Part shown: in pieces, positions 1 through 64,000 of the stretch
Position numbering within the stretch: the first letter of the stretch is position 1
How the letters are laid out: every line of letters begins with the position of its first letter
Source: Oopsacas minuta
Taxonomy: Eukaryota > Animalia > Porifera
Length of the DNA stretch: 64,000 nucleotides
Assembly: GCA_024704765.1 (NCBI GenBank)
Contig: JAKMXF010000321.1
Location: 992,001-1,056,000, forward strand
Direction of reading: 5' to 3'
Program-made: the position numbers and the translations under genes
Notes under the pieces: model-generated
What the model saw: the letters and a program-made list of their open reading frames with translations, nothing else
What the model was told of the DNA's origin: nothing
The model's database searches: none

Positions 1-3000
1 CTACTATGTTGCTAGAGGGAGGCGGGGCTATTGGTACCATAGAGGAAGGAGGGGGTGGAGTAGGGAAGGAGATGGCTGGAGCAATAGGGAGAGAATCCAG
101 AGCAGGAGGGAGATGGGAGTTCCTAGAGGGAGGAGGAGGCTGCACGAGCTGATCTGTTGTACTGTTAGGACGGCGTATATTAGATGCAGCCTGTATGTAG
201 CGAGTGGGGAGAGTGCTGGTCTGAGCCTGCTGTATATATGGCAATGTAATCGAGTCATTATGTGGTAGAGTAGCTGCTCTGTCTGTAAACTCTGTTACTT
301 TAGACTGCAGTGAGATCTCCTGCTGTTCTAATTTCTCCTGCATAGCTCTCAAGCTAGCTTCTCTCTCTTCTAACTCTAGTCTCTTCCTCTCTTCCTCCTC
401 TTTCTCTGTCTCTTTTTGTTTCTCAATTTTATCTTCTTCCTGCTGTTTTAACTCCAGCTCCTTCTTCTTAGACTCCTCCTCTATTTTGTGTATCTCTTGT
501 TCCTTAGCCAATATAGCTTCCTCTCTCTGCTTCACATCCTCTTCTTTCTGTTTGCTTTGCAAATCTCGCTCTATCGCCTCTTCCCTCTTAGTCTTGACAT
601 CTTCCTCCATAGCAGCTAGCTTACGCTGCATCTCTTCCATCTCTTCTGCTTGTCTCTTCAATGCATCTTGCTGGTTGTGCATGAAGGAGCGCTGGGATTC
701 TATCTCAGCCTCAATTTCCTTCCTCTTAAGCAACTGTTCATGTTGTTGTAACAACTTCTGCTTTTCTAGCACTCGCTTCGCTTCTTCGTTTTCTCTAGCT
801 GCCTTATCTTCTAATTGTTTTATCAGATCTTGCTCTTTCTTTTCCAGTAAGATAATCCTTTGTTCAACTGATTTCATTTGTTCTTTCTTTTCTTTTAAGA
901 CAGAAGGAGCAGTCTCTATCAGGATCTTCTCTTGTTGTTCTAAAGCGAATAACTGCTGTTCTAGATCAGAAGATCCGATATCCTTATTCTCATAGGTAGT
1001 TAGAACTGGTGAAGTAGGAATGTTAATCTCTCTCATTAGTTGTTGTTCTTCCGCTAATCTTACTCTCCTCTCTTCCTCTTCAAGCTCTTTCATATGCTCT
1101 ATCTTCTCCAATAATTTCTCTTCTTGTAATCGCATCAGTTGTTCCTCTCTCATTGCCTCTTCCAGGAGCTCTTTCTCCCCCTTAATACGATTTATTTCCA
1201 TTTGTTCCTGTTGAAAACGTTTCTGCTTGTCTTGTTGTAGCTGGGATAACAGCTGACTGAGAATACCGTCCTTTTGATTTAGAATAGTTACTAAATGTCC
1301 TGTATCTTCTCCAGCCTCCTGCTTCTTGCTAATTTCAAGCCTCTTCTCAATCAACTCTCCCTTCTTCTTCAGGAAGTTTGCTTCTTTAGTCAGATCTACG
1401 TCATTAGCCATTTTACTTCTCTGCTGGAGAATATTCTCATCTTCACTGATACAAATCTGTTGCTCTCTAATCCTTTTATTCCTCATAGCTTGTTCTGCCT
1501 TAACCTCTTGATATTGTTTCTCTAACAGAGATCTCTGTTGTTCATCTCTCACTTCTTTCAGGCCTCGCTTAATCCTAATACTCTTTTGTGTCCGTTTAAT
1601 TCTAACCTGAGTCATGTCCTGATCCATGCTTTGTGTATCTGCCAATAGATCTTGTAAGTCTAACCTCTTTAACTGATCTTCTTTGTCCTGTAGTAGATTT
1701 AGCTTTTGATCCAATGCTTTCAGTCTATTGTCTGCCTTAGCAAAGGATTGAGAGGGAATTTCGAGAGTAGGTGTAGTTCTGACTGGAAGAGGCGGAGGAT
1801 CGAGTAGATAGGAGTCAATACCGTCTGGAAGAGATGTGCCTGTTGCGAGAGCTTCTTGACACTCTAGGTCTCGGAGTTGTTCCGCTAGGGTATTATTCTG
1901 TGAGGAGGGAGGGGGGAGAGATTTAGTGATTGGATCAGATTGAACGGGCTCCTGTGGAAGGGGTAGAATTGGAGTTAGATCGAGTTCCTTAAGTTTCTGT
2001 TCAATATCTAACAACATTCTATCAGTTTCAGATATTTCGTGCTCTTGTTTAGGTAACCCTGTGTCTTCGATAAGTAGACTGTCAGTAAATTGCTCTTCCT
2101 TTCTGTTGACGCTTAGTTCTTCAATTTTGCTCTGAATCTCCATCAGCTGATTTTCTGTTGATTCAGATTCTCCTCTACCATCTGCTAGAGGATCGGAGCT
2201 GTCAGGGGTCTCCTTTGTTTGCTCGAGTAGTTGTTGGAGTAATTTCTGTTGTGAAATTATCTTTTGTTGTAAGTTCTGGATGACGTCAGTTTCCGCTGAA
2301 GATATTTTTCTAGTAGCTACAATATGTTCTTTCTTCTCACTTACACTCTCTTTGGTATCAGTTTCTGTACATAGATTTGAAAGAAAAGTGATTTCCACTT
2401 CTTCCTGTTTCTTCTGTTCCTCTTTTAAACGATCTTCCTCTACTTGTCGTAAACGTTCTTCCTCAATTTCTTGTTTCTCTTTTTCTAATCTGATCCTTTC
2501 TTCCTCTTCTTTCTGTAATCTTTCCTTCTCTATTCTCTCCTCCTCTTCTTTCTGTAATCTTTCCCTTTCCAATCTCTCCTCTTCCTCACGTATTTTCCTT
2601 TTCTCTTCTTCCAACTTCTGTACTTCTCTGTCCAAGTCAATCTCATGTAGATTCTCCTGACAAAGCAGTACATCATTCAGGTTGTTAGGGATAGTTTCCA
2701 AGAACACTTTAACTACAACCATCTGTCTGACTCTATGATCACAAAGTCGTTCATATTTAGCTCGAGCAATATACCCCCGAATCATCTTCTGACAAAGTAT
2801 AAACCTTTTCATGACAGCTTCTTCATGCTGAGCTAATTGCTCTGTGTGGTAGTATTTGAGAAATAGTTTGGTCTTACCAACCTCCCAGTCCTTCAATTCT
2901 AGCTTGGTTAGGATAGTTCTAGCCTCAGCAGAGTGAGGGGCTCCGCTTTTGGTAGGTAGGTAAGTAGCTCTGAGAGCAGGATAACGTTTGATGAATTCAG

Positions 3001-6000
3001 TGAATGTAAGTCTCGTAGCGTAGCCCTGTCTCCGTATCCTTGTGGTCTCCATAACTCCAGTGTATCTGAGCTGCTGTAGGATATAATCAGGATTAAATGC
3101 ATCAGGCTGTTTCCTTACATTAGGCTTGATACAGCGGATAAAGTGAGGAGTCCCTTGTGACATCTTCTCCATCAGCTCCTGGAGAGAATTTCTAAAATGA
3201 AAAGCTACTGTATTGGGACCTCGTGAACGTGTGTCTGAGGCTTTGGTTCTCTTCTGACGTTTACTTGCACTAATTTCCTTAGACATTCTCCTCTTAAAGA
3301 AGGCAAATGGAGACTGTTCCTTCCTGACACTCTTCTGTCTGAGAGAAGGTTGTACAGAGCCAGTTCGTGACAACTTAGCTCCAAACATCTCTCTCAACAA
3401 AATACAAGAACTTGTACGCATAGTCATCTGCAGTGCTTGAGCTAAAGTGTCTCTATTCTTATCTAGAAATCCATTAATGTCGTATTTAACGATGCCTGCA
3501 TAGTGCACAACACTGAACGTGGGTCCCAGATCTCTAGGTGCTATATATAGGTCTCTGGGATTCTTCCCGTGTCCCTGGTGTAGTGATAGAGCCAGAGATT
3601 TATCGGTAGAAGTATTAAACTTAGATTCTTCGTCAATATGTGCTAGAATTCCTTTATGTTTCTCCAGGAACAAATCTAATATAGGTCTATTGCTGGTGTA
3701 CTTGATAGCAGCAGTACTCACCCCCTCTTTCTGACATTCATTCTTTTCGTACTCAAACACATGTTCATTAAAATAGTATTGCAGTTGTTCATTGGCTAAG
3801 TTAATACACATCTGCTCGAATCCATTCCTCTCAAAGTTCTCAAACCCGAATATATCAAGGATACCTATCTTCATAGGATTATTGTCTAGTTGTTGTATAG
3901 GAGACAAGAGATGGTTAATGCTATTGACGATCCAACCAAACAATCTCTGATAGAGAGCCTTAGCTAATGCATCACGACAGTCTTCAGCTTGTAACACATT
4001 CCTCTGTCTGACGGTCTGCTCACCATGGATGACATGAGTATCCTCTATCAATGAGGTACCGAGTTCCTGTGAATCTACACCCAGCAGATGACACGCATTC
4101 GCTAGCACGTCTGTGTTCTTAACTTTAGCTGCCTTATTAGTGCCCTCAGGGATGAAGTTAATATCACAGAGATGGAGTACAGCTGCTAGAGCATTGAGTA
4201 AGGATATTTCATCATCTTTTGAGAATCCAATAGCTTGCAGACAGTCTCTTACTTCTTGGAACTCTGCTCTCTTATCCTCGTTAAACACACCCTCTAGACT
4301 CATTCCGTTAGCAGTGAGACAGCGATGTTGTGTAGGCTTACTGAGTCTGAATCTAGCCTTTTCTTCAGCAGACAACCCGGCATACATCATGTAGAATATA
4401 TGGAAGTTACGTTCTTTCCTGGGTTGGTGGACTATTCTAGATTTCTCTAGCAAGTACTCCTGGAAGAAAGCACCAGTCACAGAGCCCTGACCATTGAAAA
4501 TAATCTCGAAATATTTCCCAAATCTACTACTGTTGTCATTCATAACGGTGACAGCATTGCCAAAAGCTTCCAGCAGGGGAGAGGCCTGTTGTATCTTAAC
4601 GTTTAGTGACGGCTCGAGACAGGGGGTATTAGCTAGAAGATGCTGAACCAGGAACTTGCTAGTCTCCGTCTTTCCTGCTCCTGACTCCCCAGAGATAACA
4701 CAGCACTGAGGATGCTTCATATTCTTCATATCCTGGAATATTATATCAGCTACAGCATAGATGTGAGGAGGCATAGACTGTCTGCTGGGCAGTAGGAAGT
4801 ACTCCTTACTCACCTTAGGAGTGTAATAAGGCAGTAGTTTGAATGGATTTATAGCAATAAGTATGTCTCCTACATATGTGTATATCTGATCCTTTGTATA
4901 ACGCTGTCTTAATTCCTCCAGTACAATATCTTCAGACATATTGGAGAGAGTAGCTAGATCATCAGAACCACACTGTTCGGGGAGCTGTGGTTTCTGTTTG
5001 AGAGCTCTCGTGATAGATTTATTAGCATTGAGTCTGTCACAAGCAGATTGAGACCTCTCACAATCATTTTCATTAATCAGGTAATTATCTTTGTCTGACA
5101 AAGTTTCGTATTCAAACAACTCTTCCTGCTTGCTATAACTCATTTTCATACCAATAACCATCTTGCTGACGTGATGAGGATTATTCTCAGATTCTCCTAT
5201 AATCTCTACATCACTGTGTTCTGAAGTAGAGAGACGAGATTTTACAGGTTGTACTACTCCACTAGCTGTTACAGAGAATGACAGACCTGCATCTTGTAGC
5301 ATTTCTCTCAAACTATCTTCTTCAGCCAGGTCTGTAGCTGTGTCGTTATCAAAGTTACGTATAAGAGGGTTAGCACTGTTATTGAGTAGTAGTTTAACAA
5401 CTTTAGGGTGATTGTATTTAGATGCACAATGTAATGGAGTATTCCCCTTATCGTCTTGTATATTTATGTTAGCTTTGCTCCTAACCAACAGTTTTGCAGT
5501 CTCGTAATATCCGTTAGCAGATGACACATGCAGTAGTGTTACACCTCTTGAATTATAAAGATCTAGGTCTTGACCTTGCTGAGTCATGTTATGTACTTCT
5601 GTATGCATCTGTTTTCTTGTACTCTTCCGTATTTCCTTCAGTTTAGCCTCATCAATACCTTTCTTCTTCATAAAGCTCTCCAGGATCTCTCTCACACTCC
5701 CGCGGGCATGGTCAATAGCTAAATTCCCGTCTACATCCAGCAGTGCGGGGTCAGCATCAAACTGAACCAATAGCTTGATCAGGTCAGGTCTCCCTAGGAA
5801 GCTAGCTACATGTAGAGGACTCCATAGATCGCTGTCTTGAATATTAGGGTTTGCAAATTGGCCTAGTAGTAGCTTAGCGGCTGATACATTATCATCAATA
5901 CAGCACTGATGTAGGAGAGTTGTACCAGTCCCGAGCTTCTGTGAGTTTACATAGACTCCTTCTTCCAGCAGGAGTCGCTTCACGAGAGCTTCATCGAATA

Positions 6001-6223
6001 AACTGATAGCGTCAAACATTACGTGAAAGTTGTCGAGTGTGATGCTACGAGAATTGGATTTCTTCTTGACTGTAGAATTCTTCTTCTCTTCTTGCTCCCA
6101 TTCTAGATAGCGAGTTATTTGTTGGTGCTTTTGACGTTTTACGTTTCTGATTCTGTCCTCAAATGGTAACGAATCAATCTCGCTAGCATCAAGAGAATCA
6201 GTATATTCTTCATTCTGTGACAT
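1..6223 (-). CDS. MYO16: Ankyrin-repeat unconventional myosin (class XVI-like), intronless, 3'-partial (>2074 aa)
   Basis: ATG at 6223 (MSQNEEYTDS). The frame stays open to base 1, so the ORF track omits it. MYPT-type ankyrin repeats at about 6000-5290 (GTTLLHQCC, WSPLHVAS, GVTLLHVSS, GNTPLHCAS). Motor domain at about 4965-2860 with P-loop GESGAGKTE, switch I NDNSSRFGKY, DALAK, switch II DIFGFE and HFIRCIKPN. One IQ-like motif (QKMIRGYIAR), then an E/K/R/Q-rich helical tail and a Pro-rich segment. The class assignment rests on the ankyrin+motor architecture. Confidence 0.9.
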   Translation of the reverse strand, partial: MSQNEEYTDSLDASEIDSLPFEDRIRNVKRQKHQQITRYLEWEQEEKKNSTVKKKSNSRSITLDNFHVMFDAISLFDEALVKRLLLEEGVYVNSQKLGTGTTLLHQCCIDDNVSAAKLLLGQFANPNIQDSDLWSPLHVASFLGRPDLIKLLVQFDADPALLDVDGNLAIDHARGSVREILESFMKKKGIDEAKLKEIRKSTRKQMHTEVHNMTQQGQDLDLYNSRGVTLLHVSSANGYYETAKLLVRSKANINIQDDKGNTPLHCASKYNHPKVVKLLLNNSANPLIRNFDNDTATDLAEEDSLREMLQDAGLSFSVTASGVVQPVKSRLSTSEHSDVEIIGESENNPHHVSKMVIGMKMSYSKQEELFEYETLSDKDNYLINENDCERSQSACDRLNANKSITRALKQKPQLPEQCGSDDLATLSNMSEDIVLEELRQRYTKDQIYTYVGDILIAINPFKLLPYYTPKVSKEYFLLPSRQSMPPHIYAVADIIFQDMKNMKHPQCCVISGESGAGKTETSKFLVQHLLANTPCLEPSLNVKIQQASPLLEAFGNAVTVMNDNSSRFGKYFEIIFNGQGSVTGAFFQEYLLEKSRIVHQPRKERNFHIFYMMYAGLSAEEKARFRLSKPTQHRCLTANGMSLEGVFNEDKRAEFQEVRDCLQAIGFSKDDEISLLNALAAVLHLCDINFIPEGTNKAAKVKNTDVLANACHLLGVDSQELGTSLIEDTHVIHGEQTVRQRNVLQAEDCRDALAKALYQRLFGWIVNSINHLLSPIQQLDNNPMKIGILDIFGFENFERNGFEQMCINLANEQLQYYFNEHVFEYEKNECQKEGVSTAAIKYTSNRPILDLFLEKHKGILAHIDEESKFNTSTDKSLALSLHQGHGKNPRDLYIAPRDLGPTFSVVHYAGIVKYDINGFLDKNRDTLAQALQMTMRTSSCILLREMFGAKLSRTGSVQPSLRQKSVRKEQSPFAFFKRRMSKEISASKRQKRTKASDTRSRGPNTVAFHFRNSLQELMEKMSQGTPHFIRCIKPNVRKQPDAFNPDYILQQLRYTGVMETTRIRRQGYATRLTFTEFIKRYPALRATYLPTKSGAPHSAEARTILTKLELKDWEVGKTKLFLKYYHTEQLAQHEEAVMKRFILCQKMIRGYIARAKYERLCDHRVRQMVVVKVFLETIPNNLNDVLLCQENLHEIDLDREVQKLEEEKRKIREEEERLERERLQKEEEERIEKERLQKEEEERIRLEKEKQEIEEERLRQVEEDRLKEEQKKQEEVEITFLSNLCTETDTKESVSEKKEHIVATRKISSAETDVIQNLQQKIISQQKLLQQLLEQTKETPDSSDPLADGRGESESTENQLMEIQSKIEELSVNRKEEQFTDSLLIEDTGLPKQEHEISETDRMLLDIEQKLKELDLTPILPLPQEPVQSDPITKSLPPPSSQNNTLAEQLRDLECQEALATGTSLPDGIDSYLLDPPPLPVRTTPTLEIPSQSFAKADNRLKALDQKLNLLQDKEDQLKRLDLQDLLADTQSMDQDMTQVRIKRTQKSIRIKRGLKEVRDEQQRSLLEKQYQEVKAEQAMRNKRIREQQICISEDENILQQRSKMANDVDLTKEANFLKKKGELIEKRLEISKKQEAGEDTGHLVTILNQKDGILSQLLSQLQQDKQKRFQQEQMEINRIKGEKELLEEAMREEQLMRLQEEKLLEKIEHMKELEEEERRVRLAEEQQLMREINIPTSPVLTTYENKDIGSSDLEQQLFALEQQEKILIETAPSVLKEKKEQMKSVEQRIILLEKKEQDLIKQLEDKAARENEEAKRVLEKQKLLQQHEQLLKRKEIEAEIESQRSFMHNQQDALKRQAEEMEEMQRKLAAMEEDVKTKREEAIERDLQSKQKEEDVKQREEAILAKEQEIHKIEEESKKKELELKQQEEDKIEKQKETEKEEEERKRLELEEREASLRAMQEKLEQQEISLQSKVTEFTDRAATLPHNDSITLPYIQQAQTSTLPTRYIQAASNIRRPNSTTDQLVQPPPPSRNSHLPPALDSLPIAPAISFPTPPPPSSMVPIAPPPSSNIV
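2486..2602 (-). repeat. Three tandem 39-nt (13-aa) coding repeats in the myosin ER/K segment
   Basis: The units translate as KRKIREEEERLER / ERLQKEEEERIEK / ERLQKEEEERIRL. Confidence 0.75.
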
Positions 6224-6780
6224 TTAATACAAATAGGTTCAAGTAATTCAGTAAAAAGCAAAAATATAATTTGAATAACAGAAACAGAGAATTTAAGTAT
6301 TTTCAAAAAATGATTATCTCACTTTAGTACAAATAAAATTACTTCTAACAATAGTATTCTTAGTAGAAACATAATTCAATTGAATCTGCTCAGTACTTAT
6401 AACTAATAGGACAAGCTGAGTTTGTTGTACCAGTTTCAAGTTACAAAAATACTTAATTAATAATACATTATATCTATATTAGAGTGATACTAGTGATTAA
6501 CCAATTAGTAATAAGCCGATGATATGGGAAATAGCTCAGCATGAATTAAAGGAATTGATTTAATATGTATATTACCTTGTGTTGTGTAAGTATGATTGTA
6601 TTTCTATGTACTTATTAGCAATGCGGTAAATTAGTACGACAATCACAAATCAAATTATCAAATAAGAAGATGAAGAGATACACATGTAATGATATTACCT
6701 TGAAATCAGATGAGTTAAGATCTACTTTAAGGAATAAGGATGAAGCTGGGATAGTGTAAGCAATGTATAACTGTTTGTGG

Positions 6781-7596
6781 TTAGTCACTTAAGTTTAACT
6801 TAATCATAATTTCTTGGTTAAGGCGATCTAACTCAAGCCTAGCTTCCTCCAACTTAACTTTAGCTAGAGATAAATTGAGAGGTAAAGCTTTGTAGTAATT
6901 CTTCCTTTTCCTTAGCTCAGAGAGATTACTATTCATATTGCTGACCTCTTTTCGAAAAGAAGATATATTAGGATGAGAAATCTCTTCTCTAAATCCTGAC
7001 TCAGCTAATCTCTGCTCTAACTCTATTCTAGTTTGGATATACTCTTGTCTCTTCTTCTGTAGAAATATCATATCTGATTGCTTTTTAGGCTGAGACTCTC
7101 TCTCTTTTTCTAATTTCTCTTTAACTATCTTCGATTTAGCTTGTATTTCCCTAATAGCTTTATCTACAGCAGTTATTTTTCTTATCAAAGATAGATTAAT
7201 CTTATCAGATGGTAATACGTCATCTAGATCAGGGTCCTTGACACACATCATGTGATCACTAAGCATGAGAATTAAGCTAGCTGAGCTAGTGTCACGGGAC
7301 TTCAGAGTAACAGCTAAGCTAGCTAGGGAGTTGGTAAGATCGTTAACTCTATCAGGAATTGTATCTTGAGAGAAGTACAGAGAATTTAGTATCTTCTTAA
7401 GTCGATCAGATTCAATTCTCTGTTCAACACTCTTTTCTCTTATCTCTTCTAACACGAGAGACATTCCTTTCTCACCAGCCTTGAACTCATCAAAAATATT
7501 CTTCAAAACTTTGATCGTATCTTCATTTACTTCAAAAGGAGGCAGCTCTCCTCCGTACACCTCTCTCAACCAATGATTTACTATATACTGCTCCAT
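6781..7596 (-). CDS. HAUS1: HAUS augmin-like complex subunit 1, intronless, 271 aa
   Basis: WLREVYGGELPPFEVNEDT and YKALPLNLSLAKVKLEEARLELD match the recalled HAUS1 N- and C-terminal signatures (WLKKIFG..IPQYEVN; YLDLMPNPSLAQVKIEEAKRELD). Length is similar and the body is coiled-coil. Confidence 0.9.
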   Translation of the reverse strand: MEQYIVNHWLREVYGGELPPFEVNEDTIKVLKNIFDEFKAGEKGMSLVLEEIREKSVEQRIESDRLKKILNSLYFSQDTIPDRVNDLTNSLASLAVTLKSRDTSSASLILMLSDHMMCVKDPDLDDVLPSDKINLSLIRKITAVDKAIREIQAKSKIVKEKLEKERESQPKKQSDMIFLQKKRQEYIQTRIELEQRLAESGFREEISHPNISSFRKEVSNMNSNLSELRKRKNYYKALPLNLSLAKVKLEEARLELDRLNQEIMIKLNLSD

Positions 7597-7995
7597 TAGA
7601 TTAGTTAGCTACACAAACATTGTGTAGAGTATTATTAGAGAATGATAAAGATTCAAATTGAAGTTTTCGAAAATAATCTATCTATCAGAATTTAGCATAA
7701 TGGGTTATTTGTCGTTTAAGCAGTGCAATCAAATGGACAAATAACCAGCTAACTCTAGGACAAATGTACACAGATCATGTATAATACCTTTTCAGAATTC
7801 TCCTTGAATGTGTCCTAGAATATAAATTTAGAGATGGTGAAAATACCTAACAACCACTTTAGTTGTTTGCTGTTTATTAATAGTCCATTCAGTGGCGTAC
7901 CAAGCACCTTTGGTACCCGGGGCGGAATCTGAAGTTTGGAACCCCCATTTTCAGTAATATACAATATATAGCTAAGTAAGTATATTGTATATATA

Positions 7996-8568
7996 TTGAG
8001 TGGGCCAAAAAGAGGGGCCCGTGGACATTTCAGGCCAACTTGAAACTATTAGTCAATAAAAGCAATAATAATCTATTTATTCTATGTAAAGATAAGTTAG
8101 ATAATCCAAAGACGAAGTAATAGAGTATTCAGTAGAAGTCTTAGCGAGTTCAGAGAATTTTTGAAACGCCGTCTTTCAAGGAAATTACAGAAAACTTTTG
8201 CTCATATTCGATGTCAAAAATGCGCCCTGGAAATCGAGAATTCAGGGTTGGATTAAGAAATTTCAGACTGAGAGAACTGTTAAAAACCTAAATAGTCGGT
8301 CCGAAGACAGTGCAAGTCATTCCAGGAGAAATAGTTCTGAAGAATGTAATGGGAATTTTACTCTAAAAATCTAAAAATGAAAAGATTTTTACTGTGTTCA
8401 TCTAGAACATAAGCTCTAATCCTCTTACACTTTCAACCTACGAAAATAATAGCTTGTATTCGTCTTGTACGCCATTTTAGCTCTATAACTATAAGGTTTT
8501 GTTAATCTCTTCTAAATATTATGCACATTCGAAGCTAATTGTTCGGGCCCGTTTTTTGGCTCACCCTG
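7996..8568 (+). mobile_element. Internally deleted Tc1/mariner-type element
   Basis: Right end reads (reverse complement) TA-CAGGGTGAGCCAAAAAACGGGCCCG; the left end is a degenerate copy, TA-TTGAGTGGGCCAAAAAGAGGGGCCCG. The interior encodes a frameshifted FETPSFKEI...KSRIQGWIKKFQTERTVKNLNS, resembling the DUF4817-type N-terminal HTH of such transposases. Confidence 0.65.
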
Positions 8569-9584
8569 TATGTGAGATGTTTATTTCCAACATATGTTTT
8601 GAATGTTATATAATATAGGCATGATGAATCTATTTTGGTAAATAAACGTATTAGCTGTTAACTGCTACAATTTTGAAAAAATTAACGGTATAACCTTGCA
8701 GTTCTTTCAAACCAAATTTTTACTGTTAACAGATGATTCCGAGCTGCTAACAACCAATCGAAAGTCTCAATTTAGGTAATGCTTCGTGGCGTCGCTAAAC
8801 GTCAACGGGGCATAAGTAGACATTTCTCAGGAAGGGGGAACCACGGTGGGGAGGGGCAGATTTTCAATATGTAGTATACACAGCGAGCGTCCATAAGGAG
8901 GGCTTGGCCCCTAGGATAGTTTTTACAGCTCATATGTTAGAATATGGAACTACAGCTGCTTATTATAGCGCCAATGAAGCAATTATTCTCACTCATAGCC
9001 ATGTCTCACTTAATCTTGTATCTGGGTGTAAACTTAAAGGATGAATTTTACCTGTTCTGCGGCATTCCTCTCTTCTACCCATGGAAATCGGGTATCAAAA
9101 CATGTATTTTTGTTAGTGGATTTCAATGTGAAGATTCTCAAAATAGATTTCAGTATAGTCGGCACAGTAAAATATATGAGCACCAAAGTTGGTCCGGTTG
9201 ACTGATAGTATTTGCATTAGCAGTCCAAATTTTGGTATGGTTGAAAACGGACCCACTGAATCGTCTCGTATGACCACGAGTTAGACAAATGGAAATTACA
9301 TTTAGGGATAGCTGTCCCTGATTAGAATAAATAAAAATAATCCAGAAACCTTACTGTGGTCATAACTTTATACTATATAGAGAGGCTTACGCTTTCCTTC
9401 TCTTGGGAGAAACTTGCGTTTACCAACATAAGTAATAAGGTCATTAGCTAAAAGAATTGCTGATCATTTACAGATATAAATTTACATACCGAAAAATGTC
9501 TAAACTATATGAAATAATTCCCAATATACAAATAATACAGTGATAGTATGTAAGCCGGCAGTATATAGACAAACTATATATATC

Positions 9585-12500
9585 TCAGATATCTTGATAG
9601 CATTGGAATTTTCTCATTCTGTATAGCACTGAATCAGCTCTGTATTGTGTATACATTAGAGGCATGTATCCGAATTCATGAACGAATTTGTTAACACATT
9701 TGTGTCTTTCAGAGAAATGATTCTCGTCATTATACAGAGATGTACACCCTTCACAGTTAAATGTCCAGCGTGACGTCACCTTGATTGGAGGCTTTCTTGT
9801 TATGTGAGCTATCAGGAAATTCATTGCAATATCTTCACAGTTCATGAATTCATCTACAGTACGTCTGATGCTAGAAGGCAGCCAGTTAGAGTAAAGATAG
9901 AGATAGTACTTGTGTATGAAAGCAGCTCCAGTTAGTACCATAGATATCTCACATGTGTAGTTAGAATTGTATAACCACTTGTTATTGTGAATATCCCATA
10001 TGTGGAATCGAGCTGGAAACCCAACCAGTCGATCTCTGTTCTCTCTCCAGACACGAAATGCAAACTGAATATCATCTTTCCCTAGATTTATGTCGTCATC
10101 TAGTGACAGGACAGCTTCCGTCTCTATGTGGTCATAAGGAAGGAATCTGTTGTTTAGACTGTTGCCACTACCTCTTACAATCTAGCAGAAATAGATAACT
10201 ATATAAACAGCACTTTACATTAAGTAGAACTCAGATAAGAGTCATAAGAGGTAGTTCTTTGAGGAAACAAATGAGCACCTACTTTCCGAGTGTAATTCAT
10301 ATACGAAAATGATAATAAATATTAAAACAGAATATAAAGCATCATCCAGGATGAAATTGAAATGTGAAAATAATATTTATCGCCAAATAGTACTCCATAT
10401 GCTATATGTAAATCTAACAACCCAAAAACTGCTATAATACTAATCGAATTGTTAGAATATTTTCCTATTTTACTAACCAGGATGGGTACTTGTATGACAG
10501 GTAATTCTATGTCTCCTACGTCATCAGGATCATTCCAGACTACTATAACTTTGTGTAAGAAGGATACTCCTCTGAGTCTACTGAGTAGCTCCAGCAGCAA
10601 GTGCTGTCTCTTGTAGGTTAATATTACAGCTGTGAATAACTCTATTGGGGAGTTACCGAGCAGAAACTCCTGAAAGATAGGACTAGTTATGCCAGAGGCT
10701 TGAGCTACATGAGGAGAGATAGGAAAGGAAGGAGAGTATCCTTGTTCATAATGCATACTATTGGTCAGCTTTTGTTGCCATGGAGTTGGATGAACAGAGA
10801 AGTATGCGCCTAAATTAATAAATAATTGAATTCCTTAAATTATTTTAAGCATAGCAATGTAGTAGATTGGTTACCAGGAGGAGAGTCCCAATGGAGAGAG
10901 CGCTGAGATAGAAGAGGGTGCCATCTCCAAGGAATCTCATATGGAGAGTTTAGACTATCTTCTGGTGGGTATAATACCTCAGGGGTGTAAGAGGGGATGG
11001 AAGGAGGAGGGAGGGAGAGACGTGAGAAGAGGAGAGTCACACAAGTAAGGAGAGTGTGATAGGCGGAAGAGAAGTAATTTATCCAAATGAATCTACCTTG
11101 TTTTTTGTAGGAGAACACCTGATCATCTGACACCTGTCTGGAGATAATATAATTGTTGAGATTATAAGAACTTACAAATATATATTACAAATGATAAAAA
11201 TCATAGAGGAAGAACTAGAACATGAAGCTAGTGTGAAATTGTCATAAAATTAGAAAGAGTACATTTAAGTACGTGTTTGATATACTTTTTAAGGCTTCGT
11301 GACAACTTTTCGAGCACTACAATGCCTCTTAGAGTTTTTCTTAGCCAAACTATGTAAATCAATTTTCGCTGATAAAAACCATCACTAATTCATTAACTAA
11401 TTACCAATCTACAAGTATTACCTAATCAAGTAGTGGATCTCATGCAACCTGTTACGTGGCACATGTAGTACAGCTTTGCTCCAGTCAATAACCTCACTAT
11501 AAGGTAGACTAATCTCATCCCCACACACTACAGGTACTGCTCCTGTGTAGAGTGCTTCTATCAGCCTAACCAATTGAGCATGAATACCCTCACTGTCTGT
11601 ATCTACGGGGATGATAGAGAACATGCTATCCCTGTTTGAATTCAGTCTTGTCTGTTGATCTCCACAAATACTCCATGATTTGCTGGAGGAATAAGTAGCA
11701 GGACAGGAAAGCTGTATAGAGACTGCTGTCTTTAAGCTAGAGGATAGCTGTTCTAGATGTGACAGAAGAGGAGTAGTACCATCATAATAGCCTATATAAT
11801 ATCATAATTACAAATAATTACATCATCATTGATATGTCAATATATTTACCTGAAAAATAGATAAGATAATTCCTATGTAGCGGCAATAGTAAGGGCAGTT
11901 CACTCCAGGTATCCAGTTGATGCTGTAGGAGATCATCTAGTGAGAGGAGAGGAGGGATTAACATGTCATAACCAGGTCTCATCTGTTTTAGTGGTGAAGC
12001 CAGAAGTACACGGGAAGGTAGGGAAGATGGGAGAGAATACTTGTAGCTTGAATCAGAATCTAGCAACTGAATTAAGAGAATGGAATGTGACGTCTTAACC
12101 CATACATTAGATGTATGTAGTTGTGTTATAACAGAGTCTAAGTCTGATGATAGAGTTAAAGCTATAGTAAAGCAGGCAGCAGCTGGTCCTTCCAATACTT
12201 GGAGAGCTGAGTTTAGCGTGAAAACATCGATTAATTGTGTCAATGAGTTGTCAGACTAAATATAATGAAATATATAAATAACTGTAGGAACTTAAGAATC
12301 AATCTGTTAAGTAGCCTGATATTGATCCAAAATATAGGTAGAAATGTGATCGTAAATTTGTTATGTAGGAATTACTGGAAAATATTCATTGTTCCGAGTA
12401 CAAGCATTCAATAGGCTTGAAGACTTGGGACAGCGCTTCGCGAATCAATCACACTCATTTCCGCTAAGCTCGTTCGCCCGTTTGATAATTATGGAAGTAA

Positions 12501-13334
12501 AGGGGGATTAAAAAGCATTGGTCAAATTTCTAAATTGAAAAAGGCGTCGATAGAATTCCTAGTCTAGCAATCTAGCATCAGATAATTGGTCATATTCCTA
12601 CATAACCGTTGATCTTATTCCGCTGTCTGTAATGACTTTAGTAAGATAAAACGAAGATCAAAGTTCAGAGACTGGGTAAACAAAGGAGATAAATTAGTAA
12701 GATAGTATCTAGCAATACAATTGTATAAGCAATAATAGAATGTACTTACTTGTTGATCCTTTAGTAGGTATACAGCAGGCTCATAGAGAACAGAACAAGC
12801 ACTCGTATCAAAGCAATCACACATACTACATGATCCGTAACTATCCATCCTATCCACTATTGTATTGTGTATATCATTTGTGTCAATAGCTCTCTCTAGG
12901 ATATAAATAGGGGAATTAATCTCTCTGTGATCAGACTGGTAATTTCCCTTGTGAATGTTAGACACCTGTTGTCGACTAATAGAGAGCATTCTCAGATTCT
13001 CTCTCTCAATATTGAGCTGCTTCTGAGTAGACTTTACCTGATTGGTAATCTTTATGAGCTGAGATTTCTTAGTAACAATCTCATTTGCTAGCTCTAATCT
13101 TTCCTTCTCTAACATTCTCATTTCATTCCTTACAGATAGTTTGATGCTCTCTAGTTCTCCAATCTGAGTTTTCTCCTTGCTGGTCAGCTCAGAGAAGTGC
13201 TGATGAGAGAGAGGAGTTAGCTGAATAACTTTTACATCTGTCCGTCTCCCTGCTACTAGATAATAGCATAAACAGAGTAGAAGGAACAGAGATACAGCCC
13301 CACAGATTAAGAGAGGATTGTAGCGAATCTTCAT
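9585..13334 (-). CDS. EXTL3: Exostosin-like 3 glycosyltransferase, 6 exons, about 850 aa
   Basis: Exons (minus strand): 13334-12750, 12255-11850, 11791-11422, 11137-10875, 10809-10478, 10181-9585. All introns are GT-AG with consistent phases; total 2553 nt. Features: N-terminal TM helix, coiled coil, GT47-like region, and a GT64 domain with [33 protein letters not shown] and [11 protein letters not shown]. Confidence 0.95.
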
Positions 13335-13549
13335 CTAATAATATTATTGGAAACTATTTAATCTTGATATGGGTATAGGATGTACGACATTTATATACAA
13401 GACAAATGTGTACAGATTTTCTGTGTAAATACTTAGAATCAGTCTAAGGTTACAGTTCCCTTCAATTAACTCTGCGAACTAGACACCAGTAGAATCTTTC
13501 ATTTGCGATCATAAATAGAATTTCTCTTCTTTTACACGTATACAGTGAT

Positions 13550-13637
13550 TACAGTCAACATGCGTTATCTCGAACCCTCAGAGGAATCAAATTCTGTTCG
13601 AGTTAACGGGCATTCATGATAGCGGATGTTGACTGTA
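13550..13637. mobile_element. Pogo/Tigger-like mini-MITE
   Basis: TA-CAGTCAACATGCGTTATC versus reverse-complemented end TA-CAGTCAACATCCGCTATC; TA flanks. Confidence 0.7.
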
Positions 13638-13820
13638 GTACAATTAGTTTCTTTGGTTTAGTAAAAATATGCTTATATTTTTAGGAGAAAATTTAAGAAA
13701 GAATCAAGTTTTAATTGAACCCTAAGTCCAAACTTAGAAGATTCCAGATCTACTCAAGTTCCAGGAAAGTTCAAATTCATTTTTACAATTGATTCGATTA
13801 TTAATAGAGTTTGTCTAACG

Positions 13821-13968
13821 GGCGATGATCGTTCCGATCGATGAATACTAATAAGTATTGAAATGCCCTATACAACATCCATAGGTAGCTTTTCAAAAAT
13901 CCTGAAAACTCACCTCTCCTATTAAACTAATGTAAAAATGGTGTTCATCGTTCGGAACGATCATCGCC
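13821..13968. repeat. 28-bp inverted repeat pair (MITE-like, no TSD found)
   Basis: GGCGATGATCGTTCCGATCGATGAATAC (13821-13848) versus the reverse complement of 13941-13968, GGCGATGATCGTTCCGAACGATGAACAC; 26/28 match. Confidence 0.7.
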
Positions 13969-14124
13969 AAAACTCTTATTAAAATATCCTATTTTCTTCT
14001 GATCAAGAGAAATAGTTAATTAAAGGGACAATAATAATGAATTATAAAATGAATATTGGAGATACTATAATTGTTCACTACTGTGACAGCTAGTTAAATT
14101 AAAAGGGAAATAAGAGAACTTTTC

Positions 14125-15940
14125 TTAAAATGTTATTTCAAATGCTAAACACTTGAGATAAGTTATGATTGGCCTGATGAAATAGTTCAATATTAGCGTC
14201 ACCAAAGCAGATTCATTCTCCAGTGACTTTTTGGATTTCGTTGGTTGAACTCCTTTATAGCATTGTGCCAGTCGCAATTCGACAGTCGCCTGTTCAATTA
14301 CTAATGCATTGCAAAATTTCATGAATTTCGTGTAATGACAAGCAACCGTGACTGAAAAGGCACGGTACCATCCTTCGACAGCATTTGTTGTCCTTGGTAT
14401 GCCATATCTTACGAGATGAAAATTGTTCCACATCTCGATTGAGAATAATGGGGTATCATAATAACCGAATTCACCTCTGAGATATATAAAAAACACCCCA
14501 AAACAAAAGTCGAAGTCCAAAACTCTCGGAAGGTATTAATGGCAGCTTTTTCAAAATCTACTATGAGATGCTGTGGGTTAGAGGTAGGACAAACATCTTT
14601 TAAGGTCTTCCACATCTTCCTATAAAAGAACAAACTCTTGGCTGAGAGCAAGACATAGACACAAGGAATCAAATATCCATCTCTGAATGGATATACTCCG
14701 CCTGTTAATCCATGGATCGTGTAAAGTTGTGCGAATAGAGAAGGAACAGTCTTGAAAGCTTCATCTGCCATACATATTGAAGAATTTGTCAGAATATATT
14801 TGTTTTCTTCTGTACCGAACATTATAATTCTGTCTGGTCCTGGACCTGAATGGTAAATCAAAAACGCTCTTCCCCCTAGGGCTTTCAGATTTTGATCTAT
14901 GGTCAAGTCCAAAAGAGAAATAGCATTAACTCGAACTGGCCTTACTCTTTGGCCATTTTTCTTAAGAGTTTTTCAGGAGGCAAAAGCGTTTAATCGCCAG
15001 AAGCTTCGGTTATGATCCGATATGGATTGTCGTGAGATTTTCGATCCCGTCTCTTAATGCCTGCACATAATTTAAATACTTCTTAAGCGCCGACCTCTGG
15101 ACTATGACAGTGTTAGCCCAACGTTTTAAGGACTTTTGTAGTTTTAGTGTGTAGACGTCTCTTACAATCTTTTACTTAACAACGCCACTGGGCCTTTACG
15201 CTATCTTCACGGTGGAAATTGTTTATGAATCCTTCATACGAAATTTGTCACACCCCTTGGAGGATTTTATCAATCGATAATCACAGTTACTCGGTAGTGT
15301 GTCAGTATTCTGAGGGACAGAAGAATTAGTAGATGCTGGCATACTAGTGGAGACATTCAAGAGAGGATCAAAAACGGTGCAAATATTTTTCTGGGGAATT
15401 GAGTCACTTAGTGGATAATCTGAGGATCCTGCTACTAGATTATTTAATATTCCCATGATTTCCTGCAACTCGACGGCATTCTGGGCAGCTTCTCTATTTA
15501 ATTGCAAAATTTGTTGTTCTCTACCATGACAGTATGAATGAAATTCTGTGAGCATTTCGAAAATGTGTTCATTGTCAATGAAATTGATATCATCGTCAAT
15601 CCAGCTTATGAAGCCACCCTCCTCTAGTGATGTTTCCCATTTCAGGACTGCGACGTTCAAAGGCTAAGGTGTTAGTTATATTTGTATGCTGCCTTCATGC
15701 AAGGTTTTCTGAGCTTCACGAATGCTTCATCCAAAGTCAGGGACAAGCGCTCAAAATAGACTTACAATTCCGTTTCGGGGCAATTAATACTTCCGATGAT
15801 GTATTTGTCAGTAAAGATAAAATCATTTCTGTGTTTACGAGGGTAGTTTCACGTTTGAGAGACGATGCGTGTGTTATCTGCACGACATCAGTCCATTTGT
15901 GTTCAATGGATGTATCCCAATATATCGATATATATTTCAT
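14125..15940 (-). pseudogene. Decayed Mutator-like (MULE) transposase with FLYWCH finger
   Basis: Frameshifted fragments: YEGFINNFH...QWRC*VKDCK (FLYWCH), DEAFKTVPSLFAQLYTIHG (DGTF motif), IPCVYVLL, DFEKAAIN, GCFLY (CxxH lost), RTTNAVEGW. Terminal inverted repeats (TIRs) not identified. Confidence 0.85.
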
Positions 15941-16320
15941 TTAAATTCAGAATGTATTGTTTAGAGTTTAGGAATTATAATATATAAGGGACGTAAACTG
16001 GCCTGAGAAGCAATCCTACGTATTTACAATCATGAGCGAAGCTGTATTAACTCATTGTGAATTGTCAACAACTAATTTTTGTTCACGATATGAAAATGAG
16101 TTGTTTGATAACAATTCATGATTAGGTGCAAGTACACTTTTTTGGATAGTGAAGTCGTAGAATTCATATACAAACACTTGACATAGTATCAACAACATGT
16201 TCGAATATTTATTTTCTGCGTGGATCATTCTCAGACCAAATTGTAACTTAAAAGAAACTATAATGTAAATGTATAAAAGATACAGATGGATCTTTCTGAT
16301 AATTTAATCAAATATATAAA

Positions 16321-16640
16321 TACAGTGGATGCTGGTTGTAAGAACATCGTCGGGAACTGGACATAATGTTCTTATATCCGGCATGTAGGATTTTGGGGTG
16401 CCGGTTATGAAAACACTTTATTCGAACAGATTTGGATGTAAGAACAATATTATGGGAAGACGTTCTCATATCTACTGGATAATTATGCCAATTCAACAAC
16501 CATACCGGTAATAAGAACCAATTAGACTGCTACTCTAAGAGTGTTCTTAGAACCGGTATGAATTATATTGGGGCGTATGGCAACTGTTTTCCAGTAAATT
16601 GTTCTTATAACCCGCATGTTCTTATCCGGCATCTACTGTA
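16321..16640. mobile_element. Pogo/Tigger-like MITE
   Basis: TA-CAGTGGATGCTGGTTGTAAGAACAT versus reverse-complemented end TA-CAGTAGATGCCGGATAAGAACAT. Confidence 0.7.
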
Positions 16641-16821
16641 TTTAACGTTCTACGTGGTTCTATAGCCTTCCGATTGTTAGGAGTCGATAATATAAAAGGA
16701 TAAATTCTTTAGTCCACTCATAATCTCTCTTTCTTAAAAGTCTTATTGAGGATATGATTTATAATATATCCTCTATTAACTAACATCAAAATGAATTATT
16801 GACTGAACCAAACAAATTTGG

Positions 16822-17748
16822 NNNNNNNNNNNNNNNNNNNNNNNNNNNNNNNNNNNNNNNNNNNNNNNNNNNNNNNNNNNNNNNNNNNNNNNNNNNNNNN
16901 NNNNNNNNNNNNNNNNNNNNNNNNNNNNNNNNNNNNNNNNNNNNNNNNNNNNNNNNNNNNNNNNNNNNNNNNNNNNNNNNNNNNNNNNNNNNNNNNNNNN
17001 NNNNNNNNNNNNNNNNNNNNNNNNNNNNNNNNNNNNNNNNNNNNNNNNNNNNNNNNNNNNNNNNNNNNNNNNNNNNNNNNNNNNNNNNNNNNNNNNNNNN
17101 NNNNNNNNNNNNNNNNNNNNNNNNNNNNNNNNNNNNNNNNNNNNNNNNNNNNNNNNNNNNNNNNNNNNNNNNNNNNNNNNNNNNNNNNNNNNNNNNNNNN
17201 NNNNNNNNNNNNNNNNNNNNNNNNNNNNNNNNNNNNNNNNNNNNNNNNNNNNNNNNNNNNNNNNNNNNNNNNNNNNNNNNNNNNNNNNNNNNNNNNNNNN
17301 NNNNNNNNNNNNNNNNNNNNNNNNNNNNNNNNNNNNNNNNNNNNNNNNNNNNNNNNNNNNNNNNNNNNNNNNNNNNNNNNNNNNNNNNNNNNNNNNNNNN
17401 NNNNNNNNNNNNNNNNNNNNNNNNNNNNNNNNNNNNNNNNNNNNNNNNNNNNNNNNNNNNNNNNNNNNNNNNNNNNNNNNNNNNNNNNNNNNNNNNNNNN
17501 NNNNNNNNNNNNNNNNNNNNNNNNNNNNNNNNNNNNNNNNNNNNNNNNNNNNNNNNNNNNNNNNNNNNNNNNNNNNNNNNNNNNNNNNNNNNNNNNNNNN
17601 NNNNNNNNNNNNNNNNNNNNNNNNNNNNNNNNNNNNNNNNNNNNNNNNNNNNNNNNNNNNNNNNNNNNNNNNNNNNNNNNNNNNNNNNNNNNNNNNNNNN
17701 NNNNNNNNNNNNNNNNNNNNNNNNNNNNNNNNNNNNNNNNNNNNNNNN
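16822..17748. other. Assembly gap (927 N)
   Basis: Run of N; the X-filled ORFs across it are artefacts. Confidence 1.
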
Positions 17749-18704
17749 CTCTATATCGCTAAGAAGAAATTCTTTCCTGCCATGAATAGTCGTGTTATAG
17801 ATGCATACCATCTCTATAATCCCAAATTACATCATCAACAAAAATATTTTCTAAAACAATACAAGGTACTTGTTTTTGTTTTCTTATTTACTTTTGAATT
17901 ATATATTCTAAACAATTTAATCTTTTACAACTTGTATGTTATTTTTGAATCTATCTGTGTGAATGCTTGTTGGTTTCATGTGACTTACGATATTCCTATG
18001 TTCACAATACCAGAGTCTACGAATCATACTCTCAATATAATCAGCCATTACTTTTTAATATTGGTACATCTAGCTGACTTTATTATTTATTTCAATTTTA
18101 TTGTTGTGAATTCAACTTTTCTATTCTTTCTATTGTTGAAATTCTTTAGGAATAGAAAAGCCAGGAGATATCGATATCATGTATGTTCTGCTCCTTTGTT
18201 ACCAAATAAATAATAATTTATAACTTGTAATCATTATTGTTTCTTTATTCTCTTGTTATATAACCAAATTTGTTTCAGATTATTTTATTGTTTTTGTAGT
18301 TCGTTTAGTTCTGATTCAGATTTATTTGTCTTCTTTTACAAAAAATTAAATTTGGCTGCTGTGTTCATGTGATACTTAGGCGTTTATAGTATTCAATTAT
18401 CGCAAACTTAATTGTATTAAGCTCTTAAATCATTTTCATAATCAGGGTGGAAACGGCAATGATGTTAACAGCATAAGTATTTGAATAATTTCATTGGCCT
18501 GGGTATTGTAGACATAAACGGAATATATGTATATTTTCCAATATTTGAACAAGCAGGGATAGAAACAATAATTCAGGTATCTTGATCAAGCACTGATACA
18601 ATTACAGTTAAAATTATTCCATACAGCTCCAGCTGTGTTAATATTATTTCATCTGTTTTAGCAAATTCCTATATACACTTTCCACTTCAGAAATATGAGG
18701 TCTA

Positions 18705-20460
18705 TGTATTAGGGTACATCAGTTGCTTCTTTTGTCAAAAACAAACGTTACTTATTACTTTTGTGTTATCTATATACTGTATTGATTTATCATTCACAAT
18801 TTCAATGAAATACATAAAGATTAGTACCACAATAAATTTATGTAAATAAGCTATAGAATGTAAGGAATGTCTGGCTCATGCTTGTGTTATGTACGCTTTT
18901 TACTTTGAGTTAATGAACTACAATAAATGACACATATAACGCGAAAAGCTCCTAACAATTCACTACATGAATATTGCTATTACTCCATTATCTTCAATAG
19001 AAAATAACTTCTGTCAGTTAATTACTCAATCTCTACTTTGTTTCCTGAGCTTATCAGGTGATATAATCTTCCAAATAACATTGCTTCTTTCTAATTCTGG
19101 CGGATCTTCTTAATTCTTTATTATTACCACGGTCAATATCTTCTGTGTTTACTGATCTTGGTGTGGATGTCATATTTGAAACAAATTCAATTGACCCTTG
19201 TTCCGTTCTCGTGTTATTATTATTAAATTCCAATCTGGTATTTCTGCTGTTATCCACTGTGAACATCCGATTGCTAAACAAATCTTCAACTTGGTTTAAT
19301 CTCAAGCTATTGTTGAATGAATTATTTAATTCGTTCGATTGTTCAATTGCGCTCTTGTCCATATCATCTCGATCTCTTGAATTACCCTCGATTCGCAAAT
19401 TTTCTTCTTCTACCTCCGTTGAGGTGGCGATAAATATTAGGGTGTATATATCTGGTTCTTAATCTGTTCACATGCACTAGCTTCCTAAACCATTCGAAAT
19501 ACTTATGTCTGCAGTAACTAAGCTAGGTGAACCTCTTACCATCCAGTTACCATCCCACCGTTTGTTCAATTTGTCTGCAACTCTATTTGTAATGCAAGAT
19601 AGCCACACTGGTTGACCAATAGAGAAAGGAGTTTGAAACCTTATATCTTTAGGAGTACAATGGTGTTGTGCCATCTTAGCTTCAATATATTCTCTTGCTT
19701 CTGAAAAATTCTGTCGAATTAGCACATGATATGTATCTGCATTCATGTTAGTAGTTAAGTTTTTGTTATATGGAGATAACTCATTGGGTTCTCGACCATA
19801 CATTAAGAATTATGGAGATAATCCAGTGGACGAATTGATAGATGTTCTGTAAGCATAGAGAACTAACGGAAGGTGTTCTTCCCATTCACTTCGACTCTCC
19901 ACAAATTCCCGTAGCATTTGGACAATAATTCTATTTGCTCGTTTCACTTCTCCACTTCCTGATAAATGATATGCAGTAGTTCTGCTTTTACCTATCTCCA
20001 TACTTTACAGATCTCTCTTATTAATATAGGTTCAAATTTTCTACCCTTATCAGAGTGTAAATAATGAGGATAACCAAGACTGGAAACATATCAACTAATA
20101 TGTCAGCTACTCACTCGGCTTTTTATCTTGCATTGCAACCTCTAACCGTCTGCTAAATCCATCAAGGCAGACTAGCAAAAAACGATTTCGAAAATTCGAC
20201 AGGGAAAGTTCCAGAACATCCACCAACCAAAGAAATAGGTTTTCCAAAAGGTAGATACATCAATAGAGCTTTAGATTGTTTAAGCGTCCAGGCTGGGTTT
20301 TTTTAGGAGAATCTTTCAGGGGGGCTAATCAATGTTTCATGAAATAGAGGGAGGCATAGTTTGAAGCTAAAGTGCATAACATGAAATCATGTACTTTGCT
20401 GCAAGTATCTCGTAATTACTCCACATGAATTGATAATATGGTCACGAGCGATGAATTCTA
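18705..20460 (-). mobile_element. Ty3/Gypsy LTR retrotransposon remnant: integrase, C-terminal tail and possible 3' LTR
   Basis: Frameshifted integrase pieces: VDVL..LVCLDGFSR, HSDKGRNFE, SRTTAYH..GEVKRANR (catalytic E to K), LPLVLYAYRTSINSSTGLSP, YGREP, and a tail with RRSARIRK ending at 19054. The putative LTR (about 19030-18705, ending ...TAATACA) is low confidence. Confidence 0.85.
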
Positions 20461-20469
20461 ATCAGAATA

Positions 20470-21980
20470 TTATTGTATAGCACATGACAATACCAGTAGC
20501 AACCTGCAACCAATGATTTGTATCTGAATTAATTCTTTTTATCCTTAAGTATAAAAGGCACTAGTTTCTTGTAAACTAAGAGAATTTCCTATTTCAGTGT
20601 TTCAATTCTTGTGATACAGATGGATATTCGCAATTTCTTTGAATCAACCTCTTCCAAGTCAGCTATTCCTTGCCTGAGAGAATTCAGTAGTGACTCAGAT
20701 AGTGGAGAAGATTCATAAAGTGAATCACCACCATCCAAGAGATCATGTGTCTGCCATATCTCGGAAATACAACAAGAACTAGGAAAAAGATTTTCCATGG
20801 CAGGATACGATAGCAACTTTCAAGATGCATTTTGCAAAATATACAGAAAGGCTGAAACCAGCGGTCATTCTTTACAGGGAAGCGGAGGTGTGTGGGTCAG
20901 AAAGCCATTCCAGAATTGGAAAAAGGCAGTTCAAAAGATGAAAGCACATACCACCAGTGAATCCCATTTGAGATAAGTTGAAGCAGAGCTGATTGCAACT
21001 ACTGGACAAACAATTGTACATGAACTACAACGTCTTGGAGGTTATAAGAGAAGCAAGAACCGGAAAGCCATCAAAGCACTTTTTCGCTGCACTCACTACT
21101 TATGCAAACAGCACACTCCTCATAATACAAAAATCAGCAAGTTGAATGATCTTAATGTTTCTTGTGGTGGGAAAGATCTGGAAGAATTTGTCCGTAAAGC
21201 AGCAAAGAATGCATCTTACAATTCTACAGATGCGGTCTCTGATTTTCTTGAACAATAGGAGTATGGGTTGACGAATTCCAAGTTAATCAGGTTAGCAATG
21301 CTTCATTGTTCAGCTTGATGGCTGATGAGTGTCTCGATGTAGCTAATATTGAGGAGCCGCCTGTATACTGTTAATGGGTGGAAAATGGTGTACCAGTAAA
21401 ACATTTCATGGAAATATTCCCACTGACGAAAAGAGATGCTCAATCGATCTATTCGGTGTTACTGGACTGGCTGAAGAAGCATGCACCTCATTCACTCTTC
21501 GTCCACTGCCATTGTCATAAGCTCCAGCTAGCTTGTGTTCAATCCGTAAACTGTACTGAGGGAATCAAACACGTGTATACGACACTCACTACTTGTGGAA
21601 ATGTTTTCAGTATTCACCAAAGAGATGCCAGCACCTGAAAGAGATACAAAAGGTACTAGACCTTCCTTAGCTGAAAATTGTCAAACCATCTGACACCAGG
21701 TGGCTCTCCCATGAAAAATGTAATTCAACTGTGAAGAAATGTTATGGACCAATTGTGCTTCTACTTGAAAGTATTTATGAGGAATCCCACAATCCGGAGG
21801 CACTTAGTATTTGCAAGATATTATCCAAACCCTCTACATTGTTCGCCATATATCTCCTTGACTACATTCTCCCTGAGGTATCAAAGTTGAGTAAGAGTCT
21901 CCAAACAGAGAATTTGGATTTATTCATCATCTCAAGCCTTGTGGATGCTACCCTGTACACTTTGGATGATATACTCCAAC
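20470..21980 (+). mobile_element. hAT transposase remnant (ZNF862/ZMYM1-like family), 3'-truncated
   Basis: MDIRNFF start at 20620; GVWVRKPFQNWKKAVQKMKAH..SESH, FSLMADEC (first catalytic D), VHCHCHKLQL (CxxH), KPSDTRWLSHE. Multiple stops and frameshifts; no C-terminal dimerisation domain. Confidence 0.85.
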
Positions 21981-22750
21981 CCCATTCCAAGGGTTTATGG
22001 TCATAGTATACCGTAAAGTGTTTTCCCAATTTGTATTGTCTGTTTTTATTTAACGCATTCACAAGTGTCAAACATTCTCTTTCAATCTTTGAATACTTCT
22101 TTTCTGCATCATTCAATGTTCTACTCGAATATGCCACAATTCCATCATCCTGTTCCAATACGACTCCAATAACGACCCCTGAAGCCTGTATACAATAAGT
22201 ATTCTTTATCAATAGATGGACATTTTAGAACGGGAGCGTTCTCTAATCAATACTTAAGTTCTTTGAACGAGTTCTCGCATTCTGAATCCCAATCAAATGG
22301 TGTATTCTTCTGAATTAGTGATTCAATGGACTCGCAATTTTGAAAAATTCCTCACAAAACGACGGTAATAGTTGGCTAGTCCAAGAAATTGACGAACATC
22401 CTTGGAATTTTGAGGACGAGGCCATTCTCTGATTGTCGAAATTCGGGAAGGGTTTGGAGACATACCACTTTTTGAAAATGCATGACCCAAATATTCAACC
22501 TCACATTTGTTAATTTCACATTTAGATCTTCTCAGTGTTAAACCAGCTTTTTGAATTCTTAGAAAAACTCTTGACAAATGATTTCGATGTTGTGCAACAT
22601 CAGGCGAAATATCAAAATGTCGTCGACAAATGAACTAAATCTTCCAGTCCACGTAAAACAGAATCCATCATTCTTTGAAATGTTCCAAGAGCATTGGTAA
22701 GTCCAAATGGCATTACATTAATCTAGGAACATTTTTCCAAGAGCAAAAAA
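21981..22750 (-). mobile_element. Ty3/Gypsy RT and RNase H remnant, 5'-truncated
   Basis: VMPFGLTNA.GTFQRMM, frameshifted (F)VDD, YLGH, FLGLANYYRRFV, then RNase H ASG..IG.VLEQ, AYSSRTL..AEKKYS..ERECL, DHKPL. Confidence 0.9.
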
Positions 22751-24025
22751 TTTATATTAGAATCTGTTCCGCCAGTAATATATAGTATATTGATTGAAGG
22801 GTTTTAAATTTGGACTATTGATTGGAGGGACTATGTGGATTAGGGGAAATTTAACATTATATAGTGCCTTTAATATATATTGCTACTCTAAATAAATTCC
22901 TTTAAAAATACTATGCTGTAGGTACAGATTGTGACTTTGATTTTTGGTCTCTAAAGAATATATTAAAGTACATAGGCGTCGAAGTTGCGAAGGTAGGGAG
23001 GCTTCACACCCCCTGGTTTTTATCGGGGGATTCCTGATTAGGAAGGGTACCCCCCTCTTATTCAGGGAGGATATATAAGGTATTCCTATACTAGTTAGAG
23101 AGCAGATACCTCTCTTAATGATAATTATCACAAGGCCGGCAGAACCAGCTTCTTGTTCTCGAAGTTTATCCTTGGCTTGTACAATTCTATATGTGATGTC
23201 ACTTTCTAATTTTGCCTGAGTACTTTTAATTTACTTTCCCCCGGCCTGTAACAATTATGTTATTTGAAATAATTTTCTTGTTTCTCTTCAGACTATAAGA
23301 AAGAATGAAGAGAGAATATGTTTCTGCATAGCCTATGGTTTCTAGTAATGCAAAGAGAGTAGAAAATGCAAACAAGAATAGATATCTCCACAAAACGTTC
23401 CTATATTATGTTTTGTTTCTCATCTAAGTACAAGAATAATATATACGTATACTATTATTGGCTTAATGGCTTTGTGACAAGTGTAGGGTTGTATGCGTCC
23501 GAACACCATTCTAACAAGTAAGAAGCTGGTTTCTGAGTTTAAACCATATAAATTTCCTCAATAGTGCTGTAAAATGTAAATTTGCCATTACTTCGAGACC
23601 AAATTTTAAAAAATTCTGTTGCACACTCCGAAACTGAAAATTTTGAATTTGAGTTGATGGAGCCCGCACACAACTTCGAACCAGGGCCCCCCATACCTTA
23701 GCTACGTCAATGACCCTTTCTATAAGCTCAATTTCCGGAGTAATCAATAACTGTGGACACTACTAGTACAGGTAGTATACGCACAATTATCGCTTTGTAA
23801 ATTGTCACCGTTGCAACCATTTTCAGCCTAGGCATAGACCCTAGATCAGCGGTTCCCAGCCTCGGGGTCGCCATTGCATTCCTTAGGGGTCATTTGATAG
23901 ACTTATGCAACCACACACAGTATATATATAGTCTCGGAAAATTGTATCAGGCGTATTGAGCATAGCGAGGGTCCATACACAGGGTCTAGGCCCTATGTAA
24001 ACTATTTGGGCGCCGCAATTGCCGG

Positions 24026-24421
24026 CATACCCTCCAACCTTTGCCATATCGATCCCTGGATGGAGCTCAAATTTCTCCTAGACTTTGTGTAAATCTCTGC
24101 ACTTCTGAAAATGCTTCTCACTCACTACGCTTATTCGACTAGGAATTCAATTTCCGGCATCATATACTAATTTATTCCATATTCATGTACGTCATCCAAC
24201 AATATAATAATAGGAAAGTAATTGTTCTGAGAATCCCTGCACTGGACGCAAAAATTGAAGTAAATACTAACTAGAACTTAGAACTGATCCAATAATGATT
24301 AATTATTGTTTTTATGATATTAAAACAGAATAGACCTGAACTAAGTGAATTCCCTGGACACTTTGAGTCAATCCCTCGAGGTCTGGAAAAGGGCGAGATT
24401 TTTGAGCGGTTGGCAGGTATG
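24026..24421. mobile_element. Nested MITE with CATACC..CCAACC ends
   Basis: CATACCCTCCAACC versus reverse-complemented end CATACCTGCCAACC; no TSD found. Confidence 0.5.
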
Positions 24422-24495
24422 TACTGGATTACTGGGCTTCAACTTATTGAAGGGTAGTTGACAGATAATTTCTTCACAAAATTGTTGTGCTCATA

Positions 24496-24651
24496 CAGTG
24501 GCGGTCCCAGGGGGGGCAAACGGGGCATTTGCCCCGGATTTGAAAACCCTGGTCCAGGGTTCGACGGATCCTCAGACCACCACTGCCCATTATATAATAT
24601 GATTTTGCTCCGGCCTTGTCCAGGGTATGCAAAATCCTGGGACCGCCCTTG
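24496..24651. mobile_element. 156-bp hAT MITE with perfect 8-bp TSD
   Basis: TIR CAGTGGCGGTCCCAGG / CAAGGGCGGTCCCAGG; TSD TGCTCATA at 24488-24495 and 24652-24659. Confidence 0.85.
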
Positions 24652-25975
24652 TGCTCATATACTTAGACTTCATCATATAATTATTTATGAAGTGATCGTA
24701 ATTATGCGTAAATTGCACATGTTTATGTTATGGAATATTAGTTACAGTACAGATTTCCAATCATTGTGGTATTGATCCACAAATATAGCGACACAGTGGC
24801 CCCAGAAAACTGTCTCCCAAAAGCAAGTAAAGAGTCAATAGAAACAAGGGGTCCAATCACCTCAATTCTAAGTATCAGGGTCACCGTGGTAAAAAGGTTG
24901 GGAACCATTGCCCTAGAGGTATGTTCAAATTTGAGTTGCCATAATGTGCCAAGCGGATGCGTACCCTGTGCTAGCGCATGTATCCACGCCGGTACCTCAT
25001 ATTTATGAACCTTAATATTTCAAACCTAATTGATGCGTTATGGACATGTAACATATGAGGATTATCTTGGTTAATATCCTTGGCCGCAGGCCGTTGATCA
25101 TTTAGCCCTAAATCGTTAGGCTTACTACGTACCATAAACTATGCTACTTGCTGCAATACAGGGGTGTAGCATTGAGGCAGAGAAGACAACTGCCTCTTCT
25201 CTATCAAGTCGTTGCCCCTCGCTCTAGAATTTCTAGATACACCCTGTAATATGTTGTGCAATTATTCAGATTATTGTCTGTCTATCCATCGTTAAGGTAC
25301 TTTGAATTACGTAGGATTACAGGTGATGTACTTGCAATATCAGATTGCATTTCGTAATTTCAGGTGTTAGTTACGTAACTTAGGTCAGTAATTAAATAAT
25401 ACTGCAAATACATAATACATGTTATTCCACAAGACTAGAATTTTAACACTACTAAACACAATCTGTAGATAAGGATTCGGACAAAAAGCTCTTGAATTAA
25501 GATATCCCACAGGTTTAATGGTAATGTTTAGAGTATTGGTCGATAAAAACACCTTTTGGAGTTCCTAACGCGTGTTTCTCAACCTTTTTCGAAATATGGC
25601 ACACTCATTTAATCTATCTTTTCAAGGCACACATGAATTGAACTTTAGTACAACCGCGGTGCCAAAATTCATACCATTCATATGTAAATATTGTAGAAGT
25701 TGTTCTTTACTTATAGGCAATTTCATATCACGAGGAACCAAGGCTCAGCCCATAAATACTTCTAGATAGATTCGCTTCATTCCTGTGACATTTGTTGGCA
25801 TACTTAACAAAGTTACTGGGCACACAAGTGTTCATGTCACACGGTTAGAATTACTAGCCACTGGTCCTAACGTATTCTTATACTCAACATAATATTGTAT
25901 ATACGAACTTATCAGAGTTGTTATCCATTAGAAGGTTCTTATATCCAGTAAGTGCTATAACAGGAATCTACTGTG

Positions 25976-26133
25976 CAGTAGTTCGCCTTAATAGAACCAG
26001 AGGTAATCGGGTCACTTGACCAGAAACAGAACTTTACAAAGTGTTAAATTACTCGGGGGTCACCACGTTTATCCCGTTTAATCGGATCAAAATGGTCTGA
26101 TGCAGATGTGACCGTATTAAGCAGAGTCTACTG
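25976..26133. mobile_element. Pogo/Tigger-like MITE, abutting the end of a second similar element
   Basis: CAGTAGTTCGCCTTAATA versus reverse-complemented end CAGTAGACTCTGCTTAATA, with TA on the right. Confidence 0.5.
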
Positions 26134-26523
26134 TATTTCCCCGATGGAACTACATAGAATAATTATGGATATATAATAAGAGTGCCTGCTAGCAAGTTAC
26201 AAAAACTTAAGAAAAAGTTTAATGAGTTTAGATTATCCAGCATTAATGGAATAAACAATACAAATATTATAGCACAGGTGAATCAAAATAAAAAAATTTA
26301 CATGATGCAAGAATATCTACACTTGTTCAGATGATATTACGGTTAATTATCTTTAATTATTTGGAATATAAGTTGGTTCCATTTGCTGCAGTAGAATTGC
26401 ACACAGTGCTGGCAAATTAAATCTATAGCTACAGAGTTAAAATTCATTCACCAAGCTTTAATAGAAACACCGCCAAAAGGGTTAATTGGATGGTATGAAG
26501 AGTCAACTTGTGATAAGGACATC

Positions 26524-29500
26524 TCATTGAGGGTTATGAGAAAATCTATAAAGAAAAGGATATGTTTAAACTCGTAATTAGAATAAGATGTATATACTAA
26601 ATACAGTCTACTCCACTTAATAGAGCAACTAATTATGCCAGAGGCACAGGTTATCCAATCACTTTGATAAGAAATAAAACTATATAAATAGCGATACAAT
26701 GCTCAGATTAATCTGGTAGAAACACCCTGGTCCCAATGTGATCTTATTAAGACTTACCGAAAATTCGACGGTTGACTGTATTCTTGTTGAAACTGTGGGT
26801 GTGTAATAGAAATAGGAAGATTGTATCCACTTGTAGCATTGGTAGAAGACACAGGAGGAGAAGGTAAATAGTTTGTGAGAGGTGACTGGCGTATTGAATG
26901 TGGCTCTCCACTCGTAGGTGTTAATGTAGTTATAGAAGGGTAGGAAGAAAATTCCTAAAATACAAAGAGTTACTTAAATAATATTTTAAAATTTCATTTC
27001 ACACCAGGAGTTAATTAATAAATATCGAAAATTATATTAATTTTATAATTATATTTCCAGAGAAGTATGAAAGGATATTTACTAGTAATTAACCATTCAT
27101 GGAAAGAATTTGAATTGCAATCACTCAGGAAATGTTGCATACGAAGATTAACTAGAAAACTAATTAGTCAACATGTCATGATAGAAGTGATGAAATAACA
27201 AACAAGTTTATTTACAATAGACTTTCTAGTAGGAGAGAAGATAATATAACCAATTTGAATAATTAACTATTAATTACTACGAATATAGATATTCACCGGT
27301 AAATGGCAGAAAGATTAATATCGAACTTAGGTGACAAATTAATTTATGGAATGATATCAAAAAAGCACTACGAACTTAGATATTGTTTATTAATTAATGT
27401 TCGTTAACTCGCGATACTAACAATGCATTTTATTATATCCATCAAATTGCAAATTCGGTTAATAAATATTTAGCGCAATAACTTAATTACTAGTCAGAAT
27501 TATGCCTGAGTCATTTATTAAGCCATCTCCCAGAGCAGTTATGATATAAAATTGCTGTGAATTAGAGTCATTCAATTCTGCTTCAATGCTATTGTTGGCG
27601 GAGAATTATAAATTTGCTGATCCTACAATATTTGAACTTTATGTAATCAATCATCTAGATTACGTAATTTAAAATACAATAGAACCTGTCTAACAGCCAC
27701 TCTATATAGACAGCGACACCTGTATACAGCCAGGAGTGGAAACAAGTTGTGAGGTACTGAATTTCTCCTTAATCACTCGCAATTTTTGGTTTAAAAAATG
27801 CGCATACAAGTAGTAAGGAGATTAGTATAAGTAAAGAAAAAATAATTCGAAGAAACATCTAAGTATCTTAATGAATACTATTACATTCTTCATAGTATTT
27901 CCAGAATTTATTCATTTTTTGTATAATCTTTGACCAGAGAGGCAAATACCCACTGTGCACCCCCTTCCAGTGATATCAATCACTATTCTGCTGACCCCCT
28001 TATAGGTTAAACTAACGTAGATACATTTTGCATAACACACAGAGTAAGTAAATATATTGATGAGAAACGACCTATATGAAATTGGATAAGTAAATTTCCT
28101 TTTGTTTTCTAGTTATCATCAAGAAATTACTCACATCATTATCTTAAATATATTCAAATTGGTTGAGCAGCTCTGACGCATTAATATTTGAATTACATAA
28201 GCATTGAATAATACTATCTGTGTCAAGTCACGTTAACGTAATTGCTTTCTAGTAACTTTTTTGTAAAACGCTAAAAGCACCTAACGATTTGAATTAACAA
28301 TAATTAACATTATGAAATAGTATCCAAACATATCAACTAATGATAGTCACTGCTGACATACGAGAGTGTGTGTTCTGATCAACTCATTTAATGGCTATAT
28401 ATTCGACGCCATGAGTACATCATTTGCCATCAAGTGTATGAAGTAAATATGGGGTAATAATGTGTTTGAGTAATATTTGAAACTTTCAAAAGAAAATCAT
28501 AATCATTTTTATATTAATGAAAATTAACTCCTCCCATAGTCTATACTAATTCTTTAATTACAACCAGTAAGTAGTTTGAAAAAGTTTCTCTATTAGTAGG
28601 ACTTAATTGCTATAACACTAAAGTGTTACTTAGATAAATACAGTATCTTCTACTTGATAAATACTAATGAAAAAGTGTACAAAATATTTAATCCAAATGT
28701 TAGATGTTTGATAGCGATAAGTTAACCAGAATGGGCAAACTAACATCCTTTCGCGATTGTGAGTATCAAGCCTCAAACTTGATAACAATATAAATAGACG
28801 AGTGTTGAACAGTGCTAATAAAATTTTCACAGCACATTAGGATAAACAAAATATGTAGATGGTACAAGCAGAATTCTGAACTTATACGTATACTATAGAA
28901 TTTGAGGGCGATTATACACAAGTTATCGTTATATTTTCTCAAAATTTCAATTGAATACTTTAGTCTGTGACTATTTAGTGTATTATTGTATATTTGACTC
29001 TTTGAAATTCTATCTTGTTGTTAAGAAAATGATTAATTAACTTTTTACACTTTTTTTCTTGGGGGTACTCGACAACAAAATAATTTTGTCTAGCTTCTAA
29101 CTGCAATTTTGCGTAGCGCCTAATCTTTCTGAGATAACTCTAGTTAATTGGAAATTCGTCTCATAAAATATTGATTAAGGAAACGGTGAATATGCAATCA
29201 ATGTAACCTGAAACATCAGTATTACGTAGCAAATGACTAACTATTCAGTAAGTTAAAGAAGAACATGTGTTCATCAGGTGAATAATGACTGTGATAATAG
29301 TGTTTACCAATGAACAGACTAATACTAGGAAAATCAAAACAAATAGGAATAGGATACCCGGCAAACACTGACGTCATTAATTTATAATAATTATCCCCAG
29401 GTGTAATAAAATAATATAACCTAGCTATCGTTAACAAGTAATCCAATGAATATTTCACTGCATACATTTATGTATCTGATATGATTTCTGAAACAAATAA

Positions 29501-32500
29501 ACCAATAGATAACTCACTCTGTTAGGAGAAGTTAGCATGTATCCTTGGAAGTTTGGAACCCGTGTAGGAGTTTCTACCTCTTGGGATTTTTCTTCTTTTG
29601 CAGGCATCATCCTATTCTTCAGCATATCTAAGTTTAGAGCACTAGGACTTTTAGGAGCTACTGCACCTGGAGAGTTTGATGTGCTGGTGGATTTCTGATC
29701 GTTAGAAGATTGTATTGGAGGGTCTTTCTTCTCTGTTTTGCGCCATTTAGCTCTTCTATTTTGAAACCAAACCTAGGAAATACCGGTGATTATATACCAG
29801 CTATCCAGTATCCACACACATGCCTTGAAATGCTCGGATATAGCTAAAGACAGTTAGTGTAACTATCTCTACTACTATTATCTATATACGGATAAGGGAT
29901 ATACCGTGTTGGTTTGAATAAGCACCGGGGAGCGTATTCGATATTCAGGGAAATACTGTACTTATTCAATAGCTAATATAGCATACACAATTTACAATAC
30001 ATAAGTACACAATGTCCGGATACTAAGATGAAATTATTCATTATTTCCTCTATGACTAGTTTTATTAATAAGGTACCCAAGGGCATTAAGAAGATGGACA
30101 TATTTAGCTGCTGAGCGTTCTCACCATTTATGGGCATCCAACATTCTAGTTAACACAGAGCAGTATTATCAAATTGAGCGGATTTCCTTTTTCGTATAGT
30201 CAATTCCCTTATCACGTACTAGGATATAATGAATGTATATATATGATATCTCGAATTATCAAAATAATTAAAATGATCCTAAATATCCCTAAGCAGCTAT
30301 GCCAGTATGTTGCTTGATAGTTTTTGTGTTTCGTATGAACAAGCACTGGTTATCTAACTAATCACCTAGTTAATGGTTGTAAGATAGGAGGATAGATTGG
30401 TTAATAAATCAATTTATGTAGCTTCAGACGTCTAATTCAACCCATTCAAGTGAGAATTTCAAAATGAAGTATTAGAATTCTCCAGACTAAATTTCTATGA
30501 TAATTGGCAGAATACAATTCAAATAATGTGTATGTTAAATACAGTAGAACACTGATAAGACTTAATCGGAAAAGACATTTTCTTTCAAAACAAAAAAATA
30601 GTTCTCATTCAATACATTCCCGATTCTGATAAGGCTTACACTCAGATATTGCCTTCTAATTATTGTTTCCACAAGGGTACGTCTTATCAGAGTTCTAATG
30701 TATATTTATTATATTATACTTAGCAGATATACATATATATATATATATATGATGTATAAGATAATTTTAGAGGTGTGAGAGCAGTATTATCACTGAGTTA
30801 TAGGATATTCCGAGAAATAAACAGATTATTGATGAAAACCCCTTTCCACTCCGCTATAATATTTAGAATATATGATTGAATTATACCTGGACTCTTGCTT
30901 CTGTTAGAGCAATTCTCAGGGCCAGATCCTCTCGCATGAATACATCAGGGTACCGAGTTTTTTCAAATGATCTTTCTAACTCTTCAAGTTGCTGGGCGGT
31001 GAAATTTGTTCTGTGTCTGCGCTGCTTGCTGCGTGAATAGGGGATACGTACATGCATGGAATCAAAACTTGCACCAGGATATAAGCTTGCATTTGGACCA
31101 CCTGAAAAAGAGTAATATATGAAAAATTATATAAGTAAAAATGTGTAAAATTCAAGAAAAATTAAAAGAATTTAATCCTTCAAACCAATCACTATATTTT
31201 TAGAAAACCTTGTAGCGGAAATTAGATTTGGGTCTTCTAGAGAGATAATTGGAGCAGATTAATAAATTTGAGATTTTGAGTAAAAGGAATTACTCCACTC
31301 GGACTACACTTCATGATGCCAAAACACTCAAAAATTGACTGAAAATCAGGAAATTCGATAGTTTTGGGGCAATTTTAGAATATTTGATTTGTTCTTGAAT
31401 TTTTCAACATCCAGGACAAAAGTTAAGCCAAGTAATACTTCAAATTCTTCTATTTGTAAGAAAACTATCTAATTTTTAAATGTAATGATTTGTTAATATT
31501 TCGAAATAATTATTCTGATATACGTATATTCTCAAAAATCATAGAAAATATTGCTCCAGCGAAAAATCACTTCTTATTCAATAAAAATATAACGCTTAAA
31601 TTAAATAAACGGTATTTATAGTTATAATTAAACTAGATATATAACAAGGCATTACACAGTATATCAGAACGTATTTACCAAAGCTTAATTGAATTATAAT
31701 TACCTATTTTTGAGATCTAAATTAGCCAGCTCATATTTCAATTCTTTATTGTTTAAAATTTTATATTTGTAAAATAATGGAAATAGCTATTATTAAAGCG
31801 CAATTAACAAATTCTACAAATACTGGATGTGTATAAGAGACATAGATTCTTCCCATGAAAGTATTATTATCAATATTAGTTTGTATACGAATTTTTACGC
31901 TAGAGTAGTGGGATCGAAGTTGGAGTCATTGAAAATCATTGAATGAGGCTGCTAGTGATCATGCTAGGTTTATACGTAATCATTCCAGAGACGTATTAGC
32001 GATCTCACTCTTCACTATGAGTCGAGACAATTACATAATTGAAACGGTGAAATATAAAGCACACTAATCATTTAAATTACATCATTAAAATCTTGTTCAA
32101 GAACTACTGAGTACATTTACTCCAGTCATCAAAATATGATGGATAACTAGCTGATTTAAAATATTTGGAGAATGAAGTCATGAGGTAAAATTGAGACGGT
32201 GTGCCCGACGAATGAGCCTTCAAATATCAAAAGTAAGTCAGCCTTTTTCGAAATACAAAACCGCAAAGTAAAGAATTAAAAGTATCTGAGTGAAGTTATA
32301 TTAAATAGCCTAGAGCACGAGTGTATGTAAATACCGCTCTACTATTAGTGATTATTACTGAGTAGAGTAAAAATGTTTAATAATTTACTAACAAGATTAC
32401 AGCCCTTAAAACTACCCTCCTTAGCTGTTCTAGTTCATCATGTAGCATTAAATTTAATACAGTGACTGAGGGAATACTTAATTATGAAAAATAGATAAAT

Positions 32501-34697
32501 TTATCTGATTTTGTTCTGATATTTTAAGCAGATAATATGATATAAATGCAGGAAGGTAGCTTTAAGTTATTCTAATGGTGAATTAGAATACCAAGTGAAA
32601 GTATAATTATATTACGGTTGTATTCGTAGCAAACTTTATACAATTATATACATATCTCATATTGAGAACAGATGTTACTAATAATATCTAATTGCAATTC
32701 GCATTCATTATTACTTATTAGCAACCATTATGAAGCCTAACTTATATGGGATAACACGATCTATTAATTTATGGATAATGACCAGCTGTCTGTGTTGTCT
32801 TAATCTATCAAAATATTATGAATATATTTATAACTTTTAGCACTGATTTCAATGGAATAGAATCCTAATACATTACACAAACGATCCGTGGACATGATCT
32901 CTCATTGTAGATACTCTCATAGACCCTGCTTCGAGGACTTTATTCGTTCTTATAGTCCGCGAAGCACTCAGTTGTTCGCCGAACAAGACGTTGTACCCTA
33001 GTGTCCATAATGAGGGGTCTAAAATTTATTGAGGTTATGCTTAATTTTATACTCAAAATTATGACATTTCTAAATTTACTTAAGTTAATTTCATAAAATA
33101 CACAAAAGTATATATTTATAAACAACACGAAGTGTGAAAATAGGTTTAGTAATTTGATTATTTATTAAATTAATTAATACAAGTATGTGATTTTCGATCT
33201 TTCCAATGCTAAATAAATAAACGCTCCCGTGGTTATACGATAAATATAGAAACTGAATTTATGTATGCATTTATTGATATACAAGTATATATATATATAT
33301 ATATATATCACATATATATGGATTGGAATGTATTATATCTAATTATAATTGGAAAGCCAGTATGTAAGTTAATAAATCATTATAAATTTAGTCTGTGCAA
33401 CAATCCAATTTTTCAAATTTATTTTGAGGTAATTAATAATATAATGAATTGGTTTTTACTAGATTTAATAACAAAAACATGACGCAATAATTTGAGATTT
33501 AAACCATACAAGCCTCACAAGGCTTAATTGAATCTTTATAAAGTTACATAAATTGTCAAAGATCATGGAAGTTTATAAATTAGCTTTGAAGATAAATGTA
33601 ATCATAACTAAATGGCATTACTACAAAGGATATCATCACAGAAATATTCCAAATAAAATAATAAACCAGTATTTAATTAATTAACTATAATATATAATGT
33701 AATAATACTTGTTTTGAATAGGAGATAAAATATGAATTAAAGAGGTGTTCAGATTTAATTGGTAATTAATACTTTTCAATTAATAATATGACGTTACTCT
33801 ATTAATATAGTACAATAGCTTAACAACACTGGCCTGTTTATATCAAATTTCAATACGAATTGCCAGTATAATTTGAGTAATAATTTCAAAACAATAACTG
33901 AAAAGAGAAATAATTCTATCTCATTTAATGCAAACATAATTTTGTATTAAATTACATAATTAGTTAATAATGTATGAACTTTTGTTACAGAGACAGTTTA
34001 CTATACACAAGTCTGACTGAATTCACAAGTGTAGTTTGTAAATGCTATAACGATTAAAAGTGTATATTATTATCTATCTAAATGTGAAATAAATATAATT
34101 CATAACTTACCGATAAGGACTGTTGGCTGAGGTTGGCCGTGTGCAACGATATGCGTCGGCGCGCTAACAATATAGTGCTGAGGATTGTGGTAGCCGGGGA
34201 TGGAGGAAGGTGATTGAAAAGGAATTTGGGATGGATTTATGTTAATATTCATCTTTGGTACGTTACTTGGATGAGTGCGTGAATCAGCGTGTAGTAAATC
34301 AGGGGGCATGGGATAACTAGAGAAAAATTCAAATGAGATATAACTGATAAAGATATAGGCTACATAAAATCAATGAAAGATCAAATAAACAATTTACCAT
34401 AAACAGTCCAGAATACTTTGATCAGTTTTTCTAATTAAATAAGAATTCCAGTGCTTTGAAAATATTTAATTGCCTTATATATATATTTAGGGTTCATGAT
34501 TCAACTGACACAAATACAGGCTAGCAAATCAAATATTCACAATTAATTAATTTGACAAATGAATCAACTTTATTAGAATAAATTATTATTGAAAGAATTG
34601 CAGATTGCGACGAAGAAAGAACTTTAATGAGAAAATGTATTATAATTAGTTTACATATTTACCATGGTTGTGGATATGGAGAAAATTGCATGTTCAT
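26524..34697 (-). CDS. Q50 paired-like (PRD-class) homeobox transcription factor, Arx/Alx/Uncx-like, about 309 aa
   Basis: Exons (minus strand): 34697-34663, 34316-34111, 31101-30887, 29772-29518, 26954-26758, and an uncertain last exon 26545-26524; phases are consistent. Homeodomain [47 protein letters not shown]|[14 protein letters not shown] has the typical PRD-class intron between Q46 and V47. Homeodomain exons are certain; terminal exons are less so. Confidence 0.9.
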
Positions 34698-37600
34698 TTC
34701 TTGTGAATGTTCTTGATTGAAGAGAAAATAGATTACAGAACCAGAATGTAGAATAAAATTAATCTAATTATTCACTCTAATAGCGTGTTTTGCAGAGTTG
34801 AAATATCAATTTATACAAATTTGTCTCGCGTCAAACAACTAGAGTATGGTTTGCTGATATTTATAGACTCCCTATAGCTATACCTATAATACTTTCGTAC
34901 AGAACGTATAAAATAGCTGATTTGTGTACTCACTTGATCGAGTATCGCATAACAGAAAGTCAGAAATACGAAAACAAGTCGAATGAAGTGTCCCGTTGCG
35001 TCATTTGCATATTTTCGTAGTCTGAAGGTTAATTTTAAGCCATTTAGTTGTGCTATAATTCATAAACAATCTACTGATCAATAAGAATATTTAGCTAAAT
35101 TATCACTAACCGAATATTAGCAATTTGTTAGCAATTATTGACATGTGATTTTACAAAAATAGTTAATGCAGTATGCACCAGTTTTTCCTTACTATTTCTT
35201 CACACGGAAAAATTGTAAGAAAAAACCGATAGTATGAAAGAAGAGATGGAAAATGAATGTAAATCTCCATTCTTTAGAACCAAAGCATGAAAATAAAGAA
35301 AGAAAAAAACGATTTCGACCGCATCCTTCAAAAAATTATATCCACAGCAATATTTCAAAGAACAAACATGAAAACTGGAAAATAATTCATCAAAATGTTT
35401 ATAATCTAACAGAATCTTAGGGACAGCTATTGTTATAATGGCAATGAAAATATTGGGAAAGATCAGCCCAGGACTATGCATTGTTTACTTAAAAAGTCTC
35501 CCTATTAACGTGAATTGATAGAACACAAATACATGTAAATTCAAATTATCAAATTATCAAATTATCAATAATAAACAAAGGCAACTCACTTAATTGAAGT
35601 ATCTTAGCCTTCAGTAAACAGTTTGATCATCATCTCTAGCAGAACATCCAAGATAATATTGCAATCAACCGATTGGTCTCTTTAATTTATACGCAGGAAA
35701 ACTTGATGAGTAAACAACAAATGGTAAGTAACTGTTAAGGGAGCTAGAGAAGCCATAATAAAACTTAATTTGATTAATTGTACGCGCCATATATGTTACT
35801 GATGTTTATTACCTTACTGAGAACATTTTCAATATTCAGTTGATGTCCAACAAATAATCAACTGCAAATTCTTATTGAATAGAATAATCGTGAATGATTT
35901 ATGAAATTTCAATTACGAGCATAAACATATTTAAAATATTAAAGTTAACATTCTTTAACTTGAATCATCAGGGAAAACACTATTTGTCCTAATTAGGAAG
36001 TGAATAATCTAGATAACGGGGATTAGAAAATTAGAAATAATCGATATAAACTGTGTTACAAATCAGCTGTAAAATAAATTGAGTCCTAGAGGGTGTGAGT
36101 GAGTGTATGACAAATGCATAACTAGAGTTTGACCCATCAACAATCTATCCGGTAAATAGGGTTAAGCTTTTCTTTCAACGATTAAAGCGCGTTAAACTGA
36201 GGAGTTGAGAAACAGGGATCAATAAATTATTTGCTGTGGCTATCGTTATCAATATCAATTATGAGAGCCTATAAAATGGGAACAATGATTGACACTAATG
36301 TTAATAATCATTATTATAGAATTTGGTATGCTACAGGAGCCTAATAATATTATCGGTTCCAGACGGAGCTTACCATACGCTCCCAAAAATTAGTATTTAG
36401 TTGAGGCCCTTTGATAGGACAGATCGGCAACTGGCAAAACAATATAAACGGCGATTAGATTCTAGATACGATTCATTTATTTCCCCGCGCTACGAGGCTT
36501 GGCAAACACTTTGTGTTATTGTTGAGCTCAGCACTTCGAGCCTTGATTGTTTTATTGGAAAGACTGAAAAACAAAATTTACATTTGAGTAGCTTGAATGT
36601 GCGAAATTCGGAATGAGGGTACTCGATTACCACAGCATAGCCATTGAAGCCAAGTTTCTGAAGTTATTTATGAAAATTGTTTACTTTATATTCATAAAAA
36701 CAGCAATCAATTACATATGAGAATCTTGAAAATGCGAAAATCAGATTCAGATATTAGATATACGTATTGGGTCAAGTTTTATTGAATTCTGTTTACTTTC
36801 TTGGTGAAATCGATGAATACAAAGATATGTGACATCTCAGAATTACGAATTCAAAATTTAAATGAGAGTACCATAAATCCTTCCTTGACAAAGGACAAAC
36901 ATACAGACAGACAGACAGACAGACAAAAATTGCAATTTTAATACTATAGATTTGTTCAGCTAAAAATAAGAGTACACTGAATCCAACAATACACACATGA
37001 TATAACTTTGCTGATTATAACAATTGCTTGCAAACATCAAACTTGTCTATTTCTATACGTAGAACTTTCTACATACACTCTTCAACTAAGTTTGATAGGC
37101 GACTCTATGTAACATAAGTAGGAAAAAAGCTGAAAACAGTTTAATATGAGTTTGTATCAAAAATTGCATTAAAGAAATGTTAATATAGATCGAAGTTCTA
37201 TAAAATTTACATCATAAATTACAAAATTCGTCATTATAACCAGAGTTTTAAGAAAAACGCTGTTTGAGTACCCAATTATACTCACTTTATACTAAGTCTA
37301 TATTCCATAAAAATACAATTCTCTGATATTTATCATATGCTAGAGTCTAGATTAAGGACAATAAGTATAGAGTGAATCTGTGAATGGGTGTATGGAGTTA
37401 CTACAGACAGTATTCGAATTTGTTGAACATGAAATTATAAATTGGAACTCGTCGTTAAACTCATCATGTGTTAATGGTCGAAAGCGTTTTTGCTACAAAC
37501 AATAACCTTTAGAAGAATCTTCGCGAGTAAATATCTCATCGAATTTCGGTGATCAGGGAAAAATTATTGTTGTACTTATAAACTTGCTTATTTATAAGTG

Positions 37601-40600
37601 AAAAGGAAATCCGCAATATGCAATGCAAGAATCAAAAGAAGTTTTAGAATCTGTGGAATGGAACGATCTAGCTACTGACAATACAAGTATCAACAATCAT
37701 TATTTATTCTATCATTAACTTAGATTAATTAGTAATAGAATTGTAGTTGTAAAATTTCGATTCTGCAGACATTACAGTAAAGGCTAGCCTGAAGCCATGT
37801 GTACGCCAATAATATTCTCAATTATATTTCCGTAATAATTTTGTAGATAGAGATTAGATTTTTTGCCAATAAAGCATAAGCATAGACTCATAAGATAATG
37901 TTGCAATGAAATCAATTGATAGATGTAGATACCTTTATTCATATACTATTGAGAATGAAATTCCCATTTTAGAGGAATAGCATTATTTCTATTGTATTTG
38001 AGAAATACGTTTTCTGTTAGATTATCATAACTCTTTGCATTCAGTTATTGTATCAAAGCAAGTTTAATTGTTTTCTGTTTAAACATGGGATTTGAGGATA
38101 TAAAAATATGGGAATATGTTATCTTGAATTTGATCAGATTTCGTATAGAAATTTTAATTCAAGAAACAAAACATTTTAGATCTTTAACCGATTACGGCCG
38201 AAGTGTTACGTGCTTAACGAAAAGGAACACATTTTCCAATCCCAAAGAATTTAGCTCCTTTTTGATGTCATAAAATAACACATTTTCCTGACTGTATTCG
38301 GTTGAAGAATTTATAAATTCAGGATTTAAATTGTAATTCTAATGCAGCATGTATCGAGTTTGAACTACTATTAGGGATTGTAGATTATATGGCCAAACCT
38401 ACACCAAATAGTAATGGACATCATTGAATTAGCCCTCTAGATAATATTTCCTTCCATCATCACCGTCGGTTAGTAACGAAATATCAACTATCCTAAAATA
38501 TTATTGTTTTGAACAGAACATTGAATGCGGTGTACAGTTGCAATTCCCATTCAGAATTCAGAGAGTCTAATTTGTACAGTTTCTTAGCTTTGACATTATA
38601 AATGGTTAACATAATAATGCAACAGGGGAAATATTAATCTAGATAATTAGTCTACAGTCTGATCCTAATTTCATTAAGTATGCTGTAAGTGTGTGGTACT
38701 ATATTGGATTGATAAGAATTCTATTTTATTTTATTGTTATGGCTTGATGAGTTGTTAGGAAGTGTCATATATTTAAAGCCAAGTGCCACTATTATACGGG
38801 CCAAATTTTTGTCTGGCCTCTAGCAAAATTATGAAAGGAAAGGTGGCAATTTTCACAGAATTCGAAAGAGCAAAAAATTATACACCTTTATACTTTTCTA
38901 GAATTTTAAATTTGTTTTTTGCTGAAGGTAAATAAAATATTATAGGTTTATAGCACTTATGTCATCGGTAATAATTCTGTTGTTGTTCTTAGATGTTGAA
39001 TGTTTATTAGGAATTAATAGGCTCTTCTTGTGCCGTATAATAATGATTCATTGAATATCTAAGTTTAACAATAGCTATATGATTCTTTCCATATGGAGAT
39101 TCATAACCGTTGATATACCATAAAACATGTACTTACTTAATTAATAATTATGAGACACTATGTGTATTTGGCATTGTATCGAACGTAGAAACATAGTTGA
39201 TATATATATATATCCAATTCTACTACAAATCAATATCTAATACTATATTGCGGATGTTGGCCCCATTCTATCGTTTGTAGAACTTTCGAAAAAGGCTTTC
39301 ACTATTCCGGACGTATTATTTTGCAATCGGAACAGTGGTTTTCGGATTAGCGAGGTTATGCTGTATATGCAAAATTTCTACAAATTAAGAGGGAAAATTA
39401 TTCAAAGAATTCATATCAATAAGTGCCAAGTTAAGCTTTAGGGTGAAATAATGTACACCCACAACTAACCAGCAAAATGCTAGTCAAACCAGCATTTGAA
39501 AAATAAAAGCAGCATTTTCATGTAATATTACATCACATACATATTAGGAGTGTATCTCAAATTCTCAACATATTTATTTAAAATAGCTATAATTTCTACA
39601 AACTTTCACTCTCTCGCCGCTGCCGCTCGTTACGAAACTATGACATAATTCACTAGTACTTACATCTTACATCCTTTCCCTTTTTCTAATAACCATGACT
39701 ATGTCTAAAATATGATAGTCGGTAAGTAATAAGGTGAAATATTTTGAATATTTTGAGATTCAATTACACCTGTGATTAGTGCTGCTATAAAGAGTGCACA
39801 ATAACTTTCAAATTTTACTAATTACTCATACAGATTTACTACAGAGTATTTCAACAATATAGGTATCGCAATTAGACCTCAATCATTATGTCAAGCTCTC
39901 TAGCCATATATCAGGCTATGATAATGTTATTAATAATTATCATTTGAATTGTCAATTACTAAATGTTTGGATCCCTGTAATATATAGCTATACTCATCTG
40001 ATATGATATTAATCACTAATATACAAAGTAATCTACAGTAATTATTTGCGTCTTAGAGCTTCATAAAATATCATGTCATAAAGGTGAGATTCTTGAGATC
40101 TGCCTCTTATACATTATGGATATACGTATAATATACGTAGGATTAATAAAAATTATAAATATTTTAATAATTTCAATTTGCAACCTTGTTTAACCCTTAC
40201 GTAGTGGTAAATATATGACATGATTGTAAATTTGACATAAATATTGACAAAGGCTAATTTCCCATTCTAAGGATTAAGTTCTGAAGCACAATACTAATTA
40301 TACAATTGAAACCAAAATTGAATTTAGAACACTCTAATCAAATATTGCATTATTATAGATTTAGATAATTTAATGATACATAAACTAACCTCACAAACAG
40401 TGCAAGTTACAAGACATCTATTGATCAGATAACGAATGTCATTTCAACGGAATTGTTCGTATTATTTACCGACTTCCTAATACAAACTTGCAGTAGATGA
40501 AGAAGACCTTCTAAAGAAACCAACTCAATCCACAATTATTCCCATTAGCGAGTATACTAGCCAGCTACCAATAGATAGGAAGAAATTAAGATTATTCGCC

Positions 40601-42100
40601 AGAATACTAAATAAGAGTTGAAAGAGAATGAGTTATTTCATTTCATCTGTGTGGGTAAAGAATGTTGTAGATAATATAGTGGATAATTTATCCAGGATGA
40701 ATCTACAAAAGTACTAAAATGCAATATTTAATTGAGAAACGAGAATACACTTTATCAATAATAAATTCATTGAAGGAAAATGCACATAATATAAGAAGGG
40801 GAAATGGGTGAGGATTCAGGACAGTCAGCATGTTTTATACGCAAGTGGAGATATCATTTATGTCTTATTTAGTTTGCAATTTTAATATATTGTTACTTGC
40901 TATACTAAACATACACACAGTTGAATCCAGCTCTTGGTTCAAGGGTTTGACTGGAGGCTTGGGATATTTTCTTTATACTTCAATATTCGTTAATTTCTTT
41001 ATAATATCTGAATGGCCCTGACATCAGCTCAAGAATGCTAATATAATTATATCTACTAGAAAGTGTAGTTATATCTACTAGTAATACAAAACTAATAATA
41101 TGCTGTTTCCATATACTGTTTTAACTCAAGGCATTTGATGCGCAATTGCGAAGTTGCAGTCAGTTATTAATTAATAGGGATTAGTGGCATATCTCACTTT
41201 ATTAATTAATAAATATCCTACAATAGTAGTAGTATGAGATGAGATGCAAGAATTAGATCCAAAAAATGTTGGTATTTGACCCAAAATAAAATTAGGAGTA
41301 GGAATTTGCAAACGGTTTTCTAATAATTAATCCAACAAAAGTTCATCCAAACAAAATTAGTATTCAGCGCACATGCCTGCCCCTAGGTAGCTTAATTACC
41401 AGTACAAATGAAAACTCCCAGGCCAATAAGGAAGTGAACTAAATTCCTAATCCCCTCCCAATGGTAAAGGGTTTCTAATTAATACAATAAAAACTGTCCT
41501 ATCACGTCCTCGTTTCTATAAATCCATTTAGAAAACAAAACGGTTTATTAAACTTAATTAATTAATAATTATAAAACAGTTCTCCTAAACTAATATTTTG
41601 GGTCAAATTCCGACTTCAGTTTTGGGTCATTTTCTGCGTCCCTTATGAAATAATTCCATCTTCAGGTAGAATACCGCACTTTATTCATGAGTGTGAAGTT
41701 AGCAGTAAGCTAGCAGCGGAAAATCGAGCACAGTTCAACACGTATAATTTTGTTCTCATGGCTCCTAGAGAGATTGCATTTGGATGATGTCAATACTAGT
41801 CTATGTAGTTCACGTAATTTAGTATTAGCTAATTAGCATGGCTAGATTCATAACTGTAGTATAACAACAGCAAACACATTGAATTACTTTTAATTCTTTC
41901 GCTATTTGGATAAAATTACTTCAATGCAAATTCTGTGTTTTAAATATTTGTTCACGTTTTTCATCCATCTAGCATTTAGTCTTTATACATATATAGCTAA
42001 TGTTTATTGCATTACTTTCTATGTTAATTTGTTTTCGTTTTGAACATTCTTACCATTTGCATGCAGAGAAGTGGTATATTGGGACTTTGGAATGGTGGAC

Positions 42101-43396
42101 CGGTGGTAATGAAATAGAGGTATATTATTATATACTGCATTTCCTACTAATTCACTTCTTCTTATTAATATTAATCCAGATTCAATATATTTTGGAAGCT
42201 GAAACGTTTGCAAAATCAGATTTTTGAAACTTGCGCCATACATATTTCTGATGATGAATTGACCATGATGATAACCATTTATTAAACGGACATTTCGTCG
42301 CTAGATTATACCTGAGATTAACACATGTATTTCAAATTTCTATACGTATGTCGACTATAACTGGTCCTAGCGTGTCCGTACTTTCTGGTTGTTGGTTGGT
42401 GTATTTGGGAGCAATATCTAATTGTTGAGGAGTCTTTCGATCGAATTAGTTAATGAAATTTTCCTAATCTATGGTTATTTGTATTTCGTTTCCAATGTAT
42501 TAGAACTGTAATGAAGAAATTTACCTTGGATTAGTGGAAGGCTTGCTCCTAGATGTTGTCAGAATGCCTGACTAACTCAGGTTTAGGGCTTTCAATCCCG
42601 GAAGATTGACCATACTTCTTTCTAAATGTTCATTTACTCATTATTTTCAATATTTGATTAATTCAATGATGATAAATTCAACAAATGAATTGTAGGAGTA
42701 TTATCATATTTAATGCTAACTATTTATATATTGTCTTATCTAGGAGGTCAAAGTATTGAATACGACAGAATTTCACTTGATATCCAACACATATAATTGT
42801 TAATTAAGTAACAATTCAGAATGTATGAATTGAAAATACTTATCATATTTAAACATAATGATTCTAAGGATTCGTATCCATGACGAGCGGTTAGCATTTA
42901 TCAATATGAAATCGATCATAATTTCTGAATTGTACTCGCTCCCGCTTTGAAAGCCCCACTCAGGTAGTTGGATTGGGTCATGTGAATTAATATCTACTTA
43001 CTGAATTAGATTTTGATCGGATTTGTTATATATATTGCTTATATTTGATGTCTTCCATAATTGGTATTCCACGGATCAATTATAGCCAACCAAGGTCACT
43101 TATTATCGGCCATATCTGGTCCCGTGACCACGTAAAGTGTTACAGAACCTCAATTTAAATACATTCTGCAACGAAATCTCCGTTTACCTTAAAAGTTATC
43201 ATCATGATCAATTCATCATCATGACACATGTATGACGAAAGTTTCAAAATTAAAATTTTCAAACTAGGGAACAAATACAACAAAAATGTATAGTTTCAGC
43301 TTCCAAAATATATTGAATCTGGATTAATATTAATAAAAGAAGTAAATTAGTAGGAAATGCAATATAGAATTTTATACTTCTATCCCATTACCACCG
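42101..43396. repeat. About 105-bp inverted repeat pair flanking 1.1 kb
   Basis: 42101-42205 (CGGTGGTAATG...GGAAGCTGAAAC) is the reverse complement of 43293-43396 at roughly 85-90% identity by eye; no TSD found. Confidence 0.7.
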
Positions 43397-43708
43397 CGGA
43401 GATTGATGATATAAAAGCGGGAGTTTCAAAATATTGTTATTATATTTATTTATCCTTTAATAGAACGATAAAATACCATTATTTATTACATATGTTTGGA
43501 TATATACGATTATGATACTCCAATTTGTATTGTTAAACCCCCTCGCATGGTCACAATACAACAAAAACTAAATTGCTAGATTAATAATTAATTAGTTTTC
43601 TATTCTAATGTTTTACAAGGAATGTTTTTTGTTGTAAATAGATGTCGCTGATTTGGAGATCTTCAAAAGTTATTTACTTTTGGATCATATTCAAAGCATG
43701 GCTCTATA

Positions 43709-44128
43709 TCATAAACTGGCTGGACAATCTGGTACAGACTCCACAGCTGTTGCAAGCAACTTCATAGGTACCTTTCCAGTTTCTGCAAGAACTGCCGCTG
43801 CAAAATAATAGTATGAGAAGCAGCCCCCTGCCTTCCCAGATCGCTGCTGATAGACACCGTTAAATGTCTCAACGGTGTAGACGTATGGAGAAGAAGAGTC
43901 TAGCTTATGGATGGTTCTAGTCTCATCTCTTGACATGTCCATGCTTTCATTCACTACTTACTGCTAAAAGTACATCAGACTGGACTATTGTAAAATTGTT
44001 CCGAGTCATTGGACCTGGAATATTCAAATCGGAGTGATAGAGAAATAGCTTGTACCAGCCTACACCCATCAATCTCCCTGCCAGAACAGATTTATAGAGA
44101 GTATCGTGCAAAAAGTTGTCCAAAAATT
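43709..44128 (-). pseudogene. Unassigned coding-like fragment
   Basis: Exon-like block 44128-43962 (TTTCTAG acceptor, GTAAGT donor; FLDNFLHDTLYKSVLAGRLMGVGWYKLFLYHSDLNIPGP) followed in another frame by an 81-aa ORF. I do not recognise the family. Confidence 0.35.
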
Positions 44129-44493
44129 CTAGAAATTGATATTTTAAGAATATTACACCCAAACAAGGAATAAATAGTTTTAGAATATTGCAATACTTTG
44201 AACTGGGGATACCGACATTTCGATATATACAATATGATACAAATTTGATTGGTTGTTCATTATACACTCCAGATTAAGGATAACCTATCAAATTTGTATC
44301 GAAGTATCGTGTATCGAACTGTCAGTGTAGCGAAATGTCGGTATCCCCTTTGAAAAAGAATGTTAATGATTCTAAATTTAGCCATTATTTCAATGCTAAC
44401 AGACCTAAAAGTGATTCAACAGCATTCAGAACAGTTACAATGATGTAAGATACTATAGCAATATATATTATAATAATTATATGATTGTGAAAA

Positions 44494-44650
44494 CAGTAAA
44501 ACCTCCAAAAGTGAACATCTCCAAAAGATGAACACCTTTCCTCGGTCCAAAATTTTTTCCATTGCTAAGCACAATGTGATGAAAAGTGAACACCTCTCGT
44601 ATGTGAACATTTTGGTTGGTCCCCAGAGTGGTTACTGAAAGTTTTTACTG
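44494..44650. mobile_element. Pogo/Tigger-like MITE
   Basis: CAGTAAAACCTCC versus reverse-complemented end CAGTAAAAACTTTC; internal GTGAACAC-like subrepeats. Confidence 0.55.
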
Positions 44651-45230
44651 TAATATCAAATTCACTAAACTACACTTTCAAGCAAAAATACTCAAAAAAA
44701 TGAAATTATTCGGATAATATTATAAAACTCAAAATTTACAATTTTCGAATTTCAGTAGGTCATGACTAATAACTATGCCTATTGGTCAAAATAGTGGTAA
44801 ACCAGTATGTGAGGTTTATCAACCTCCTGGAGCTATTTGCAATATGCAAGCCATTCTTTCAATTTTGTGGTGTAACAGGTAAATGGCCTTCACGTTGATG
44901 ATGATCGATTTACTCTATTTACTGGCGAAATCGATAAGATTCCTAGTAATACCTTTTGAGTAACTTTTCATCATTCTAATCGCGAATATTATATGGACCA
45001 CCTTTCGGCTGGATAACTACCTCCCCCTAGCCAAGAGAAGGATCGAAAATTAGAGGGAATGTTTCTAGGCGAAATTCGTTTAACATTATACAAATTGATA
45101 CAAATTTGAAATATTGATTACCATAGACGTGAAGATATCATGACAGATGCTTGACAACCGTAATGATACAATATTCTGTGATTTACAAAGTCAAATGTGC
45201 AAGAAACAACAAAAAATTGTCCCTTCCGTT

Positions 45231-46022
45231 CGGGCGTGCCTAATTTCCGGGAAGTGACGTGACGTTGTGGTAACCTCCCATGTTCATCATCCAAAGTGTA
45301 TAACAGACACTTCATGTATTCTGTGTTATCCCTACTATCCCGGGATCTTAGAGCTGGCATGTGAATTATTCTGAGGCCGGTATAGGCAGGTGAGGGTGGC
45401 CTGATAACCAATACAGTAAAACACTTGGGCAAACCAGCAATCTATGGCGTATCATAGGTAGTGTGAAATTTGTAAGGAGTCCCTATTTCACTGGATTGGT
45501 TTTTGATATGCTAGCGATATACGGACCTCAGGAGTCGCCAAATGCTTGTGTTTTAGGCCCGGTGTAAGCGTTTTTGGGGATCCAGTGATTTAGGGCCACA
45601 ACCTCAAAATAAGCGCTAGCAATTTCGCCTTTCATCCCTATATGATATATCGCTTGTTTTTTGGTATCCTAGTTCCGAATGTTGCTTACACCTGGCCTAA
45701 AACACAAGCATTTGGCGACCCCTGAGGTCCGTATATCGCTAGCATATCAAAAACCAATCCAGTGAAATAGGGACTCCTTACAAATTTCACACTACCTATG
45801 ATACGCCATAGATTGCTGGTTTGCCCAAGTGTTTTACTGTATTGGTTATCAGGCCACCCTCACCTGCCTATACCGGCCTCAGAATAATTCACATGCCAGC
45901 TCTAAGATCCCGGGATAGTAGGGATAACACAGAATACATGAAGTGTCTGTTATACACTTTGGATGATGAACATGGGAGGTTACCACAACGTCACGTCACT
46001 TCCCGGAAATTAGGCACGCCAG
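45231..46022. mobile_element. 792-bp foldback element with about 339-bp near-perfect TIRs
   Basis: Arms 45231-45569 and 45684-46022 differ at 3 positions by my reading; spacer 114 bp; flanking direct repeat TTCCGTT (45224-45230, 46023-46029). It explains the duplicated ORFs at 45118-45432 and 45821-46087. Confidence 0.9.
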
Positions 46023-46502
46023 TTCCGTTCCGTTCCGTTAATTATCGAAGCCCAGTTTGGAGGGGAGATATCTCTAAATACCTTTAGAAACTCATATTCT
46101 ACTGTCGAATATGAGTTATGCGAAGCGTCGCCTAATTTAAAAAACTTTTCGATAACAGCGGTTAACCGCTGTAATAAATATTCGTTAATTTCCACACACT
46201 TGCTATATTTTGAGTTTGTAGCTCTTACCTTCTCTTCCAAACAAGGGTCGTTTAAACATTAAGTAACGCACAATTCCCTAAATTTGAACTTGTCCGATCC
46301 AGGCCGAGAATACTCCCGGCATGTCAAAAATCAGCCCCAGGGGTCTTCCAGTTTCTTCAATTAATTCAGAACATACATATATATCTTATACGGTGGCTTA
46401 ATAGTATAGCCATGTATATATCGTATACCTTGAATTAGTGCCCAGCCGATAATGATATTCGTGGGTATTTTTTCGTATAATTTTCTTATCAAAATTACAA
46501 AT

Positions 46503-46622
46503 CAGGGTTTCATTTAGGGGGGGGGGGGGGGGGTATTTGCCCCCCTTGGATCTTAAGTGCCTCCCCTTACATTCTCAAAACTCTACTTGCCCCCCTTGCT
46601 CAAATGTCTGGATGAAACACTG
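46503..46622. mobile_element. 120-bp hAT-like MITE with internal poly-G
   Basis: CAGGGTTTCATTTAG versus reverse-complemented end CAGTGTTTCATCCAG; only a 5-bp flanking repeat (CAAAT). Confidence 0.55.
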
Positions 46623-47688
46623 CAAATGATTTGGATATTCACAAGCCTTGAAGCCATTTTCTAGCCCCTCGCGGGGCGCATATTCAGAGAAATACTGTTG
46701 AAATTTGTTAAAAATTGTAAATGTTACAAGATCGAAAAACCAATAGGCATATTTCTGTTTATTGAATAATTATTTGAATAAAGCTCCGTAATCTAGGGGA
46801 GGAGGTATTTAAATTTAATGAGCGGACGGGGAGGATTCGAGCAAAGTAAATTGAATAAATAGGTCAAAATGTGAAGTCTTTGGTGCCATGGCCTCACTGA
46901 ACTTTATAATAGATTTCCCCACTTATAGAAGGAAATTTCAAATGGTATCTGACATAATTATCTCTAAAGTATCCCATTCCCTACTTAAGAGGTTGCACTG
47001 TATATAAATGTTTGTTTTAAATACTTTTCTATTTCAGGTGAGACTTAGCCACTATATAGGATAGTAGTATTGGTATTAAGGCAAGTAAAAAATGGGGCTT
47101 TTCCAAACCCGACCGAAATTGTATCGGGTTTCGGGATGGTTGGATAGTCAGGGTTTAATAATTATTATAATATAGGATATTTAATGAAAGCCACATATTT
47201 TCGAGGCTGTATTTGAGTGGTAAAATTGACAAAAAAGAGGTTAAGAAAGATAATTAGCGAAATTTTATGGTCAAATTGCAATAAGATCATCTAGATTCTA
47301 GAAAAACAAATTATTGGTAAATCAAGGGGGAAACTGTTTTCGTGGGTTGTATCTACATAAACAGGAATGGAAAATTTTACAGTCTAACCTTAGAAATTTC
47401 TAAAATAGATATTTAGGAGGAAAAGTTTGCTGCGAAATAAAACCGGATAAACTTGCGAAATTTAAGAACCACTGATCTAGGATATCCATCTCCTCCTTAG
47501 CATTCTCAATATTATTAAGTACCCAATATGTCACTACATGATCTACTACTAGGAACACTTTATTCGAATTTACATTGACTTCATCTGGTTTTTTATCACA
47601 TTTGTCCTAACTGACCTTTCATCGTTAGCTGGGATTCACCAGTCTAAATCTCGACCGGTTCAATCTCTAATATGGACTATGGATTAAT

Positions 47689-48834
47689 ATGTCAAGCAGT
47701 TTGTTTATAGAAATGGATGAGGGTGATGACGTCGTTCCAATTGTGATAGATAGTGGTGCCAGAGGAACAAAAGCAGGTTTTGGTGGAGAAAACTCTCCTC
47801 GGGTAGTTTTCCCCAGCATTGTAGGTAGGGTTTGTCACCAGGGAGTAATGGTAGGCATGCCACACCGTTATGTATATGTGGGAGAGGAAGCTCAGAGTAA
47901 AAGAGCTATTCTAACGCTTAAAAATCCTATTGAACACGGTATAGTGACTAATTGGGATGATATGGAAAAGATATGGCATCACACATTCTACAATGAACTA
48001 AGGGTCGCTCCAGAAGAACACCCTGTCTTACTCACTGAGGCTATTTTCAATCCAAAAGCTAACCGAAAGATGACTGCACAAATAATGTTTGAGACATTCA
48101 ACAATCCTGCATTGTACATTTCCAACAATCAGGTGCTATCTTTGTACTCAAAAGGCAATACCACAGGAGTTGTAGTGGATTCAGGACTCGATTCAACACG
48201 AATAGTACCCATATACAAGGGACATGTGCTGGGTCATAGTGTTGAAAGACTGGGTATTGGAGGGGGACAGATTACTGACTATCTTATGAAACTATTGGCT
48301 GAATACGGGCATTCTTGGTGTTGTGGAGGTGAAACTGAATTGATGAATGACATCAAAGAAAAACTCGGTTACGCCAGAAAGAGCCTACCCAATGAAACAG
48401 GTGATGCTAACGTTGAGGTACTATATGAACTACCAGATGGACAGGAAATACCAATTAGAGAGGAACGATACAGATGTGTGGAGCCAGTATTTAACCCCTC
48501 CCTGATCGGATCAGAAGAAAATAGTATCCACGTATCAACTAACAATGCAATATTGAAAAGTGATTCAGATCTTCATAAACACTTATACAATAATATAGTA
48601 TTGTCAGGGGGTAACACTATGTTCCCTGGAATAGCTGAGAGACTATACAGTGAAGTATCAAACTTGGCTCCGAGTACCGCATCCATCAGAGTAATAGCAC
48701 ATCCTGAAAGGAAATACAGTGCGTGGATTGGTGGATCTATACTTTCTTCAATTGATAGTTTTGAGAAAATCCTTATTCCAAAAGTTAGTTATGATGAATA
48801 TGGACCAGAGATTGTTGATAGGAAATTTTTCTAG
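47689..48834 (+). CDS. Divergent intronless actin / actin-like protein, 381 aa (alternative start 47713)
   Basis: Full-length actin fold: D-loop [84 protein letters not shown]. Intact ORF, colinear with conventional actin apart from a 10-aa N-terminal extension and a 4-aa deletion. Confidence 0.95.
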
Positions 48835-49126
48835 CTATCATTTGTATGTATATAGGGAGTATAAATTTGAGTATGTCACGAAAAAAATGGCCAGGCCCGA
48901 CCAAATTTGGCAGGCCAAAAATGGTGCCACTTGGATTTGTTTAGGAGTGGAGTTAAAACAGTTAACCGTCTAACAGTTCTACTAACGGTAACTAACTATA
49001 TCTTGCTAACACCTGCTGGCTAACTTTTCATGGGCTTCTTCTGACTGCCCCATGTATCATGGAGTGTTACACTGCCAGCTGCTGATGCTTCTCAAACTTA
49101 TTATTCTCATTATTCTATTACCTATG

Positions 49127-49170
49127 TTCCGCGCCAAGACTTACCTCTATTGAAAATTTTTGGCGCGGAA
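49127..49170. promoter_or_regulatory. Inverted pair of E2F-type sites
   Basis: TTCCGCGCCAA (49127-49137) and TTGGCGCGGAA (49160-49170) form a perfect 11-bp inverted repeat with a 22-nt spacer. The second copy sits in TTTTTGGCGCGGAA, matching the E2F consensus TTTSSCGC. They lie 20 bp upstream of an ATG. Confidence 0.5.
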
Positions 49171-49190
49171 TATCTATACAAATCTATACT

Positions 49191-49415
49191 ATGTGTATTA
49201 GCAAGATGGCAACCTCACAACTTAGGTATATTTGTGGTGGTGTCTGTGGCTTTGAAGCATGTCTACAGGAATTCCTAACCGAGAAGGAACTGACGATGCA
49301 CTGTATCAATGAAGATGAAACTCAGGTGCACGCCATTAGACCTTTCTGCGCGCAATGTTTTATGATATTCGATGATTACGACAACCCAGTTGTCCATCAA
49401 TGTGAACTCGGAAAG
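49191..49415 (+). CDS. Zinc-finger exon, probable first coding exon of the MARF1-like gene
   Basis: Encodes Cx4C-x12-H and Cx2C-x12-HxC with C2H2-type Cx3F spacing. Ends in phase 0 at a consensus donor AAG|GTAAGT. A phase-0 acceptor CATAG| at 51701/51702 is in frame with the ATG at 51720. Confidence 0.5.
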
Positions 49416-50915
49416 GTAAGTAATCAAATTTCATATTTGGATTCAGGTTCTTATTTCTAAATTTAGACCAAAGAAGCGGACCTAACATTTAAGCATTTTG
49501 AATTCGATAAGATTTGTCTTGTATTGAAAACTCTTTCGATAATAACACCTTTATGGAGCCGGGGCATAGTCAGGGGGAATTGTGAGACCCGCAGCTCTCT
49601 CTTTCACTATTTGTGCACTATGTGGGGTCAAATTAGACCCCACATATTTGGTGTCATTTTGACCCCACTCCGTCAATATGACAGAAGTCAATGGAATTCT
49701 GGTCAAATTGGGGTCTGTTCTTACCCCGCTCAGTCAACTTTGGATAATTGTTTATCTCAATCGACGCTGTGTTAATTAAACTCTTAGGATTGTACGATAA
49801 ATATTTTTATTTGCCTAGTTAGCCAACGACAAAATATAATCATTATTCTCACTGTTGGACTAATCCTTGTCAAACTCCCGGAAATTTCGGTTTTTTATTT
49901 GGGAGTAGTACAGTAACGGTACCGGGATCGAGTAAATTCACCTTGCAGTACTGGTACCTGTGTCATAATGCCGCGTGTCCCCCAGGACCTGTGTCCCTAA
50001 GGTAAAACGTCCTTGTAGCACTAGGATGAGGAGTCCTCATTTAGGATATGTTGAAAACGCGAACTTTCCCACACTCGAATGTCCATGGAGGGGTCACACA
50101 ATTGCTTGTATTTTATATTTGCTCTATGGGACTGTAACAAATCCAATGGGCGGGCCTTAAGCTCCCTGTCCCTGGCAGAGCCCGTTTGAGAAATTCCAGG
50201 CCCTGGTGCTACAATAGGTCCCAGGCCCCTATCTGTTCTTGCGAATGAAAAATTTTAGGGACACAATTACATTTCTAAACGTTTCAAATAAGAAATCTAT
50301 GATATATTGAATATTTACATATTATTGAATATGCCATGATTTACTTTGCTACCTTACCCAGTAGAGTCTACGATATCACGAGGCCCTCGTAATATCGTTT
50401 CATTTATCCCGTCTCTAATACAATAGCAAGTACCGTCGGGATGTCATCCCGAGCCTTTAATCCTGAATTATTCTATTTTATTCCGATATTCTACGGATTA
50501 CAGATTTGCCTCAAGGTCAAATAATCGCGAAAGTCGGTTGAGAAGCACTTCTTCACATGTAAGTGTCTCTCTAAGAATCTGGGTATGCTTGATGGCACTT
50601 TTTTGTACGGAATTTATTGATCCTGTACGTGTTTGAAAGATCGGCACTTTGTGTCCTTCATTGCTGGCTGAAATAGTACAAGTTACCCGCCACGCACCTA
50701 AATACACCTTGTCCCGATATATCCCTATTAAGCGGAGTCTTTTGTATTAATAAGAGTCCCCAAAGGGGAACATCTCGCCCTAGGGCCAGATGTTCAGGGG
50801 ACTCCTTAGGTATGAAAATATACAGATTAGAAATTTTTCAAATCAACTAGATGTCACTACAAGTACACATGCCAAATTTGGTGTCTTAGGTGTGAACTGC
50901 AGGGCGAAACATATC

Positions 50916-51101
50916 CAGTGGAGTCTCCAAAAAACGGTACTCCGAGAAGCGGACAACCCCCTACAACGGACAAACCTCGTGGCACGGATTGAATTTGCCA
51001 AGCATGTAATTACTACTTGAGCAGTCTCCGAGGAGCGGACAATTCTCTACAACGGATAAATACCATATCCCCAACGTGTCCGTTATTCGGAGACTCCACT
51101 G
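50916..51101. mobile_element. Pogo/Tigger-like MITE
   Basis: CAGTGGAGTCTCCAAAAAACGG versus reverse-complemented end CAGTGGAGTCTCCGAATAACGG, with TA on the right. Confidence 0.7.
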
Positions 51102-51719
51102 TAGATATATATAGCCACTATGCTATGTAATAGAAGTAGTCGGCACAGTAAAAAGCGCAATTCAGACTATTCCATTTACTGGAATAGTAATTTCTCGATC
51201 CGATGTATTATATATGGACCATTGAAATTTCATAATCGTATCCTGAGTCTTAGGATACCTGAAAGAAATGTTTAACCGAATACTGCTGGGGAGACGTGCC
51301 ATTTTATGACTTCCTTTTCGTTACGAACGTAATACTTCGGCCATAATCTGGAATGCCCTATAACACCAACGATAGAATCGTTTTGTATTAGTTTTCTATG
51401 AAAAGACCAAGGATTCTCTAGTAAGTAGAAACCCAAAATTGTGAGACATACGACGAGATCGTGAGAGTTGAGAGCACTGTATTTCTACACCAAAACAGAA
51501 ATACATTTAGTTCCTATTTGGGCAATGTTTCAATTTCTTTCCAGTAAGATTATATATATATATTTATATATATATATTCAGGATGATATGGCAGAATAAA
51601 GTACTGTACGAATTGCTATTACCAGCAGTAACATATTGTTGAACTTCAATAGACCTAATAGCTCCTTTCTATGTAGATTTATGTAAGTAATTATGTCATA
51701 GGCTCAAGCCCAGATCAGC

Positions 51720-53819
51720 ATGGCTCTGTCACAATGTGATACAACTATAATAGACTTAACTTTAGGAGGTCAGCTGGGAGATGAACTATGTTCATTCAGA
51801 CATGAAGATTGGCTCTTGTCTAAAATCCCATTACAATCGGATTCATCTAGTGATGACGGTATCCTAGATGAGACAGTTATTCCTATTACAGCTGCTGGTA
51901 AGAAGAGGAAATCTATGCAAGATATTAGCTCACCTGAGGGAAGGAGGAAGAGTCCTAGAATTGAAGCAAAGAGAAACCAAAAACCAATTACTGAGAAATC
52001 AACCAGGAATAAACGCGATGAGCAATCTAAAAATAAACAAATCTTTAATGATACCAAAACTGAGCCTGAACTAGATAGCACTGTTATATCGGGTAGTTTA
52101 GGATCAAAGCTACCTGTAATATCACCAATCAGGTTTGTTCCTGAATCAACAATCACTTCTTCTGTCATAAAGCCTAACATTTCTATTACTAAAATGGTTT
52201 CTAAACAGAAAAAAATGAGGATTGTACAACCGACTAATCCAGTTAAATGCTCTTCTACTCAATCTATTGCATCAATTTTAAATAAACGAATACCCACCCC
52301 TCCTAAACCTTCAGTCACAACTGCTCGATCTAATCAACAGGAAATCTCGACTAAACCATCAGATACACAAATCCACACGAGATCTGTCCCTCAAACTGAG
52401 GATTCGAACCAGCAAAAAGTGTTAGAAAACACGGGTATATTCTGGGATATTGAGAATATAGCTATTCCTCCTAACATCAGTGTATCTTCTCTAGTGAGAA
52501 AAATAAGAAATACCTTTGTTGGCATAGATAAGAGAGAAGTAGAGTTCATGTGTGTATGTGATGTCCATAAAGAGAACAGGTATGTATTTATATTTACCGA
52601 GCATTTTAATTTAAATAGTTCTGTGCTATGCGGCGATACTAGCTATTTCATTTGTATTGCTATTGTAGAACATACCTTTCCTGTCCATTGTCTCCTAAAA
52701 TACTATGTAACTATCAAAAGCATCATTTATTAGACTAGATGTTAACCTAAAGTTAACTACTATGACATACAGCCTCACCTTAGCGGATTCTAGCTTCAGT
52801 TATTCTTAATGTTTATGTATTGCCTTCTTTGTAGACAAATGATAGATGAGCTGAATTCGTGTAACGTTACGATAGTACATGTGGCCTGCTTCTCTAAAAA
52901 CGCAGCTGATGAGAGGCTGAAGCACTATCTTTACAGATTCGCTCAAACCTATCCTCCTCCCAGCACAGTTGTAGTGCTTAGTGGAGATGTAAACTTTGCT
53001 CATGTGATATCTAACTTAAGTCATTTCTACACACTCCAAACTGTTCTTATACATAACCTTCAGTGCTCTACTGTCCTCAAGGATTCTGCTCATAAGAGTA
53101 TTCTATTCGACGAGTTCATACAAGGAATTGGTTGGTAATTTTAGTACATGCTGTATATAGTGATAATTCCTCTCTTACCAATTCTATCACTATATCCATC
53201 TACTGTAATATTCATAAATAATAGGTAATAATGTTTATTTTATACAGAGCTTGATGCGGAGTTTGCCAAAATTTAGTAACTAACCAGCTTAGATTCAGAA
53301 ATTCAATAAGTATTACGTAATTATTATCAATCGATTTGGAACATTTATCATCCGTTAAAATTATAATCATATACATAAATGTTGGATCTTGGATGACAAC
53401 CTGCAGTGCGGTTCTCTTTACCCAATTCCACTAGTAATTATCATTTGAAGCTATTTTGATTAATATTTGAAATCTGATTTATCATTTAATAAATGTGTGT
53501 ATGTTTCCTAATACATGTAAGATACTATTTTATTTTCTCAGGTCCTCCACGTAGAGTGACACACAATCAACCCAGCTTCCTCCTGATTGACAATCTCCCC
53601 AGGATAGCTTATGGAGAATTGTATAATCGTTTAGACAGATTGTGTGATAACACGGGTGGGAAGATAGTTAATCTCGACCAAATGATGGGAGTTATCAGAT
53701 TTTCTACTCTCGAGCTATGCATCAGAGCTCAAAAGAGATTGAATAACCATTATCTTAGACAGGGGATGTGTCCTATTAGAGCTAGATTCTCTCCTGACAC
53801 CATCCAAACATTTAGATGA
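51720..53819 (+). CDS. MARF1: MARF1/Limkain-b1-like NYN ribonuclease with one RRM, 477 aa from this ATG
   Basis: Exons 51720-52579, 52835-53130, 53542-53819 (1434 nt, phases 2 and 1). NYN domain GIFWDIEN..REVEFMCVCD..KNAADERL..VLSGDVNFA; RRM1 LLIDNLP..NRLDRLCDNTGGKI..RAQKRL. Both match the recalled MARF1 NYN and RRM1. Confidence 0.88.
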
Positions 53820-56462
53820 ATTCAAATTAGGTTATAACACGTCTGTTACAACCTCACTGTTATAGGTAAACTGATAGGCTATTTCTATTTATCACAATAG
53901 ATTTTAGCTTGTTGGTGTTCTCACTTATTGGTACTGGAGTACAGAACGAGTTCTTAATTTCCTTTTATGTTTGTCGCAAATATATCACAATTTGTACAGT
54001 TGTATTAAATATAACAGCCACTCATTTCAGGTCCCTACTCCCAAGTGGAGATTTGTGTTAATTCCGTTCCCCTATTAGCAACTAAAACTCGTGCAAAATA
54101 CGAGTTGCTAATAAAGGAACTACAATGCAAGCCTAACTATCTGCATTCATACACTAGCTTTCTGTGACAATATGTATACATTACATTAGCACCTTTGGCT
54201 TACAAAACATGGTCCGTAATTCAGTATGTAATACATTGAATCATTCAGCTCAGGAAAGGCGGAAATTTTAGTCATGCAAGCTTCAGGTCCGGCCATCTTC
54301 CGTATCAGCTCAGCTCCGCCTGCGTTGCTAACTTTGTCCAAAGCCCAAATTTTGAAAGATAAGAATTAGTGTTACCTCGTTTGGTTTCCTCCAGTTCAAG
54401 TGAGTCGCTAGGTTTATTTGGTTCTTGCTAGTTGGTGCTGGCTCTTGAGGTTTACCTACACTTGTGTAGGGTTTTTTCCTTAACTTAGAGGTCTTTCAGT
54501 GGGTGCCTTGGGTGGTGGTGGACTTGAGGGCCGCTGGTTCGCTAAGCACCAACCACTTCTGCCCAGGTGGGCTTGTTCCACTGCTCATGTGTGTCCTTCT
54601 GAAAAGTCTTCAGTGGCAGCCTCCTAGTGAAGGTTAAAATTTCACACCTCGAATGTAAATTTAACAGCTTTCAGTTGGGGGCTCATATGTGTATCCGTGG
54701 CTGTCATTTCGCCTGGGTCATCTGTAGATCCCTTCGGGAGCATTTGGGTATTATATGTTGAGTGTTGCTCCTTGGTTCGGTACTGGTCCTTGCATTCCTC
54801 CGGGAACTCCGTTATCTAACCGTCGTAGCCTTCTAGCGGCATTGGAATTTGTATATTTTAATTTGGAAGGTATTGTTAATCTTAATGTATGGCTATTCCC
54901 CATTCCCAGCTTATATAGGTTCGTTTCTATGTAGAAGTACGAAAGCCCACACAAATTGCCCGCACATATAGAGACCCCACTTATAGAGGTTGTATTGCAT
55001 ATAGAAGGACACACAGCCATAAAACAGTATACTGTACTTCCAAAGAAAGACATCTGGTTACCCTGGTGCATAGTCCGTGAGCTTTTTCTTCCATTCAAGC
55101 TTGTCAAAAGGTGGCCAGGTCATGTCATGTTTTGACCTTTTGACAAGCCTTACCTGACCTGACTCAAAATGACCTTCATTTTCAAGTCATATACAGCTAA
55201 TTTGAGGCTAATTTCTGGCCAATTATGGAATTTATTCAAACAGCTATACTAGACCGAATTTGAATATCATATCTTTATTTAATGGTATTCGTTTCTAAGT
55301 TCAATAATTCATAAAGAATGAATAATTCATCATCTAATATTAATTTTGGACAAGAAATATATTTTTAAGAGGTTTGACCAGCATTTGTAGCAAAAACTTG
55401 TATTATGCATGTAAAATTAGTTTCTCATCAGGAATTTCTTCGGAAAACTGGCACGGTGTACCCCCCTGAAAAGAACAAAATACATAACCCTGAGCTGCAC
55501 TAACAGTCTGTCGGCTGGACATTTTAAAATTAAATTCATTCTAGTAAATTATGCTAATTAGACTCTCAGTGTTATGTTAGGGTTACTTTTCTTATAAACT
55601 ATTATCCTTTCTTGTATATATTTTGCACTATACCGAAAAACGGAGTGCTGACCAGCATATTGAGAGTAATTGGTAGGTGGTCCTTGCAGTATACGGATTT
55701 ACATGAAGAATAATCGAGTTTTAATTATATAGTTTGTTAATTGAATCGTTCATTATTTTTTCAATTAATTGTCAACTTAGGTCCGTTTTAACATACGTAT
55801 ACGATTTGAAATTATACACTGATACACACTATTGATAATAGCTACATATTTGTGAATAATTCTAACTTCATTTATGTAGTATATGAAGATATTTGACATG
55901 ACTGTATACTGGACGATTTCACGCATATTTCCTCTGCTATGATTTGATTTCAATATATTTCCATATTGAGCTCACAAGGACAATTCAAGGTGTAGAACAA
56001 ATCAATTTTCTATTATCTGTACTAATATCCAAGATATCTTTACATCAACTATTTGAACTCATTTATCTTATGTCATGTCATAATATTTTATTATAAATTC
56101 TCAAATAATTCCGTGTCGTCTGCATTTAATATGCACGGGAAGGTTCTAACATTTCCGGTATAGACACGAATAAATATATACTTATTGAGAAGGATATGAC
56201 TTATGCTACTGAACCTAATCTCACTTACTATTACCCAATTCAATATTTGATGATACAATATCTTATTAGCTCACACCTTACTGACAATTATCATTTCAGA
56301 AACCCCCAATACCTAATACATAACGTGTCTCTATTTATACTAATTATATGTGTATCTGCCTATCAGTTAGTAACCATATAAATCCTATAACTATGATTTC
56401 TCAATCGAATCTCCACAAATAGCAATTAATTAGGTATCTTATGCAATTGCCTCATACTCTTG

Positions 56463-59400
56463 ATGTTCTCTCAATCAGAAACTCACTCTAACAACGCAGC
56501 AGCTCGTACTCAGCTCAGATCAGAGCAATGTACTCGATTAGGAGGTAGATACCTACGCACAGACACTACACCTCTTGTAACGGGTAGTGTAACCTCCAAT
56601 TACTGTTGGGTATACTCCAGGAAGAAGTTAGAGATATTCTCTAAGGAAGATGGCTGTCTTCTAGCTCTATACACTCCATCTCACTCATCTGAATTTATCA
56701 GGTACTCACTACTGGTGAATAGCTTGATGCTACCTAGTTACCATATTGTATTATAGGCATGTAACAGAGTATATAATAACATCACAGCCTGAACTCCCAC
56801 ACAAATACCTATTCCTTATTTCTACTTCTCGATCTACACAGGGTCCTCACCTACTACTGGTGTTCAATCCTGATGTATCTAGAGTCATAAAAGCTATACA
56901 ACTAGCATTCCCTGTATTCTCTATATGTCCTCTATACTCTAACTCAAATCATATCAGAGAAGAGAGAGGAGTAGAGAGGAGCTGGCCTCTCTCAGAGGTA
57001 TCATGTGGTCTTGTAGCTGTAGGAGGAGGGAGCGGAGTAGTTCTGCTGGTAGATATGAGATTAGATGATGAGGATGAAATCTTTGAAGAGAATACTCCTA
57101 GTGCGGTATGCGTGTAACTTATTATTATTATTCCTATCCACCATAGATGTTGTAGATTATCTACAAGGAATAAATCAATGTGATGCATCAAAGTGATCAT
57201 CTAAATATAACTCATCAAAATAATTTTAAGCAGAACCTTTCATGATATCTTCTAACGTATTTACTAATTAGTAATTGAATGTTTATATTTTTTAGACTAC
57301 AACATACCGTAGCGATGAGATAACAGATACAGATATACTCCGACAAGCTAGAGAGGAGTGTATAGCCGATCAATCTCATCCCTCCTATATACTACCAGGA
57401 CTGACACTCCCTATTGGTAACGCGTTTATATTCAGATGCAGAGAGGAGGAAGATAACACTACATACCGATCTAGTCACGTAATAGTATCATACTTAGCAC
57501 ACATATCCTCTCTCAATGCTCTGGCTATTGGATACAACTTTGGTGCCTTCCAGCTCTATGACGTAATCAGCTTACAGCTGATGTTTTCCAGTGATATAGA
57601 CAATCTGCCATCTCCTGTGCTAGAAGTATTGTATCAGGAGCCTGAAGATGATCCTAGAGACTTCGTATATCTCTGGTTGGTTAGAGGGCATGCTTCTCAT
57701 CTGGAAGAGGACACCCTCCCTCACTCTATCCTCTCCCTCTATCAGCTGTTGTTCCAGTCCTCTCATGGTGTTAGTAGTCAAATAGGAGACATGAGAGTGT
57801 TGGAAAAGAAATACTCTCAATTCCTGGACGGGGGCCTCAAGTTCCGACACTTCATATCCTCCTCTCCTTATACTAAGCAGATCGCCCTCAGTAAGGATAC
57901 GGTATTAATATCCTCTGGCATATTCCCTCAGTACAGGAGAGTACAAGAGCATGTGTGGAGTCCAGAATCTATCACTACACAATCTATTCATCATCCTACT
58001 CACACAACAGATCTAACTCTAGCTTACTTTATCTACCATACACAGCGTAGCAGGAGAGAGCATCAGTCCGGGTACCACCTGGCTCTGTTTGATCTTAATC
58101 TTTGGTACAACAGTCAGATGCAGACTTCTATCTCTCCTACCTCTGGATACTACCACGTGTATGATATAGACTCTATCCTCCCTCTCCTATCCTCTACTTG
58201 TGATCCCCTCCCTCAAGATCAGTTCTCTATTCTAGATTTACACCTGACGTCACTACAGAGGTTTGACATGACTGTCCCTATCCCAGAAGCCTTCCTACTG
58301 CCCTCATCTCTCTCCCTCAGTTTTGATACTCTCCTCCCCAGCTGTCTCTTGTCATGCTCTCTACTGGGAGACCAGGAGAGGGTGTTATCTCACACAGCTG
58401 CTACTCTATCAGCTGGTTACATAGACAATATAGAGTCTGTGTGCATGGAGCTAACAAGGTCTGGTATCATATCTCCCATCAGCTATACTCCTACTTCTCT
58501 TACAACAGAGTGTTGGGAAGATAATGTCATAATGCTACTCAATGCTTCTCTTAACCACGGTAGACTAGAGGCAGTTCATAACTGTGTGTTAAATTCCCAG
58601 AGCATGAGTGGAGATATTCCTCTCAGCTTGATATCCAGATGGACTCTATCCAAATTTGAAGAGATTAGAGATACTCTCCTAACTCAATCTAACATGTTAA
58701 TAACAGACTGTTGTAACCAAGTACTCATTTCCTCTATCAAATCTCTCATCACTAAATTCCGTTACCTCTCTATCCTCCTATCTCGTATACCGACAGCACA
58801 TCTGACCTCTGACCTATCGTTATCTGGTATGTATCCTCAGCAGAAACCTCGTCTCTATGAGAAGTCAATAGAGATACTCACTCTATACCACGAGGCTCTG
58901 ATCTGGATGACGTCACTACCTTCTCAGCTCCTATCCTCTTATCAGCACAGCGCTATGCTGTCTCATTACCAAAAGCTGAGAGAGTTCCATCGATCTCCTC
59001 TCATTATAGACCAGATGCTGACACAACTAAATCCTGCTTTATTTGACAAGTGGACAAACTCTACAGATTCTCAGCAGCAGCATGAAGTTATGTATCCTCC
59101 TTCCAATCCCCTGGCTGCTTTAGAACCCCTGCTAGATCCCTCTCTCCCTGAGGTATCTCAAGCAGTGCTACTGTACTTCCTCATAGACTTAGGGATGCTA
59201 TATGAAGAGCAGACCTCTCAACCTCTAACCAACAGTTTCATCAACAACTGTCCTCAGGTAAGCTAACTCCTATTACTAGCCTGTATTATCATTACCTAGT
59301 ACAGTAGCTATAAACCTTTTATAATATGTGAGCAGCTTTCTTACTTTCGTACTACTCATGACGTGTTTTTCATTTACGTACAATCTTATTGATATGAAAA

Positions 59401-62400
59401 GTTTCACAAACTCATAATTTTATGAGTTGCTTTGTAATTGCATTGAAGTATTGTGATTTATTGTCTAATAATAATTAATAATTTATAATTTATCGGTCGC
59501 TCTAATACTGTATTTTGTTGACCCTCTCAAATTCTGTGGACCCGTTCCATAGACCAATATACTTACGTGTGCCATTTGGCGTCCATAGACCCCATGCTGG
59601 CAAGCACTGCCCTGGAACCCCAAGTTTGTTGAAAACTCACGTCTCTAGTACAATGAATATCTAGCACAAATTGCTATACACACCGAATAGTATTTTATTT
59701 ATCACAATATAATCGATAATTATATTAATTTAACTCAAAAATTTATTGTGGCGTTACATATACATATTTTACGAGATTAAAACCGTAGTCAAGGAGATGA
59801 CTGTTTGAAGGGCTTAAGCTCTCCTAGTTACTAATAACTTTTCTTTCCATCAATCTAAACTTTTATGATCAATAAGTAATAAATAAACGTTGTTGTTATA
59901 AGACCCACTTGTATACGACGCCTTTACGGTCCTGTACTATGTTAAGGCATTATTTGTACTAATTCCCTATTATTGTAAGATCTTATATTAGATTAATTAT
60001 TCTATATTTTAGGTTCCCAAGCGTCTACCCAGCCTCTCCTATTCTTTCTGGCTAATAGACAATGTTCACTACAAGAACGGAGTAACAGAATTACTCAGTG
60101 TACCAAACTCTATGCTACAGCTATTCCCATTCGCTATTACTAGTGTGTTAGAGTTTCTACTTAAATCAGATCAATGTCATCTCGTATCACTTATCCTGTC
60201 AGTACACAAACCTATTCTAGACACACTCACTCTATTCCAGCTATACTTACAAGCTCTAGCTAAATCAGGGAATATATTGGATGCTCTCAAACAACTCTAC
60301 AACTTCTTTCCTATAGGCTCTACCCACGAGTGTTTGAATAAATTGTTAGAATCTTTTGATTTGCCAGCTCTAAAGAGACTAGTACACACCCCTCTAGATT
60401 CTATGGTCCTCTCTCAGGTGGTAGAATTCTTACAGAACGAAGATACATTCATACACTCAGAGATCCTAATAATGCTGCTACTTAAACAGAATAGGATAGT
60501 TCGTGGTGTACAGACCTACCATCAGATTAAATCTGCTATGCTTACTCAAGCACGGACAGAGAAAGAGAAAACTAGACTATCTCTATTGGATCAGCTAGTA
60601 CAGGCATTCTCTAAGGTATGTGCTTGTGACTTAGAGTTTGCTGCAGGAGCTCCATTAGCGTACCGTGCTCCAAAGAGAGAGATCTCAATACCCACCCCTC
60701 TCTCTGTCAAGATACGTAAACACAATCTAGACACAGCAGCCAGTCATAAAGAGCTACTCTCTTCTCTTAACGATAAAGTAGCCGAGTTACAACAAGCTAA
60801 ATTCTTATTTGAAGAGGTTAACACATCTCCTACACAACTAACCTCTGCTACACGACACAGATACAAACGTCTCTCTGAGCTAACCTATCCCTCCCCCACT
60901 AACATTACTGATACTACAAATCAGGCTAGCAGCTATACTCACAGAGCTACTCCTCTTAAATTAGCTATGGAGAGATATCTTAACAAGAGTTCTCCTGTCA
61001 GATCTCTTCTCCCTCCTCCCGAGCTCATCAGACTCACACACGCACCCTCCTCTCCCCCTTCCTTCATCACTCTATCTAACTTGAGAGCTGCTACCCCTTC
61101 TTCCATTCTTAAGCATGTCAAGAGGATAGGCACGACAGATCTGACTCCTGTCAATCTAAACTTTTCGTTACCAGAAAATGATATTTCTCACCAGAGGAGA
61201 GCTAGATTCGATATTCCTTCTTCCTCAGCTGATAATGAGCCAATTGATGTATCCTACCACTCCCCTCTCATCTCCTTCCCTACTGCTTCTCTCTTGCCTC
61301 CATCAGCAGAGTCAGCCCCTGAGGAGTCTGCTTCCCCTCCCTTCACACAGCCCTACTACTCCCCCCTACAACACCCGGATCAACTAGACTCTAGTGATCA
61401 ACTGGACTCTAATACTCCTCTATTCCATACAGGAGATGTTGTTAATCCTCCTCCTGCAGATGATTCTCAGATAGATAAGTCCTCTATAGCAACGGAACAT
61501 TCAGATAGGAATGTTACAATAGATTTAGGAACAGTTGACACAGAGGAGTCTCGTATTCCAGATGAGAATACAGAGAGTAGAACTGAAGAGGAACCAGCTG
61601 TTACAGTAGAGCATAGATTAGATTCTGATCAGGGGCAGGAGGATAGATCTGGTAAAGAAACTTCACCTAACATACTAAATATCCCTGAATTGACTAAGAT
61701 GCTACCTGAGATTGAAGGGTTGGAGAAGAGTAACAGTGATTTGAAGAAACATTTCACTCCTAGAACTGATGTTTATCCTCTTAGTAAGTATACTCCTTTC
61801 TCTGTAGATGACGAGAAGAACAAGATATTTGCTTCTATACAGTTAGGTTAGTTGTATTTGTGAATTACTATTCAAAATCGTATCGTATCGATATATTTAG
61901 AATATATGTAACCCATGGTGTAATTGGCGTGTGTTAACAATAGAACAGGGCTAAACAGATAGTCGAATAGTCCACTAGCCCTATAGCATAATTGAATTTT
62001 GAAACATATTTTTCAAGAAGTAAGCAAGTAGCCAGTGGTGTCCTGCTGTGGGAGTGGATGAGAGCGCCGCTCCCATACTTTTTTTAACAAATCAATTGGC
62101 AAGTAACAATTACTTCACAAGTTACTGAATTTGTGTCCTGATATCTACAGTAGCATACAATCAATATTTGAAATCAATTGAAATTTGTTCCAAATATAAT
62201 TAAGTCGAATTGAGAGAGCAAATGTTTACTTTATAGCAACGTGAATATATCTTAGAAGTTATTCCATGCAACTCATCTGAATGCGAATGGGGGCTCAATT
62301 AAATGAATATCATATTGGATGAGAAACGAACCCGGCTTACAATAGAACACGTTTCTTCTTTGCTGTTTATCTAGCTTAATGGTCCACCACTGACTATTTG

Positions 62401-64000
62401 GAGACCATTGGAATATTCTAAATATTGGCTCTTGTACCATAATTCAGTAACAGATATCCATGGATTGAAATCCAAAATTTCTGAGCCCATAAACAAGAAG
62501 AAATTTGACAGTATTATTAGTTAAATAATTTTGGGTACTCAATCACTTGTTAGAACTCTATTCAGATTTACTACTAAACCTTTGATATTATTCATATCTT
62601 ATCTTATTAATTCAATTACCAGTATATTGTTTGAATTTTGTATTCGAAATTAGGATATATTCAATTGAAATTGAAATTTTGAAATACCACTCCCATACTT
62701 ATAATTAGAGCAGGACATCCCTGCAAGTAGCTATACATTTACTAAATCTATCACCCTCACATTTGTATTCATAAATACATGTTGACGTCACTGATAATTA
62801 ATCAATTATCAGTATTATTATAATTATCACTTTCATGACTTTAATCTTATGGGGAAAGGAATATATTCTCACCAATTTTGTGGAATGGGACGATTTATGA
62901 ATGATAGTAATTACTGGATCTACGCCATTGATTGTATACTAATTAATTCTGTTTGACATAATTCAGACAATTATTTTCGAATAATCGTTTTACTCTAATT
63001 TATAGTACATTAGAACCTCTATAAGTGGGGGAGGACTGGACGGCGAATTTAATTTAATTAAAATGTCCTTTAACCAACGAGATTTTTAGTCCAAATTTCT
63101 TGCCACTTTCTTCAACGACTGTTTTCAATGATATTTGATTATTATGCTATGCCCTATGTTTGTTGGTTGAATATATAAATTTGTAACAAATTTTCTTCTG
63201 AGAAACCTAAAGATTTCTATTTCTATTAATCATAGCAATAAATCTTTTTTGATTATTCAAGAAATATATCCTAGAATTCAATCCTTATGAGGTAAATGTC
63301 AATGGTTTGAGGCATAATAATCTCTAAAGTATGCCCAATCCCCACTTCCCTGCTATAGAGGTTCGTTTTTATTGAAATGAATGAAGGTGAACCAAATTAC
63401 TTCGCTTATATAGGTTCCCATATATGGAAACCCGCTTATAGCTATATAGAGGTTGCAGTGCATCGTAGTTCACGATAATATATAATTGTATTTACTTGTA
63501 TAGAATTTAATCCTATGATTTCTAATTGAAATTCTAACTCTTTATGCTCTGGGTTGGAATGCTAATAATTGTTTTATCACTCTAGGACATTCTCCCTTCA
63601 ATATGACAACCAGCAGCTTACCTTCTCACAAGGAGAGCTTCCTACCTCTCAGATCTGTAGAGACAACTACAGCTAGCTACATTCTATCAGAGACTCCTAC
63701 AGCTCCTATTGTATCTACTCCTGCAGTAAAAACTAGTTCATTACGTCACAAAAGTTTTCAACCATCCTCTACCCCTCTCACAAAGACAAATACAGACACA
63801 CCCCTCAATATACCACAACACCACTACTTCACACGTGCTAAGGCACCCTCCACTCCAAAGGTTGAGATACGGAATTCTCCTATCAATTTCCTGCACACAG
63901 TCCCTGTTGAGAAACAGACTAAACCCCCTAAAGTCACTTTATTCAACAAGAGCGGTAGTTTGAGACGGAGTCAGCGCTTAAAGGATCGCTCTTCAAACTA
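56463..64000 (+). CDS. AHCTF1: Nucleoporin ELYS, 3'-partial (>1599 aa)
   Basis: Exons 56463-56701, 56757-57105, 57296-59257, 60013-61846, 63586->64000, with consistent phases. Diagnostic QEPEDDPRDFVYLW (ELYS QEPENDPRNCCYLW), LAIGYNFG, YPP..L..LL, FWLID, TPSSILK, and an S/T/P-rich basic tail with RRSQRL. The exact start codon is uncertain. Confidence 0.9.
62033..62723 (+). mobile_element. 691-bp internally deleted hAT element in ELYS intron 4
   Basis: TIR CAGTGGTGTCCTGCT / CAGGGATGTCCTGCT; perfect TSD CAAGTAGC (62025-62032, 62724-62731). The interior encodes IPCNSSECE...KRTRLTIEHVSSLLFI*LNGPPL, a hAT C-terminal dimerisation domain. Confidence 0.9.
63008..63460. mobile_element. MITE in ELYS intron 4 (family also seen near 46900-47000 and 54890-55000)
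   Basis: CATTAGAACCTCTATA versus reverse-complemented end CACTGCAACCTCTATA; recurring CTTATAGAGGTT-like subrepeats. Confidence 0.55.

What the first reader, a model, noticed from the sequence alone, without database searches (positions are those of the whole stretch)
47689..48834. Divergent actin with a rewired nucleotide pocket but intact polymer-contact D-loop
Seen, in conventional actin numbering (offset +10): P1 loop DNGSGMCK to DSGARGTK (S14A, G15R); P2 loop DSGDGVTH to DSGLDSTR (D157L, G158D, H161R); catalytic Q137N with a Gln shifted to 138; C374F; a 4-aa deletion in the 222-235 region. D-loop HQGVMVGM and H73 are retained and the ORF is intact. Known: Q137 and H161 serve ATP hydrolysis, and S14 and D157/G158 bind phosphates. 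Inference: a hydrolysis-poor or non-dynamic structural actin, probably of retrogene origin. If the host is a glass sponge, note that F-actin has been reported in spicule axial filaments, making this a candidate scaffold actin (speculative).
Basis: partly seen in the sequence, partly recalled or inferred. Interest (0 to 1): 0.75.

Follow-up and report, generated by a model that had tools for sequence, protein, structure and literature searches.

The report
Glass-sponge divergent actin, remodelled ATP pocket
This is a real gene of the glass sponge Oopsacas minuta, apparently transcribed, for an actin whose ATP-splitting pocket has been rebuilt; it belongs to a small, conserved, fast-evolving family found so far only in this sponge and in a few unnamed assemblies that look like related sponges, and nothing links it to the glass skeleton.

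Summary

The host is the glass sponge Oopsacas minuta. The gene is already deposited as 'actin'.

It is not a one-off. A strongly supported 12-member clade (100/99) has all members replacing G15, Q137, D157, G158 and V159, while keeping D11, K18, D154, G156, the adenosine loop and mostly K336. The clade holds 4 O. minuta genes and 8 proteins from unnamed assemblies that are probably other glass sponges, one probably Vazella. It is not an Arp orthologue.

Long-term dN/dS is 0.13-0.47, against 0.05-0.07 for conventional actin.

The query has two young copies, 97% and 92% identical. Overall dN/dS among the three is about 1, but it is mosaic: about 2.7 in codons 1-215 and about 0.24 in codons 216-381. 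The coding sequence has no indels or stops, although the flanks are full of indels.

One public run holds a spliced contig of the neighbouring gene, so it is RNA. It covers the coding sequence deeply.

The young copies arose by DNA segmental duplication of at least 8 kb, not by retroposition. The D-loop is not conserved in the family. I found no evidence for the spicule-scaffold idea.

Verdict: a new variant of a known kind (lineage-specific divergent actin), of moderate interest.

The parts
47689..48834 (+). Coding sequence of the divergent actin (381 codons plus TAG). The annotated alternative start is Met9 at 47713.
   Evidence: Public proteins of 373 aa, named 'actin [Oopsacas minuta]', are.
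47749..47772 (+). Phosphate-1 loop DSGARGTK (actin 11-18). D11, G13 and K18 are kept. Changes are N12S, S14A, G15R, M16G and C17T.
47836..47859 (+). D-loop core HQGVMVGM (actin 40-47). It is kept here, but its flanks are changed and it is not conserved in the family.
48124..48132 (+). N-N-Q at actin 136-138. The catalytic Gln137 is replaced, and a Gln sits at 138.
48178..48201 (+). Phosphate-2 loop DSGLDSTR (actin 154-161). D154, S155 and G156 are kept. Changes are D157L, G158D, V159S and H161R.
48607..48624 (+). Adenosine loop GGNTMF (actin 301-306). G301 and G302 are kept. Changes are S/T303N and Y306F.
47462..49306 (.). First block of the segmental duplication shared with the 97% copy 17.9 kb downstream (C321:1057378 onwards, outside the window). 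It is 98.05% identical and spans 227 nt upstream, the coding sequence and 472 nt downstream.
53464..55724 (.). Second block of the same duplication (98.4% identical). The 4.2 kb between the blocks (49307-53463) is present only in this copy.

Best explanation
SHOWN:
- The ORF is a functional gene of Oopsacas minuta that appears to be transcribed. It encodes a lineage-specific divergent actin.
- It belongs to a conserved family: 4 genes in O. minuta and 8 proteins from five or more unnamed assemblies that are probably other glass sponges.
- The whole family has rebuilt the part of the actin pocket that clamps the gamma-phosphate and activates water. G15 becomes R/K/D/A/N, Q137 becomes N/K/S/G, D157 becomes hydrophobic or basic, G158 gains a side chain, V159 becomes S/C, and H161 is variable.
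- The family keeps the residues that hold Mg, the alpha/beta-phosphates and adenosine: D/E11, G13, K18, D/E154, G156, K213/E214, G301-G302 and K/R336.
- The family is under purifying selection that is several-fold weaker than on conventional actin.
- The query was duplicated recently at the DNA level. Its C-terminal half is still constrained, while its N-terminal half (subdomains 1, 2 and 4, the pointed-end side) changes at or above the neutral rate.

INFERRED:
- The protein still folds as actin and probably still binds an adenine nucleotide.
- It no longer runs the polymerisation-triggered ATP hydrolysis and Pi-release clock of conventional actin.
- It would therefore act as a slowly hydrolysing or non-hydrolysing actin-fold subunit whose assembly state is not timed by nucleotide.
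- It most likely works together with conventional actin, by co-assembly or end-binding.
For: Identity and fold:
- Full-length Pfam Actin match, with beta-actin as the best solved relative.
- ESMFold2 gives the partner chain a pLDDT of 84-85.

Host:
- The nearest public proteins are 'actin [Oopsacas minuta]'.

Family:
- 12-row clade with 100/99 support. Arp1 and Arp2 of the same genome fall outside it.
- Table of pocket residues across the family.
- All 160 non-family actin-length proteins fetched here have the canonical pocket pattern, apart from one G15V and one D157E.

Selection:
- dN/dS is 0.13-0.27 between the query and distant family members, and 0.13-0.47 within the family. Conventional actin gives 0.05-0.07.
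- Among the three young copies, codons 1-215 have 38 nonsynonymous and 4 synonymous changes, and codons 216-381 have 6 and 7 (Fisher p = 0.0017).
- Subdomain 3 against the rest gives p = 0.001.
- The coding sequence has no indels. The flanks have 4, 15 and 33 gap openings in the three comparisons, so the chance of none in the coding sequence is 1e-3 to 1e-11.
- All 16 differences between the query and its 97% copy lie in the first 610 of 1143 nt (p = 4e-5).

Expression:
- Run X3 holds a contig joined across a GT-AG intron of the neighbouring gene (window 49416 to 51702), so it is RNA.
- In X3 the coding sequence has word depth of about 1,500-11,000. Upstream bins read 0-40, and 132 in the bin just before the start. 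Depth falls to 3-9 in the bins from 49437 to 50224.
- The query-specific G at 48298 carries about two thirds of the depth there.

Contact with actin:
- The predicted complex with conventional actin scores 0.50 against a best control of 0.00 and is rated 'weak support'. By the tool's calibration, 51 of 78 solved complexes and 2 of 108 mismatched pairs reach the pass mark. Only 5 of those 78 solved complexes, and all 4 mismatches that passed, scored 0.60 or under. The three runs share at least 93% of their contacts, and the partner's pLDDT is at least 84.

Known biochemistry:
- Q137 and H161 position the attacking water (PMC10062479).
- V159N slows depolymerisation after Pi release (PMC2149338).
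- Q137K occurs in working deep-sea fish actins (PMC3896411).
Against: - There is no biochemical evidence for nucleotide binding, ATPase activity or polymerisation.
- Overall dN/dS among the three young copies is about 1. The query lineage carries changes at sites conserved in the family: G63A, Y69N, D56E and Y198H shared with L002, and R39C and D51Y of its own. Some decay cannot be excluded.
- Filament-contact residues (D-loop, 200-208, 322-325, the tip of the hydrophobic plug) are poorly conserved in the family. This argues against a canonical homopolymer.
- The expression evidence comes from contigs of one run whose type is not on record. Contig depth is a poor measure of expression level, and near-identical paralogues share words.
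- The complex prediction is weak and may reflect the model's memory of solved F-actin structures.
- The split at codon 215 was chosen after seeing the data. The subdomain split was not.
- That the foreign samples are glass sponges is inferred, not documented.
Confidence: 0.6

Rival explanations
1. It is a young redundant duplicate on its way to becoming a pseudogene. The ORF is intact only because too little time has passed.
For: - Pairwise dN/dS among L001, L002 and L003 is 1.0-1.1.
- Coding divergence (1.4-4.3%) is about the same as flank divergence (1.6-5.5%).
- There are radical changes at conserved sites: W86L and H87C in L003, G63A and Y69N in L001/L002, and R39C and D51Y in the query.
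- Only about 2.1 stop codons would be expected by chance, so the probability of seeing none is 0.12.
Against: - No indel occurs in 1146 coding columns in any pair, while the flanks have 4, 15 and 33 gap openings (P 1e-3 to 1e-11).
- Codons 216-350 have 2 nonsynonymous and 7 synonymous changes (dN/dS 0.08, p = 0.0006), and the nonsynonymous-to-synonymous ratio differs between the two halves (p = 0.0017).
- The 3' half of the coding sequence is identical between the query and L002, although both neighbouring stretches differ.
- Contigs of the RNA run cover the coding sequence.
- The family is conserved across species with dN/dS of 0.13-0.47.
Confidence: 0.12
2. It is an Arp-like, non-polymerising actin-fold subunit. 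It would work as a monomer inside some complex, or as a filament-end binder, rather than as a filament-forming actin.
For: - The catalytic and gamma-phosphate residues are lost, while the fold and adenosine contacts are kept.
- The filament interfaces vary within the family: D-loop 33% pairwise identity, 200-208 at 39%, 322-325 at 24%. Some other surfaces are conserved in a family-specific way: 'KLLSESGYS' at 191-199, the target-binding groove at 71%, and 'YDEYGP'.
- The young copies vary on the pointed-end side (subdomains 2 and 4) and are constant in subdomain 3.
Against: - There are no Arp-type insertions.
- It is 60% identical to actin, which is closer than Arp1 (about 51% in this genome).
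- It is not orthologous to Arp1 or Arp2.
- No partner is known.
- The predicted contact with conventional actin has only weak support.
Confidence: 0.2
3. It is the scaffold actin ('silactin') of the axial filament in glass-sponge spicules.
For: - F-actin has been reported in hexactinellid axial filaments (PMC9009123, PMC11274843).
- The mass-spectrometry searches in that work used a 2018 sponge database. By date (inferred, not checked) it held no glass-sponge genome, so divergent paralogues could not have been detected.
- A non-dynamic actin would suit a permanent template (inference).
Against: - The peptides matched a conventional actin entry. Anti-beta-actin antibody and phalloidin both stained the filaments.
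- In A. vastus only one of 43 actin-like genes is up-regulated in the growing osculum, and it is the conventional one.
- Another group saw no 42 kDa band in hexactinellid silica extracts.
- Filament contacts are not conserved in the family.
- No localisation data exist.
Confidence: 0.03
4. The gene arose as a processed retrocopy of an intron-bearing parent.
For: - The gene is a single exon.
- Its O. minuta relative on C166 (P0125) has one 500-nt GT-AG intron.
Against: - About 30 actin-like genes here are single ORFs, the conventional actins included. PMC12146513 states that only one O. minuta actin gene has an intron.
- Foreign family members are also single ORFs.
- The query and L002 share at least 8 kb of flanking DNA, including the neighbouring spliced gene. 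L003 shares more than 1 kb of upstream sequence.
- No poly(A) tract follows the stop codon.
Confidence: 0.07

Closest known systems
Conventional cytoplasmic actin (for example human beta-actin, and O. minuta L004/L005 on contig C22)
   Same: - The fold and the length are the same, with about 60% identity end to end.
- D11, G13, K18, D154, G156, K213/E214, G301-G302, K336 and H73 are kept.
- The stretch '[38 protein letters not shown]' is almost identical.
   Different: - G15R, S14A, Q137N, D157L, G158D, V159S, H161R and C374F, plus a 4-residue deletion.
- Altered W-loop (YKGHVLG) and hydrophobic plug (LIGS).
- It evolves several-fold faster: dN/dS 0.13-0.47 against 0.05-0.07.
Lineage-specific divergent actins and orphan actin-like proteins. 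Examples: HdA6 of the sponge Halisarca dujardini (PMC12146513); from my own knowledge, mammalian testis ACTL7A/B and ACTRT, Drosophila Arp53D and Chlamydomonas NAP1.
   Same: - Derived from actin and restricted to one lineage.
- Faster evolving than conventional actin.
- Often intronless and multi-copy.
- Presumably specialised in function.
   Different: - This family is defined by a coordinated replacement of the gamma-phosphate clamp and the catalytic residues, in a protein with no extensions or insertions.
- Its tissue and its role are unknown.
- HdA6 contains an intron and keeps much higher identity to actin.
Conserved actin-related proteins (Arp1/centractin, Arp2, Arp3 and the nuclear Arps)
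   Same: The actin fold is reused with modified surfaces. From my own knowledge, some nuclear Arps have lost ATP hydrolysis or binding.
   Different: - It is not orthologous to them. O. minuta Arp1 (L020) and Arp2 (L029) sit outside the clade, and both keep G15, Q137, D157, G158, V159 and H161.
- It has no Arp-type insertions.
Natural and laboratory single-site pocket variants: deep-sea fish alpha-actin Q137K (PMC3896411), yeast act1-159 V159N (PMC2149338) and Q137A (PMC10062479)
   Same: - Lys at 137 occurs in four family members.
- Every family member has a polar residue at 159.
- These variants show that such changes alter hydrolysis or post-hydrolysis dynamics without destroying the fold or polymerisation.
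   Different: Those are single substitutions in otherwise canonical actins. Here five or six pocket positions change together, two of them otherwise invariant glycines.

Membership tests
Actin family (Pfam PF00022; actin/Hsp70/sugar-kinase ATPase fold) | A full-length match to the actin profile above the curated threshold | tested here: met
   390.7 bits against a cut-off of 27, covering profile positions 1-410 of 410.
Actin family (Pfam PF00022; actin/Hsp70/sugar-kinase ATPase fold) | The phosphate-1, phosphate-2 and adenosine motifs of the fold are present | tested here: inconclusive
   The anchor residues D11, G13, K18, D154, G156, G301 and G302 are present. The second glycine of each phosphate loop (G15, G158) is replaced.
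Conventional (filament-forming, ATP-hydrolysing) actin | Invariant catalytic and gamma-phosphate residues S14, G15, Q137, D157, G158, V159 and H161 | tested here: not met
   All seven differ in the query (A, R, N, L, D, S, R). The 160 non-family actins fetched here keep them, apart from one G15V and one D157E.
Conventional (filament-forming, ATP-hydrolysing) actin | Very high sequence conservation (about 90% or more between phyla) under strong purifying selection | tested here: not met
   60% identity to O. minuta and human actins. dN/dS is 0.13-0.47, against 0.05-0.07 for conventional actin.
Conventional (filament-forming, ATP-hydrolysing) actin | Polymerises, and hydrolyses ATP on polymerisation | not testable with these tools
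   The only evidence is a predicted contact with conventional actin, rated 'weak support' (score 0.50, best control 0.00).
Named Arp classes (Arp1, Arp2, Arp3) | Orthology: groups with that Arp in a tree, and scores best against it | tested here: not met
   The top 60 solved matches are all actins. Arp1 (L020) and Arp2 (L029) of the same genome lie outside the 100/99 clade. Arp3 and the nuclear Arps were not placed in the tree.
Glass-sponge 'rewired-pocket' divergent actin family (defined in this report) | Lies in the 12-row clade and carries the shared marks: residue 15 not Gly, A135S, residue 137 not Gln, A138Q, residue 157 not Asp, residue 158 not Gly, V159S/C, E167K, F266L, L267I, Y306F | tested here: met
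   Tree support is 100/99.
Processed retrogene | Homology to the parent stops at the transcript ends, a poly(A) remnant is present, and the parent has introns | tested here: not met
   Homology with L002 extends over at least 8 kb and includes the neighbouring gene. No poly(A) tract follows the stop. Intronless structure is the rule for actins in this genome.

The most novel reading that the evidence does not exclude
Glass sponges may run a second, large set of actin-fold proteins beside conventional actin, whose assembly is not timed by ATP hydrolysis.

In O. minuta about 20 of the roughly 30 actin-like genes lack the catalytic Gln137. These include the 20-row superclade (98/94 support), and most of them also lack D157 and/or G158. 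A. vastus is reported to have 43 actin-like genes.

The family studied here would be the most actin-like branch of that set. It would co-assemble with or cap conventional filaments to build long-lived cytoskeletal tracks in the giant syncytium, and it might be adaptively diversifying on its pointed-end face.
Probability: 0.15. Interest if true: 0.75.

Novelty: new variant of a known kind. Interest (0 to 1): 0.42.

Why it matters
Actin's catalytic pocket is among the most invariant protein sites in eukaryotes. Here a protein otherwise 60% identical to actin has replaced five or six of those residues, two 'untouchable' glycines among them. A whole family carries this pattern, appears in RNA and is kept by selection.

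That makes it a natural experiment on what the ATP clock of actin is for. It also gives a concrete entry point into the unexplained expansion of actin-like genes in glass sponges, which are syncytial animals. Recombinant protein would quickly show whether an actin can work without the hydrolysis timer.

It does not, at present, bear on how glass spicules are templated.

Tried and rejected
- AlphaFold2 on a 19-sequence alignment gave a poor model (mean pLDDT 52, pTM 0.49). The alignment was too shallow, so I drew no conclusion and did not use the model. ESMFold2 in the complex job folded the protein with pLDDT 84-85.
- The predicted complex with conventional actin is only 'weak support' and may come from the model's memory of F-actin structures. 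It gives no interface.
- Synteny: the neighbours of the foreign family members are a fucosyltransferase with HAUS3, a 781-aa protein, and a family-A DNA polymerase. Their orthologues are on O. minuta contigs C299/C28 and C44, and none lies beside an O. minuta family member. One-to-one orthology of the query with any foreign gene could therefore not be set.
- Relationships inside the clade (query trio, C166 gene, P0124 group) are unresolved (88/83, drawn as an open fork).
- Earlier notes of this scan on the word 'actin' concerned other genes.
- The supplementary tables of PMC12146513, which list O. minuta actins, are not held. I did not read out the peptide tables of PMC9009123, because the 2018 search database could not have held these paralogues.
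- I did not run the exhaustive representative-protein search. The operators asked to spare it, and clustering at 50% identity would probably merge this family with conventional actin.
- Read laying could be run only once and only on contigs. Expression level, transcript ends and the share of each paralogue therefore remain rough.
Full report
**1. The observation**

window:47689-48834(+) is an uninterrupted ORF of 381 codons ending in TAG. It matches the Pfam Actin model over its whole length (390.7 bits). It aligns end to end with beta-actin structures (E 2e-145).

- P1 loop DSGARGTK: S14A and G15R, plus N12S, M16G and C17T.
- P2 loop DSGLDSTR: D157L, G158D and H161R, plus V159S.
- S-N-N-Q at 135-138: Q137N, with Gln at 138.
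- C374F.
- A 4-residue gap after 'SLPNE'.
- H73 kept.

The D-loop core HQGVMVGM is kept, but seven flanking positions differ from conventional actin.

These are not ordinary variations.

**2. Host and genomic setting**

The nearest public proteins are three 373-aa entries named 'actin [Oopsacas minuta]'. They start at the second Met, and two carry the accessions KAI6646172.1 and KAI6649463.1. The genome is 61.5 Mb, and the window is contig C321:992001-1056000.

The genome holds about 30 near-full-length actin-like ORFs, almost all uninterrupted:
- Five conventional or near-conventional actins (L004-L008).
- Arp1 (L020, 612 bits to Arp1 against 443 to actin).
- Arp2 (L029).
- About 20 divergent genes. 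In all of these except L022 the catalytic Gln137 is replaced, and in most of them D157 and/or G158 as well.

The literature already notes that O. minuta actin genes are intronless but for one (PMC12146513). It also notes that Aphrocallistes vastus has 43 actin-like genes (PMC10282587). The O. minuta genome paper mentions only a conventional actin homologue. I found no description of the pocket signature.

**3. A conserved family**

Searches restricted to the divergent middle of the protein recovered relatives:
- P0125, an O. minuta gene on C166 with a single 500-nt GT-AG intron.
- P0124, P0175, P0176, P0177, P0178, P0179, P0180 and P0288, from ENA/Logan assemblies without organism names.

A maximum-likelihood tree puts these together with the query and its two close copies in a clade of 12, with 100/99 support. 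That clade sits inside a 20-row clade of divergent O. minuta actins (98/94). Conventional actins, Arp1 and Arp2 fall outside (the first tree is).

Rows left out of that tree were the partial ORFs L017, L023, L026 and L030 and the four longest branches L024, L025, L027 and L028.

The foreign samples are probably other glass sponges, for these reasons:
- One record is labelled BUSC20-1_SAMN14422896. This fits Busch et al. 2020 on Vazella pourtalesii, BioProject PRJNA613976.
- In that sample the gene lies beside an orthologue of the peculiar O. minuta paralogue L008 (100/99).
- Neighbouring genes have single, equally uninterrupted orthologues in O. minuta at 55-78% identity.

This identification is an inference, not a record.

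**4. What the family shares**

Every member replaces these positions:

| Position | Conventional | In the family |
|---|---|---|
| 15 | G | R/K in seven rows, otherwise D, A or N |
| 137 | Q | N, K, S or G |
| 157 | D | L, V, F, K, S or H |
| 158 | G | D, N, R, M, E or Q |
| 159 | V | S or C |

H161 is variable. S14A is peculiar to the O. minuta trio.

Kept residues are D/E11, G13, K18, D/E154, S155, G156, K213/E214 (in all but two members), G301-G302 and K/R336 (Q in one).

So the contacts for Mg, the alpha/beta-phosphates and adenosine survive. The backbone clamp around the gamma-phosphate and the residues that position the attacking water do not.

Established work assigns Q137 and H161 to water activation (PMC10062479). 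V159N gives filaments that fail to destabilise after Pi release (PMC2149338). Q137K is tolerated in working deep-sea fish actins (PMC3896411).

The inference is a protein that may still hold an adenine nucleotide but has lost the polymerisation-triggered hydrolysis and Pi-release clock.

Filament-contact residues are not well kept in the family. Pairwise identity within the family is 33% for the D-loop, 39% for 200-208 and 24% for 322-325. The plug tip reads L-I-G-S/F/L. The retained D-loop of the query is therefore not a family trait and is weak evidence for polymer contacts.

**5. Selection**

Between the query and distant family members dN/dS is 0.13-0.27. Within the family, including pairs with unsaturated dS, it is 0.13-0.47. 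Conventional actin compared over similar distances gives 0.05-0.07. The family is constrained but evolves several-fold faster.

The query has two young copies:
- L002, 97% identical, 17.9 kb downstream and just outside the window.
- L003, 92% identical, on contig C361.

But the changes are mosaic:
- Codons 1-215: 38 nonsynonymous and 4 synonymous changes (dN/dS about 2.7; p = 0.06 against neutrality).
- Codons 216-381: 6 and 7 (dN/dS about 0.24; p = 0.011).
- Codons 216-350: 2 and 7 (dN/dS 0.08; p = 0.0006).
- Fisher test between the two halves: p = 0.0017. This boundary was chosen after seeing the data.
- The a-priori split of subdomain 3 against the rest gives p = 0.001.

All 16 differences between the query and L002 lie in the first 610 of 1143 nt, although the 3' flank differs (p = 4e-5).

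No indel occurs in the coding sequence in any pair. The aligned flanks carry 4, 15 and 33 gap openings, so the chance of none in the coding sequence is 1e-3, 2e-5 and 1e-11. The absence of stop codons alone is not significant (P = 0.12).

Most variable sites among the three copies are also variable in the family. Each lineage has a few changes at conserved sites: W86L and H87C in L003, G63A and Y69N in the L001/L002 stem, and R39C and D51Y in the query.

My reading is as follows. The copies are maintained as protein-coding genes. The C-terminal half (subdomain 3 and the end of subdomain 1) is constrained. The pointed-end half (subdomains 2 and 4 and the N-terminal part of subdomain 1) is relaxed or diversifying. 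L003 looks the most damaged.

**6. Origin of the copies**

The query and L002 share two blocks. window 47462-49306 is 98.05% identical and window 53464-55724 is 98.4% identical. A 4.2-kb stretch (49307-53463) is present only beside the query.

The first exon of the neighbouring gene straddles that boundary. The simplest history is a DNA duplication of at least 8.3 kb carrying both genes, followed by a deletion in the second copy.

L003 shares more than 1 kb of upstream DNA with both of the other copies, with indels. No poly(A) tract follows the stop codon.

Retroposition is therefore excluded for the recent copies. For the founder of the family nothing can be said, because intronless structure is the rule for actins here.

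**7. Expression**

Four public runs of one sample and study hold the stretch, and their library types are not on record. When the contigs are laid on window 45300-51200, three runs cover genes and spacers alike, which looks like DNA. One of them carries a Nextera adaptor.

Run X3 is different:
- It has no depth in 7 of 30 bins.
- Word depth is about 1,500-11,000 over 47664-48845.
- Upstream bins read 0-40, and 132 in the bin just before the start.
- Depth is 3-9 in the bins from 49437 to 50224.
- A repeat at 50816-51200 reaches 8,000-10,000 in the DNA-like run X1 but only about 500 in X3.

X3 also has a contig that leaves the genome at 49416 and continues with 19 letters that occur once in the window, at 51703. 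This joins a GTAAGT donor to a TCATAG acceptor. It is a spliced junction of the neighbouring gene, so X3 is RNA.

At 48298 the query carries G, while L002 and L003 carry A. There the G form holds about two thirds of the X3 depth. L003-type letters at 47753 and 47782 hold about 15%.

This indicates that the query and L003 are both transcribed. Contig depth is a crude measure, and the tool warns against ranking genes by it.

**8. Contact with conventional actin**

A predicted complex of the query with O. minuta conventional actin scored 0.50 in all three runs (0.51, 0.50, 0.50), against 0.00 for the best of three controls. The verdict was 'weak support'.

By the tool's calibration, 51 of 78 solved complexes and 2 of 108 mismatched pairs reach the pass mark. 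Only 5 of those 78 solved complexes scored 0.60 or under, and so did all 4 mismatches that passed. The runs share at least 93% of their contacts, and the partner's pLDDT is at least 84.

Because F-actin structures are known, this shows likeness to actin rather than binding.

**9. The spicule idea**

Axial-filament actin was identified by phalloidin, an anti-beta-actin antibody and peptides matched to a conventional actin entry. The search database was a 2018 sponge set, which by its date (my inference, not checked) held no glass-sponge genome. It could therefore neither detect nor exclude these paralogues.

In A. vastus the only actin-like gene up-regulated in the growing osculum is the conventional one. 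Another group saw no 42-kDa band in hexactinellid silica extracts.

Nothing ties this family to spicules.

**10. Verdict**

This is a real, apparently transcribed member of an undescribed but already deposited family of glass-sponge actins with a systematically rebuilt hydrolysis site. It was recently amplified in O. minuta by DNA duplication.

It works most like a lineage-specific divergent actin or orphan actin-like protein. It fails the membership tests for conventional actin (catalytic residues, conservation), for Arp1 and Arp2, and for a retrogene.

The hydrolysis-poor mechanism is inferred from residue roles and has not been measured.

Noticed in passing
Whole genome G000 (loci L004-L030): O. 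minuta holds about 30 near-full-length actin-like ORFs, almost all uninterrupted. About 20 of them have lost the catalytic Gln137, and most of those also D157 and/or G158. Only the conventional actins, Arp1, Arp2 and L022 keep Gln137.
   Followed up: partly
window 49191-49416 and 51702 onwards: The neighbouring gene (the zinc-finger/NYN-nuclease candidate of another first-stage note) is spliced in RNA. An X3 contig joins 49415/49416 to 51702/51703 across a GT-AG intron of about 2.29 kb. Exon 1 has very high word depth in that run.
   Followed up: partly
window 49307-53463, compared with C321:1059217 (locus L045, about position 3217): This 4.2-kb stretch lies between two duplicated blocks and is missing from the downstream duplicate. 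The second copy of the neighbouring zinc-finger/NYN gene is therefore largely deleted.
   Followed up: partly
window 45233-45569 and 45684-46020: A 337-nt inverted repeat, 99.4% identical.
   Followed up: no
window 50816-51200: Word depth is very high here in the DNA-like runs (about 8,000-10,900 in X1, against a few hundred nearby), and there are many loose ends. This looks like a high-copy repeat inside the neighbour's intron.
   Followed up: no
window 46524-46602: Three of the four runs (X1, X2, X4) show contigs that skip 77 nt and carry 21 other letters instead. X3 shows the same skip, but its replacement letters are not listed. This is an assembly difference or an allele.
   Followed up: no
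G000:C44:794426-795547 (L008) and L031:10970-12085: A near-conventional actin paralogue has a rewritten D-loop ('ARYNNFMPGMGNKEA'). It is conserved at 90% identity in the probable Vazella sample, where it lies 1.8 kb from the family member P0124.
   Followed up: partly
G000:C166 (locus L026; protein P0125): The O. minuta relative of the query has a 500-nt GT-AG intron in the variable 228-235 region. It is probably the single intron-bearing O. minuta actin gene mentioned in PMC12146513.
   Followed up: partly
L040:252-1325(-) and L040:3001-4074(+): In the probable Vazella sample the family member P0180 occurs as two identical copies in head-to-head orientation, 1.7 kb apart. This is another very recent duplication in the family.
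   Followed up: no

Follow-up and report, generated by a model that had tools for sequence, protein, structure and literature searches.

Analysis of the window, a 64,000-nucleotide stretch of DNA from the glass sponge Oopsacas minuta, revealed a four-exon gene at positions 49206-53819. The product of this gene is deposited in GenBank as "Meiosis arrest female protein 1-like" from Oopsacas minuta (KAI6649461.1; 553 aa). The four exon translations tile KAI6649461.1 exactly, with split codons AG/A and G/GT (the slash marks the exon boundary). The underlying annotation was produced by BRAKER with RNA-seq hints, and introns of up to 5 kb were allowed (PMC10280926). For database searches, the exons were used singly, and the database protein P0027 stood in for the whole product. 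The gene comprises the following features.

49206-49415, plus strand: exon 1, predicted to encode a 70-aa double zinc-binding module
49416-51701, plus strand: intron 1 (GTAAGT...TAG), 2286 nt, enlarged by repeats
50057-50808, no strand assigned: two other dispersed repeats in intron 1 (50057-50369 and 50373-50808)
50907-51113, no strand assigned: MITE-like element of about 200 bp with 27-nt inverted arms (50911-50937 and 51080-51106)
51702-52579, plus strand: exon 2, encoding a conserved 35-aa motif, a Ser/Lys-rich linker and the N-terminal third of NYN
51747-51761, plus strand: IIDLT, a short motif resembling SUMO-interaction motifs and almost unchanged across four species
51900-51914, plus strand: KKRKS, an NLS-like basic cluster, conserved in four species
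51942-51959, plus strand: RRKSPR, partly conserved
52835-53130, plus strand: exon 3, encoding the remainder of NYN with NAADE (Asp388/Glu389) and GDVNF (Asp414)
53542-53819, plus strand: exon 4, encoding a MARF1-type RRM1 and the stop codon TGA, with no RRM2 or LOTUS after it

Exon 1 starts at the conserved ATG at 49206 (MAT...) and ends in phase 0 at 49415 with the donor AAG/GTAAGT. A further in-frame ATG, at 49191, lacks such conservation; the preliminary description had estimated a product of about 553 to 558 aa. The acceptor of intron 1 at 51701/51702 reads ...TGTCATAG/GCT (TAG/GCT). Its TAG is an in-frame stop, so the frame of exon 2 cannot open further upstream. From the acceptor, the reading frame gives AQAQIS and then the Met at 51720, and the conserved 35-aa motif of exon 2 starts AQAQISMALSQC. 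The donor, the acceptor with its reading frame and the 2286-nt intron with a MITE had all been proposed beforehand and were confirmed in the sequence; two other repeats were found besides the MITE-like element, which has dozens of genomic copies with 84-92% identity.

The four-exon layout is shared by three other assemblies (L020, L021 and L022), in which orthologous introns 1 measure 514, 343 and 200 nt. All three keep a GK/GT donor and the acceptor AG/GCN CAR GCN CAG ATC AGC ATG. Across the four species, the AQAQIS codons upstream of the internal Met show third-position, synonymous changes only, and the Met itself is conserved. Sequence conservation stops exactly at the acceptor AG, with no similarity left upstream of it, and the read-through tails of exon 1 after GK are not conserved and run into stops at differing lengths. 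Exon 1 has a dN/dS of about 0.14 (dN 0.14-0.23, with dS saturated). Annotation and comparison together strongly suggest that the 49415-51702 junction is real. The earlier proposal that the zinc-finger exon is spliced to the NYN/RRM exons is supported by the annotated model KAI6649461.1, by conservation of donor, acceptor and phase in four species, and by a paralogous ORF that carries both module and NYN. These data point to one gene. A 477-aa isoform from an internal start at Met 51720 may also be made.

The module contains two fingers with the ligand patterns C-x3-C-x4-C-x12-H and C-x2-C-x12-H-x-C. The ligands of finger 1 are C10, C14, C19 and H32 (codons starting at 49233, 49245, 49260 and 49299), and those of finger 2 are C48, C51, H64 and C66 (49347, 49356, 49395 and 49401). 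The patterns given in the preliminary description were right as far as they went, and one further invariant Cys of finger 1 had been missed. All eight Cys/His residues are invariant across both the short copies and the full-length copies described below; this conservation suggests that the module binds zinc. Neither finger matches the classical C2H2 pattern C-x2-4-C-x12-H-x3-5-H. A Pfam scan of seven module sequences at E-values up to 10 returned no meaningful family, the best zf-C2H2 (PF00096) E-value being 0.32 in one of the seven. The AF2 model of the module, with a pLDDT of only 65, consists of short strands and a helix (26-34) bearing H32; a Foldseek search of the PDB with this model produced no match at or below E 0.001. 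Among the 1.84 billion representatives covered by a profile search, the module was matched in this sponge group only, and it was not detected in any non-sponge MARF1. As judged from these comparisons, the module is an undescribed N-terminal domain that is specific to this lineage and common to its whole MARF1 family.

Exon 1 occurs at only three places in the genome: this exon, a truncated duplicate 17.9 kb downstream and the N-terminus of a full-length MARF1 on contig C11. That exon 1 might be a multicopy transposable-element fragment had been set beforehand as a check, and this candidate was rejected on the count of three places. A retrocopy origin of the downstream duplicate was likewise rejected. 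In this copy the final 78 nt of intron 3 are still present and the join falls inside exon 1; it is thus a segmental duplicate with a 4157-bp deletion.

The presence of NYN and RRM domains, noted earlier, was borne out by Pfam matches. NYN (PF01936) spans the end of exon 2, where it begins at 52431 and includes FWDIEN with Asp319, and exon 3. Residues 310-461 match the NYN structures 6FDL (E 3e-40) and 5YAA (E 8e-40). Residues D319, D388, E389 and D414 align to human Asp358, Asp426, Asp427 and Asp452, the acidic active-site residues named for human MARF1 (PMC6294520). The Asp427-to-Glu change is common to the short gene, the sponge full-length genes and lepidopteran MARF1. The short protein is predicted to be a metal-dependent endoribonuclease like the human MARF1 NYN. 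Directly after NYN lies RRM_MARF1 (PF11608; E 3.3e-8, 34 bits against a cut-off of 27), which also matches 2DIU at E 1e-5. The protein stops after this RRM1 and has no second RRM; L020 stops at the same position and L021 a few residues sooner. No Pfam match to OST-HTH/LOTUS was found in the short protein, and in none of the window, L020 and L021 did tblastn with the 1776-aa paralogue give a match past residue 365.

This paralogue, the full-length MARF1 (C11:427016-432346), is a single intronless ORF of 1776 aa. It carries the module at residues 1-75, 70 residues ahead of the NYN at 145-282, followed by RRM_MARF1 and OST-HTH/LOTUS. A profile built from short copies only matches its N-terminus with E 3e-5 genome-wide, and hhalign of the module against this N-terminus gave 97.3% (E 2.2e-11). 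The module also stands at the N-terminus of OST-HTH-bearing MARF1 in seven related assemblies (orthologues P0001-P0007), which are presumably likewise from glass sponges. All MARF1-family proteins found in this sponge group carry the module, the LOTUS-bearing ones included, and one assembly (ERZ25072730) has both the full-length and the short gene. In a tree with only Lepidoptera and one further sequence as outgroups, the sponge full-length and short sequences form one clade (99/99), within which the short copies are monophyletic (99/100) with a stem branch of 0.91 substitutions per site. A comparison of intron positions with Manduca sexta MARF1, aimed at a possible retrogene origin of the intronless full-length gene, placed two insect NYN introns at other positions; the third could not be placed from the tblastn blocks.

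These results indicate that the gene at 49206-53819 is, probably, an ancient MARF1 paralogue under purifying selection, composed of the zinc module, a linker, NYN and RRM1, which together make up the N-terminal third of the domain layout of the family. The module stands before NYN in LOTUS-bearing full-length MARF1 as well, which suggests that the duplication came after module acquisition. In the proposed course, the module would first have been acquired by the MARF1 of this sponge group and the gene duplicated afterwards; RRM2, the LOTUS array and the C-terminus would then have disappeared from the short copy, which would also have gained a longer basic linker with the conserved short motifs IIDLT, ILDxTxIP and KKRK. 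In the short protein, RRM1 and the module would choose substrates or partners, and the linker motifs would set its location. Because the LOTUS and C-terminal regions are missing, the short protein probably acts apart from the route used by the full-length protein.

Other explanations of the locus were weighed against this paralogue. The preliminary description had suggested that the fingers may replace LOTUS as the targeting module; taken strictly, a NYN nuclease devoid of LOTUS would have newly acquired the fingers by grafting, targeting would have passed to them, and a new nuclear RNA-decay or TE-silencing effector would have arisen. The short protein does have fingers and no LOTUS, and its conserved KKRK and basic linker are missing from the full-length N-termini. 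However, the coexistence of module and OST-HTH in full-length MARF1, in the same genome and in seven related assemblies, shows the module to be older than the LOTUS loss and not recruited as a substitute; it has already refuted the grafting itself, and the replacement as a whole appears improbable. It is scarcely credible that the short gene is a pseudogene, left decaying after a truncated duplication of full-length MARF1: two thirds of the family architecture are missing and a clearly broken secondary copy lies nearby, but the four exons are intact in four species, the dN/dS is low, and splice sites, stop and active-site residues are kept. It is very unlikely, too, that exon 1 forms a small gene of its own or is untranslated and that the nuclease starts at Met 51720 (477 aa). 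The conservation of this Met would fit such an arrangement, as would the protein collection, which yielded no transcript-derived protein fragment spanning the junction. Against it stand the six synonymously varying codons before the Met, the end of conservation at the AG, the donor kept in four species ahead of unconserved tails of unequal length, and the paralogue, which holds module and NYN within a single ORF.

Regarding function, the module might be a protein-interaction or regulatory domain that serves dimerization, binds ubiquitin/SUMO-pathway partners or acts on the NYN of the same protein. Its CCCH and CCHC ligand sets, the lack of a Pfam match to nucleic-acid zinc fingers and the SIM-like motifs adjoining it in the short copy are in line with this possibility. 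It is nevertheless doubtful, since zinc fingers beside PIN-like RNases aid RNA binding in Regnase-1 (PMC5499597), the Atlas language-model look-alikes of the module are C2H2, zf-met and JAZ fingers, some of them RNA binding (0.93-0.95, a weak likeness with few features in common), and the non-significant Foldseek rows (E of 0.5 or more) are all C2H2 arrays. A still more speculative reading, which we consider unlikely, is that this long-kept, LOTUS-less paralogue couples the double-zinc domain of the sponge group with the SIM-like IIDLT and KKRK and so forms a SUMO-linked NYN endoribonuclease of the nucleus, with nascent or transposon RNA as its target. IIDLT may function as a SUMO-interaction motif. 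An NLS-like character had been assigned earlier to the linker with its KKRK and RRKSPR clusters; conserved KKRK is the one feature suggesting a possible nuclear localization and TE-silencing role.

MARF1 acts as a nuclease in mRNA decay, both in the germline and in somatic cells; whether LOTUS, the RRMs or EDC4 govern its target choice is debated. The sponge group provides a natural experiment on this question: a full-length copy and a copy reduced to zinc module, NYN and RRM1 are both conserved. The module has no Pfam entry and might represent a new unit for binding RNA or partners. If the nuclear, SUMO-linked reading were true, the short protein would have a role in which no MARF1 is known so far. 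In practical terms the gain is modest and consists of a correction of the idea that fingers replace LOTUS, a well-supported gene model and a domain for family databases. As for the novelty claimed for the architecture, the N-terminal zinc module is undescribed; the MARF1-like protein model was already in GenBank.

Described MARF1 proteins contain only NYN, RRMs and LOTUS domains (PMC6294520, PMC5499597), in agreement with the earlier remark that N-terminal fingers are not described for MARF1. Human MARF1/Limkain-b1 (Q9Y4F3; NYN structures 6FDL and 5YAA, RRM structure 2DIU) has endoribonuclease activity and binds the decapping factors EDC4 and DCP1:2 (PMC6294520, PMC7279887). The short gene has the same NYN with an acidic active site and the same MARF1-type RRM1 next to it, but it lacks RRM2, the LOTUS array and the C-terminal region and has the N-terminal double zinc module. 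The full-length MARF1 of O. minuta and P0001-P0007 share the homologous zinc module, NYN and RRM1 in the same order and form one clade with the short gene against insect MARF1. Unlike the short gene with its three introns, they have OST-HTH/LOTUS, about 1400 more residues, no introns, and a short, acidic/Ser linker without KKRK or IIDLT. Regnase-1/ZC3H12 offers a likeness in that a PIN-like endoribonuclease stands beside a zinc finger aiding RNA binding; however, it belongs to another PIN-like subfamily and has only one CCCH finger, placed on the C-terminal side of the nuclease, and the Pfam scan detected no relation in sequence between it and the module. Arabidopsis DNE1, one of the NYN.1 proteins with OST-HTH, belongs like MARF1 to the NYN.1 cluster and functions in the cytoplasm as a decay endonuclease (PMC10226599, PMC5499597). 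Unlike the short gene, it has OST-HTH domains and lacks both the N-terminal zinc module and the MARF1-type RRM.

Re-reading of the window (C321:992001-1056000, from an assembly of the glass sponge Oopsacas minuta, 61.5 Mb in 365 contigs), together with Pfam, bore out the donor, the acceptor, the AQAQIS frame, and the NYN and RRM regions reported in the preliminary description. The elements of the short gene are as follows, with splice points marked by a slash.

49191 or 49206 (alternative ATG codons) to 49415, + strand: open reading frame of exon 1, ending in phase 0 at AAG/GTAAGT (49415/49416)
51701/51702, + strand: acceptor of exon 2, TGTCATAG followed by GCT
52835-53130, + strand: exon 3, preceded by an intron CAG/GTATGT...TTTGTAG/A
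53542-53819, + strand: exon 4, preceded by an intron TTG/GTTGGT...TCTCAG/G

An in-frame stop, the TAG of the acceptor itself, closes the frame of exon 2 on the upstream side; six in-frame codons, AQAQIS, lie between the acceptor and the Met at 51720. By Pfam, NYN is divided between the end of exon 2 and exon 3, exon 4 encodes RRM_MARF1, and exon 1 matches no family. Searches were run per exon, and the database protein KAI6649461.1 stood in for the whole product. This 553-aa protein (P0027), entitled "Meiosis arrest female protein 1-like [Oopsacas minuta]," came up when the finger module was used as a profile query. The exon translations correspond to its residues 1-70, 71-362, 364-461, and 463-553, and the split codons AG/A and G/GT encode R363 and G462. 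The protein model of the short gene is already public under this GenBank accession.

Sequence comparison provides a strong case for the junction of exons 1 and 2. The short gene was found with an identical four-exon order in three ENA assemblies (L020, L021, and L022). Each of the four species has GGN AAG/GT at the end of exon 1 and, directly after AG, GCN CAR GCN CAG ATC AGC ATG GC at the start of exon 2, where the AQAQIS codons differ in third positions only. Upstream of the acceptor AG, no similarity among the four species was detected, and the read-through tails beyond GK are unconserved and end at differing lengths. For exon 1, dN was 0.14 to 0.23 with saturated dS, and dN/dS, where computable, was ∼0.14. 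The O. minuta annotation was generated by BRAKER with RNA-seq hints and introns limited to 5 kb (PMC10280926), which is compatible with, but short of proof of, read support for the junction. No short protein fragments bridging it were present in the searched protein collection.

Intron 1 comprises 2286 nt in O. minuta versus 514, 343, and 200 nt in the other three species. The extra length consists of repeats, namely two further dispersed repeats beside the following element.

50907-51113: MITE-like element of ∼200 bp whose inverted arms measure 27 nt; dozens of genomic copies, 84-92% identical

A first look revealed 440 candidates of this family genome-wide. Fairly recent activity of the family is suggested because the copies among the matches listed are 84-92% identical.

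The preliminary description had named a multicopy transposable-element origin of exon 1 as grounds for abandoning its interpretation. When the whole genome was searched with single-sequence, DNA, and profile queries, exon 1 turned up at three places only, on which count this origin was rejected: the window exon itself, a truncated second copy 17.9 kb downstream, and the N terminus of a gene on contig C11. The truncated copy belongs to a larger duplicate.

C321:1057378-1061479 (L018:1378-5479): segmental duplicate, 98% identity, 17.9 kb downstream of window 47462-55724

A divergent actin gene is included, and of the short gene the duplicate keeps 101 nt of exon 1, starting at ATG 49206, plus exon 4 and the sequence flanking it on the 3' side; window 49307-53463 (4157 bp) is missing, and the two parts meet at a 3-nt overlap. 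The duplicate is annotated as a 124-aa "MARF1-like" protein (KAI6649464.1; P0032), but its exon 1 portion carries small indels and an early stop, and it represents either a broken remnant or a feature of the assembly. The actin gene in the window (47689-48834) is divergent and intronless and matches Pfam Actin at E 8e-117. Only ∼370 nt separate its end from the MARF1-like start farther downstream, both genes being on one strand, and it was duplicated together with the short-gene remnant. No actin gene was seen beside the short-gene orthologues in L020-L022. A 2-kb bin at 16001-18000 has 17% GC versus 30-42% elsewhere in the window.

O. minuta has its full-length MARF1 gene at the C11 locus.

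C11:427016-432346 (L014:2016-7346): full-length MARF1, a single intronless ORF of 1776 aa

Its protein contains NYN (145-282), RRM_MARF1 (305-371), and OST-HTH (∼974-1030). Only one OST-HTH stretch was recognized by Pfam, and the other LOTUS repeats are therefore very divergent. The gene is also a single intronless ORF in three other assemblies (L015-L017), and in two of these a DENND3-like gene lies immediately upstream (L016:1-1962 and L017:1-1241). Residues 1-75 of the C11 protein can be aligned to window exon 1 with all eight Cys/His residues kept, and seven full-length orthologues in further assemblies (P0001-P0007; 55-70% identity) begin with the same Zn module, which is absent from the start of lepidopteran MARF1 proteins. 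When only the four short-gene copies of exon 1 went into the profile, it retrieved the C11 N terminus in a six-frame genome search (E 3e-5), and profile-profile comparison of the short and full-length modules gave 97.3% probability (E 2.2e-11, 64 columns). The homology indicated by these sequence comparisons is independent of pooling both groups. C10, G12, C14, G15, C19, F23, H32, D37, F47, C48, C51, H64, and C66 are invariant in both, yielding the patterns C-x3-C-x4-C-x12-H and C-x2-C-x12-H-x-C; the predicted ligands would be enough for two zinc ions.

A HMMER search of 1.84 billion representatives with the Zn-module profile (E ≤ 0.001) returned nine proteins, six from the sponge MARF1 family and three unrelated repeat proteins matching a short FCxKC...FF stretch; MARF1 of other animals was not among them. 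The module is missing from Pfam, and published accounts of MARF1 mention NYN, two RRMs, and LOTUS domains only (PMC6294520; PMC5499597). The module is undescribed and lineage-restricted. The structural case for its fold is weak. The AlphaFold2 model from seven sequences (pLDDT 65) predicts two short strands and a helix bearing H32, and the Foldseek rows were C2H2 arrays throughout, none significant. ESM Atlas look-alikes (C2H2, zf-met, and JAZ-type fingers; 0.93-0.95) have few features in common and serve as a lead only. From the preliminary interpretation, the real architecture and the undescribed, lineage-restricted module are retained. Its proposal that the fingers replace LOTUS is not supported, since the module accompanies LOTUS in full-length MARF1, and the gene model is not new.

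Assembly ERZ25072730, like O. minuta, holds both a full-length gene (P0001) and a short gene (L022). In a tree of the exon-3 part of NYN, with Lepidoptera and one further sequence as the outgroup, all sponge sequences formed one clade (support 99/99), and the short genes were monophyletic (99/100), with a long stem branch (0.91). The short gene of L020 and L021 likewise stops after RRM1, at the O. minuta stop or a few residues earlier, and no LOTUS-like sequence was found downstream. The most economical history has three steps: MARF1 would have gained the Zn module in the ancestor of these sponges, the gene would then have been duplicated, and one copy would have lost RRM2, LOTUS, and the C terminus, evolving faster while keeping constraint. 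The short gene has three introns and the full-length gene none; the latter may be a retrogene, but either copy may be the parent, and a comparison with the introns of Manduca MARF1 favored neither.

Four linker motifs of the short protein are kept in four species: TT(I/F)IDLT, ILDxT(V/I)IP, KKRKS, and RKSxR(I/L)(E/D)A. We take IIDLT to resemble PIAS-type SUMO-interaction motifs and KKRK a monopartite nuclear signal; both are absent from full-length MARF1 N termini, and a nuclear or SUMO-linked role of the short protein is possible. By analogy with Regnase-1 and the look-alikes, RNA is the more likely guess for the partner of the Zn module, the main rival being that it binds a protein instead. 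The NYN domain matched the solved human and mouse domains with an E value of 1e-40, and D319, D388/E389, and D414 aligned to human Asp358, Asp426/Asp427, and Asp452, a metal-binding cluster that, when mutated, leaves no RNase activity (PMC6294520). Because of this match and the aligned acidic cluster, the product is likely an active endoribonuclease. The Asp427-to-Glu difference from human MARF1 is common to the short gene, sponge full-length MARF1, and lepidopteran MARF1.
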